Source of the DNA: Tricharina praecox
Lineage: Eukaryota
NCBI RefSeq assembly: GCF_024521635.1
Contig: NW_026250404.1
Coordinates: 2,294,001 to 2,358,000, forward strand
Length of the DNA: 64,000 nt
Direction: 5' to 3'
Below the pieces are notes generated by a model, which worked only from the letters and a program-made list of their open reading frames with translations, searched no databases and was not told the origin of the DNA. Both the position numbers and the translations under genes were made by a program. Shown here piece after piece: positions 1-64,000 of the stretch. Position 1 is the stretch's first letter. Each line of letters begins with the position of its first letter.

Positions 1-203
1 TACACAGACAGAGACACTATTCACCAAAAGCGCTGCCAATCACCATCCTCACATCACATCAACGCCTGCCAGCGATAGTCGTAGTCGTATCCATATCCAT
101 ATCCGTAGCCGTAAGGATATCCGTAGGGATATCCATAAGCGTAGCCGTAGTGATAGGGATAGTAGCGGTAATCAACAGCCAGCAATTGTGGGGGTGCGTT
201 CTC

Positions 204-3200
204 CTAAGCGGCACCCTGATGCATCATTCCGGCGGCGCCACCACCGCCAATACCACCAATGAAGCCACCCAGGCGCGTGCGCAGCTCGCGCTCGTTCTCG
301 TCCTCGCCCTGCTGCGAGTGTGCGTGCGCGTGCATAGCGGTGGAGTGCGCGATCGCCTCGCCCGCCATCTTTTGCAGCTCCTCGTCCATGCCCTGGCCCA
401 TCAGCTCGGGGTCGACCATGGCGTTGCTAGCGGCAGCGGCGGCGGCGTTGACGGCGTTGTTGTGGCTGGGAGTGGGTGCTGGCGGCTGCACGGAGAGCTG
501 CGCGGCCATCGGGATTGGGCCCATGCTCGCGATGGGCGCGATGGGCAGCGACGGGTCCGGCGTGAGCGTGTACAGGTGGTGCACGAATTCCTGGGGTGGC
601 GGGTGTTGTTGTTGTTGTTGTTGTTGGGGCTGCTGGGCGTGGGGCGCGGCGGGGGAGTGCGTGCTGATGGTGTTGTGCGAGGCGATTGAGGCGGCGTCGA
701 TCGGCTGGCCGTCGGCGTTTTGGCTCGGGATGAAACGTATGCTGCGTTGCTCGACCGTGTACTTCTCTTGGATCTCTATGAGGAGCTGCTTTATGATCTC
801 GCGGAGCGGGCGCCGCTTGTGCGGTATGTGCTTGCGGAACTCTTTGTAGGCGCTCTTGAGATCCTTGTGGGTCCTGGTGACGGGTCAGTATGTGTCGTGC
901 TGGGTGATGCGCGGAGAACTTACCAGATTCCAACGTCCTTATCGTTTTTGGCGAACTGGTCCCACGGTATCTCATTCTCCTGGGTAGCACCGCAGTCACG
1001 AATCCTGTTCATCGGCATTAGTGTCGGCCTCCAACGTCGACCGGGGCGATTACGAAAGGACTCACAAGAAAAGTAGCCACTGCTCATCACCAGGCAGCAT
1101 ATCCTTGATGTCGAAACTGATACGCTTCTTCTTTCCGCCCACATACGTAACTCCAATCGGGGCCTGCTTGACCTTCTCCTTCTGGGCCAACATCTTCTTC
1201 CACTTGTATCGGCACTGAATCCGCGACCGTCTATTCTCCATCTGCTCCGAAACCGTGGTCCAGTTGATGAGGATGTTGTCTTCCTCTTCTGGCGCAGGAT
1301 TCGGCTTGCCCTGCTGGAGGATAAGCTGTCTGTTCTGCTCCTTGTGCTCCCGAACCGTCCTCTTGAGCAACTCCTCCTCCTCTTCGGTCCAACGATCGGT
1401 TCCACGACTATCGCCACATTTGACGTAGTTGCGGTAACGGTCACGACAGTCTTCGCCCATCCTCCCCATAGCTTCTCCTATGTCCTTCCACTTGTTGCCC
1501 TTGGACTTGACCAGTTCCGCCAATTCCGCATCCTCCTCGGCAGTCCACTTGGCGCGCTGCTGGAAGATGTGGCAGGATCGTCGAACATGCTTGTAGACAG
1601 AGGCGCGACTGCGGTTCGGAACAGCACTGCAGATGGAATCCCAGAACTCATCTTTGCGGCGGTTATTACCCCACACGCGATCCTTGAGCTCCTCCATCGT
1701 CATGCTCTGAACCCGGCAATAGTCTTGAAGAGCCTTATCGATGGCGAAGCGCTCATCGAGTGAAAAAGTGCCTCCGTTAATGGACTCACCCATGCCAGAG
1801 ACTGGCGTGGTTCCCCAACTCATCTTCTGTTCGCGGCGGACTACGGACTGCTGCTGCTTCCCTTCGGATTCGTCGATGGGGATCTCTTCTGCTTCGGGAA
1901 TATTCGGATTCGGTACGCGGCGGCGCTTCTTGGACTTCATGCTCTGATCTCCCCCAACTTCTCCGGCGATCTGAGCTGCGGCTTCGTCGAGCTGCATTAG
2001 CTGCGGATCGACCAGTCCGTTCATGGGCATGTTTTCGTTATCATTGGTGATCGCGTTGGAAACATCACCCTGGCGCTTGCGCTTCCCCCGAGCCGGCTTC
2101 TGGTTGATAGGGATAGGACCGCCCAGCATCTGGTGATGATGGTCACCCTCGCTGTTCTGGTTCACAGCTGTAAAGCCTTCAGCTCCTAGAATAGGCGGGT
2201 GGATGCTCTGCAACTCGGTCATGAGTCGCTGTTCGACCACCATCATATCCTCCTCCTCAGCCTCTGGTGGTGGTGGTGGTGGAAGCTTCGCCATGTGGGC
2301 AGCCAAATGCTCCGTGAGGATCCGCTGGTCCGGAATGTCCGGCTGGGGTAGTCCAGTCTGGTCCACGGTTGCAGTAGCTGCGGTTGCATTTTCGTTGAGA
2401 CTTATAATCGGAGGATCAGAAGAAGGTAGTATGCCGGCTGCAGCAACCATGGAATTGGTGAAGGCGTCGGTCAGGTCGTGGTCAGCACTCGAGCTCTCAT
2501 CCAGAGAGAGTAACGACTGATTCGCTTGATCCTCCTCCGTCACCTCCTCGACCGTGGCCTTCTTCGATCTTGTCTTTCTCTTGGCCTTTCCCTTCTTCGT
2601 TGGAGTCACCGAGTCGACCGCCGTTGGCGCATCCTCGTCGTCGTCCACGACGGCGTGCTCGTTTTCGACACCTCCGGATCCCAATCCTCCCTTATTCAAT
2701 GCTAGAAGCGCCTGCGCACTCTCCTCCTCCTGGCTGGTCTGTCGCTGTTTCTTCTTCCGTCGTTTCTTCCCTTTCTCTGTGACTTCCGTCGCCGCTGCGG
2801 GGAGCTCCACTTCCATCTGCGTTGGTGGGATAGTCGGACTAGCCGCAACCACCACTGCAGCCGTCTCCTCCGCTCTCGCCATCCTAGCCTTCAACGCCGC
2901 CGCAGCCGCAGCAACCGCCGAAGCGACCGACATCTCCTGTGGAGGCTGGGAAACAATCGGCAGGGCTGGCGAAGACACTTGAAGTTCCTCCCTAGGCATG
3001 CTCTTATTCCCCCTAGCCTTCCTCGACACCGCCGGAGGAGGAGGGGAAGGAGGGGGAGGCTCAGACGCAGCGGCAGCATTGGATGCGAGCAACTGTTCGG
3101 CCGCCGCAGCATAATGTATAACCTCCAGCTCATCGACGACTAGTCCTGCAGGTACATGATCGTGATCTTCGTCACCTCTTACACTGTCCTCCCGCTCCCC

Positions 3201-3326
3201 CCCAACGTCCTCCTCCTCCTCCTCCTCTTCTTCCTCTTCCCCGTTATACTCATGCTCGGATTCCCGCGACTCGTTATTGCCCATATCAGAGACAAACTGG
3301 CCCAGGGACGCGACGTCGCCGTCCAT
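204..3326 (-). CDS. Myb/SANT-repeat DNA-binding protein, Reb1/Nsi1/TTF1/DMTF1-like (~1003 aa, 3 exons: 3326-1066, 1004-924, 873-204)
   Basis: Myb repeats with spaced Trp (KWTAEEDAELAELVKSKGNKWKDIGEAMGRMGEDCRDRYRNY; RWTEEEEELL...INWTTVSEQMENRRSRIQCRYKW). These follow FWDSICSAVPNRSRASVYKHVRR and a long acidic N-terminus. GTGAG/GTAAG donors and CAG acceptors join to an in-frame TAG at 204-206. The start ATG at 3326 is inferred. Confidence 0.85.
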
Positions 3327-3976
3327 TCGGCACTCGCTTATAAATTTCTCTGGAGTCTGTCGCACGAAAAGTGAGCGCGAGCGTGTGGCTTTTGTCTTTT
3401 TTCGTCCGTGAAAGGCGGGTAACCGAATTTCCGGCGTTGTCGATTTTTTTTTTATGACCGCGCCGGGGGGGTGGGCGGGGGTGTGTGATGGTAGGGTAGG
3501 TGGAGGTGTTGGGTTGTTTCTCGACGGGGCGCGCGGGTGTGAAGTGGAGGGTAATGATGAAGACGTGATGACACGGCGATGGAAAGAGTGGGTTTGTGCG
3601 GTGTGGAGAAAAAACCGTCGTCGGCTGAATGCCAAGACGCCTAGAGCGGGCTAGAATGCACGCTAGACATCACAGATTATCACTCTGATTATCGGGTATC
3701 GATGCCGATGTCATTGATTCTGATTCATCACCGGCCGTTTAGTCATCTATTCTGGTCGCTATAGTTACTCGCGAAGGTACACGAAAAGCCCTTAGAAATA
3801 AACAAAAGCCCTTAATAGTTAACTCCATAATACCAATCCAACTCACAGCAATAATACCATCCATCCGCATGCCAATAACTCCCGCAATCCACATATAACC
3901 ATATAATCAACGCTCATAAAACGAAAAAGAAGAAATATCAAGGGTCAGAGTTTAACCGCAAAATCAAAATGCCCCT

Positions 3977-6451
3977 CTAATGCGAAATGTACTGGAAAAC
4001 AGCACTGACAATGTCCTGCCCGCTCTCCTGCCGCAACAGCAGATCCTGAATGTTACCCAGTCCCCCTCCCTTCTTGTTCGTAAAATGATTCCAAGTACTA
4101 GTATCACCGTATAGGATAGCAGGCGCGCGGATGATCTGTTTCCCATCTTTGCAGCGCTTACACTTGAAGGTATCATGCGTATCGCTGTTGGTTTCCGGTA
4201 CGTACTCAAACAACTTCCTCAAGTCCTCTCCGTTGAAATGGCGCTCGACATCTTCGGCCGAGTCCACGACGCAAGAGGAAAGCGACTGCTTGTGCGATTG
4301 ACGCTGGAAGATCTTCTCTTCGATCGAGCCGGTGGTGATGAATCGGTAGACGAAGCAGTCCTTCTTCTGCCCGTCACGCCAGACACGAGCTAGAGCTTGC
4401 TGATCGGCGGCGGGATTCCAGTCGGGATCGAAGAGGACCAGTCGGTTGGCGCCGATGAGATTGAGACCGCAGCCTCCGGCCTTGGAGGACAGAAGGAAAA
4501 TGAACTCGGATCCCTCGGGATCGTTGAATTTGTCGACGAGCTTCTGACGCTTGTTGACATTCATCGTTCCGTCAAGGCGTAGATTGCCGTAGCCCCTCGA
4601 TCTGCACAGCTTCTCGAACACATCCAGGGTCTGCGTGAAATTGCTGATCAGGACGATCTTGTCGTTCGTGTCCTGACGGATGCGGGCCAACATGCGATCG
4701 AGGACCTGCATCTTGCCGGAATACCAGGTATTGACCTCACGGTTTCGACTGCCTCTGGCATCCTTGGGAACAAAATCCTCGGGGAAGAATTGCTCACAAC
4801 CTGGGAGGTCGTCGGGAAGGTTGAGGAGATCCGGGTGATTGCAGAGTTTCTTGAGCATACCGATGGCTTTGAGCGGCTGCGAGCCCTTCCCTCGAAGGAG
4901 AGACTTGATTTCGGGCGAGGAGATGAAATAGCGATACAGAGCATCCTGGAACGGAGCAGGCTTGCAAAAGACAACGTGCTCGTACTTCACCGGAAGATAT
5001 TTCGAAAGGATGTCGTTCGTCCGTCGGATGATGAACTTGTTGACTATGCCAAGAAGTTCCTTCAGACAGGTGTCACCCTTTTCGCGGTCCTGGCTTGATC
5101 CCAGCGAATCGCGACCCTTGAGAATGGGATTCTCATACTTCTTGCGGAAATCCAGTCTGGTACCGAGTAGACCAGGATTTGCAAAACTGAGAAGCGAGAA
5201 GTACTCGGTGAGGTCGTTCTGAATAGGTGTTCCGGACAGGATAACCCTTCTATCAACTTTCAGCTCGTTCAGAGCCTGGTAGGTTTGGGATTCGGCGTTC
5301 TTGAGGCGATGACCCTCATCGCAGAGTAGAAGCCCGATGTGCACATCCCTCAGCTCCTCCGAGTATAGCCGCAACGTTTCGTAGGAGACAATGATCACTG
5401 GTCTGATCACACTCCTGCCCGACGAGATGGCCCACTGTTTGAGCTGAGAAGTGAGTTCCGCCTTCGTAGCTTTGCCGTCGATGGCGAAAGGGATTATCGC
5501 GTCCTTGCCCAACCATTTCACCAACTCGTTGGCCCAATTGCGAACGAGTGACGAAGGACAAGCAATGACACATTTCTGAATGGTAGATTTCCCGGGTTCC
5601 GGTGACTGCTTGAGCAGTGTCCACATGAGGGCAATGCATTGAAGCTATCATCGAGTCAATCAGCTACAGCTCAAGCTAATGATGCCCATGCAAGCGCGGG
5701 GGGAGGGGGGGCTTACTGTTTTTCCGAGACCCATCTCGTCAGCCATGATGCACCCTTTAGCATCACTATCCACGAGACCTGTCGTACACCTATAGAGGAA
5801 TTTGACACCCTCGATCTGATGTGGCCGCAAGACCTTCGCCAGCCTGGGATCGATAACCACCGGCACCTTTGGCACCTCCTTTTCCTTCGCCTGATCCAGG
5901 CCCAAAATCTCCTTCAAGCTCCTGTGAACCTTACTGATGGGCTTGACCTCCAGCTTCGGCGCCTCACCATCCTGCTCGATGATCTCGATCTTCTTATCGT
6001 CGACAGTCGGATCGTACAGGACGATGGCGAACTCGCCACTGGGATCATGGAGCGGCCGCGCAATGAAGTTAACACTCTTACGCATACCCAGGGCCGGCGC
6101 AGGGCGATGCGGATTGTATCCACCAGCATTCTTGTCCGCGAGGGGAACGGCAAACCGGGCCCGGAACACCGTATCCTTATCCTTGGGCTTGAACACGGGA
6201 AACGCCTTGTTCACCTGGAGATTGCCAAAGACCTCGCGGTCCTCGCCGTCGCCGTCCGGCTTGAAGCCGCCATCATCGTCGCAGTCGTCCGCGTCCGCGT
6301 CTTTGTACGATACTTTGCGGCGTTTACGCGGTGGGAGGACCGTTTTGCGTATGGGCGCGGCGGAGCCGGGGCACTTGAAGGGTGTGGAGAGACGCGCGAG
6401 AGGGTCGGATTTCTTGGGAGTGGGAGTTGCAGTGCCACGGGGGCGAATCAT
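3977..6451 (-). CDS. RAD54: DNA repair and recombination protein Rad54, Snf2-family translocase (~800 aa, 2 exons: 6451-5717, 5644-3977)
   Basis: Rad54 N-terminal motif (ARPLHDPSGEFAIVLYDPTVD...VPVVIDPRLAKVLRPHQIEGVKFLY). Helicase motifs ADEMGLGKT, DEGH, LSGTPIQNDL, LLSSKAGGCGLNLIGANRL and DQQALARVWRDGQKK. A GTAAG...TAG intron follows GKT. Confidence 0.96.
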
Positions 6452-6562
6452 CGGGGTGATTTGTGTTGATATAAAAAATGGGAAATTGGTGAGCTTGAAG
6501 CGGGGAATAATGTTGTGGACGTGAGGAAGATAGAGCAAATGGAAGCATGAGGGGTGACTCAG

Positions 6563-6568
6563 ACGCGT
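6563..6568. promoter_or_regulatory. MCB-like element (ACGCGT) upstream of RAD54
   Basis: Exact ACGCGT ~110 bp upstream of the inferred RAD54 ATG. MBF binds ACGCGT at fungal G1/S and DNA repair genes. A hexamer alone is weak evidence. Confidence 0.45.
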
Positions 6569-6698
6569 AGTCACGTGTGTGGCAACTCTGGCCCGGTTGG
6601 ATTTATCATCCTTCGCACGGACAATTGGCCACATTCTGGGCTGTCAAGACCTACCTAGTATGGATTTAGAGTTGGTTTGATAATCTACATAACCGATG

Positions 6699-8072
6699 GA
6701 CCACCTCGGTTTCATCCCGAGACTATCACAAAATGTCACTCGACAGAACCCGATGTTCGCAAATACCTTCCATAAGTACTGTCGCCGGTCGAGTGATCTG
6801 TTACTTGATACTGATTGGCCAAAGAACGGCGGTTCCAGATGAGGGGTTTTAACCCCCATTCGCCACGTCATGCACAGAAGAACGCGAACATCGACTTCTA
6901 CCAACATCTACCGCGAACGAGATCACACTTTTCGACCGGGCAGTTACCCTTCATCGCGCATTCTTTAAGCCTCACTGAGCGCACATCCTATATCCCGTCG
7001 CCAATGGCAAAAATGTTGCGGGAAATTGACCAGGGCGCCAGTAAAGTCGGCAGGCTGATCGCCGCGAACCCTCTTGTCATCAGCAGCGCCATCAGCGGCG
7101 CCACCATCGCGCTTTATCCCGATCTCACTCTCGGGACTCTCCTCGAGCCGCTCGGATTCACGGCCGATGGCGTAGTTGCAGGTAACCCACACGTCTACCT
7201 ACCCCACTCCAACCACACCGCTGACAGCGGGCGGGGCGGCGGGTACAGGCAGTCTTGCCGCGTCGGCGCAATTGGCGCTCGGAAATGTAGGCGCTGGCAG
7301 GATTTTCGATTTCTGCCAGAGTATCGCCAGCGGGGGGATCGAGACATCGACGGTTGCGGCGGCCACGGGTGCTGCGGTCGCCACTGCGTTCCGGATGGTG
7401 GCTGCTATGAGGAAGGAGGCCGCCAACAAGGAGGAGGAGGAGGAGGAGGAGCCTGCCCACGACTACGAGGAGGAGTTTCGCAGCGAGCGCTCGTCCAGCC
7501 CGCCTCCTCCTCCTGCTGCTGCTTCTAGAACGGATGGGCGCGGAGGATGGGGCCCGGGTGGACACAGCCCCATATTCATAGATCACAGCAAAGTGTGCTG
7601 GCTGTGTCGTCTGAAGTGGGGACCCGAGTGTCCAGATCTACCAAAAACCACCTGGGCCTGCGAACGGTGTGACACACCGTTATGTCTCAGCGGTGAGCGC
7701 AACTGTTTTCGGGAATTCCACGACCACTAGGGAGATGATATTGGTGGCTGGAGGAGGGGGGGCTGCTCAGGAGGCGATGAAGTCGAGCACTGTTTGCTGG
7801 AGAATGTTTGTGTGAGGGTTTGTATGTACTGCAGAGCATTCCTTGGTTGCGTTGCGGGTTTTATGAATGAATTGCATTTGCTTTCTGCTTGTTCTCCTGT
7901 TTATATGTACACCGTATATTGGAAATTATTGATGATGGTCCGACTCAGAGAACAGGTCAAATCTCAGAATGCTGCAGCTTGGGCCTTTGATCCTTTCTCT
8001 ATCTTCTTCGATTTGGCTTTCGGTTTGGTTTTGTTATTGTTTCTGTCATTATTTTTTTAGACATTCGGCAGT
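6699..8072 (+). repeat. Copy 1 of a ~1.4 kb dispersed inverted duplication (partner ~38653-40123)
   Basis: Aligns by eye with the reverse complement of 38653-40123, from 'gaccacctcggtttcatcccgagactatcacaaaatgtca' to 'tcttcttcgatttgg...attcggcagt'. The match covers the promoter, both exons, the intron and the 3' region. Boundaries are approximate. Confidence 0.92.
7004..7730 (+). CDS. Chimeric protein: IFI6/IFI27(ISG12)-like domain + acidic/Pro linker + piggyBac-type Cys-rich zinc finger (219 aa, exons 7004-7181, 7249-7730)
   Basis: Intron GTAACC...GCTGAC...CAG (7182-7248). Splicing gives LGFTADGVVAGSLAASAQLALGNVGAGRIFDFCQSIASGG. The C-terminus reads CWLC..TTWACERCDTPLC..RNCFREFH. The paralogous copy has the same exon structure. 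Confidence 0.8.
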
Positions 8073-8474
8073 CGACTGCCGTCCGTCCAGTCCTGCTACC
8101 AGCCGCGCAAACTGCCCAGTCCAGTCCAAGCCTTAAGACTGACTACAATTCCAGTCCGAAAAATGTCGAAAAATAGACTGGACTGGACTGCCTATCGGAG
8201 GCATTGCTGGAGACAAATTGGCCATTCCACAATCATGAAATGCCAGCAAATCCTCAGTAAAATTACTTCGATGATAGTAGGTACTACAATATTCCGAGGC
8301 GTATTCTTTTTCTCCCTCAATTTCTGTCATGTTACATTGTCTTCGTTGCAAGATGTACCATCTTTTCTGCAGCATTTCTGTGGCTGGTGAGAGCATCGCG
8401 TACTGTAAAGTTAAGGGCTCGGCTAACTTTTTAGCTCCACGGCGGGCATTCTGTACCTTCGCGCTAATGATTGT

Positions 8475-8480
8475 ACGCGT
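8475..8480. promoter_or_regulatory. MCB-like element (ACGCGT) upstream of CMR1
   Basis: Exact ACGCGT ~175 bp upstream of the ATG, with nearby GCGCGT and TCGCG variants. Confidence 0.45.
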
Positions 8481-8655
8481 GCTTTACAGTACTTTATGTG
8501 TGGCGCGTATGTAGATCGCGTTCTCTCATCTAACGTTAACACGATCCGTCGGAGCTTTGTCACGTCATCTACAAAATACCATCACTCACTAGCCAACTAC
8601 CACCGTATACTCCCAGAGCACTCCCAGAGCAATCCCCACTCCAACATCACCAACA

Positions 8656-10241
8656 ATGGATGAAGAACCGTCTGAATACGAGCTTCGACGCCTCGAGAAC
8701 ATCCGTCAGAACCAAGAGCTTCTGAAGTCGCTCGAACTCGACACAATCGGCGCGACATTTCGCAAGGCCGCAGAGAGCACCCCCTCTAAAGCTCGAGCGC
8801 CGCGCACAAAAAGGGAAAAGAAGTCTAAAGACGAGCCGCGTGTGCCGCTTCGGACTTCGTCGAGGCTTGCTGGAATTCCTGCTAATCTTGACGACGACGC
8901 CGGAGGGAAGAGGAAGGCCGAGGGTTGGAGCTACGAGAAGGTCGCGGAGGCTGAGAAGGCGAAGCGCCAGAGGGTCGCGGGCGATTTGAGCTTTGAGATT
9001 AAGAGGGGACTGTTTGCGGGCAAGAGCTGGGATACGGAGACGTTCACGAAGGAGGATGTCGACAAGACGGCAGATGGCGGGTTAAAAGAGGTCAGGAAGA
9101 AGATGATGGGATTGAAGCTGTGGGAGAAGTTTGAGCCGAACGGTTTGTCTCGTCCATCCGGTGTTCCATGAAACATGCTAACCGTGCAGAGCTCAAAATC
9201 ACCCCGGAGCGAATCTACTACCTCGAATTTCATCCCAGCCCAGATAAACCGCTCGTTTTCGCGGCCGATAAGACTGGCAACTTCGGAATCCTCAATGCCA
9301 CAGATGAAGGCGATGTGCCGGATATCACTCAGTTCAAACCGCATGCTCGTACAATCACCAATTTCTTCGTATCACCCTCGGCGCCGGAGACGCTATACAC
9401 AGCCTCCTACGACTGCTCGATCCGCCAGCTGGATCTCAACTCGGGCAAGAGCGTTGAGATCTACGTGCATCCCGACGAGGTGGAGTTCTCCGCTATCAAT
9501 GCGCTGGATGAGGGCTGCCAGACGTTGCTGTTCGCGACGCTGGACGGCACAGTCGGCCGCATCGATACTCGCGCCAAGATGCCGGCGGATACCTGGGAGT
9601 GCTCCGAGAAGAAAATCGGCGGATGCCATGTATTCCCCAAGGATATGAACTACTTTTCTACTGCGTCGCTCGACCGCACGGTGAAAATCTGGGATATCCG
9701 CGCAATGGACCGTCCGGTGGCTCAGCACGGCTCGCGACTCTCGGTCTCCTCGGCTATGTGGAGTCCCACGGGCAAACTCGCAACCACTAGTTACGACGAC
9801 ACGGTCAAGATTTACAACCCGACCCTCCCGTTCAAGACCAGCGTCAAGACCGAAAACGTCAAGACCAAGAGTGTCAAGATCAAGAACGAAATCAAGAACG
9901 AGGATGAGGATGTCACCTTCCAGCAAATCAAGACCGAGGAAGGGGACGGCGCCACGATCCAGGAAATGCAGCCCGAGCATGTCATCCGCCACAACAACCA
10001 GACGGGCCGGTGGGTGACGATTCTCAAGGCGAACTGGCAGGACAAGCCCGACGACGGCGTGCAGAAGCTAGTCATCGCCAACATGAACAGGGGCATCGAC
10101 GTCTACGGCGAGGACGGCGTGCAGCTGGCTCATCTGTCGGACGACCGCATCACCGCTGTCCCTTCGGCCGCAAAGATGCACCCGAGTCGTCCGTGGGTTG
10201 CGGGTGGCACTGCGAGTGGCAAGATCGTGCTCTACATGTAG
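8656..10241 (+). CDS. CMR1: DNA damage-binding WD40 protein Cmr1/WDR76 (512 aa, exons 8656-9142, 9190-10241)
   Basis: N-terminal SEYELRRLENIRQNQELLKSL and RTSSRLAG. After the intron: KITPERIY, WD repeats (TASYD, TASLDRTVKIWD, TTSYDDTVKIY) and the family motif IRHNNQTGRWVT...AGGTASGKI. Confidence 0.9.
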
Positions 10242-13200
10242 GGGAGGGGCAGCGGTAGCGGTTGGAGTTTTCCTGGGTTTGCTTTCTTTTCGATTCTGGC
10301 TCATGCTGCTTGTGAGTAGATGTGCCCAATCTTTGGATAGACCTATTTATACTACCTGTTTTTGGCCCTGTACCTAGTCTGAAATACCAGAGTTTCGGGA
10401 AAAGGTCTCCATAGTTTCTTCGACTGTATGTTTTTGTACCTAAGTTACTGCAGGACGGTCAGCAGGTGCCTATAGTAATAGCACCTCTCCCCCTTATGAA
10501 GCATGAATGTGCCACCGACTGCCATAAGCCCACGCAAATATCGAAATGCTAGAGAACATGTGAAGGGACAGATGAGAATACGTTGGAGTCGCCTGGTCTC
10601 AGGGTCACGTACATACAACCGTATAGGCGGTGTTCAGATTCGTAGCCCTTAGTCGACAGGTATATCCAGTCTGGTACATAGCTGCTGATATGTACTGCTC
10701 CACGCGGTCCTCCCCTACGGTACTCCATCTCAGCTGAGGTAGATGCTCAACACGTCGAACTTCTGTTTGATAGCCAGCTTCCACCTATGATTCTATGGTT
10801 CTATGAAGGATGACTACCTTAGGCATCCAGTTAAAAGCCCAAATACCTACTCTGCCTTGCTCAGCGTGTAGGTATCTAGGTAGGTATTCTCCATTCGAGC
10901 TGCCACGCTGCCTTGGTGATTGCCTTTGGTTTTTGGTTTTTGGTTTTTGGGGTTTATGCGCGGAGTAATTGTGCTCTGAGGAACTCTGCTCGGAAGAACT
11001 CTGCGTAGCAGCTATTTTCGCATATGGAAAAATTCCTTGAGTACCGGTAGAGGAGATGGGTTTTTGAGTGATGGTGGGTTTGAGTGGTGGTGGGTTTGAA
11101 ACGTCGAAAAAACTGGCATTTAGACGTTTACCGGTATGGTTTGCGACACTAAGTATCACACCATGCACATATCATCCTGCTATTGAGGCCAACCCGATTA
11201 TCCTTTGCCTGGATTGGTTAACCGTTAGAATGGAGCGAGTTCATCTTATCGCAATAAAGCAAATACCTATTACCTATATCAATACACACCTCGGAAGGGA
11301 CTCGGGAAGGGTGTAGTGTAGTGTGGTGAAGTTCTCCATTTACTGCCCAAACCGAATGAGCTCTCAGCTTTCCCCCCCACTCCACTCCACACAGCTGAGG
11401 GGTTTTTTGTTTACTCATTGTTTGCTTACGACCGAGGTACCTTATCTGTACCTATCATGGCGATATCTACCTACCCAACACTCCGTTTCCTGTCCACTGT
11501 CCACTATCCAATCCGACGTTCCACCATGGCCTTTCCCAGAGACACACGTACGCATGTAGAGCACTAATGAAACAGGTATAGTAGAGCCTGGGAAAGAATG
11601 TAGGCCTCGTCACTCGGCCGCGTCTCCTTCCTGCCTATTATAATATCTCACTCGTTTCGTTGCTTAGTCGCTTATCCGGCCATGACGGCGAGAAGCACTG
11701 GCCGCCTACCACCACTCTTTTCCGTCTTCTCTCGAGGCTTTCAGACTCTCACAATACCTACAATACTTGTTCACACATTCCAACTCTGCGTCTTCATCTT
11801 CATCGGGAGATGCTATGAAGGAGGAGGGAGTAACTCGGGTGAGTCGACCTCAGCGTCCGTAGGATGTCAATCTTCCCACTCCCACAAGGACGCTGTACTT
11901 TCTGCCTCTTCCTCAGCGGACCGCTCCACACGAATAGCCAACGGTCAACCGTCCACTATCCACCTGTCGGCCGGAGTAGCTCGAGTGACACCTCATGCAC
12001 CAATACCAATACCGTCCGTACCCAACTTATAAGTGACAGCACACGAGTGACCAACCAACACCAACGGCAAGCAGCATACGCATCCCCTCCCCCCTCCATT
12101 CCCCCTCGCACCCCCTCCTCCCCTTCCCAATCCCCCATCCCCCATCCTCCGCATTGTAAATCGTGTCTTGGATCAAGTACCACTCGAGTGCCGCTTACGA
12201 CACTTACGAAAGCGCAGACGCGGCCCCCAGAGCAGATCCTAGACCAGACCAGATCCCAGACTGTGGCATCCCATGGGAATCTTACATACATCATAGCATA
12301 GCACAAGCACAAGATGCAACCTGGGATCTGGGATATCTACTGGGTATCTGCATACCAGCTTACCAGCATACCAGGTAGGTAGGCATGATGGTATAGTCCA
12401 CGATCCCTCACCCGCACCTGCACCCGCACTGGCACCGGGGAACCGGGAAACAGCTGATCCCCCCCTCATCCTCCCCGGAGATCCATACCGCACGTGCGTG
12501 CGTGCCTCAGGCCTGCGTGCATCCCGCACTTCCAGGAACTTCACGAACCCCACGAGCCCCACATGCACCATCCAACCATCCACGGCCACCAGCTGCAGGC
12601 TTCGTTTCATCCTCATCATGCTCATCATCATGCTCATCATGCTCATCATCATCATGTTGTCACCATTCACGAACGCTCCTTCCCCCTGCCCCCCCCCCCG
12701 TTCCCCCGTCCGCCCCGTCCGCCCCACTCCCCGCTCTGGGGGCTCTGGGGGTGAGCAGGAGGACCGTCGGTGAGCCAGCCCCCTCCCGGCCCCCCTCCCT
12801 ACCCCAGATCTAGTCCTAGATCCGCTACGATATGGTGTATATATGGTGTATATATGGTGTAGATGATAGTGTAGATATACCTAGTGTAGATATAGTGTAT
12901 AAAAGCTACGTAGAGCATGAAGTCTTCACCCTACTATATATGTCTCGGATATGTCTGCGACCTGAGGATCTGCAACGGATATCTGCGTATATCCGTGGTC
13001 CCACTGGTGGATTTGGACTTGGGTGGCGAGTGATGGGTAGTGATGGTGTATAGTATAGGTACCTACCTGCCCTCCAGTGTCCACGCACCCGCGCACCCAC
13101 GCACCCGCACCCAAGCAGCCACGCATCCACCACACACCTACGCACCCACCAACGAGTACACCTACGCACGCCCTGCATGCCAGCCATCCAGCCCCCCTCC

Positions 13201-15916
13201 AGTTCACTGCACTCCTCCACAACACTCCACTGCAGGCCCTGCACACCGGCTCCTCTCTCCGGCGCCTCTCCGCCCCCCGTCCTCCCGTCCCCCCACCCCC
13301 CCCCGGTCCTCCGCCCCCCCTCCCCGTCCGCCCCGCGTTGCAGCACTGCAGACTGCAGCGGCATGGTAGAGGCATGGTAGAGTAGATGCCAGCAAGATCT
13401 CTACGATACCCGTGTGCACCACGTATCTAGGTAGAGCCCAGGCACCCAGGTAGGTAGGTACCATGCACCTGCGCACCGATCCAGCGGGTTCGAGGTTCAC
13501 CCGCTCATCGGCCTCCACTCCACTGTCATCTCTCCACTGTCATCCCTCCACTGTCATCCCCAGCAGGCAGCTGCTAGGTGGGTAGGTGTCTGCACAGGTA
13601 GGCAGGTAACAGGCAACACTCCTGCCTGACGTCATGGCCATGGGCATGGCGAGCGCCGAGCGTACACACATAGCGGAGCGGTGAGAGATGCTGGACGCTG
13701 GACACGAGCCCTGACGAGCATTGGCGAGCCCTGACAAGTCCTGACAAGCCCATATTCCAAGCCCTGACAACTGACAAGCCCCTACCCCAAGCCCTTCCTC
13801 CAAGCCGTGACGAGCCCTTGGCAAGCCACCGCGAAGCCCTCGAATTACACAGAATTACATATGTAACTACGGCTATGTAACTACAACTACGGGAGAAAGA
13901 GGAGGGGGCGGGAGGCGCGCCGCGCCGCAGGTTCGTTCATTCGTTCATTCATTCATTCATTCATTCGTTCTACGGCCCTCGTTCGTTCTTGCGCTAGAAG
14001 CATCGAGACTGCTCGGGACACGCATCTCAAGTGCCGCAGATGCATCGTCCATCCATCTGGGCGGACCGGCGGCGGGAGGGGAAGGCCTACTCTTTGTAGT
14101 AGTGGCTGCTATACTATAGATAGTAGATGCTGTAGTTAGATGCTGTACTCTGTGTACGTTTCGGCAGTGACCGGTCGGAAGGCAGAAAAAAAACAAAACA
14201 AACAAAAGCAAAAACAAATATGCGTGCAGAAACACGGTGAAATGAGCCACGCAAAACGCCGCCTCGTCATTCATCTCCACCCGCGGACCAGTAGTTTGGG
14301 TTAATGCTGGGTTTGGGGTTTCCAACAAAGTATGTAGAATACTCTAGGGTGTTATGTAGTCCGGGGAAAGTTGAAACAGACGAACAGAACCCAAAAAAAA
14401 AGCAATTGGCAAGCGACCGAGCGGCGTCGGGTCGGGAGCTTCTCACCGCCGGGCCCCTGTCTGTCTGTCTGTCGCAAGGGCAAGGGCAAGGAAGGGTGCC
14501 CAAGCAAGCAAGCCACCGTCGTCGTCGTCCAGTCCCGTCCAGTCCCGCCCAGTCGTCCAGTCCAGTCCGTCTCGTGGAGGTGGAGGGGTCTTAAAAAACT
14601 AGCGAAGGTTACACCGTGCGGCAATGCACGCCAATGCATGTCTCATTCCCGCACCCGGCCGGATCGAGAACGCCAATTTGGGGGGGCTTCGATTGCCAGG
14701 CGGTGTCGTGGTCGTCGTGGTCGACGGCGTCGGCGGCGGTGAGCGCTGCGCTGTGCAAGTATAGTATGTAACCATGGGAGTTATGGACTGGGGTCGTGGG
14801 TTATGCAGCGCGGATCGTCCAGGGCAGGCTGGGGCTGAAGCCGATGGTGAGTATGGACGCGCGATCGACGGGTTTTGTTGGGGCTGGGGTTGGGGTTATG
14901 CATCAGAGGGAGGGGGTTGGATTAGCTGTGGCCCAGCCGGTTGCTTTCGCCACAGCGCCACTGCTGCGACCAGCGAGCAGCGAGCAACGCGCAGCGAGGC
15001 AGTGCCACCCCCAGTGCATAAGTTGCGTCGATGCGTCGAGTTGTGCTGGTCCCGCCCCACGCCGGGATGCACCTGCATCTTTCCTCTACGTAAAGTACTC
15101 CACCTATGCATCCACACTCTGGCATGTCCGCTGGAGGTGCATATCGTTGCCGTGAGACGGCAAGCCATCGGTCCTTAGCCCCCTCGTCCACTCCTCATCG
15201 GACGGATGTCTCTCCACGCCTCATTGGGCTTGACCAACGGCTGTCACTAAAGCCGCGCACTTCCAAAGTTTGTTTGGGCTCGCTTATACGAAAGGCTTGG
15301 AGTTGCGGAACAAGCCGACCGCCATCCTGTCAACGCTTGGAGGAGGCTTGGAGGCTTGGGGGGAAAGCGAGCGACGGCCGCTAGGACAGCGAAAGAGAAG
15401 GGGAGACTCAGAGGCAAGGACCGTGGCTCGCCAAGCAATCCTCCCACGATCGCAACGAATGAAATGAGGCTGGACTACTGCTCGTATTCGCAATGGGGCG
15501 TGCATGCGTGCGTGCGAGAGGAAAGGCCTCTTTGAGTATGTGATCCGGCCCGGGTTTGCAGTGGACGGCATTTGTCAGTTATCGGGAAAGCGGTGCAAAT
15601 GGAATATGCCAATTCAACCAGTGAAGCTGAGGCTGTCGCATCCGATCCCGGTTGGAGAAGGTGACTTTCACTAACCATCCGCCACAGATATGCACATTCA
15701 AGTGGTGGTGGTGGTGGTGGTGGTGGTGATGGTGGTGGTGGGGGGCATCCCGTGGTTGGCGGGCGGTTCACTTGATGCTCAGCTGCCGCAACACTGCACT
15801 TGTCTGCCTATCCCAGATTACGGATCTCTACAAATCGGATGCATTCTTGGGAGAGTCGACTGAGGCAGATAGCCGTGCTTCCGTCTCCCGGCGATCCAAA
15901 GGGTGCCAAACCCAGC

Positions 15917-17906
15917 CTAGGCATCACACCTCCCCACCCACCGCGGAAAAGCTACCACGTCTCGGATGTTTCCCACACCGCTGAGGTAGCAGATCAGTCT
16001 ATCCATGCCCATACCAAAGCCGCCATGAGGCGAGCTGCCATATTTGCGAAGATCCGTGTACCATCGCAACCCGGACTGCTCGATGCCGGCGTCGCCGTCA
16101 CCGGATATTAACCCGTGCGATCGCATATTCTGCACCAACTCTTCGTAGCGATGCTCCCTGAGCGAGCCGCCGATTAGCTCGCCGACGACCGGGAACAGCA
16201 GATCGAAGCATGCAACAGTCCTAGCGTCGCCATGCGACGGCAGCATGTAGAACGGCTTGATTTCGCGGGGGTAATCGGTGACGAATACAGGGCCGTATCG
16301 GCCCGCCAGATATTTCTCGTGCTCGCTCTGGAGACTCTCGCCCCATCGCGCTGGAAACTGAAACTCGACTTTGCCCTGCTCCTCTGCCGCTTGGAGAACC
16401 TCGATGGCGGACAAGTACGTCAACCTCTTCCATCCTCCCGGCTGGACTAGCCCCTCCCACCGTGCTTCTAGTTCCGGCATCATGTCGCCCGAGAGCGCCA
16501 GTATATCCTGGCCAATCCTTGATGTCTTCAGGGCGGATACCAATCGACGTATCATATCTTCAGTCACATTTAACAGGGGGTCCAGCGTCTCAATGAACGA
16601 CAACTCCGCCTCGAGCATGTAAAATTCGCTCAGATGACGGGACGTATCGGATTTCTCTGCCCTGAACGTGGGCGACAGAGTCCACACTCGCGGTAAGGCC
16701 GCAGCCAACGCCTCCAGGTGAAGCTGAGATGAAACAGTGAGGTATTTTGGCGTCCTGAAGAAATGACCATTGCCTTTTTCGTTGGACGAAACCGTGAAGA
16801 CTTCTCCAGCGCCTTCACAGTCCGATGAAGTGATGATGGGAGGATAACATTGCACGAATTCGTTTTCCGCAAAGAAAGATGTCAGAGTCTGGGACATGAA
16901 CGACCGCAACTGCAGCACTGCGGCGTTGAAGGGTATCCTCGGGCGCAGATGAGGGAGAGTCCGAAGGTACTCGGTGGTTTGGTACTTCTTCTGGAGTGGG
17001 TATGTCTACACGGGGATCGGTTAGCTCGACAAGTTCTCAAGCGGGGGTAGCTCCGCGGGAGAGAGCGGGGGTAACTTCAACATACTGCAGGATCTGCCCC
17101 TCCGAGCAGCTGGACATCCGCAGCAACGAGCTCGTTCTGCTGTACAGTGCCCGATCTAGATTGCTTCCATTCCCCGGAGATCCGCACGCTAGAACCTGTC
17201 GATAACCTTTTTTCCACCCAGCAGAGAGACGTCAGCCATGTTTACCAGGGTCCACCGCATAAACCCGTGTCCCTCCCCCCACCGCGCGCGCTCCGTCCGC
17301 CACACAATGTACTCTGGAACGTCTACAGGTGGACGGACATGGTATCTACTCGATATATCGCATCGCTCCGAGATAGCCGGGTATAATCCAACGCACTCAC
17401 CCTGCTACTTGAGGCTTCGCCAGAACAGCCTGTAGGGGCGTAGATGTGGTACCGTCGGTGACGCTTGCGAAACTGACTTTCCCCATACGTCTGACCGACT
17501 TTATCCATCCGTGCACCGTTACGTTGGTGCTATCCGCCCCAATGCCATTGCCAGTCCCAGTCCCAGTGCCGGTGCCAACGTCAATGCCAATGTCCGGCTG
17601 ATCACTTCTTGCGTCGGTTGTGGAGGTGGTGACGGTGGAGGTGGAGGTGGTGGTGGTGGTGGTGGTGGTGGTGGTGGTGTTGGCAGCGGAACCAGGGTGT
17701 AGAAGGGACGCGATGGTCCGTGGGAGTTGCTGCTCAGGCGCCGGACTGGAGTGGGACGGGGCCGACGCAGACGATGGCGTTGGTAATGATGACGAGAAAC
17801 GCGGGTTGATGATTGGGCGCCGCGACGACGGCGGGCAAGCGCGACTGCAGAGGAATTGCCGTGTGGACGGGACCGAGAGCCTAGCAGCACGCGCGCACAT
17901 CGGCAT
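15917..17906 (-). CDS. SLM5: Asparaginyl-tRNA synthetase, probably mitochondrial (~571 aa, exons 17906-17401, 17206-17086, 17005-15917)
   Basis: OB fold (VTVHGWIKSVRRMGKVSFASVTDGT), YPLQKK..EYLRTLPHLR, SSDCEGAGEVF, YLTVSSQLHLE, FRAEKSDTSRHLSEFYMLEAE, PHGGFGMGMDRL. The Arg/Ser-rich N-terminus resembles a presequence. Start may be 17906 or 17900. Confidence 0.92.
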
Positions 17907-18299
17907 GGCGAGCGGTGGGGACGGGAGGAGGGAGCGAGGGAGGAGGGAGCGAGGGAGCGTGGAGGGAGGCACGCAGCGGGGGTCGTTCGCGGAGCCGAGC
18001 AGGGTTGGTGGGGAAGAAAGGAAGGGCACAGGCCAAAAGGATTTGACGTTGGGATGTCTCAGTGGCCCAGCCAATCATAGCGGCCGAGCCATGTCGAGGC
18101 CGACGGTACTAGACATGGTCACGATCAAGCCAACCTCAAGGCAGCGCAGTCACCGCCCCAAAACACGGGAACGACTGCTATCCCTTATTTCCGATACATA
18201 TCCTCGGCGCAAACCCGAGGAGATGCGAGTTACGTAAATGGGCCAGGGGTCTATGCGAGCACAAGCTCAATCCGACAATTCGCGATCGGCACCAAATCT

Positions 18300-18668
18300 C
18301 TGCATCAGGACCGCGAGAGCAGTTTGGGCTTCAAGTAAACTCTTCAAAGGCAGCCGAGTCCACCGCGCTCCCACGTCGGGACCGCAAGAGCAGTTTAGCC
18401 TTCGAGTAAACTCTTCAGAGGTAGCCGAGTCCACCGCGCTCCCACGTCGGGACCGCAAGAGCAGTTTAGCCTTCGAGTAAACTCTTCAGAGGTAGCCGAG
18501 TCGGCCGCGGCATTAACTTTCTGCATCAGGACCGCGAGAGCAGTTTGACCTTCGAGCAAACTGCTCAGAGGCGGCCGAGTCCACTGCGGCATTAACTTTC
18601 TGCATCAGGACCGCGAGAGCAGTTTGACCTTCGAGCAAACTGCTCAGAGGCGGCCGAGTCCACTGCGG
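18300..18668. repeat. Tandem minisatellite, 5 units of 71/79 bp with an internal hairpin
   Basis: GGACCGC recurs at 18308, 18379, 18450, 18529 and 18608. The last two units contain GAGCAGTTTG-N9-CAAACTGCTC. Confidence 0.9.
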
Positions 18669-18889
18669 CCGCCACGGACTTCGTAATAGAGCATTCAACC
18701 ACAGGCAAACGATTGCCGCGCAGACTCGTTCGCTCCATGAACCTGTACGGGTTCGCACTGGCTCCACAGAGGGCCCGTCCCGTACCGAAGAGGAAAAGGA
18801 AAGGACAAGAGGCGGTAAGAGTATTCGGATGTCCGCTGTCGTGATATTCCATCCAGCATAGCATAGGTATGTCAAATCCACCCGCCGCC

Positions 18890-19285
18890 CCGTCGATCCC
18901 ATCTTCTCTCCTGTCGATAGTGCCATATCTATGTGATGGCATATCGAGTGCATCCTTTCCCCCGTCCATCACATCTTCTCTCTTGTCGACGATACTGTAC
19001 TTATGTGATGGCATACCGAGTGCCCCCGTCCATCTCATACTCTCTCCTGTCGATGGTATAGTGGCGGTATAATACCTATGTGATGGCATATCGAGTGTAC
19101 CCGTTCATCTCATACTCTCTCCTGCCGATGGTATAGTGGCGGTATAATACCTATGTGATGGCATATCGAGTGTACCCGTTCATCCAATCCTCTCTCCTGT
19201 CGATGGTGCCGTATCTATGTGATAGAATATCGAGTGCATTCTCTCTCCCGTCCATCCAATCTTCCCTCCTGTCGACGGTGCCGTG
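18890..19285. repeat. Degenerate tandem minisatellite, ~5-6 units of 65-75 bp
   Basis: (C/T)TATGTGATGGCATA-like core at ~18929, 19001, 19076, 19151 and 19216, each paired with CTCTCTCCTGTCGAT. Confidence 0.88.
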
Positions 19286-19794
19286 CCAATCGGTTGGCTG
19301 CGACTGAATGCTCCACCCGGTCGTCCGTGGGTTTCCAAGCCCGACCAGGCCCGCCAGAGTATGTAGCCGCAAATACGCCGAAGACGCATCTCGAGGCGGT
19401 CAAGAGCGCAAAGGCCCATCCACGCACTGGCACGGCTTCGGCCGTGGCCCACTCGGACAGTCCGCATGGAGTGCCCTTGACGCGCAGAGCACCCTCCGAC
19501 CTCATGACTCACCGCTCCCGTCCTATGCACCCGAATCCGTTCAAGTTCATCACATAATGGATACCTTAGGAAAGTAGGTATCGCATCACAACGGCACCAA
19601 CAAACACCATGGGTAATCATCAGCATCATCAGCATCATCGACTTCATGCACACCAACAACGACGGCGCGACCAGAGAAGGCGGGTTGGCGTCCGGCGTGG
19701 GGCCGATACCATGCCGGGTCCCCACTGGTCGCTACAATCGGGGGGACGGATGAGTTGTATGTAGAGACTGTATCATAGCTGGAGAGCCACAATG

Positions 19795-20050
19795 CCGACA
19801 CATCAGACACATCGGACGCGGCCGCATCAGACACACACACACATCAGACACACACACACATCAGACGCCTCACACATCACGCATCACACATCACGCATCA
19901 CACATCACGCATCACACATCCATCCGACGCATCACAACATCACGCATCACACACGCATCACACATCGGACGCATCACACACAAAGACACGAAGACACACA
20001 GACACACAGACATACACAGAGACACACACACACACACCTCGGACACATCG
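19795..20050. repeat. CA-rich low-complexity tract (CACAT/CACGCAT/CAGACA variants)
   Basis: Directly visible degenerate CA-based repeats. Confidence 0.85.
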
Positions 20051-21118
20051 ACACTCCTCCACAGCTGAGCACTCAGCGCATCCCGCGGGGGGGTGTTCCG
20101 GACTTGCACTCGTTCGCCGACTCACCCACTCACGGTGCACATCCCGGCAGTTCGGAGTCTCACCAGCCCATGCACATCGCCCACCACGGAAGCACAGCCA
20201 ATCTCGGGCTTGGCGATGCGCTGGGTCGAACATGGCATTTCGGCGGGCTTGGCTGCATGTGCGATTGGTCACGCTATTTCGAGACTGTCCGCGACTCTCC
20301 CTGGTGTCAGACTGTTGCTTAGGCGTGGACTTTGAATTTGAAGCAGCTTACTACACACTGACTAAGTTAGCACTGAAGTCTGAAGCAGTGAAGCTGCACA
20401 TCCGACCAAGACCTTGGCCCTCCTCCCTGTGCCTCACTCTGCCTCACTCTGCCTGCCTCTGCCACCCTCCCCCTCCGCTTCCACCCCCCCAGCCCGCCGC
20501 CGCTGAGATGGAAACCAGCACATCCGAATCGGTAATGGACTGGCTCCTGGTTCCCCCCTCCCCCTCCAGTTGCTTTTTTCTTCCCCGGAAACAACTTCCG
20601 TTGTGTGTCCTCGCTTCCTCGCTTCCTCGCTTCCTCGCTCTCCCCTCCTCCTCCCTCTCACCCTCCAAATCTCCCCCGACACAGACAACCAAAAGGACCT
20701 CCCCACCGCCCCAGTCTTGGGTCCTGATCACCGACGAAGTGGATTCTCCATGGCGATCGGGAACACTACTCTGCAACTAGGGCCAGAAGCGCTGCCTGGC
20801 CTCGTGAAATGAGGTAACCATGTCCCAGACCCCTAACCCAAACCCCCAAAGCCCCCAAAGCCCCCCATCCCTCTCACAACCCCACCGAAACCGCCTAGGT
20901 ACGTCCCTTCCGCCCCCTCGTCCTCGCGAACCCTCCTCCACCACCACCACCACCCCCCCTCCCTCTCATCGGAACTGGCTCCCACAGTTACAGCACGGCT
21001 ACCCGCCGTCACATCTCATGTTGTCTCTTCGCTTATCTGTTTACCGGGACCCCGGATGACACACACCTTCATCCATCCTCCATCCATCCTCCATCCATCC
21101 TCCATCCATCCTCGCGAA

Positions 21119-21121
<3 letters not shown>

Positions 21122-21171
<50 letters not shown>
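21122..21171 (+). repeat. Poly(A) tract of ~50 nt preceded by (CCATCCT)-type repeats
   Basis: Uninterrupted A run in the sequence. Confidence 0.95.
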
Positions 21172-21173
<2 letters not shown>

Positions 21174-23079
21174 AACAAGCCGTGTAGATTGCCGGCGTGA
21201 ACGGCTGCGTCGAGAGTCACGATTCGGGAGGACCCAGCCCCTCCTCCAGTGCCCCACCAACAACATCGACACTCCCGTGCCCTTAACATCACTTCCTATG
21301 GGATCACGCATGGACCGGCCCGTGACTTGCCGCATGCGGCCTTCTCTGTCCTTCTTGCCCCGTATGACGGACCGGCACCGTTGCTGGTTCGATTGCAAAA
21401 GAAAAGAAAGAAAGAAAGAAAGAAAGGAAAAGAAACGAAGAGAAGAGAAGAGAAAGGAAAAGAAGAGAAGAGAAAGGAAAAGAAAAGAAAAGGGAAGAAG
21501 AAGAAAACCCTGGAGCATTCGGTCGATAGGCAAGTACATGATACCCAGGTACGCATCGTCGTCTTCCCTTTGCGGCGGATAGCGGTCGATGGCGGTGAAC
21601 CGTGAACGTCGTCGTCGTCGTCGTCGTCCCGCGAACAATCCCGTCCGACATGGCTGCCCGGGAAGACGGATCCGCCGCCGCTGCTGCTGCTTCGTCCAGG
21701 GATGTTTCGACGTCGATGGTGGCGGTCCCCATCTGCCCATCTGACGTCTCCGGCCGACCCTACGAGTGTACTCAGCACATACGACGACGAAGAATAAAAT
21801 GAAAAATAGAAAAGCAGAAAAAAATAAACACCGAAAAATAGAAAACAACGTCCCGATGGCTGCAAAACAAAACGTAAGGGCAGATCTAGAACATGTCAGC
21901 CATGTGGCCGGCAAAATCGCTCGGAGGGGGTCTACCGTCGGACCATGCCCTTTCCTAGGGGTCACAGCCCAGTTGCTGACGTAGACGACGAAACGACGTT
22001 AATTGGAGATTGGAACATCCAGCGGAGGAAAGCCTTCAGTGTAACAACCTCCGATTTCCTCATGTGCCCGCTACTACGGACCACCCTAGGGAAAAAGGGT
22101 CTTTACTTTAGCCTTTGCGGACTCTCTCTTGCACCTCTCTCTCTCTCTCTCTCTCGCACGCACGCAAGCTCGCTCGCCTTCCTCTCTACATATCGATCCT
22201 TGGTGCTTTGCTTTTTTTGACTGGTTTCACAGTGTAGATCGCAGCGCTTCTTGTCCGAGGAGTCGATTGGGGCTCGGGGCTCGGGGATGAGAATGGGGAT
22301 GGGGATGCAGTGAGGAGAGAGGGCTAGGACGCTTGGAGAGAGGGAGAGGGAGGGAGGGAGGGACGGAGGGAGGGAGGGAGGGAGGGAGGGGCACGCCGTG
22401 GGATCAGATCTATGGGAGTTTGCCTGACCACGATCCGCTCCCCAACTAGCGAGAGGGAGAGAGGGAGTCGAATTAGAATCGGGTTAGGTGGGATGGTGGG
22501 TCGCGACTCGCCGGCTTCATCAGTGTGTATATATATCCCGTCCAGGTTCCAATCATGTCGAGCAGAATTCAACAGCAGCTCATCATCCTCCTCCTCATCC
22601 TCATAGTCTTCCCCATACTGATACTCATCCTCTTCCTCTCCCTCTTCCTCATCTACATATCTTCCTCATCTGCCTCAGCTGTTCCTGGAAATCTCCCTCG
22701 CCCAGTCTCTGCTTCGAATCATTCATCCACCAGCTCTCCTGCCCATCACATCACCCTCGGACTACCTACTAGTCCACCCAGTCTCCCCTTGCAGCGGCAG
22801 TTTTGGTCCTGCACTCCCCCGTGGCACTCTTGCACGGTACGTAGTAGTAGCATCGTCCCGATACATAAATACGTAGACGAACCTACCAGCCAATCCTCAC
22901 ACGCACTTCCCCAAAGCTTCCCAGCCCTGGATCCATTCGCATCCTCCTCCTCCCAATCCGGCCCGAGCAGCAGTAGCATTGCCGCCGATCCATCCGGTCC
23001 CAGCAGCAACAACACTGCCGTTTCCCGAGCCGGCCCGAGCACCACATCCGCCGTCAGCGCCGACCAACAATCCGGCCCG

Positions 23080-24093
23080 ATGCCCACGCACCGCCAGAAA
23101 GCCGCGGCCGCAGCCGCGGAAACCCGTGCGCTGTTCCCGTCTATCCCGCACTTGAGCGGGACGGATCCCACCAGCTACTTCTATCCATTCACTGCGCCGC
23201 TCCCGCGGATGCCCGAGAACGCGCGCTTCCACCTGCGCTCCGCAGTGCTGGAGGGCGACCCCTTCGACATCGCGCTGGACTGGCAAAGCTACATGTTCCC
23301 GGACGCGGCGGGGACGACTGCGGGCGAGCGCGCGCCGCCCTGCTTCTTCAAGAGCGCCAGCGGCGGGGCGCCCACCAAGCGCATCGTCGTGCTGAATACG
23401 TGCTCGGAGAAGAAGGCGGGCGGCGACTGGGAGGGCGGGTTCCTGGGGCTGGGCGCGGAGGAGTCGCTTGCCCGCCGTTCCAACCTCGTGCAGTGCCTCA
23501 CCGCCACGGATCCAAGGAATCAGCAGCTCACGAGCTACTACCCGCTGCCGCAGACCGGCGGGATTTACTCGCCCAGCACGGTCGTGCTGCGCGGCGGCCA
23601 CGAGAAGGACTACGCGCTGTATGACGAGCGGGACTGGACGGTGATCAGCGTGATATCGGCCGCGGCGGTGCGCAGGCCAAAGGTGGACGAGACCGGCATG
23701 CGCTATAGCTTCGCCGAGGAGAAGGAGCTGCAGAAGGAGAAGATGAAGACGGTGCTGCGCATCGCGGCGCAGAACGGACATATCAACTTGGTGCTGGGCG
23801 GGTTCGGGTCGTGCGGGCCCGGCATCGGATCCTGCCGCATCGGTATCGGCGCTGATGGTTACTTGACCGGCAACCACGGCTACGGCGCGGATCACCACCA
23901 CACGCCGCCAAGGAGTCAGGCGCTTTCGGCGACTACCAGCGCTTACAAGAACCCCCTGAAGGACGTCTGCAAGCTGTGGAAGGAACTGCTGTTCGATGAC
24001 CCGGAGTTCCGGGGCTACTTTGCCAACGCCGTGTTTGCCGTCAGTGGCGGTGAGGGCGGCGGCCAGAGAGAGTTCAGGAAATACTTTGGGTAA
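23080..24093 (+). CDS. DUF2263/TIGR02452-like (microbial-type PARG) macrodomain protein, 337 aa from ATG 23080; frame is open upstream to 22525
   Basis: VVLNTCSEKKAGGDWEGGFLGLGAEESLARRSNL, YPLPQTGGIYSPSTVVLR, SVISAAAVRRP and KMKTVLRIAAQNGHINLVLGGFGSC match the family pattern VLN.A....GGG...QEE.L.R.S.L / GIYSP.V / LVLGAFGCG. GC3-rich codon usage is strong over the domain. Confidence 0.8.
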   Translation: MPTHRQKAAAAAAETRALFPSIPHLSGTDPTSYFYPFTAPLPRMPENARFHLRSAVLEGDPFDIALDWQSYMFPDAAGTTAGERAPPCFFKSASGGAPTKRIVVLNTCSEKKAGGDWEGGFLGLGAEESLARRSNLVQCLTATDPRNQQLTSYYPLPQTGGIYSPSTVVLRGGHEKDYALYDERDWTVISVISAAAVRRPKVDETGMRYSFAEEKELQKEKMKTVLRIAAQNGHINLVLGGFGSCGPGIGSCRIGIGADGYLTGNHGYGADHHHTPPRSQALSATTSAYKNPLKDVCKLWKELLFDDPEFRGYFANAVFAVSGGEGGGQREFRKYFG

Positions 24094-24818
24094 GCTGCAG
24101 GATTCCCCATACCACTGTTCCAACCAGTCTTTAACACATCCGTGCAGCTGTGATTTCTCCACCGACCGCCGTTAGTTAGAGTAGATCGGTACCGCGCTGT
24201 TGTACACCGGGTACATGACATGAGTACTTACACATCACACCATGTCTCATTGTTTTTTTTCCCTTTCTCTTTCATTTCTGTTTGGGAGGACGGGGTTTTC
24301 TACTTTTTTCCGCTGGATTTTGCCGTTCGTTCGTTGGTCGGTTTTTGCTGGGCTTTTGGATTGTTTGCTGTTAATGGGTTCACGGGCGTCATACACACGG
24401 GTGGTCATGGTTTTTATCTCTGTCTGTTTTTTTTTTTTTTTTTTTTTTTTTTTTACGACTCCTTATTTATTAGGCTGGTATGTACTTGGTTGGCTGGTTG
24501 GTTGGTTTCCTTATGTTGGTCCGCTACGATACGATACGATACGATACGATACGATACGATACGGTTCGGCTCGGCTCCGGGGTTTAAATTAAAGTGTGCA
24601 TGTACTCTACGATTTACAATATACAATCGAGCGAGTTTGTTGGTATTTTTTCCGCTGATATGTGATATGTGTGTCGGGGGGTGGTGGTGATGGTGATAAT
24701 CTATGACGCAGCTGTCGTGGTCGTGGTGGTGGGGGTGCGCGGCAGTGATATCAATATCAACCTCCCCGCAGCAGCGAGCTATCATATCATCATATCACAG
24801 CAGACCATCATGCACACA

Positions 24819-24862
<44 letters not shown>

Positions 24863-25199
24863 GACACACACAACCGACATCCATCCATCCACCCATCCAT
24901 CGCATTCGCAATCGCAATCCGTCCGTCCATCCATCCGTTTCATTTCGTTCGGCGATTTGCTGCCCCCCACCCCCCCCTCCCAGCTACCCCAGCTACCCCA
25001 GCTGCCTACCTAGCTAAATAAACTACCCACCTACCTAACTAACTACCGGTGCATTATTTACAGCGAAACATCATTCATGCAATATGCAAGGGATAACCGC
25101 ACCCGAACCGGCCGAACCGGCGGAACCAGTCAGCACGCGGGTGGTCCTCGATGCGGGTCATTATAAGATTGCACCGCCGCGCCCTGTGGCCAGTGCTCA

Positions 25200-25340
25200 C
25201 CCAGACACCAGACAGACACCCGACAGACAAAAGAAACCAGACATCAGACACCAGACATCAGACAGACACTAGAAATCAGACACCAGAGACTAGACAGAGA
25301 CAGAGACAGAGACACCAGACAGAGACACCAGACAGCAGAC
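25200..25340. repeat. Degenerate (CAGACAC/CAGAGA) microsatellite
   Basis: Visible repeats. Confidence 0.8.
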
Positions 25341-28300
25341 TTAGCCGTACATCAGGTGCATCATTCTATTGCTTACATACCAGCGATCCCTCTCTCTCTC
25401 TCGAAATAGAGTTGAAAGTGAGAGTGTGTGACTGAGTGCCTCCAGCCAGTCACCTTGCAGCCAAACAAAACACCTACTCTACATTCCTACAGGCTACATA
25501 CATGATACCGGAAACAAGAAACACCCCGTCCAGAATCCGGCAATGGTAATGGTGGACCTGTCACTGTCACCTGTGGACACCCCACGGGGAATCGGAGGGG
25601 TTAGCTGTCTACCTGCCTGCCTACCTACCAATCTACCTACCTACCTTCCTACCTACCGGCATTCCCTTCCCTCCATTCCTCGACCATGGATGCCGGAAAT
25701 CTGTAAGTAGGGGTAGGAGGAGGCGGGGGGGCGGGGAGGCGGGGGAGGGTGGTGGGTTGTGGGTGGTAGTGGTGGGTGGTGGTGCCGGGAGGCGGGGGGC
25801 GGGGGGGTGGGTGAGGGAGGGTTTATGGTCCCGCCAGGACGGTATGGAGTGTTTTTCCGTTAAGCGAGTGGATGGATCGTGCGATGCTAGAAAGAACAGC
25901 CTACTACTAGTATAACTAGTGTAGTAGCTACTCTGATCCTCCGTGACGAGTAGCGGGGGTAACGGTAGCATGGTAACTAGAGGACGGGACGGGGGACGGG
26001 GGACGGGGGGTTAGAGTGGTTTTCGTCACAGTGTATGTATGGTAGTTAGTCGGGGGCCGTGATAATCAGGGGAGACATTTGTAAGGTATGAGCCTCCCCC
26101 TACTATACCGCTGGCCCTACGGAAGTACAGAAGTCCGGCTCCAGCATTCAGCCTTCGGGTTATCGTACTACCAACCGCTATTTACCGAATGTTTGGACAT
26201 TGAACGTCAAACATCGGATTTGGCGCAAGCCAGCGCCATGCCAGCGCCACAACAAGCCACCCCCCGTCCACAAAAATTGGTGAACATCAATTGCGGACCA
26301 AAAAATCCGTTATCCGGGGTGTTAGTAGTCACGCCTCCCCCCCCCCCGAATGACTGCGCGTGAAGAAACGAAATATCCCATCCCCTCCCCACCCCCCAAA
26401 TCTCCCACCACCACCACCACGTGCATCGGGGAAATTCCAAACATCGAATAATCTGCGGATCGTCACAGACCCAGATTTCCTCCGATACTCCCCAGAGAAA
26501 AAAAGCAAATAAAAATAAACAAAGTGGCCTGACTTTCTCCCACAAATTCCAGTTCCCAGAAAAACTAGCGGCAGGCAGGCAGGCAGGCACCTTGCCGGGG
26601 GGGAAAGAGGGAAAAGTGGGGACCGATCCAGTACCCCATCCCCCTTATCCGACAATCGACACTCATATTTAGACAGCTAGATACATATGATGAGAAGAAG
26701 AAAGGACAGGGCCACCCAGAGGGCCCGCCCAGGCCCACAACGACTGGGCTGTCTGGCTGTCTGGCTGGCTGAGGCTGGTCAGAGCCCACACTTGCTCGAT
26801 TGCATCTAGAGTACAGCATACAGCATTGATGAAGCGTTAGAGACCGGGCTGAGGGCGTATTGAAACCTGAGTAAGCCGGTGATGGAGCTCATGGGACTCC
26901 CCCCATCCCCAGAGATGTCTATGGCGCAAAATCCACGTCTACGCCGGCTGCAACAACAACATCGTCGCGCGAGGCGCCGTACGCTTCCCTCCCCCCACCG
27001 GGGAAAAATCTACTTTCCGGCCTCAAATGACCGTAACCAACAAAGTCGACGCTGAATTCCAGCTCTGCTCCAACCGCCGTACATGCTCGGATACGCACAT
27101 GCTACGAACCCCCACCCGGTTCATGGGCGCTCACGACGAGCGAGGATGGGTGGATGCGAGTGATGTCCTGTGAAACCATATCGTCGTTCGGGCCGTCGCT
27201 AGTTGAGTTAGCCTTTCTGGAAAAAACCAACCACAAATCTGCGGATCAGCATAGACCCGAATTTTGGATTTGGAAAAAGCAAAACAAAAAAACGTGGCCT
27301 GTCTTCTTTCGGATTCTAGAAAACTGGAGGCGCGGCGGGGCGCGGCGGGGCGGCGCGGGACGTACCGAAGACGTATGTAGGTACTTAGGTAGGTGCTAGT
27401 TACTATATTTGGGGCCGATTGTGGACGCCTTTCCCCTTTAACCCGTGAGTATGTATCAGTGCGTGATGGTGGTACATAGTGGTGGTAGTGGTGATGATGG
27501 TAGTGGAGATGATAGTGGTGAAGGTGGATCCGGATCGGATCCAGGCCTCTTCGGATTCATCACCGAAAACCGCCGGAAGGAGTCGATTCGGACTCGGCGC
27601 CGGGAGGGGGGGCCCGTGGCCCGGTGAGTGAATAAGGCCAGCATGAAAAGCTACGGACATGATCCGCGTTTGTACCGACTGAAACATCATCATTACCTCG
27701 TCGACTTCTTCAACCGACCGACGCGACGCATACCGACTCCACCACACGGTTTAGGTCCAAGCTTGTAAGAGTCCAGCAGCTCCCATTCCACCTCCCCGAC
27801 CCGAAGACTCGGTCCGGACTCCAGGGTCCAAGAGCCTACGAGAGTGTTGCCAGCGCATTGCCGTCACCAAACGCCTACATAATTATCATCATCGTCGTAC
27901 CGCGGGGATTCGGTTCGGATTCGGGATCGTACTGCCGAAGCCTAGGCCGGTGACGCTTGGAATCGAGGACCAATGTAGTTGTTCCGACATGGCGATGTCT
28001 ACCCCCCTCCCTCTTCCCCGCAGATCGACGGCTCCCTCCCTTGCAGATTGACATTCAGCGTTGGGTCTATGTAGGTCTGGACTTGCTGGCTGGCTGGAGT
28101 CCTCCCTACCGCCGGGATTTGGCAAGAGGGACCAAGAGTCCAAGACCGAGATGTCCCCATCCGATATCCCCACGGCAGAGAAAGTGGTTGTTGCCCTCCT
28201 CCTCTGCATACGGTACCACCCTGCCTACATCCATCATGCCGAGCGGCTATGCTAATTGATTCGAGCAGTAGGCCAGGCTCTCACCAGTTAGTCGATAGGA

Positions 28301-28462
28301 ACACCGTCTTGTTCGTGTTGGAGGCCGGAGCACCTTCAATGCCATTCGTCTTGCTGGTGGGACGAGTTATTTCAATTAGCAGCGGCAAATAGCGCAAAAA
28401 AACCCCGACCAACCGCTCAATCTCGGATCACGATGGGCACCCATCGTCGGCAGTCTGACGCT

Positions 28463-30435
28463 GCATGCAAATCCTCATAGTGACAGACTTTAGTAACTAA
28501 AAAACCGGTCATGCAGTATCAACAGCAAAAGACTCCAGCAAGTTCAGACCGACCATGCAGTTTCAGCATAGTCCGGCAGATGCAGACCGGCCATACAGTG
28601 GGTATCGCCAAAGTGAAAGGCTCCGGTAAGTTGAAGACCAGCCCCGCAGTATCTTCATAGTGAAAGACTCCAGCAAGTTCAGACCAACCATTCAGTATCA
28701 CCATAGTGAAAGTCTCCAGAAAATGCACGCCGATCATGCAGTATCCCCACAGCGAATGACATCAGCATGTGAAAGACCGGCCCCGCAGTATCCCTACAGT
28801 GAAAGGTTCCAGCAGATGTAGACCGGCCATGCAGTATCACCACAGTGAATAACTTCAGCAAGTTCAGACCGACCATGCAGTACTATCCTCATACTGAAGG
28901 ACCGGCCTTGCAGTATCCCCACAGCGAATGACACCAGAAAATGCGGACCGATCATGCTGTACCCCCATAGTGAAAGACTTCAGCAAGTTCAGACCAGCCC
29001 CGCGGTATCTCTGCAGTGAAAGATTCCAGAAAATGCAGACCAACCATGCAGTATTACAACAGTGAAGGATTTCAGCAAATGCAGACCGGCCCTGCAGTAT
29101 CACCACAGTGAATAACTTCAGCAAGTTCAGACCGACCATGCAGTACTATCCTCATACTGAAGGACCGGCCTTGCAGTATCCCCACAGCGAATGACACCAG
29201 AAAATGCGGACCGATCATGCTGTACCCCCATAGTGAAAGACTTCAGCAAGTTCAGACCAGCCCCGCGGTATCTCTGCAGTGAAAGATTCCAGAAAATGCA
29301 GACCGACCATGCAGTATTACAACAGTGAAGGATTTCAGCAAATGCAGACCGGCCCTGCAGTATCACCAAAGTGAAAGATTCCAGCAAATGCAGACCAGCC
29401 ATGCAGTACTATCCCCACAGCGAATGATACCGGCAAGTGAGAGACCGGCCATGCAGTACTATCCACATAGTGAACGCCTCCAGCAAGCTGAGACCGACCA
29501 TGCAGTATCACCAAAGTGAAAGACTCGAGTAAGTGCAAGACCGCCCCCACGGTATGCCCTCAGTGAAAGACTCCAGCAGGTGAAAGACCATCCCCGCATG
29601 ATCCACATAATGAAAGACTCCAGTGAGTTCAGACCGATCATGCAGTACTATCCCACAGCCAATGGCATCAGCAAGTGAAAGACTAGCTATGCAGTAATAT
29701 CCCCACAGCGAATGACACCAGCAAGTGAGATACCGGCCATGCAGTACTATCCTCATACTGAAATACCAGCCCTGCAGTATCCCCGTGGAAAAGAGTGTGT
29801 TTCTGGTAAGCCATCCACTAGCCGTCCGGAGGACCGATGGTGGGGGTTGGAATATTCGGTGCGGTAGCGGGTCCAAGCTTGGTATCTTTCTCTTTCTCTT
29901 TCTCTTGTACCAGTGCCTCCTACACCCGAACATACCACTCCACTTCTCTCCAGAGTCCATCTATCGCTCCAGCGAATCACCTCCACGAGTCCTTCCAACA
30001 ATCCCCACAGTGAAAACCTCCAGCAGGTTCAGACCGACCATGCAGTATCACCATAGTGAAAGACTCCAGCAAATGCTGACCGGCCTTACAGTATCACCAA
30101 AGTGAAATACTCGAGCAAGTGCTGACCGGCCCCGCAGTATCCACACAGTGAATGACACCAGCAGGTGAAAGCCCAGCCCCGCAGTATCACCATGGTAAAA
30201 TACCGGCCCCGCAGTATCCCCACGGCGAAAATGGCTCCAGCATGTTCAGACCGACCATGCAGTACTATCCTCATACTGAAAGACCGATCATGCAGTACTA
30301 TCCTCATACTGAAAGACCGGCCCTGCAGTATCACCGTAGAAAGACTGGCCCCGCAGTATCCCACCGTGAAATAAGACCGGCCCTAGAGTATCCCCACAGC
30401 GAATAACTCTAGCAAGTGCAGACCGACCAAGCAGT
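28463..30435. repeat. 46-bp minisatellite array with 33- and 49-bp variants, a 263-bp higher-order duplication and a ~200 bp unique interruption
   Basis: Consensus ~CAGTATCACCATAGTGAAAGACTCCAGCAAGTTCAGACCGACCATG. Block 28821-29083 is repeated almost exactly at 29084-29346. The array is interrupted at ~29790-29998. Confidence 0.95.
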
Positions 30436-33400
30436 AGCCCCTCAACCTCAACCCCTCAGGTTCGCGGTGAAGCACACCCTCAGTTTATCCTCCGACCTGC
30501 CATTAGCTGTTGTGTTGCCTATGTGCATCGTGTTTTGCCGATTGACCGCGTGACTGACTAGCAGCTGCTGGAGTCCTCCCCGCAGATACCTACCACACTC
30601 TCCTCCCCACAACCAAGCCGCTGACCTCGCCGTCGATAGCCGGTCCGAGTCCTACAGCCCGCGCTCGTTCTGCAAGTTACAGCCGGTAGGTATCGTCGTC
30701 CTTCACCGTCCTTCACCGTCTGGCAGCCCCTGGTCTTCCTACAGGCTACAGTCGGTACGCATTGTCCTCTTATGCCGTCCCACAGTATCAGGCCTGCCTC
30801 GCCGCCGATTGCACACTGTTGTGACAGAGTGAAGGAGGAGCAGTCGGCGGGAGGAAATAAATGTGGTTAGTAGTGACATCGACGTTGGTGGGCATGGCGG
30901 GGCCTACGGTCGACCACTGACGAAGGAGGGGGGACTTAAGCTGGCACCCGTGGGTTTTCTTCTTCTTTCTTGATCGTCATCTCTAACCTCCAATCTCCGC
31001 TCTTTCTTCTGTGTTTGCTCCCTTCCTCGCCACGCTTGTCGACCTATAGAGGCAAAGTTGGCAGAGAGCTCTCGCAAAACTGTTCTCGCCGTGGATATGG
31101 CACTCTCGTTACAGTGGAGACTGGAGAGAGAGAGGAGGTAGAGGTTGATTGTCTATTCTGTAGATGATGATGATGATGAGAGAGGGAGAGAGAGGGGGGG
31201 AGGGGGAGAAGAGGCCTCTCGGACAGCCTCTCAAGCTCGCTCCATCCCCACTGGTTCAGTCCTGAACGTTTCCGACACAAACGTTTGGGCTAAACGGAGT
31301 GGTCTGCGTCTAGGCACTACGTTTTCTTTGTTTGCACGTTCCCCGCGCTTACTGACATGAGTACTTTGTACATGCGTCACTCACCTACACATGCGACTTA
31401 TGGCGCTGCGAGAGTTTGCTGCATTCTTTATCACCATCACTGGCGCGGCTACTAGGTAGTACATCTCCAAAACTGATTGACTCTACCGCACGTCTGGACG
31501 TCTGTACAGCCATGATCTGATAAGGTCGAATGCTATGATGATTAAACAAAACAACTCTACCGCACGTTGTATCGGCTGCAAGGGAGAAGCAGCTGCAGAT
31601 TAGACGCATTCGCCGACTCTGCCACATTCTGAGACGGCTGCAAGCTTAAGTAAGATGCTGCTGCGTGATAGGCGCATTCGCCGCCGTATGTAGTACCTAC
31701 ACTGCCCCGTATTCTAAGACGGCTGCGCGTGTGTAGTATGTATATATGCGTTGCGCATTGTGCGCGTGTGTTCATCGACTCTGCGCATTGTATGATACGT
31801 CATATATATGCGACTCAGAGCGGTTCTGAAAATTAGGCGCATTCTGGTACCAACTTCGCCGTAATCTGAGACCGCTGTGAGTAATCATGTCTTTTGCACC
31901 TTAAGCGCTGTTACCTAACGCTACCGCACTTTATGTCACCTGCGAGGCTGCGAGTAAAAGGCTTGAGCAGAATTCGCGCATTCACATACTGGCAATAACG
32001 CACTTATAGTAAGTGGTGCCTCACCTTGCGCTTAGAGTTCGGCATTGTGGTGAGGCACGACTTATTGGCTGCTCCTGGTATATACCTCAAGCCAGCTCCA
32101 CTTTGCTGCTGATGCTGCTGCTGCGATGGGCTCCCCGTCCCCGTACCCGATGTACCCGTCCCCGATCTCGAATACGGTACTTATTCCGTTTCTTCTTCTT
32201 CTCGGCCATAACTAATATGAACCGCTGTTTTACGGTTCGTATGTTATGTACGTACACACAGACGCCGTCTACCTACCTACCTAGGTTGACATGTATGGGG
32301 GGCCTGCCGCCTGCTGTCACCGTTGATCACTGACCACAGACCACTGACCAGACGTGCAGATAAGTACCTAACCGGGTAGACGCCGACCGGTTTGTTTTTT
32401 GCAGTTGTTCGTTCGGCAGCTCGATTGGGTTGGAACTCGGGGACATGAAAGGGCAAGGCAATTGGTGCAGTTTTCTCAATTCTTCGATTGGTTATTGAAC
32501 TGCCATAAACTGGTGAGCTGGTGAGCTGAGTGTACTGTTTGAACTGACGTTTTTCCCGGTGTTCGAAAAAGTTAGGTAATTGCAGCCTAGCTGTGGGCAG
32601 TATGAAGTACTTCTCACTCACTCGCGTTATGCCTTTCATCCCTTCATACAACCACTAGCGTCGCAGGTACGCTCTCGACTCTCCCGGCCCCGGCTATCTA
32701 TCACACGTCGGATCGTGAGACGCGGCACGCCCTGCAGACTGTTATTTTGTCTCCCGGGAGCCACTGCATGCGTCCCTCTGGGAGCCTCCGGGGTAGCAAA
32801 AACCTCCGTGGCTTCGCCGCCGGGACTTGGAGTCATCGTACTGCGCGCTAACCACTATAAACGGCCGAACCGGTTCAGTTCGACGAAGCGTTTCACGCTC
32901 CTATTCGGTTTCCTATTAGGTTTCCTATTCACATGCAGTTAATTGATGCGCTCCAGTTTCGATCGAAGGTCGGTCTGGACATTCACTCTCGCGGGCGGGC
33001 TTTGTCGACTCGAGTTGAGTTGAGTTGAGTTGAGCTGAATCGGCGGAATGAGGAGGAGGAGGAGGAGGACTCGTCCACCCCGCCGAACGACGACATACGG
33101 TATGCATAATGTGTTCGGTGCAGCCAATCAGCATGCACGCTCGGAAAAAGTCGCCGTCGCCGTCGCAGTCGCAGTTGCAGCCGAGACTTCGCCTCCCATT
33201 CCATCCCATCCCATCTGCTATGTCTCGGTTCGGTTCTCGCGCTCCAGAGTCCGTAGGTGCACGTCCACGCACTCGTTCGGGGACATCACTCCGTCCGTCG
33301 GGAGTGGCTTCACTTTGTACTCTAAATACCTACTCTGACTTGTGTATTATAGGTAGTTCCCTCCCCGCGCACGAAACGAAGCCACATCGACTGCCGACCG

Positions 33401-35573
33401 AATCCAGAAATCGCAATCGCAACCCTGGCTATGTACTGGAGCGAACACACCTGACCAGTTGACCAGCGACCAGTTGACCAGCGACCAATGACCACGCGCA
33501 GGCCGCTTCCGCCCGGCTCCCGGCGGCCCCCTCCTTTCCCGGGGCTAAACGGGCTGCTATTACGAAATTCCTACGTGCCAGGCTACTGGCCACTCCTCAG
33601 AGTTGAGGATGAAAGAAAGAAAGGTCAGCTGCAAAAATGTAATGTCTGCAGTCACCAGTGTTAACGTTGGCCAACGTGTTCAGGTTTCTTTACTTCGATC
33701 GAGTAATAGCACTCCTCTACGGCGCCATTGGGAGTGCTTCGAACTTCGGAGGAGGCTCGACCGTGCGCTGCGCTGTGCTTTTATGTGCTGTGCTGGCAAG
33801 GCTCGACGAACCTGACACCAACCTGACGCCTCCGCCGAGTGCCGCTGTTTTTTCTCTGCATCCGCCGAGATTCCGTTGAGATTCTGCACAACAGCCGAGT
33901 GACAGCAGATGAGCGTCCAGTCAGCCAGGCGGTCGGCTGGTCGGCCGTCTCCGGTTTGCCGCACGCGCCGCGGTCGGGACAAGCTACCCAGAGACATTTC
34001 AAATCCGTTCCATCCCCAGCGAAACGAAACGCCGCCTTCGAAAGAAAACCCCAACTGTTTTTTTCTTTCTCTTTCTTTCGCCTTCCTCTCCCATCGATCC
34101 ACGTGCCCGCGAAAGAAGAAAAAAAGGAATCGATGCACCAGATCGAAGTTCGTAGAAGGCGCTGGGGCAGCGGGGGCGGCGGGGCGACGGGCGCGCGACA
34201 ACATACCGGATTCTCGGTTCTGATCGAGTAATAACGAAGGCCTAGGTAGGTAGATGTATGCGTCGTGTTGTGTTGGGTTGGGTTGGGTGCAGGCGTGTTG
34301 CACTTCCTATCGAGTAATAATGCGGCGAGGGGAGTTTTGGTCGAGTAATGGAAAGCAGTTATCTACAGCATATACAGCGCACACAACGCCACGGGGAGGG
34401 GGAGGGGAGGGTTCTTTCAGCACGGTCGGCAGCTCGGCGCATGGGCGACATGGTACTCTATGTACCCACAAGGCGGCAGGATGGAGGAGCTGGAGGAGCA
34501 GGAGGCGGAGGAGGAGCAGGAGGCGGAGAAGCAACGGGAAGACGAAGCGCTGTCTCGGGAACCCCTTCGTGGAGTCCAGATTTGTACTCCCGAGACTTTC
34601 GCTTGGTCTTAACTAGCACAGGGAATCGTTCTGGAAGCTGTCGTGGAAGCTTCGGAGCTCTCTCGAACTCTAGGGAGAAGAAGAAAGCCCCTGCGCGAGC
34701 CTTTGTCAGCCACGCCTGGCCCCCCCTCTTCCGACGAACCGGCTTTTCCCGCGAAAATCGGACCCTGCGGATTAGCGCACCTATCAGACTATGCGCACGC
34801 AGCCTGCGGCCCCAACGGCCCCATCGGTCCCATCCATCCATCCATCCATCCCTCGTCATGCCAGGCACCCGAAGAAAAGAAAAAAAGAAGAAAAAACCTC
34901 TTTGGGAAAGAAAAGAAAAGAAACCTATGCGATGGTCAGGCGTGGCAGGTAGGCAGCAAAGTAAAGCATCGGACCGATCTGCCAAACCCCGGGAGATATA
35001 CAGCTATATATCCATCTCAGCTCCAATCGCTACCATTGGAAGGAGCTCGCAATAGATACCTGCATACTATCATATAGGCACACGGGAGCGCTCCGTCGCA
35101 GTGGGCCATACCGGTACCGGTTGTCTAGATAGGCTGAAAGTGGACCCTGGTTGTGTGCCGACACAGCACAGTAAAGTGCGGCTATCCATCGACTTCTCTG
35201 TATCATATCTGCTCTAGATACACATGGCGCTGATAAGGGTCTGCCCAAAACCAAAACCAAAACCAACAAAAATCCGATGTCCCATAGTTACCCCGGATTT
35301 CTGCCAAATGGTCCGTAGTCCCGCCGTCGAGAGGCCTTAGTCACTAGTATGTAGACCATCCGACACTAAACAGCACTCCGCACTAGAACTTCACTTGGAT
35401 CATCGAGTTCCCGCTTCCCTCTGGATCCCGCCACCTTCCCCTTTTCTGTGCCGCTTACGCATACGCATTCCGGCCGACTCAACTTTCTTAACCTGTCTTC
35501 TTTTTCGATGGCAGTGGCAGCAGTGGTAGCTGTTGGCGCAAGTGTGTATGTATGCAGGTAGCTTGTCTGAAGG

Positions 35574-35589
35574 CTTATCGGGTCTTATC
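35574..35589 (-). promoter_or_regulatory. Tandem GATAAG sites (AreA/Gln3-type nitrogen control) upstream of allantoinase
   Basis: CTTATC at 35574 and 35584, plus GATAAG at 35232. GATA factors are known to control fungal purine catabolic genes. Confidence 0.5.
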
Positions 35590-35875
35590 GGTCCATTCCG
35601 CTTCCTCCGAAACTGCCATCCTGTCCGGTATCTAGATGCTTTCCCTTGGCCTATACATAGAGTAGTCCCTCCCACTCTTCCCACCGCTCTTTGAACCGTC
35701 TTCCTCTCCCCTCATCTCATCTCATCTGGGACTCCGCTCTTTCTCGCAATCTTCCATTCACTCACAGCCTTCCATTCTCTAAACCTAATACCGATACCCC
35801 AGAACCCCCACACATTCCACTGTTCGTTGAAGCCACCCCGGATCCCATTCACATCCTACCACACGACAATCGGCC

Positions 35876-37525
35876 ATGGCTCCTCTGTTGGAAACTCCTA
35901 TCGTCCAGCTCCACACTCTCCCTGAGCAACCATTCACTCTCCCTGAGCAGCCATATACCCCTCCGGAGGAGCTGCCCACGGTTCTCTGCTCCATCAACAC
36001 CATCCTCCCGGGACGGCGATGCACACCGGCAACCATTGTAGTCTCTCCGACCTCCGGAAAGATCATCCATATCTTTGCTGAGATCCTTCCCGCCTCGACC
36101 TTCCCGCCTGGCACCGAGTACCACGATGTCTCGCCCAAGTATCTGATGCCCGGACTGGTCGATGCTCATGTCCACCTGAACGAGCCAGGCTGGCGTACCG
36201 AGTGGGAAGGTTTCGAGACGGGAACCAGGGCTGCCGCCTTTGGTGGTGTGACGACGCTGATCGATATGCCGTTAAACGCCATCCCGCCCACCACCACGGT
36301 TGAGAACTTGAACGCTAAGGTCAAGGCGGCTGAAGGCCAGTGCTATGTCGATGTCGGTTTCTATGGTGGTGTCATTCCCGGCAATGAGGATGACCTCGTT
36401 CCGCTAGTGGAAGCTGGTGTCCGTGGCTTCAAGTGCTTCCTGATCAACAGTGGTGTATGTTCTTCCCGCCCTCCTCCACCACCACCGACGTCATGACTGG
36501 TGAAACTGACATCTTTCTTCAGGTTGAAGAGTTCCCCGCTGTGACAGCCGCCGACATCTCCAAGGCAATGGAGAAGCTGAAGGATTCCCCAACGCTGCTA
36601 ATGTTCCACGCTGAGATGCTCCCCCCAATCACCAAGTCTGTTGGCGACTATGTCCTCCATGGTGAGGCTCCTCTGGCGCCCACCGGCCCTGTCAACTCGT
36701 ACAAGACCTTCCTCGACTCCCGTCCTGTCGCCTTCGAGACGTACGCCATCGAGAGTATCCTCGAGCAAGCCCACATCGCCCCCGATCTGCGCCTGCACAT
36801 CGTCCACCTCTCCGCGGCGGAGGGCATCCCCCTCGTCAAGAAAGCGCAAGAAGCCGGCGTCAAGCTCACCGCCGAAACCTGCTTCCACTACCTCACCCTC
36901 GCGGCCGAAGACATAGCGGACGGCGACACGCGCCACAAGTGCTGTCCGCCGATCCGCGAGGGCGCCAACCGCGACTACCTCTGGGACGCGCTCAAGGATG
37001 GGCTGATCGAGACGGTCGTGTCCGACCACTCGCCCTGCACGCCCAATCTCAAGATGCTCGCCGAAAACGGCGGCGACGGCGACTTCTTCGAGGCGTGGGG
37101 CGGCGTTTCCACCGTCGGCCTGGGCCTCTCGGTGCTCTGGACCGAGGGCTCCAAGCGCGGCGTCGACCTCGCAACCATGGCCGAGTGGACCGCGTGGAAA
37201 ACTTCTAAGCAGGTCGGACTCCTCGGCACTAAGGGTGGCCTCGTCCAGGGCTGGGATGCGGACTTCTGCGTCTTTGATCCTGAGGCTTCGTTCACTGTAT
37301 GTCCCCCCCTCCCCCTCCTTCGCTCCTCGCTCCTCGCACATCCTAACATCGGAACAGGTCACGACTAGAGACATGCACTTCAAGAACAAAGTGACGCCGT
37401 ACGAAGGCAAGACCCTTCGCGGCCGCGTATGCGAGACGTGGCTCCGCGGCCGCCGTATTTACTCGACCGACGAGGGCTTCGAGCGGAAGGGGCCGCAGGG
37501 ACAGCTGCTGCTCAATAAGAAGTAA
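35876..37525 (+). CDS. DAL1: Allantoinase, amidohydrolase superfamily (506 aa, exons 35876-36454, 36523-37296, 37358-37525)
   Basis: [94 protein letters not shown] and NKVTPY. Both introns are canonical GTATGT...CAG. Confidence 0.95.
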
Positions 37526-38652
37526 TGAGTCGGGTCGCGTACGGCTGGACTAGACTAGATGTCGTTTCGTTGCGCTGGGCTTGGAGTTTTGTTTGTTTCT
37601 GTTTTTTGTTTTTTTTGCTGTAGCGGGAGGAGTTTGGTTTGACTGTTTGAGCGTGCGAGTAGGAATTGATACAACCCTATATCGGTATGATGTATCTGTT
37701 CTGTTCTGTTTTGTTCCGTCGTCGTCATCGTGTCTGCTGTGACGTCGCAGTCGGAGTCGGAGTCACAGTCGTTTGTGTAGCATCGCATCGCACCGGGCAC
37801 GCAATAGGTAGATAGTGCATCGTTATGGAAGGCAAAGGCAAGGCATCGTTGAATATTTATACTGCAGAGCACCGCTCGCTTTCCCCGCACACACGGACAC
37901 ACACCCATAGACACACACCACACGGACGAGGTGATGGAGGAGGTGACGGAGGAGGTGCTCCGTGCATACTTGGTTATTTAGTTATTTAGGGGACGTCGCC
38001 GACTTCCAAGTTCCTACGGTGCACCCACTGCCCAGTGAGCCAGTGAGCCAGTGCACCCACGCCCCACGGCGGTGATCGCCGCTGCGCTGCGCACACACAT
38101 ACGGGATGGCAGGTTGCGTCGGTAAACGGATGTGCTTGGCGCATGGGATGTCACTCGTGGTGGGGAGAAGCGCGGTGGGGGGGAATCGGAATATACAGGT
38201 AGTAGGTAGTAGGTAGTAGGTAGTAGGTAGTAGGTAGCGCAATCTATAAAAGGTGAAGATGTCCTTGCTGCTTCTTGCAATGAAGCATTGGGGGTCTCAG
38301 CCACTCCTACTAGTGGTGGGTTATCGAGAGCTGAAGTAAATGTGCCGGGCACTCGGTATTAGATACGCACTACGGTAGAGTATCTACGGTAAAGAAGTGC
38401 GGTCTGGAGTTTCGAGGAGACGTAAATGGCGGAAGGATAGTCTTGCCATTTGGGAGGGTGGCAGGACGGAGCGACGACTCGCGAAGAGCTCGGCGGAGGA
38501 GGACTCAGGAGAGGTGCGAAAGGAGAACGGCAGGCTGGAGTCGGTTCATGTTTAGTGCTCATGTTGCGTGGGACGTCCCCTTTCGGTGTGAATTTGGGAG
38601 GATGACGGAGGCGCCCCAACGAGGGATCATGATGTGTTTAATGTTGTCATAA

Positions 38653-40123
38653 CTGGCCGAATAGGTACCTACAAACACAATGACAAACGATAACAAAACC
38701 AACACAAACCCAAATCGAAGAAGAGTAGATCTTAAAGAAAGAAAGGTATGTAGAGAAAGAATCAGACGCGGGCTTTCCGGAGATCCAAGCGGCAACAATC
38801 TGAGATTCAACCTATTCTCTGAGTCGGACCATCAATAATTTCCAATATACAAACAGGGGAACAAGCACAAAGCAAATGCAATTCAATCATAAAACCCGCA
38901 ACGCAACCAAGGAATGCTCCGCATGCAGTACATACCAACCCTCCCACCACATTCTCCAGCAAACAGTGCTTGTTCGACTTCACCGCCTCCTGGGCAGCTC
39001 CCCTCCTCCAGCCACCAAGATCATCTCCCTACCTAGTGATCGTGGAATTCTCGAAAACAGTTGCGCTCACCGCTGAGACATAACGGCGTGTCACAGCGTT
39101 CGCATGCCCAGGTGGTTTTTGGCAGATCCGGACACTCAGGACCCCACCTCAGCCGACACAGCCAGCACACTTTACTGTGATCAATAAATATAGGGCTGTG
39201 ACCGCCTGGGCCCCAACCTCCGCGGCCCTCCGTTCTAGAAGCCGCCGCCGCCTGCGCAGGCGGTGACGGGCTGGCCGAGCGCTCCCTGCGGAACTCGGCC
39301 TCATAGTCGACGTTGGCAGGCTCCTCCTCCTGCTCCTCCTCCTCCTCCTGGTTGGCGGACTCTTTCCGCATAGCAGCCACCACGCGGAAAGCAGTGGCGA
39401 CCGCAGCACCCGCCGACGCCGCAACCGTCGATGTCGCGGACCCCCCGCTGGCAGCACTCTGGCAGAACGCGAAGATCCCGCCGGCGCCTACGTTTCCGAG
39501 GGCGGACTGTGCCGACGCCGCAAGACTGCCTGTATAGTACGCGCCGCCCCCCGGCCGCTGTCAGCGGTGGTGTGGTTGGAGTAGGTAGGTAGGGAAGTAG
39601 GTTACCTACCTGCAGCTACGCCATCGGCGGTGAATCCGAGCGGCTGGAGGAGCGTCCCGAGAGTGAGATCGGGATACAGCGCAATGGTCGCGCCGCTGAT
39701 GGCGCTGCTGATGGCAAGAGGGTTCGCGGCGATCAGCCGCCCGACTTTACTCGCGCCTTGGTCAATGGCCCGTAAGAATTTTGCCATTGGCGACGGGATA
39801 TGGGATGTGCGTCCAGTGGGGCTTAAAGATTGCTCGATGAAGGGTAACTATAGTAACTGCCCGGTCGAAGAGTGTGGTCGCGTTCGCGGTAGATGTCAAT
39901 TAGCAGAAGTCGATGTTCGCGTTCGACTTCTGTGCATGACGTGGCGAACGGGGGTTAAAAACCCCGCATCTGGAACCCCCGTCCTTTAGCCAATCAGTGT
40001 CCGGTAGCAGTCTGCAGATCACTCGACCGGCGACAGTACTTATGGAAGGTACCTATTCGCGAACATCGGGTTCTGTCAAGTGACATTTTGTGATAGTCTC
40101 GGGGGGATGGAACCGAAGTGGTC
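38653..40123 (-). repeat. Copy 2 of the ~1.4 kb inverted duplication
   Basis: Reverse complement aligns with 6699-8072, with indels in the non-coding parts. Confidence 0.92.
39033..39787 (-). CDS. Paralog of the IFI27-like/piggyBac-zinc-finger chimeric gene (224 aa, exons 39787-39610, 39529-39033)
   Basis: MAKFLRAIDQGASKVGRLIAANPLAISSAISGATIALYPDLTLGTLLQPLGFTADGVAAG, then intron GTAGGT...CAG at the same position as in copy 1. The C-terminal Cys domain is nearly identical and the frame is intact. Confidence 0.8.
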
Positions 40124-41005
40124 TTGTTGTTCCGTTTCGTTGTATGTACAGTGTTCGCACGACAAACCGACCAGCCGAGGTATCAGTTAAGATGAAGAGG
40201 CGGAAAGGACAGGTACAGATGTCCGTGGAAAAGAAGTGCGGTCTGGAGGTCCGAGGGGACATAGGTAGAGGAAAGTGGTCTTGAAGTTGATAGGTGCACT
40301 GGTGGAAGGAAGGATACAAGAATGCAAAAGAGCGTACTTTTATAGACGCAAGGCACATAGCAGAACATGCCAGTAAACCAAACGACTGACAAGCAGTGAT
40401 CAAGCGAGTGATACACTGTGACACAAACACGTGATAATCAACCCGTCCGTCCACCAGACACCTCCGGACGGACTGGATGATTTTTTCTCGATGCTCTAGA
40501 TCCACCGTCGTCTATATATTCCCTTCCATGGGTCCGGACGGGATGGATTGGACTGGACTGATGCATTCCGGACTGGATTATCGGGAGCACTGGTCTCTAG
40601 TCGTGCGTTGAGGACTGCGCAGACCAGATGAGTGGAATTTGCGCTTGAGGTAGACATAAAAGCTACTGACTCGCTACATGTTATGGACACACCTAATCTA
40701 GGGGCTTGTCATTAAAACGGATTGACTCGTTACTGAAATACCAACCAACCAAAAGGTTACTTCTCAACCGATGGATCACATAACCCACGAAAAAATCGGC
40801 ATACAAGGTGAGGAAGCAGCACCGTAATACCGTAACACCGTTGCGAGCTTTAGTGCTTTAATACATGTTTCGACTCAGCTCGGCTCGCAAAGGCCCCTCA
40901 TTCTATTACTTAAACAGAACTTTTTCGTATACCTAACGCCATCCAAAAGACCAGAAAGATACATACAACATAATCGGAGCAACTGCCTAGGAACATCACA
41001 CCTAC

Positions 41006-43804
41006 CTACACGACTTCAATCTCCATACCGTCGACGGCGCCCATAACCTGCTCCATCTCGCGCAGCGTGTACTCGACCATGAAGCTCTGCTCCACGAGAT
41101 CCTCCATCCGCTTGTAGTGTCTATCCGTGTAGCTGCTCAGCGCATCCCAGACATCCCTACCGACACCGCGCAGCTCGACCAGACGCTGCGCACTGTAGCT
41201 CTTTAGCAGCACGTGCAATACCCTCTGTGAAACTACCGCGGTGCGCGCATTGGTGTTCCAGTCGCGGATTCGGCACAGCAGTACCGAGAGCTGGGAGTCC
41301 GAGAGCGAGGCGAGGACTTCGTCTACAGCGGCGATGCCGGAGAGTGAGTCGGCTTCGGCTGGCGAGGTCGCCGTGACGGATGTCAGCAGGTTGAGCAGGC
41401 GTCCGGGATGGTTCAGCGATAGGGCCAGGGAGATCGCCGAGCGGTAGTCGTTGACGGCAATGTAGTTCTGCAACTTCTGTTCCTCCTCGACGAGGGCCTG
41501 CTCTTTGGCGTCGGCCTCAGCGATGGTGGCGCTGGTTGCGTCCTGCCAGAAAGTGATGACACCCTCGGCATCGGCCGAGGCGATAGTCGTACCGGTATCT
41601 TCTTCGTCGGGACGTGTGGCCAGCGCCCAAATCTAGCACTTGTCAGTCTCTGTTGAGCCATGCGATTCGAGGGACCGGAAAGTTACATACCCGCTGCTCG
41701 TGATTGTCCAAGGTGACGGAACACTCTCCACTCTTGACGTCCCACACTTTGACGAGGCCATCGTTTCCACCACTGATCACCTGCAGTCCTCCCGAAATCC
41801 ACAGCGCCCTCTGAATCGAGTTGGTGTGTCCCTCGAACGTCTTGAGACAGGTGTAATCCACCAAACTCCACAGCTTGACCGTCTTGTCTGTCGACCCAGT
41901 GACGACCATCCTACCGCCCTTCATCCCAGCTTCTCCGCCGACCGCGCTCGCAGTGACAGTGGAAGGTGCGAATTTAACGGACCACACAGCACGACGGTGG
42001 CCGCGCAACACACCGATAGTCTCGCCTTCCTCGACCGACCAAATCTTGACGAGTCTGTCCTGGGATGCGGAAGCAAAAAGGACGTCGTCCGGCGAGACGT
42101 CAATGGCGTTGATATCCTTCTCATGGGCACGTTTGGTCCAGACGGCCCGTGGCTTCTTGCCCGATTCCACCGAGACATTCCACTTCTTGATCGTACGGTC
42201 AGCACCTCCGGTGAGCATGAACTTCGGTGGCAGCTTCTCTGTCGCCGCCTTTGAGCCCTCTTGGGGCCTTTGGCGCGGCAGGGAGAGCGCTGCTACACTT
42301 TCTGCGTGACCGGTGAAAACCGCGGCACATGTAAAGGAGTTGTTCTCTGGGTCGATCTTCCATAGCCGTGCATCATTATCTTTGCCAGCTGTAGCTAGCC
42401 ATTTCCCAGACCAGTCAACGTCGAGAGCGAGGACTGTTTCCGTGTGCCCGCGAAGTATGGCCACGTCGTGGAAGGTGGATGAAGAGACAAGGCTCACGTT
42501 CTCCGAGTTCGTGGCGATGGCGATCAGGGATGAGTCTGGAGGGAGGTACTGAATGTCGAGGATCTGGTCGTAGTTGGTGGTGATGTGCCGGCTTGTAGGG
42601 AGGGAAGTCGGTGCGGGCGAGGGTAGGTGAAGGTTGTGAATCTGGAGGGTGTAGTCGTGGTGGATGGAGAGTAACGACGGCAGGTTCTTGTGGTATCTGT
42701 AGGACCGTCAGTAACCATTCCCCTTCGTTCCACTCATCGCTGGATGATACAGACATTATCTGGATAACTCCCTTCTCCTCATCCTCATCAATCTTCGCCT
42801 GCTTGGTGATCTCCTCTCCCGCTGCCAGATCCCATATCCGCACTCTGTCCTGCCTTCCCGCCGCAAACACAAGCTTATCTACCTGTTCACCATCCTCCCT
42901 CACAAACATGCCGGGAGCAACGAACCCAACCACCTCCACCTCTTCACCAGCAGGCGTTATAACAGCATTCCAAGTCGTCGTATCGAAGAGACACATGACA
43001 CCGTCTCTACCACCACTGAGCAGCCTCCTCCCATCCGGACTCCAATCCAATCCCCTCACCACACTCCCATGCTTCTGGAGGGTAGCCACATTCCTCGTCG
43101 TCTCGAGGTCCCACACACGAATCGTCGTATCCTCACCCCCAGTCGCCAACATGAACCTGCCCATGCCGCCCTTCTTCGCACTCCCCTTCTTCATCTTCCC
43201 ATCCATCGCGACATCCGTCTCGCCCTCGGCCATGTAGAACGCCAGCGCCGACACCAATCCGCCATGTCCACGCAGGTTATGTGTCACGAAACCCTTCCGG
43301 ATATCCCACACCTTGACGATGCCGTCCGCGCCCCCAGTGGCGACCAGTGTTCCGGTGGGATCGGCCGCAGAGACGATGATGGGCGTTGTCTGCCGCACCG
43401 AGCGCTCGCGCTCGGGTGTCACGGTGATGGGCGACGCGGAGAAATCCGGCGACAGCGTGTACGTGTGCATCTGGTAGGACTTGGAGATCCCGAGGATCAG
43501 GTGCGAGCCGTCGGGTGTCAGGGCGAGCGTCGAGATCTCGTCTTCGAGCTGTGGGCCGCGGCAACGGGATGTCAGTGCTTGTGCTCTCCCTGCGATGATG
43601 GTGAAGATGTGGCGAACGTACCCCGCCGATACGGGCCACCTCCGACCCGCTCTCAATATCGGTGATTACGGCTTCATCGCCGTACGCGGTGACGAGCAGA
43701 CGTCCGGAGCGGTCGAGCGCAACGCAGCCAGCACCTCCGCTGTAATACGGCTGGATGACCCGTGCGGGCTTGAACGTGGTCTTGAGTGCTTGCGAGGGCG
43801 CCAT
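41006..43804 (-). CDS. UTP13: U3 snoRNA-associated WD40 protein Utp13/TBL3 (~869 aa, exons 43804-43622, 43548-42755, 42696-41691, 41632-41006)
   Basis: N-terminal LKTTFKPARVIQPYYSGG, many WD repeats (GHGGLVS, AHEKDIN, GHRRAVW, GHTNS) and the Utp13 C-terminal domain (AISLALSLNHPGRLL...RIRDWNTNART...YTDRHYKR). Confidence 0.92.
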
Positions 43805-44096
43805 TTATATCTGGTTTTCCGAGCCTCGTGTCGTGGGGAGAGATTGCGCGATTGCTGGGGGTTTCACGTCGGTCGCGCGAAGTGCTTCTTCTGGGCTTTT
43901 GCTTCAAAGAAAGTTTTTGGTGACACTTGCAGGAACCATCTTTACCCCACGCTAGCCGATCCTGACAAGCGCCGCCTCCATGCGCCATGAGATGAGTGAC
44001 CCGCTGTGAGTCAAGGACTGGTATGTACCATGTATTCGTTCGGTACTCTAGACTATTACCCAGGACATGTACAAATCGTCTGTGTGTGACGAAGAT

Positions 44097-45102
44097 CTAT
44101 ACGATATTGTACGGATCGCTGTCCTTCTTGCTCACAACCACCTCAAAGCCTTCCTTCCCTTCCCTCTCCGCCTCTGCCACCTGCTCCCATTCCCGAGCCA
44201 ACGCATCGCCGAGCTTCTGCTTCATGACGGCAGTCAGGAACCCTCTCTCAGTGTTCGTGTGGAAGCCTACGTCCGGTTAGCCAAGCAGGGATACACAACT
44301 CGACGGTGGCGGCAACTCACAGCTGATGACACTGATCCCGATCTCCTTCGCCGCCAGTGCCTCATGATGGCTCAGCTCCCCAGTATAGTACAGGTCCACA
44401 TCGAGGCCCTTCAACATACTCCCTCCACTGCCCGCACACAGCGCGATCCTCTCAATCTTCCTCCCGCCACTCCCATCAGCAACCATCAACCTCTCCATCC
44501 CCAGCTGCTTCTTGACCCTATCCACCAACACGCCCAACGTCACCGGCTCCTTAAGCACCAGCACCCTCCCCATGCCACTGTCCTCGAACCCCTCCGGGCC
44601 GTCCACCTTCTGGATCACCTTCCTCGCCGTCTCGCACGCAGTGCCACCCGAGATCCCATCGGCCAACCAATCGTTGACTCCACCTATCGTAGCATCAACC
44701 GCCGTATGCGGCGAGTACACACTGATCCCCTCCTGCGCGAGCCACAGCAGGCTCTCCTGCTGCGGGTCGGCGAATGTAAGGCTCTTGAGCGGCCGGAAGA
44801 TGATCGGGTGGTACGTAACGACGAACGAGGAGCGCAGAGCGATCGCCTCCTCCGCCACCGCACGCGTCAGGTCGATCGTTAGCAGGACTACGTGCTTTGA
44901 CGGACGTGAGGCGGCGAGGTCGAATCGATGCGGTGCCTCCAGGAGAAGCCCGGTGTTGTCCCAGGATTTGTCGGCGAGCGCGAGAGGGTAGCTATGGCAG
45001 GCGTCAGGAAGGGAGTACTGTGGGCTTAGGGGGCGGGGCTTACAGCCGTTGGATGGCGCTCACGACGGTGCGGACTAGGGGGGTGCGGAGGGCGGTGTTC
45101 AT
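44097..45102 (-). CDS. NIF3: NIF3/NGG1-interacting factor 3 family (DUF34) metal-binding protein (299 aa, exons 45102-45044, 44991-44321, 44266-44097)
   Basis: YPLALADKSWDNTGLLLE, LLTIDLT, YHPIIF, YSPHTAVD, GVNDWLA, GMGR, CAGSG, TGELSHH and HTNTERGFL. Introns are canonical. Confidence 0.93.
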
Positions 45103-48100
45103 TCTGTGGACGGGGATGTGGATGTGGATGTGGAGATGCACATGGTTCGAGAATCGAGGTTTCGATTCTGAGGTGGTTAATGCCGATATGTAGGGTGGGG
45201 TGGACTGCAGCAACGGCAACCCCTCACACCGCTTGACGTACGCCAAGCTCTGAGAAAACATACTCATTGAGGCGCGGGAAACATGACATGTTTCACTTCG
45301 CAATCCACGAAGCTTTGTTGGATACGCCGCCATACAATGCATGTACAATCGAAGGTCCGCCAGCAACGGACATGTTTTAATCTCAGAACGGCTGTGAATT
45401 TTGAGTACCTGTCCGATGCCTGCGCTTCGAATACGGTAGTCTCCGGTGATGCATCCCCGGCACCGCTCAGCTCACAGCTAACAGCTCGCAATTCGGTATT
45501 TCCGAGAGAGAGGGAGATCACCGAGTCTCCCGGTGTTCTCGCCTCGGATCCGCCAGCGGCCGCGGCCGGGTTCTAGAGTAGGGGAAGACCAGCCTACCTC
45601 CCCATGACTCCGGTACCGGAGGGCAGGTGGTCAATCACAATAAAGCGCGGAACCGCTCGGTACTCACCTAGACTGTTGTTTTACTGTTCCTGCGAGCAGT
45701 ACCGGCATCCCGTGCTGGTATACCCACCCCCTGTCGGGTACGGGGGAAAATCACATCGGGTCCGACGGGTATAGCGCAGAACCACTCGGTACTCGGTACT
45801 GTGGGACAAAGGTGTCATGGCTCTTGTTCAACACATCAGACATTATCTACCACCGTAGACATTATTATCAACACCGCAGAGGTACTTTGAGGTTGTTGGG
45901 CCTGGAGAACACAGGCTGCTTTCTTTTCTTGTTGCTTTCTAGTCAAATGAATCAGTCTCACCAGTTTCCCGTACTAGTCGGGGTCTCTCAGTGCCTACCT
46001 AAAAGGTCCCCTCAAAACAAGCCCTATACTTGGCTTTAACTACGGACGAACCGAAGGAATAGGTGGACACTCACGGATAGTTAAAAGTTACTCCGCCAGT
46101 CTCCTCAGAATTGGCCAGCACGGAATCATTCAGGTCCTGCCCGCCACTGGGCCATCGGTCTAAGTAGGTATGTGGGAATTCCATGCCGGTATTTAAACAC
46201 TCGCACAGTGCACACGGAAAAAGTGGCAGTGGGCAGTGAGCACAAACCATAGTCTGGATTATATATACCTCCCTCCGTCCCTCCCTCGGCCCGTCCCTCA
46301 CGGCCCCGGGGGGAGAGGAGAGGAGGAGGAGGAGGAGGAGGAGCATATTCCCCCTCTCCTCCTATACGTCCCGCGAGCAGCTCACTCACCAATCTCACCA
46401 ATCTCACCAATCTCGCCGGGCCAGCTGTAACCACATACTTATAGACTGTAGTTTCCAACCGCACCGGTCCGGTCCTCCCTCATCCTCGTCTCCGTCCTTG
46501 TGCCCCCAATTGCAACGGAGAGCAGTCAGGCAGTCAGGCAGACAGTCCCGGAAAACGACAAACGAGATGAAACGAATCGAGATGAAACGGCCGGCCGCTC
46601 ACCCCGTTTATTCATCCATCCAGCCAGTCTATCCAGCCAGCCATCCATCACCCTCTGTACATATGCTAGCTAGTTATCGGCCTATGAGGCTATCATTGCC
46701 CAAAGCATCCTCCTCCTCGAGTTCTGGGAACTGCTTCTCCGGGGGTCTCCGGGGATAGGTATGTAGGTACGTAGGTATGTACATAGGTATAATGTATGTG
46801 CACGTTTAACTTCGTGGTTGGCCATTCTTTCTCCAGAAAATGTATGTAGGCAGGCCCGCCTGACACATCAATACACATCAATCACTCGCTCACTCGCCCG
46901 GGGTTCCCGGACGAACACCTACCCACACGACCGCCACCCCTCCACACACACACCCGCCGACTTCTGTCTCGCCGATCAGATTGATCACTGTGCACTGTGG
47001 TTGCCATATGTGCCTACCGCTTCCCATCCATCCCTCCCACTCTATGTAGCACGCGAAACTCTAACGTGCCTCTGCAGTAGCAGTGGGTAGGTAGATAGTA
47101 TCTGCTGATCATGAGTGATATACATACATACAGAATGCAGTCTACAATACCGGGGCAGCCCCTGGGAGGGGGGAGGGGGGAGGTGAAGGGGGGGCTGTTT
47201 GCTCCCAGGGCTTTGGTTCCGAGGGGGTATTTAAAGTATACCTACATACCTACATAAGAGGTAGGTACGATGTGTGCAGTACGATGTGTGCAGCACCAGT
47301 AGTAGTAGCAGGTAGGAAGGTAGGTAGGAGGTATGTAGGTACTCTACCGGAGGAGCACGCTGAGTGTGGAGTAGGCTCCTCCAAGTCGGCCAAGGACGAC
47401 CAAGGACTAAGCGTGCTTATGTACGTACGAACGCAGACTTTCCGCCAGCTGGTTCGGTGTGTGTGGTGCGCATAGGCCGAACCCGTAGCTCCAAAACTAC
47501 CTATGTAGTTGTCTGTGTCGTAGTATGTACATACCCAACTGCTGCGTGCCATACTGCGTACCATACGTACATAACTAATGTATAGTACCAGCGGGAAGTT
47601 ATTGGTCGGAATTCTACCTTGAGGTTAGCTAGTCTGCGGAGATCTGGGGCAGTGGGGCAGTGGGGCCTCCTGCTCACTCACTCACTCACGAGCCACTCAC
47701 TCACTCTCGGGATTGGCAATTGTATGGCTGCCTACTCCGTATATTGCCATGATCTACATAGGTCGCAAGCAATTACTGATTAAACAAAAAACAAAGCTGC
47801 CTACTCCGTGTACCTCACTATCCACTGGCTTATGCAGCCTAAGCTTTGTACTTTGTACCTATCTTGCAGCCCATAGGAAAATATCCCAGGGCGGTGAGAG
47901 GGAGGTGATGTTTCCCCCAGCACTATGATTTGCAGGTGATCTGCGGGGAGCTGCTTCTCCACAGGCTATCATACATACATAAACAGCTATTCCGTGGTCA
48001 CCGACTCACCGTGCATGTGTGTAGAGTAGTTAACCGGCGGGCTCACATGTTTCCCACCCACCAGCCATCCAGTCATCCATCCAGCCAGCCGTTTCCCCTC

Positions 48101-51100
48101 GCGGTTCCCCACGCTGAGACAGAGCTACCCAGGTCCCAGGCCACGTAGTAGCTATACCTCTGGAGGCCTGGCGGGCCGGTTCGGAATAACTACCTACCTA
48201 ATACATAATTAGCCAGTGGCCGCTGGCGTATTCACGAACGGGTGGGGAGATTCGAAGAGATTCGAGGAGGCTACCTACCCTACCTCCATATACGGTATGC
48301 CTGCTGACAACTCCGCCGGACTCGATCGCACCATGCCGTAAACAAACGACAAACAAACGGTTCCACTTGTGCTTGTGCCTGTGGTATGCTACATACTTAC
48401 CTAGCAACCAACCACCACACAGCGAAGCGGGATGAACCGCTGCGTTGCCTGGAAATGTCTGGCCACTAGGTACATAGTTCACTACGGTAGTGCGTTAAAT
48501 AGCATAGTGATGTGTCTGCATCGTTTTTGGTGTTTTATCGTTTTATCGTTTTATCGTTTTATCGTTTTTTGTTTTTGTTATTTGTTTTTCAGAGCCGGGG
48601 GGTTTTGCCCCGGATTTTCCGCCCGCACAATGTATCTATCATGGATACGATACGATGCGAGTCTGAGGTAAGCTTGTGGAAGTAAGCGTAAGCTTGTTGC
48701 GCTGAGCTGGCCAGGAATTGGCAGGAGTGGGAGAAACGACAGGTCGCAATGTGGAGTCCGGAGGCGGAGGCGGAGGCGGAGGGAGGGAGGCTAACAACCG
48801 GTTGGCCCTGGGGATTACCTAGGGATTACCTAGGGATTACTTACCTGGGATTGGGCTCCTGTCATCTTGCCATGCGACGACGAACCCCGAACCCAGAACC
48901 TAGAGCCCACGAAACATATCTGCCGAGCTCATGGCTCGTCACTCGCCAGGCACCACTGCTGGCGGCGGCGACGGATCCGGAACTGTGGTGTGGCCAGGAC
49001 GAAACAGCCATGCCCTCACCCCCGGTCAATTGGATAGTCTGGATGAAGATGCGGTGTCATCCGGTGGCGGTGGCTGGCTGGCTGGCTTCCTCTTCGCTCT
49101 TCGCTGTCGGCCCAGAAGCTGAAACTCTCCAGTTGTCAGTAGGTTTATAGTGGTGGTGGTGCGCCAGCGCCAGGGTACATCCAGTACATAGGTGAAATAT
49201 CCCTACTACCTATCCCTACTAACTGCCCAGGTATAGCAACAGGGTCGGTCAGTCGCGGGAGTGTTTGTCCCCCCGTCCCTCCCTCCCGTTCCACCCCTCG
49301 TGTTCGTGCGGCGTGCGCCGGGGAAAAGTAGAGTTGGCGGGAGTGGGGGCGGATGCGGGCGGGAACATCATCAACACCTGCTTTTTTCAACTCCATGTAT
49401 GTACAGAAACGGGGTGTTGCTTCCCGTGACAGTTGTTCCGCAGCTACTCTACAGTCCCTTGTCTAGCTAGGTAGGTAGGTACTGGGGAGGTATTAGGTGG
49501 GTGCTCTGGATGTGCTCTGGATGTATTTACAGTACATATGATATGGATGTATATAGGAAGTATGATATGTAGCCACTGCGGTTGATTCGTTTGGTCGGCA
49601 CACATCCTATCGTATGTAGATTCGTAGTAACCAAGCAGGTAACCAAGTAACCAAGTAACCAAGTGCCCACCCAGCTTTGTACTAGGCCGCATGATATCTG
49701 CATGCCACCACACAGACATGGGAGGGGTGGGGACGACCGTGCGAGGGGTGCGAGGAAAAGAGGCGGCATCCATGTACTCGTAGTTAGAGTAAGTACCCTT
49801 GCGAACCACCCTCACCACCACCACCACCACCATCACCGGTCCACCACCACTGCATGCATGCAGACGACAACTCATGCGAACTACCCACCTTCACCACCAC
49901 ACACACTTCTGGTTACCACTGCCACACACACCACGCGCACCACCTCACCGGAACCACCACCACCACTAGTAGCGTAGCCACACACATACCAATGATGCCA
50001 TGGTAATGCCGCCGCCGCCGCCGACGACGACGGACGATCTTGGTTTTCACTCCCCTCCGTGGCTGGGCAGTCCCGTGCGGGGAGGCAGGATCGTGAGACA
50101 TCGTTCTGCTCCGGCTTGGGAGGACACAGATACTTATCGACACGTAGATATAGTAGAGATTGATTCGCACCGCACCGAGGTCCGAGCCGGCGAGCCCGAG
50201 AGACACGGCGGTAGGGTAGGGCTCCCGTCTCACGACACGCAGAGTCCGTATGTCTCGCTCGGAGCGGGAATTCGAGCCGTCCACCCATCATCTCTACCAT
50301 ATGTACCCGTCGTGGCTCCCGGTGGAGCATTCTCATATCACATCACAAACATCACAACATCACATCACATCACATCTGTAGAAACGTCCTCTGTATACGC
50401 CCTCGCCTTCGGATGAACATCACGGCGTCCAATAGCGGCGGGCTTCCCCCCCTTCCCCCCCGCCCCCAGTTACCGATCACCAATCACATTCTCCGTGTCA
50501 ACTCACAAATCCCGCATTCTGTCGAGCCAATAGCATTGATTCCGAAGCAGAGTTATACTAAGAGAAGAGAATGACGAATGCGGTGCAGTGCAGGCCAAGA
50601 ACGCAAAAAAACGCTGGACGGACGCTGAAGAGAACGAGGAAGAGGAAGAGAAAAACAACCACCAGACGAAAAACACAGGTAGTGCGATTACATGAGGGGC
50701 TTTTTTCAGAGAAGATGCAATGATGAATTGAATGAAGGGAAGGATGCAATGCCAGAACAATAAAACGACCGGAGATCCCTCAACCCAGGGAAAAGAACGC
50801 CCTTGCGAAAGAAGCAAAAAAGCAAAAAAAAAAAAAACTAACAGATGCGCAGTTACAGCAACGTGTGCGAAAAAGCAGAAGTAAAGAAAATAAAAGACAA
50901 AAATAAGCAAGCAAGCAGGCAAACAAGCAATCAAAGTCGCAAGCAAGCAAGCAATCAATCAATCAATCCGAACAAATGCAATGCCATGCTGTGACTCGTC
51001 GCTCCGGATGGGAATCCCCCACTAACTAGTACGCAAAAAAGAAAGCAAAATCATGGAGAAAAAAAAAGCAACAATCTGTCGTAACCTCGAGCGTCTCAAG

Positions 51101-51242
51101 AAGGATGGTGTGAATGAAGTACCGTATGGAAGGTAAAGAAGAAAAGAAGAAAGAAAAGAAAAAAAACTGCCACCCGCGCAAACTGCCGCCGCCGCCCCAA
51201 CAACACCACGAACCTGAAAGAGGAAAGCCGCCACCGCTGCCA

Positions 51243-51715
51243 TCAGTGGCGAGCCTCCTGCATGGCGTGCCTCTCGATGTACTTCCAGACCATGTGCTCC
51301 GAGAGATCCTCGAGCTTCCTGACCAGCCGGCCATCCATGAAGAACAGCAGCGAGGGAACGTTGAGCACATTTCCCACGTGCTGTATCGAGGCGTCCGGCT
51401 CAATCGAGTTGCGCGTAAAGATGATGGGGCGCGGCCCGAAGCTCGCCGCGCGCGGAGACGAGGCGATGTTCCTGTACAGGCTGCCGAGGACTATCAGTCT
51501 TTTTTTTCTTCTTCTTCTTTTCCCATTGTTCCCATCCTTGGGATTTTGATTCGGGATCCTCTTCATGCGAGGCATGGATGAGATAGAGTAACTTACTCGA
51601 GGGTCCCCTGTGCAATCCCATTCTTGTAGACGTAGACCATGATGAGAGCCCGAGGGTGGTTCCCCTGCACGCTTCTCAGATGCTCATAGTTGACGATATC
51701 AAGCACGGACTGCAT
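51243..51715 (-). CDS. Small thioredoxin-fold-like protein with no cysteines (118 aa, exons 51715-51597, 51480-51243)
   Basis: ATG 51715, GTAAGT donor at 51596, CTGAT branch point and CAG acceptor at 51481 give MQSVLDIVNYEHLRSVQGNHPRALIMVYVYKNG...VLNVPSLLFFMDGRLVRKLED...*. The VP-x-LLFF-x-DG-xx-V motif matches the thioredoxin cis-Pro/beta-hairpin region. Confidence 0.65.
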
Positions 51716-53925
51716 ATCGGCAGAGAATGTGATATGATATATATGGGTAGGGAGGGGGGGGTGTATTTAGGAGTGAGGGAGGGATGGTGGGTTGATCAAT
51801 ATAAGATTTGGAGCAAAAGGTTGGTGGGGAATTGGCGTGTGGTGGGTTGCTGTACTGGTGTATTGCAGGTCGGTCTGGTTTGTGTGTTCGGAATGCTTTG
51901 GTCCAGACTGAAATGTGAGCGTTCAACTCCGAATATATAGAGGAACACTCCCACAGCGAAGCCATGGGAGCTGGCCATCCATCATCACGGAAACAGCAGC
52001 ACTCTGGCTGATGCTGCTGCTGCTGCTGCTGCTGCCAGATGCGACGCTAACCCCGCCTTCTCGGTAGGCCTAACAGACACCCCATCATGGCAGAGAGCTG
52101 GCCCTAGAGCTCTGCTCGCTCGTCGAGAGGAAAGCGAGAGCCAGGCAGTGGATCCATCCTTCTTTGCGCTCTCCTCCCTCCCACCTAAGGGCCTGCGTGC
52201 TGGCGTGTTTTTTCGATATTGGCCCAAGCTCAATAGGATTAAAGCCGTTACGACATTGCAAACAAAAAAAAAGATGGTGGCTTTCCTTCCGGGACCTCCG
52301 TACTGTGCCCCCCCTCAATAATGGGTGAGGTTTAAGCTGCTCCATCGGCCTGAGTGGGGGGGGGGGGGGGGGGGTGGGGCGCTCGCTATCGACACCAATC
52401 GTTAGGCGGCTCGCCAGGCAATATCCCCGCTGCCCTCCGTCCAAGGCGGTAGGGCCATCGCTCCTCGAGCATTTCCTTGCTCTGCGCTGCTTTTCTCTGC
52501 TTTGCTTCTGCTTCTGCTTCTGCTTCTGCCTGCCCTGCTGCTTGCCCTGCTGCGTGCTGCGAGCTGCAGTGACAGATGATACAGCAACTCTGTCGTGCGC
52601 GGCGCATTGCAGTAAACAGATGAATATGCACAGGACGGATGGAGTTTAGAAGTGAACAACGCCGCTCTGACAATTGCCAAACGGTGAAACAGCTTGTTTC
52701 CTGAGCGTTTATCGACAACGACGACGGCACTAGCGAACCGATGCCCTGGGCCTCGGAGGGCAGAGACGGAGAGACACATGAGGCGTTGCCCCTCGGCCAA
52801 TGGTAAGCTTGAGGGGGGGCCAGTCATAAAAAATGCAGCATCGTTGACAATTGTCTGCTTCGGGGCGAAGAATATCGTAGCTCGGACTGGGCCACATCAC
52901 TTGCAGTGGAAGTAGGCGTTCTAGGCCGCATGAGCTGTCTTCATGCATTGCAAACCACGTCCCTGCAAACTCAGTCAGATCCGCAAGGGCGGTTCGCGAT
53001 TTACAGGCCACCATGATGTAGAATAGAGTAGAGTGGATTCGAGTGGAGTGGATTAGAGCAGATTAAAGCAGAGCATGTAGAGTAAAGTAGAGTAGAGTAG
53101 AGTGAGTGGCTGTTCGATTGGGAAGTGCGCAGCGTGAAGGGGAAGGGAAGGGAAGGGAAAGCGAAAACTGCCACGAAGAGTAGTGTCCATGTCAGTAGAG
53201 CAACTAGCGCGGTTCTGACGGTGCAATTGAGCTAAGACGACACTGACATTTTCCGGACTGCCGGAGAAATCCAGCATGTTGTGCGAGTGGGTGATCGCCA
53301 ACCAGGCCCCGGAGTATGGCCATTGGTTACCATGGGCCGGACAATTGACCTCCCCTCCTCCTCCGCAGGGCAGTTTGCTGTTAGTGGTATTGTCGCCGTT
53401 AGTGTTATTGTTGCTGTTGGTGTTATTATTGCTAGTTCTGGTCTGGTGCTGTAGTTAGTAGTAATTGGTAGTAGTAATCGTAGTTGTTGTAGTTGTTGTT
53501 GTCGTTGTTATTTTCATGTTGCTGTTGCACAGGCGACATTCGGCCTCGGGGATGCGGCATGGAGCCCTGCGACCGACCATCGTGGGCAATCCCAAGCAAT
53601 CCCAAGCAATCCCAAGCAATCCCGAGCCAATTGCCGTATGCGCTGTAGGGTTGAGGCGTGCAGAGTGCGTGTTCAGGGGAGATTCCGCAGCACGTGTCGA
53701 TTGAGGCTCTGCCGCGACTTTTCGCTCTTCCGTCCTGCTGCTCACGTCGTCGACGTCACATTCGAGCCGACGGTGAAGCGAGAAGTGCATGTTGATCACG
53801 GCAAGTAGTTTAGGTAGAGGTAGATGCAAGGTTGGGTGGTGATGGTGGTGGTGAGTGGCGGTGGGTGGGACGATACCGACCGTCGACTCTGCGATTGAGT
53901 AGTTGGAAGATGTGCAGTGGGTTGC

Positions 53926-53959
<34 letters not shown>

Positions 53960-54493
53960 CTTGGCTCACTAACCACTGCTGCATCCTGCAGAGAAAAAAA
54001 GCAACAACGAGGTTGACGAGCGACGAGCGTCGAGCTACAGACACACGAGCACGCCCACCGGGACGAAACCGTTGGCTGCAGGACATCTCGCCCCAGTGGC
54101 CGTTCCAACATCTAAAAAAAAAGCTGGCATTCATTCATTAACCACCGCCTAGTGGAGTAACGTTAGGCACAGCTGTTGTTGCTGCAGCCATCTCACCGAA
54201 CGCTTGCATCTCGGTACATCGGACCCAACTTTTGGAATCTTGCTCGTTCTGTCCTCAGCTGGCCACTGCCGGCTACGTGTTGACTGAGGACACAGCGATC
54301 CTTTTTCCCGAACCACAGGTAGAGTGGTGGGGAGCGGTGGAGCGGCGGAGTGGTGCAGTATGCTCACCACGAGAATGAATTGCCAGCTACAGCGGTGAGA
54401 GAAGGTTGCCCCGTGAACCACGAGGAGGAATCGAGAAGTCTGATGCACCATAGGCTCCAGCAGTAACACCGATCTCCTGAAGGGGCCGTTTGC

Positions 54494-55019
54494 TCACGCT
54501 GGCGGAGGGGGGTTGGGAGGAATTGATGCCAGATAGGATTTTGCGAAGGCCCCCAATAGTCGGCTCCTCACCGACTTTTGGTCATCGGGCGTTCGATGTG
54601 TAGGTAACGATCGGAGCGGACCCACGCTCAGCTGCTGCCCATGCGGAGGAAGCTGTACCAGCGGACAGCTGTTCTCTCGCAGCAAGTCGTCACTGGAAGT
54701 CGATCCGGTGGATGAAGGTGTCAATTCTCCCCCGTAATCGTCCGACCCGTCGGACAGGAAATTGCTGTCCTCTCCATTGTTTCCTGATGGTGTTTCTGGC
54801 TTGCGGTGAGAGATGTGAAGTCCGCAATATGGGAAGCAGATAGGGCATCGGAAGGCCTGGATTCGATTGGCAGGACCGCCATCCCATTTGGCAGGCTCGT
54901 GTGCTGCGAATATGTACTCAGCATTGCCCGTTAGTCATACTACTAAGCGGTGTGTCGAGATAGGATGAATATCTCCAGGATGAAGGGTTGGTCGAAATGT
55001 TTCGTATGATATATACCAT
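54494..55019 (-). CDS. Possible small hypothetical protein (two-exon model uncertain)
   Basis: A ~135-codon stop-free frame (HEPAKWDGGPANRIQAFRCPICFPYCGLH...PPNPPPPA*) follows a TCGCAG acceptor near 54904. Linking it to ATG 55019 needs an intron of only ~40 nt. No recognisable family. Confidence 0.25.
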
Positions 55020-57595
55020 GGGTACTCGACCTAGGTACCTATTAGAGTACCGGTGGCCTAACTAGAGGAATGGTTAGTACCTACGGACCAAGGAGCTCTG
55101 CACGAGTCACGGGCTCGAGTGAGTGCCTGGTGTATGCATGTACTAATGTCGGATAGAGTACGTACTTATTGACTACTCCGACCGGTATTCCGTAGGTGGA
55201 TACATAGGATAAGATACATGTCAAGAACTTCAATGCGGGGAATATTGTATTCGTCGAACAGCCGGGAAGGTTTGGGGTAGAGGTTCAGGTAAAGTACTAG
55301 GAATCTAGCATCCATCTTCCTCCTCGGTACTCTACATACCATAGGTTAACTGCCTCACCTTGGCACCGGCCTTCTGGCGGCCTAGGTACTAGATACATAT
55401 ATGCTCTACCTACTACAGCACCTATACTTAGGTGGAAGTTAGTAGTTAGTTCGCCACACGCCTCGTCTACATACCCGAACACCTCGCTGACACCGAGGCC
55501 ATCATGTACATCCTTCCTCGATCCTTTCCGGCCGTGTGTAGCTCGGAAGTTGTCCCACCGAATCGGCTGCAGACTGACCGTCCCACCAATTGGCACCCGG
55601 CCTAAGAGCAGCTCGCACTCGTGGACACACCGATCAGGGGAGAGCCGTGTATAGCATGTACACGGCAGCAACCCCATACCGTACTATACATGGGAGGGAA
55701 TACGTGGAAGCGGATATCAAGGTACCTAACCACATACTAGTTAACAATATAGTAGGTACACATAAGTAATGCGTATATAGTACCTAGTACACACAATAGT
55801 ACATACAGTACTGTATAGTACATGTGCTGCAGTCAGACGGCCGGTGGGTGACGGCCCCAGTTGCAAGACTCCAATCCCCCCATGTATGTAAGATCGCAAA
55901 GTAGATCTTCCACTGGGAAGGGGAGTGATTTCTCCCCAATTCAAGCACCGTGTGCTACATACAGTGCTACGGTACTGCACTGTTGCTAGAAAAAGGTCGA
56001 CGATCGATCGGATGAGGATCTTGAGTGTTTCAGCATGGTGGACAACGGTCAACGTGCTGTTTCAAGTTTCAACATGCGGTGAATCTACCGTATACTAGGT
56101 AAGTTTGGTAAGTAGTTAATCGCCATCCTTACGGACCTTCAAGGGAAGGGGGGAAGGGGGGAAGGGCCAGTGAAGAGGGTGTTCCCGCAGCAGAAAAACG
56201 AAGCAAAGTTGCAGGCCGAAAGCATCTCCCGTCACTGGAGATAAAACCCCCTGTGGAGAATCGATGTGCCAGCACCGAGTGGATTATTACCCAAGGACTT
56301 ACCTAAGAAGGTAGATACCTACCTTTTACCTATGCCTCTAGTTATGTACAGGATACCAGCCAAAGCGAAACACTGAATGGTATGCACACGAGTTGTCGCG
56401 CCATTGCGTGCGCCGGAGCTGGTCCGAGTGGTCGAGACTGCCAGCCGAATCGCCAGCCCGAATGTCAGCCCGTTCGGGGGCCGATCCTTCTGGCCCGTCT
56501 CGAGCTCACGAGTCACGGCCAGTGGTTAACTAGCGGATTCCCCGACGGCTTCCTCCGAGGTACATACTCCACATACATGATAATGCTCAGCGTAAAGCAG
56601 AAACACCTTTAACCATAGCACACTCTGGAAATCCGTAAATACTGTAGTATATAGCACGTAGAGTGCGTGCTTGCAAATCCTATGTAGAGTATACAGTAGG
56701 TAGCATTTATGTATGCACATCTCACTCTACATACGTGACGCCCGGATAGCTCAAGCTCCATAGCGCCTCGGAACCGGGTGTTTGGTGCAGCCGTCTTTTG
56801 CTTTCTCCGCCCTGCCCTGCCCTGCCCCACATGCCACCACCCCTCCATTTCGATCAATCAGAACAAGCCAAACAAAAAAAAGACATGCGCGCGGTCGAAC
56901 TACGGTATCCAAGTACCTACCGTCTTTACTCACTTACAGACTCACAACATCATGCAGTCCCGCGATTCGCACAGCCTCGGCCGGCGCTGCTTTATCTTCC
57001 ATGCTACTTACCTATCTGAGTACAAGTTACTTACTTGGGTACCTATTGCTCTCGTTTCGGTAGAATTATGGGGGATTATTGCAGGGATTATTGTGACTAT
57101 AACGGGCTATTATTATGGCTGACATCGTACCCGTGGGGTACTTGTCTCCCTTCGCCCTCGCGTTCACTCTTGTTGATCCCTTCATCGTCTTGCAACACCA
57201 CCTCCACCACCACCACCTCCACCACCACCTCCTCCTCTTCATACTCCTCCTCTACCTCAACCACCCAAGCCCACCCCCAGCACGCCATTATCTACGCATC
57301 CCGTACCTGGTACTCTACTGCACCCCACCACCCAACCGCATACCCACCCAACCCATCCAACCCACCACCCCCGTTAGCCATAGCTACCAATCGTCTTTTC
57401 TCCATCGCATCATCTCTGCATCCGTACCTCTTACCGTTTCCACAGTAATTAAACTCCCGGGTGCCGCGTTTCGTCTGTTTGGCCAGGTAATTCCGCCCGC
57501 GACTCCGGCCTGTCCCCGACGACGACCAAGACCTCCGCACGTCGGCCTTGTATGAGACAAAGAGAGAGAGAGAAAGAGTGATTTACCCCGCAATA

Positions 57596-59322
57596 ATGGT
57601 GCCCGCACCCTCCAATCCTTTTAGAAGGCAACAGACACCTCTACCACCGCCGCCGCTAGTCGATCATGCCCGCCGCTCACTGGAGAATGAAATTGCGGGG
57701 TCGCCTTTATCTTGGATAAACCAGAGTAGTAGCGCCGCTGGTGCTGGTGCTGCTGATGCTGCTGGTGCTGCTGGTGCTGCTGGTGCTGCTGGTGCTGCTG
57801 GTGCTGCTGGTGCTGCTGTTGGTGTTGGTGGTGTTGGTGGTATGGTGGTGGACGCTGGCGGCCCGTTGGCCGGAGTCGACGACGACGGTAATCACTTGAG
57901 GGAGTCGTTGCCGCTAGTGATTCCTCTGCTGACGACGGAACCCTGATCGGTACAGTCTTCGCACAAGCAGCTTCAGCTGTAGCTCCTGTACCAGTTGCAG
58001 AATCAGAGAAACCCTCATCTACTCCTTCCACCCTCAAGCCGCCAAACCGTGCACGGTCGTCGAAACCGCCGCCGCCCGTTGTCAACCCCCGAAAACGCGC
58101 TTCTCGCATCGAACCTCTCACAGCCGTCGCCAATACTCCCGATGCTACCACTACCACTACCTCCGCACCGCATAGCCCTGCACCACCACCGCCACTACCA
58201 GTCGAGCTGGTAGACCCATTCAATGGCGAGGAGGATGACGAGCCAGAAATGCAGAAGGAAATCGTATCGGCTTTCCCGAACCCCTTCCTGCACCGAGCCA
58301 AGTCGGTGAGCCAATCGAGGAGGTCGTCGGATATGCTACCGATGACAGAAGCCCACTCGAACTCCGTGGCCAACAGAGCACACGAAACAACCGATCGCCG
58401 GAATCGGCAGTCCTTGGATGTGGATGCTTTCAAACGGTTGATGTTGACGGGGCAGATCATGCAGGCTCCACCAATAGCTACCGTCAACGGTAGCAGCAGC
58501 TCCAATGTGTCTCTTGATAGCCGGCGATCTGTTTCTGAACCCATAGTGGAGGGGGCCAAACGCGATGAGACTGCTGTGATTGCTGAATCGACCCCTGGTA
58601 TGGCAACGCCAGGATCTCTCTCGAGATCTTCGTCTACTCGAGTGAAACCGCCGCCACCAAAACCGCGAACCCGTTCCGGTGGGAAGTCTTCGCTGTCAAC
58701 ATCCACATCTCCCTCCCAGACGACTCCATCGTCCCCCACCGCCACCACCAATCGGCCCTCTTCATTCAAAGAGCCTGACAGGCCTCATCTGCCAGCACCG
58801 TTGCCACCTCCACCACCGCCGCTTCTGTCCTCCACGGGGCCCGCTGAAGCGGAGAAGAGACACGCACCTCCATCCCCGCTCCCACCACCACCACCGCTGT
58901 CCAGACGACAGTCTGTTCAGCGGCGATCACCTGCCGCAGCGGAGAAAAGTGAGGGCATTAAGACACCTAGATCGTCAACACCATTGCCACCACCACCACC
59001 TCCTCCTCCCATGAGGAGGGCAAAGAGCGTTTCGGTGCGCACCACCGTCGGGGCAAGTGTTAAGGACGGACAATCCCCGACTCAATCCCCAACCCAATCC
59101 CCGCCGCCTCCACCACCACCTCACCGAAGATCCAGAAGCTCGATGGATGGATCCGAAAGTGCACAGAGGCCCGATGTGCACTTGCCGGTGCTAGGTGAAG
59201 AAAAGGAACGCGAGGCGATGGCGTCGAACGATATTCTGGTAGACCTACAGAATTTACAGAGGAAGGTGGACGAACTGCGAAGAAGTTACGTTCCTAATCT
59301 GGATGGCTGTCTCCCGATATAA
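57596..59322 (+). CDS. Proline-rich, largely disordered hypothetical protein with NPF/DPF motifs and a C-terminal coiled coil (~552 aa, exons 57596-57887, 57956-59322)
   Basis: Intron GTAATC...GCTGAC...CAG joins MVPAPSNPFRR in frame to the 357-aa ORF. Contains SLDVDAFKRLMLTG, several PPPPPxxR motifs and DILVDLQNLQRKVDELR. Confidence 0.7.
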
Positions 59323-59707
59323 CCAGAACCAGCGCAACAGCAGCAGTATTTCCTGTATGTGTGTTTTACAACCGTGTAGGGACATGATTGCTTTTTTGTT
59401 TGATGGAGGTTATTTCTTCAGTAAATTGTGAATTGGGTTTTGATTTCATGGTTTCAGGATTGTTTTCTTTCTTTCGTTCTCTTGGGTTTCCTTCTTAAAC
59501 TTATGGTTGGGCTATGGAGTTTTCTGTTTCTGTTTCTTTAGTACCTATTTCCTTATTTGGCTTCTGTCTGTCCTTTTACTATGACATGTCCGTCATTGTT
59601 TTCGGAGTAGGGGGGGACTCTTCGCATGGAGTTTGTGAACGCAGCTAGTCCGCCGCACTTCTGGCGCAGAGGAGGTGCTTCGAAAGTACCTACTCCACTT
59701 GCCCTTT

Positions 59708-59738
<31 letters not shown>

Positions 59739-60991
59739 TCTTCTCTTCTCTGCTACCTAGGTGCTCGGAGATTGATTCAAGCCGTTTCCAGATCGAAAAA
59801 GTGAGGAGTGAGTGGGGCTGTGACATGTGTTGCTGGATGCGGATGATGCATCAGCCCAGTGCAGCTGTGAAATACCGAGGGAACTGCTCGTGATGGAAGG
59901 TGTGTATGTACCAGAGTACATACCTTCACCATGTGGGGACCCCAACGCTGCCGTGCCGTGTATCCCGGGGATCCAGCTCCATCGGCAATTGATCACGCCC
60001 GTTCCGGAGGTTTGGTCTTCGGGCCGAGATGGGGGATGCGCCGCAGTCAACGGCCCGGGTCGGGGCGGGGATGTCGCTCTGATGGAAAAGGTACTCTAGA
60101 TAAGGCCTGGGGTGGACTGCATCCTCGTATGGACGGTGTGAGGACCGTGTCTGGGTTCAGTCACCAGTATGATAAGCTGGTGGGATTATACTTTACTCTT
60201 ATCGCGTGGGGTACCACGAGTCCACCACGGTGCCGTGTGCTACTAGAGTATATACATCATACATGAGTACCAGGTAGGCATATATCCTCGGTGATTCAAC
60301 TCCGTTACTCTGTAGATGTATCTAACGATTGACTACGCCCGTTCCGACCATCTCCCCGAGGAAGCGCTTCTACGGTTCTACCGTACCTATTCGGGCCGAG
60401 ATCATTGCCCCTGCCCCCGGCCGCGGAGGCTGGCTTGGCATCGGCCCGCGCGGTGCCGATGCCTGTGCCGGTGCTAAGATGACAAAACGGGACTGCAGAG
60501 CAGCAACTAGCTCGTGCATCGCGTGAGCTCGGCGAGAAAGAAAGAGAAAGATCTCCAACCACCCCATGCAGCCACTCAAGACTCGAGAGCCGAGACCGAG
60601 ACGAAAATCTTTCGTGCGACAGACCACTGAGACCAGACCAGGCCAGGGCAGGAATCTCAGGATATCCGGATTCCGATACCGTATCTATCGATCCGCTATA
60701 TCCGTACTACCTACATCACTATCTCCATACCTATACAAATCAATAATCTGCAGCCCCTGCGGGATTTCGTCAGTGTCAGTGTCGGTGGAGTGCGAGAAGG
60801 CGTAAGCAAGCATATCTAAGCATAAGGTACATAGGCCCATAGCTCGCTTCTTTTTTTCCCGCACGCCGCACGCGGAATCGACGCACGCGCCACATATATA
60901 CATCTATACAACCCTCGACTCGATATAGCGATATCGCGATATACTTTTTTAAACTTTAAACCGGAGAGCTTCCGAGCCGAGCCGAGTCGCG

Positions 60992-62850
60992 ATGCCGGAA
61001 GAACACGCGCGAGACGAGACGGCCACGCCGACGACGATGGATACGGATACAGCTGCCAGTGTCGGCGGCGGAATGGAGGACGAAGAGTACGAACGCAAGC
61101 TCGTCCGCAAGCTCGATATGAACATCGTCCCGGTCGTTATGTTGCTGTATCTGCTGTCGTTCCTGGATCGGTGAGTGGCCGGGACCTGGGAGACTGCGCT
61201 TTGGGGTGGGGGGAATGGGGCGCTGACGGGATGCGCGGAACGGAAGGGTCAATATTGGCTCGGCTAGGTTGTATGGCCTCGAGGAGGACCTGGGATTGGT
61301 CGGGAATCAGTATCAGTTGGTGAGATTGACTTCGAACGAGCGAGAGGGTGAGGGAAGTTTAGGCGGCGGCGGTGGTGGCGGCGGCTGATCGGAACTTAAT
61401 TGACTTGGGCTTGGGCCGCATTGTAGGCTGTTTCGATTCTCTTCGTAACTTACTTGGTGGGTTTACCGGTCCCTCGGCTTGGTCTGACTGCGAGAAGTTG
61501 ACAGCGAGAATGTAGGCCTGTGAGCTTCCTGGCAACCTCGTGCTCAAAAAGTTCACACCGAGATATTACAGTGCCGTCCCCTATTACTCCCCTCCGCCGC
61601 CGTGCAGTAGATGCTATGGCTGACATGCTGCGGCAGTCACGTTCATCACGTTATCATGGGGAACAATCGCAACCTTCACAGGCCTCGTACAGTCCTACGG
61701 CGGACTGCTTGCCTGTCGTCTCCTGCTAGGCGTCGTCGAAGCGTCGCTCTTCCCGGGCCTGGCAGTGTACCTAACGCTCTTCTACACGAAGGGTGAGCTG
61801 GCGCTACGCATAGGCTACCTCTTCGTCTCGGCCGCGCTCGCCGGAGCCTGTGGCGGCCTCCTCGCGTACGCCATCGGTTTCATGGACGGTACAGCCGGAA
61901 TGCGCGGCTGGAGATGGATCCTGATCATCGAGGGGATTCCCACGGTGATCATGGGGGTGGTGACGTTCTTCATCCTCGCCGACGACCCGGACACGGCCTG
62001 GTACCTGACGGAAGAGGAGCGCCAATTCTGCATCAAGCGCCTGGGCCGCGAGGCCGAAGCCACCGCGAGCGCCCGCCAATTCCACTGGACCGACGTCAGG
62101 AAGTGCTTCACCGACTGGAAAACGTACTTCTTCGCCGCGGCCCTGTTCGGCATGGACACGATGCTCTACGGCTACTCCACCTTCCTCCCAACCATCATCA
62201 AGAGCATCGGCGGCACCGCCTGGAGCAACGCGCAAGTGCAAGCGCTGACCATCCCCTGCTACGCCCTGGGCGCAATCACCTACCTGATCGTCGCGCGGCT
62301 TTCCGACCGCCACCAAAAGCGCGGGCTATACACCATCATCTTCGCGGCAGTTTCCATGATCGGCTACGGCGTCCTCCTCGCCGACGCCTCCGCCGGCGTC
62401 CACTACTTCGGCTGCTTCCTCGTCGCCATGGGGCTGTACGTAGCTGTCGGCCTGCCGCTCGCCTGGCTGCCGAACAACTCCCCACGGTACGGAAAGCGTA
62501 CGGCCGCCACGGGGTTCCAGCTCACGTGCGGCAACGCCGCCGGCGTCATGGCCCCGTTCCTATATCCGAATACCGACGGCCCAAGATTCACAAAGGGCCA
62601 CGCGGTGAGCCTGGCCATGGTCGGGTTCGCCGCAGTCATGTATTCCATCCTATGGGCGGCGCTCGCGAAGTTGAATCGTGACCGCGAACAAGGGAAGGAG
62701 GACTGGAAGCTCGAGGGGAAGACGTGGGAGGAGGTCGCGGAGATGGGTGATGAGTCGTACGTCTACCTGCTCGCTGTCTATCGAGATCTGGGGAGGATCC
62801 AGAGTGCTAATGGGTTGATGTCTAGGCCGAGATATAAATACACCGTCTGA
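60992..62850 (+). CDS. MFS permease, anion:cation symporter family (Tna1/Dal5-like) (493 aa, exons 60992-61170, 61247-61319, 61427-61456, 61516-61570, 61637-62756, 62826-62850)
   Basis: ERKLVRKLDMNIVP...LYLLSFLDRVNIGSARLYGLEEDLGL, ELPGNL, RLLLGVVEA.LFPG, GMRGWRWILIIEG, FLPTII and SDR...RG. All five introns are GT-AG and keep the frame. Confidence 0.92.
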
Positions 62851-64000
62851 ATATGTAGAGAATGATAGGTTATGAGGTTATGTTTTCATTGTGGAGGCTG
62901 TACGATTACGGTGGTCTTTTCTTCGCTGTACCATGGTTATATAGGAAGGTATCATGTGAGAGTGCAAATACTATAGATTGTCACTGGCAACTGGTTACTG
63001 CACATCTGCGACTTCTGGAATCACGGCCGGAAGCTTTGACAATAGTACCGGTAGTTATTGTCACTACTGCGCTTTCGCATGTACCCCCAAACAGCCGCGA
63101 CAACTACCTACCTCCTGCTGCTCCGGCTGCTCCTCGCCTATCTAGATTCTATCGATGTTGCTTCCCGGCCCTTGCGTCCCATAACCACTCCACATCCAAG
63201 CAGAGTATTTACCGTCAATATACCCGCCGTCCGATCCCATCCCACCCCATCCCATCTACGCCTCAATACTACGTAATGGCCCCTCTCCCCCGGTTATCCT
63301 CACCGGACCCGTCATCCAAACTTCCCATCCCATGACGCGAAAGGCAGACAAGCAACACAAAAGCCTTCTTCGCACCCTGCCCAGTGCCCCGCATCCCTGC
63401 CGACCCTGCATGACGCCCGCTCACCACTCCCCAAAAACCGTAACGATATGCATGCCGCGCCGCGCCGCGCCGCGCCTTCAGGGTTCGTGAGGCTCACGTT
63501 GATGGTTGCCTACCTATGCTATCCGCGGACGGAGAGGCACAGCAGTAGTCGTAGAAGTAATACATAGAAGTAGTCGCGTGCGTGACCGAGAGAGAACGCA
63601 GGACAAAACCCGCACCCCCTCCGAGTCTCCGTCCATCCTCATCCGTCGGTCGCAACCCACGCACACAGACGCACACGCACACGACGACGTTGACTCCTGT
63701 TGTTCCGGACACGATACACGATGCACACCCGCACCAGCACCGGCAACACGCTCGACGGCCCCGGCGGCGCCGGCGGAGGCGGACTGTCGCGCACCAGCTC
63801 CTTCGCGACTCGCAGCACTGTCGGTATGGCTCACCGAGCTAAACCCCCCAGATCCCCCGAATCTAGGTGAGCTGCACCGCTGACAGCAGGCAGATATGGG
63901 CGGCGTCAAGCCAAGGCTGTCGTTACCGACGAAACGTGGGTCTCCCTCCCCCGATGTGTGGCTGCGGTGTGGGCTGGGCTAAATAATGGGGTGTAGTCGG

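Follow-up and report, generated by a model that had tools for sequence, protein, structure and literature searches.

A small two-exon gene, present twice in the 64,000-nucleotide stretch of the Tricharina praecox genome analysed here (hereafter the window), ends in a cysteine-rich zinc finger that resembles the C-terminus of piggyBac transposases. The locus raises the question of whether this finger is debris of a mobile element or a module that the host has put to use, and, if the latter, what it may do. The preliminary description of the locus favored a functional, domesticated module, arguing from a comparison of the two copies.

Two inverted copies of a two-exon gene

The gene consists of a glycine/alanine-rich hydrophobic domain of the Ifi-6-16/ISG12 type, an acidic linker of ~50 residues (pI 4.3-4.4) and, at the C-terminus, a cysteine-rich domain (CRD), distributed over two exons. 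Copy B lies on the minus strand. Its exon 1 (39610..39787, ATG at 39787; gene model and contigs) is followed by a predicted 80-nt GT..AG intron of phase 1 (39530..39609), situated within the Ifi-6-16-like domain, and by exon 2 (39033..39529), which encodes the second half of that domain, the linker, the zinc finger and the stop, and over which RNA-type contigs are 100% identical to the window. The finger itself, the last 56 codons (GHSPIF...FHDH), occupies 39036..39203 and the stop codon 39035-39033, so that the interval originally singled out, 39033-39203 on the minus strand, is the stop codon plus these codons. The 3' UTR spans 38667..39032, with contig ends at 38667 in sequencing run X2 and 38695 in run X1, and is alignable with copy A by blastn down to ~38700-38785; the 5' UTR and the promoter portion of the duplicated block cover 39788..40123 (block limits by blastn).

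Copy A was located by tblastn at 6944-7727 on the plus strand. It comprises exon 1 (7004..7181, ATG at 7004), a 67-nt GT..AG intron (7182..7248) at the same position and in the same phase as in copy B, and exon 2 (7249..7730), in which the finger codons take up 7560-7727 and the stop 7728-7730. The 5' flank belonging to the duplicated block (6699..7003) is intergenic and shared with a divergently oriented Rad54 gene (3980-6643, minus strand, by Pfam on ORFs); it shows 24 mismatches over 305 aligned bases, and the 3' flank (7731..7982) shows 16 over 236. The duplicated unit, ~210 bp of promoter together with UTRs and coding sequence, measures ~1.3 kb and is present as two inverted copies. These gene models bear out the earlier reading that both copies keep the ATG, the intron position and the frame. 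The predicted products measure 219 aa (A) and 224 aa (B), and the length gap, previously described as a multiple of three within the linker, was found to comprise three in-frame linker indels. The introns differ at 16 of 67 aligned bases.

Two runs from two studies, X1 and X2, show copy B to be transcribed and its intron to be removed; they are presumed to be RNA from a guessed label and, being contigs, carry no strand or expression level. In both of them one contig skips the predicted GT..AG intron exactly, through a joint 39528->39609 that, cut +1, has CT..AC ends on the plus strand. Depth is ~400-700 across the copy B transcription unit versus 4-10 upstream, and the high-depth contigs reach 5' limits at 39864 (X2) and 39910 (X1); contig cover is absent at 38600-38656 and, in X2, at 39911-40081. 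The functional reading had been staked on at least one copy being expressed, and these intron-skipping contigs provide such expression for copy B. As for copy A, short unitigs common to both copies are deeper in X2 (2760 versus about 490-950), a rise that hints at its expression as well.

Judged by sequence, the N-terminal half of the gene is probably an Ifi-6-16/ISG12-type domain. Its ~110 residues align with the Ifi-6-16 family (PF06140), for which the spliced orthologs P0002, P0003 and P0005 score 40.1, 35.7 and 35.2 bits against a cut-off of 29.1, and the window protein is alignable with the orthologs across the entire domain; searched as single exons, the window copies gave 13.1 and 11 bits for the exon-2 parts and no match for exon 1. 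The core PLGFT..G..AGS.AA..QS...G..FAFCQSA..GG is common to the gene and to the fungal Ifi-6-16 members P0085 and P0086, which lack the finger and have unrelated tails instead. The family combining the two parts is tiny: clustering at 90% identity gave five clusters among 5.8 billion, and at 50% identity a single representative stood for it among 1.84 billion proteins. One further entry, P0087, is not a second copy but the P0004 locus again, its upstream ORF being longer. A full-length AlphaFold model of ortholog P0002, built on a 5-sequence alignment, had a mean pLDDT of 35 and was uninformative on membrane helices and domain packing, and the ESM Atlas held no usable match for this protein.

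Selection on the finger and similarity of the block flanks

Since the duplication, for which synonymous divergence between A and B amounts to a dS of about 0.4, the finger has accumulated changes of almost exclusively one kind. Codon alignment over the 56 positions revealed 16 differing codons, 15 of them synonymous and one a K/R replacement (AAG/AGG, codon 19), exactly the tally that the preliminary description had obtained by hand. The NG86 method gave 15.0 synonymous differences over 34.5 sites and 1.0 non-synonymous difference over 133.5 sites, i.e., dS 0.65, dN 0.008 and dN/dS 0.012, with closely similar ratios from LWL85 (0.018) and maximum likelihood (0.016); an unstable maximum-likelihood dS of 2.5 for the linker was left out. 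With 79.5% of sites non-synonymous, at most one non-synonymous change in 16 has a binomial p of 6e-10, which rules out chance. The finger is also more constrained than the remainder of its own gene (1 non-synonymous to 15 synonymous changes versus 28 to 36; Fisher p 0.007). Relative to the ortholog in a related fungus (sequence L001), it again has the lowest dN/dS of the three domains, 0.12-0.23, compared with 0.30-0.36 for the N-terminal domain and 0.56-0.63 for the linker. For the finger, the dN/dS by which the earlier claim of purifying selection was to be judged is far from 1, and a single K/R change against 15 synonymous ones implies strong purifying selection on the protein sequence of the finger in both copies.

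Two mutational processes were considered as sources of this pattern. Repeat-induced point mutation (RIP) was ruled out, as had already been suggested from the nature of the differences: substitutions in the finger comprise 10 transitions and 6 transversions, and those over the whole duplicated block, summed over regions, 67 and 69. Recent gene conversion between the copies would lower dN/dS irrespective of protein selection, and inverted repeats 31 kb apart do permit ectopic exchange; the block flanks, moreover, are unexpectedly alike, with 40 mismatches over 541 bases versus 46 over 175 at 4-fold sites and intron. Conversion, however, would wipe out synonymous and non-synonymous differences equally, whereas in the finger almost no replacements stand beside a synonymous divergence that no other part of the gene reaches (15 of 34.5 synonymous sites), and its longest run identical between A and B is ~35 nt. 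High dS next to one replacement rules conversion out as the cause of the finger pattern, and we regard this explanation as hardly credible.

The similarity of the flanks is an observation in its own right. Promoter and UTR flanks differ between A and B 3-4 times less than do 4-fold sites and the intron, and visual inspection identified GTCGCCGGTCGAGTGAT, CTGATTGGCCAAAG and CCACGTCA as motifs common to the upstream regions of copy B and the ortholog. A search of the whole window against Rfam returned 0 matches, and the conserved flanks thus do not correspond to a known RNA family.

Copy A could be losing or changing its function, its N-terminal domain drifting away and nothing but the finger remaining common to both copies. 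Derived replacements in the Ifi-6-16-like domain are indeed distributed as 7 on A versus 2 on B, and copy A carries G77R and A80D at positions that are invariant in B and in 5/5 orthologs. This split has a two-sided binomial p of about 0.18, however, the whole-protein counts of 8 versus 6 are not significantly different (p 0.79), and copy A has an intact reading frame, with its splice sites, promoter motifs and zinc ligands all in place. We therefore consider a functional departure of copy A unlikely.

Transposase ancestry and charge of the finger

The relationship of the finger to transposases was evident from sequence searches. A profile of 7 fingers, run against 1.84 billion representative proteins, yielded 80 matches at E <= 1e-3, and 41 of these (the 27 top-ranked, not counting the protein of the family itself, and 14 lower-ranked, mostly long ones) were scanned in Pfam. 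DDE_Tnp_1_7 was detected in 12 of the 41 scanned matches, 10 of them at or above the Pfam cut-off, with the finger match located at their C-terminus; zf-Tnp_2 reached its cut-off in 8, and 3 were unrelated fn3 proteins. The full-length 605-aa piggyBac transposase P0018 matched the finger profile at its C-terminus with an E of 1.3e-7, and P0053 matched with 1.5e-4; direct BLASTP alignment of the window finger with P0018 gave 25/45 identical residues (E 4e-14). In the reverse direction, tblastn of 7 transposase-type proteins against the window produced matches at the two fingers only. Pfam detected no transposase domain, the DDE_Tnp_1_7 (PF13843) core included, in 116 ORFs of at least 130 aa across the window, and the gene is without any transposase core.

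The finger follows the pattern H2-x10-C13xxC16-x17-C34xxC37-x4-C42-x6-C49-x4-H54, and all eight of these positions (H2, C13, C16, C34, C37, C42, C49, H54) are invariant in 7/7 family fingers. In an alignment of 15 sequences that takes in 9 transposase-type CRDs, P4, C13, C16, C34, C37, C42, R47, N48 and H54 show no variation and H2 and C49 hardly any. The CRDs of PiggyMac and piggyBat display the ligand order H...CxxC...CxxC...C...C...H in the sections of PMC8086355 consulted, i.e., the same succession of upstream His, two CxxC pairs, two further Cys and a final His, and the upstream His stands 10 residues before the first Cys in the finger as it does in PiggyMac (H701 to C712; same sections). 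The window finger differs from these domains in its longer CxxC-CxxC spacer (17 residues), which contains an extra family-specific Cys, C24, and in not being joined to a DDE_Tnp_1_7 core. The CRD of Trichoplusia ni piggyBac is unlike the finger, having the C5HC2 PHD-like arrangement given in PMC5861402.

AlphaFold (AF2) modeling of the finger (pLDDT 91) and comparison with the PDB identified the piggyBat transposase 9c0f as the best match (Foldseek TM 0.71, rmsd 1.9, prob 1.00), with an E of only 0.11 that reflects the shortness of the domain. VIA returned the same entry at Z 6.0 (rmsd 1.6, 48 residues on 515-569), the next one standing at Z 3.5; C1 domains and the PiggyMac CRD (6zop) were also among the VIA matches at Z 2.0-2.6, the match to 6zop being weak (TM 0.52, Z 2.1). 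According to the predicted model, the finger would have a fold of the PiggyMac/piggyBat type, a C1-like cross-brace around two zincs, in which the upstream and the terminal His may serve as zinc ligands.

A sequence-profile search of the PDB, on the other hand, found no piggyBac entry, and its only match at E < 0.1 was a rubredoxin (E 0.017) sharing CxxC...DLP..W.CxxC with the finger. Moreover, the exon-2 translations score only 20.5 bits (B, E 7e-4) and 21.0 bits (A, E 5e-4) against zf-Tnp_2 (PF13842), below the gathering cut-off of 24 bits that ortholog P0002 (18 bits) does not reach either. The finger could accordingly be an independent rubredoxin-like or generic zinc-knuckle domain that has come to resemble transposases by convergence. 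Several lines of evidence contradict this: many genuine piggyBac transposases are recovered by the profile search through matches at their extreme C-terminus; the finger/transposase alignment takes in two parts that rubredoxins lack, G-H-x-P upstream and ERNCF..H in the tail; in L001 the likeness to transposase-type proteins continues 20-30 residues upstream of the finger (P0016 residues 144-228, E 1e-12); and the piggyBat CRD surpasses every other structural match. A rubredoxin identity was rejected, given that the match covers 28 residues at 18.2 bits and that rubredoxins lack both the tail of the finger and its three additional conserved ligands, and convergence from some other zinc knuckle appears very improbable. 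On the combined grounds of profile search, ligand motif and predicted fold, the finger is homologous to the C-terminal CRD of PiggyMac/piggyBat-type piggyBac transposases.

The domesticated fingers and their transposase relatives nevertheless differ in charge, a change newly noted here: 6 domesticated fingers have a pI of 5.0-6.4 and a net charge of -1 to -5, and are thus acidic to neutral, whereas 9 transposase-type CRDs are basic, with a pI of 7.75-9.2 and a net charge of +1 to +6. The loss of net positive charge makes binding of the finger to transposon ends doubtful. The acidic finger resembles in this respect the PiggyMac CRD, which has a pI of 5.48 and did not bind DNA in vitro (PMC8086355), and the lost charge together with the PiggyMac-type motif means that an assay of DNA binding on piggyBac ends may well be negative.

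The finger could still bind DNA in a sequence-specific manner, as its counterparts do in the piggyBac transposase of T. ni and in that of piggyBat, and the fusion protein would then recognize terminal repeats of the piggyBac-like kind, or motifs akin to them, perhaps repressing transposition or regulating transcription. Its closest solved structure, the piggyBat CRD, was determined within a protein-DNA complex; TGCGT motifs in transposon ends are bound by the T. ni CRD (excerpts of PMC5861402); and the transposases and the host gene share R47 and N48 without exception. We nonetheless regard this as somewhat unlikely in view of the reversed charge, the acidic linker directly upstream of the finger, the failure of the PiggyMac CRD, which has its ligands in the same arrangement, to bind DNA in vitro, the hydrophobic Ifi-6-16-type N-terminal half, an atypical partner for a soluble DNA-binding factor, and the absence from the window of any piggyBac-like element, by Pfam on ORFs and tblastn, that would supply targets. 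With both the finger and the adjoining linker acidic, a basic protein segment is a more likely ligand than transposon-end DNA. Such a ligand might be a histone tail or a segment of another protein, and the ISG12-like domain would hold it near a membrane.

Inversion, duplication and domestication

The ortholog in the related fungus, found by tblastn, occupies the syntenic place among housekeeping genes, in the order Myb(-), Rad54(-), gene(+), amidohydrolase(-), PARG-like(-). The window reads Myb(-), Rad54(-), copy A(+), ..., PARG-like(+), ..., amidohydrolase(+), copy B(-), Utp13(-), and the segment between the copies (7983..38784) contains WD40, class II tRNA synthetase, PARG-like and amidohydrolase genes (Pfam on ORFs; tblastn synteny with L001). 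Copies A and B therefore flank a segment of ~31 kb that is inverted relative to L001, a comparison of two genomes in which the direction is unpolarised. On the downstream side of its gene the L001 sequence extends for only about 10 kb; a second copy at a distance of 31 kb would fall outside it. Between the window and L001, dS is 0.60 for Rad54 and 0.68 for the PARG-like gene. In a search confined to proteins above the ordinary Rad54 length, the named matches ranking highest for the Rad54 exon (78-82% identity) came from Pezizomycotina.

Inverted duplications at inversion breakpoints are known mainly from Drosophila. The present arrangement shares with them a 1.3 kb block standing in inverted orientation at both ends of the inverted segment; it is unlike them in that the block is a complete functional gene with both copies intact. 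Each copy also retains one of two ancestral neighbors, Rad54 for A and amidohydrolase for B, as in the staggered-break model of such duplications (PMC1885836, in the portion consulted). Most likely the duplicate and the inversion have a common origin, the former being an inverted duplication formed at a breakpoint; as an alternative, the duplication may have come first and been followed by recombination between the repeats.

Taken together, the selection on the finger, its piggyBac homology and the splicing of copy B support the earlier proposal that the transposase-like module is functional rather than debris, and we consider it highly probable that the finger is a domesticated piggyBac-type CRD forming the C-terminus of a small host gene. 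A piggyBac CRD would have become the C-terminus of a two-exon gene, behind an Ifi-6-16/ISG12-type domain and an acidic linker. The gene resembles PGBD1-5, PiggyMac, Tpb2 and CSB-PGBD3 in being piggyBac-derived and under purifying selection, in residing at a syntenic host locus, and in being joined to host exons, with expression driven by a host-type promoter. It differs from them in retaining only the last ~56-85 transposase residues, and its partner is a small hydrophobic Ifi-6-16-type domain rather than SCAN, CSB or another nuclear domain. The eight domesticated piggyBac elements tabulated in PMC5381638 belong to animals and ciliates, not to a fungus as the present gene does, and go back to the transposase itself; no capture of the CRD alone is described among the elements covered by the accessible part of that paper. 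Among the papers searched, none joined Ifi-6-16 with piggyBac, and the titles and abstract openings of literature on piggyBac domestication in fungi described no such fusion.

Transposase-domain domestication is a known route to new genes. Relative to the piggyBac cases in the consulted sections of PMC5381638 and PMC8086355, the new aspects here are the fungal host, the retention of the zinc finger only, the Ifi-6-16-type partner and the change from basic to acidic. A more far-reaching and, as a whole, quite unlikely picture would make the gene product a membrane-anchored piggyBac relic, in which the CRD alone was captured, turned acidic and binds a basic partner, such as histone tails or the transposase machinery, instead of DNA, the unit having been copied by the breakage that inverted 31 kb, with promoter and UTRs constrained as tightly as the protein. 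If this were true, the ISG12-like anchor would fasten chromatin to the nuclear envelope or some other membrane, or else the anchored finger would sequester piggyBac-like transposases as a host-encoded inhibitor. The family being very small, the importance of the gene is mechanistic rather than general: it offers a compact natural experiment on a PiggyMac/piggyBat-type finger freed from transposition, its two copies provide an internal measure of constraint, and the pair documents a fungal gene duplicated at the ends of an inversion.

Two inverted copies of a spliced gene

The window (GC 55%, no N) is eukaryotic and its gene structure is fungal. Self-blastn recovered one inverted repeat pair, 6699-7982 versus 40123-38785 (1356 columns, 84% identity), and tblastn with both exons of copy B located a second, plus-strand gene copy at a distance of 32 kb. 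Copy A (plus strand; exon 1 7004-7181, intron 7182-7248, exon 2 7249-7730) encodes 219 aa and copy B (minus strand; exon 1 39787-39610, intron 39609-39530, exon 2 39529-39033) encodes 224 aa; the last 56 codons of copy B, which form its finger, lie with the stop codon at 39033..39203 (minus strand). Intron codon and phase are identical in the two copies, and the five additional residues of copy B stem from three in-frame indels, all in the acidic linker between the N-terminal domain and the finger. The gene models thus bear out the preliminary description, in which intron position and frame were kept and the lengths of 219 and 224 aa differed by an in-frame linker change.

Copy B was found with zero mismatches in two sequencing runs from two studies (X1 and X2). 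In each run, a single contig links 39528 directly to 39609, leaving out 80 nt that correspond to the predicted copy B intron, GT..AG on the minus strand. Depth is ~400-700 from 38667/38695 to 39864/39910 and 4-10 upstream; taking the runs as RNA, as presumed, both the joint and the step in depth are consistent with a transcript whose 5' UTR is up to ~120 nt long and whose 3' UTR is ~340-365 nt. The possibility raised earlier that neither copy is expressed is countered by this skipping of the copy B intron in both presumed RNA runs. Unitigs common to both copies are deeper than the adjoining B-specific unitigs (2760 versus ~490-950 in X2), a hint that copy A is expressed too. In the protein collection, the intron is absent in three homologs on ~1 kb contigs, and the two whose contigs run across it have an insertion at the intron's codon, a pattern that fits spliced transcripts in related fungi. 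The ortholog on L001, a contig of a related fungus, has its intron at the same codon (L001 10170-10238), starting with GC (GCATGT..ACAG) rather than GT; its removal is supported by the spliced homologs.

Constraint on the finger and on the flanks

The codon alignment reproduced exactly the earlier hand count: 16 of the 56 finger codons differ between copies, by 15 synonymous changes and one K/R replacement. The resulting dN/dS is 0.012 (NG86), 0.018 (LWL85) or 0.016 (ML), and the probability of at most one replacement among 16 changes, given 79.5% non-synonymous sites, is p = 6e-10. Selection therefore preserves the finger at the protein level, and the strong purifying selection first proposed for it is confirmed. 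The N-domain (dN/dS 0.25) and the linker (0.17) are less constrained between copies, and the contrast of the finger with the remainder of the gene has p = 0.007. Against the L001 ortholog, dN/dS increases from the finger (0.12-0.23) through the N-domain (0.30-0.36) to the linker (0.56-0.63), so that the finger is the most constrained domain both between paralogs and against the ortholog. RIP was rejected as the source of the differences since transitions and transversions are nearly equal over the duplicated block (67 and 69), in line with the initial impression. Seven of nine polarised replacements in the Ifi-6-16-like domain fall on copy A, a split that is not significant. Copy A carries G77R and A80D (window 7232-7243) in the GG.FAFCQS core of this domain, two opposite charges three residues apart at positions that are invariant in copy B and five orthologs.

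The flanks (6699-7003 and 7731-7982 of copy A versus 39788-40123 and 38785-39032 of copy B) differ at 6.6% of aligned bases in the promoter, 10.1% in the 5' UTR and 6.8% in the 3' flank, with 13 gap events, whereas 27.8% of 4-fold sites (30/108) and 23.9% of intron positions (16/67) differ (flanks versus 4-fold sites plus intron, p = 6.5e-10). A 17-mer, a CCAAT-containing 14-mer and CCACGTCA in the promoter were also seen by eye in L001, and constraint on the promoter and UTRs is therefore the simplest reading of the likeness. Most of the flank, however, matches L001 patchily, at 65-78%, and exchange between repeat edges is a possible alternative. In the conserved promoter, each copy has a TTAA-centred near-palindrome, GGGGTTTTAACCCC (6840-6856 and 39961-39977). 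TTAA is the piggyBac target site; apart from this element, the copy promoters show no sign of a transposon end.

A piggyBac-type finger fused to an Ifi-6-16-type domain

Pfam zf-Tnp_2, the piggyBac-type finger, scores 20.5-21 bits on the copies, below its 24-bit cut-off. A profile built from seven family fingers gave 80 matches at E <= 1e-3 among 1.84 billion representative proteins, and 41 of them (the 27 top-ranked below the family's own protein and 14 lower-ranked, mostly long ones) were scanned with Pfam. The piggyBac catalytic domain DDE_Tnp_1_7 was present in 12 of the 41, ten above cut-off, with the finger match C-terminal; zf-Tnp_2 exceeded its cut-off in eight, and three were unrelated fn3 proteins. 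The 605-aa piggyBac transposase P0018 matched at E 1.3e-7 and shares 25/45 residues with the window finger (BLASTP). Its HKEFRL motif, upstream of the finger, recurs in several of the closest short matches, which therefore look like C-terminal transposase fragments. Similarity of the L001 ortholog to transposase-type proteins reaches 20-30 residues upstream of the finger; no transposase core was found in the window, either among 116 ORFs or by tblastn.

In a 15-sequence alignment that includes nine transposase-type domains, P4, C13, C16, C34, C37, C42, R47, N48 and H54 show no variation, and H2 and C49 almost none. The ligand order matches that reported for PiggyMac and suggested for piggyBat and PLE-wu (PMC8086355): an upstream His, ten residues ahead of a CxxC, then another CxxC, two lone Cys and a final His. 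That of T. ni piggyBac differs, being given as a PHD-like C5HC2 motif (PMC5861402). The AlphaFold model of the finger (pLDDT 91) has as its best PDB match 9c0f, the piggyBat transposase-DNA complex (Foldseek TM 0.71, rmsd 1.9, prob 1.00, E 0.11; by VIA Z 6.0, rmsd 1.6, 48 residues onto 515-569, next entry 3.5), with C1 domains and the PiggyMac CRD behind it at Z 2.0-2.6. We infer that the finger folds as a two-zinc, C1-like cross-brace. A PDB sequence search returned a rubredoxin as sole match (E 0.017), taken as a common knuckle pattern.

The spliced orthologs P0002, P0003 and P0005 exceed the Pfam Ifi-6-16 cut-off of 29.1 (40.1, 35.7 and 35.2 bits); the window exons, scanned singly rather than spliced, stay below it. 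Relatives of the N-domain lacking the finger occur in two named Pezizomycetes (P0085, P0086), which identifies the gene as chimeric. The N-domain is moderately hydrophobic with abundant Gly, Ala and Ser, and the linker has 14 acidic residues (pI 4.3-4.4).

Inversion, duplication and possible role

On L001, a metagenome contig of 41 kb, the ortholog stands in the order Myb(-), Rad54(-), gene(+), amidohydrolase(-), PARG-like(-); in the window the order is Myb(-), Rad54(-), copy A(+), WD40, tRNA synthetase, PARG-like(+), amidohydrolase(+), copy B(-), Utp13(-). Copy A thus retains the ancestral 5' neighbour (Rad54) and copy B the ancestral 3' neighbour (amidohydrolase), the intervening ~31 kb (7983-38784) being inverted relative to L001 10703-18429; the call comes from two genomes and hence is without polarity, and since L001 extends no more than ~10 kb beyond the 3' side of its gene, a single copy there is not implied. 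The duplicated block takes in ~210 bp upstream of the transcript and extends roughly to the transcript's 3' end. This arrangement is what an inverted duplication arising at an inversion breakpoint would leave, as in the staggered-break model (PMC1885836); an order in which the duplication came first and the repeats then recombined is just as possible. The copies diverge less at synonymous sites (0.42) than the window does from L001 (Rad54 0.60, PARG-like 0.68, the chimeric gene about 1.0), and the duplication, or the last homogenisation, therefore postdates the species split. The chimeric gene (7004-7730) evolves far faster between species than its neighbours: its dN is 0.34-0.36, and its tblastn identity to L001 is 52-60% in exon 1 and 67-69% in the finger, versus 97% for Rad54 (3980-6643), 87-88% for the amidohydrolase and 85% for PARG-like. 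A stretch between PARG-like and the amidohydrolase (28464-30441) and one near 18.3-19.3 kb (18287-19284) are internally repetitive, with many overlapping self-matches (65-88% identity, self-blastn).

All eight presumed zinc ligands of the finger are invariant. The pI of the six domesticated fingers is 5.0-6.4 and their net charge -1 to -5, versus pI 7.75-9.2 and +1 to +6 in the nine transposase-type domains. The PiggyMac domain, with the same motif and pI 5.48, is described as showing no DNA binding in vitro and weak binding to the histone H3 tail (PMC8086355). Acidic charge and this behaviour lead us to regard a basic protein segment as a likelier ligand than transposon-end DNA, binding to which we consider rather unlikely. 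We tentatively give slightly less than an even chance to a role in which the finger would bind a basic protein segment while the Ifi-6-16-type domain would hold the protein near a membrane.

The proposal in the preliminary description that the transposase-like module is domesticated rather than debris is supported by the finger dN/dS, the homology to transposases and expression. The evidence supports domestication of a PiggyMac/piggyBat-type piggyBac zinc finger in a fungal host gene, one copy of which lies at each end of an inversion.
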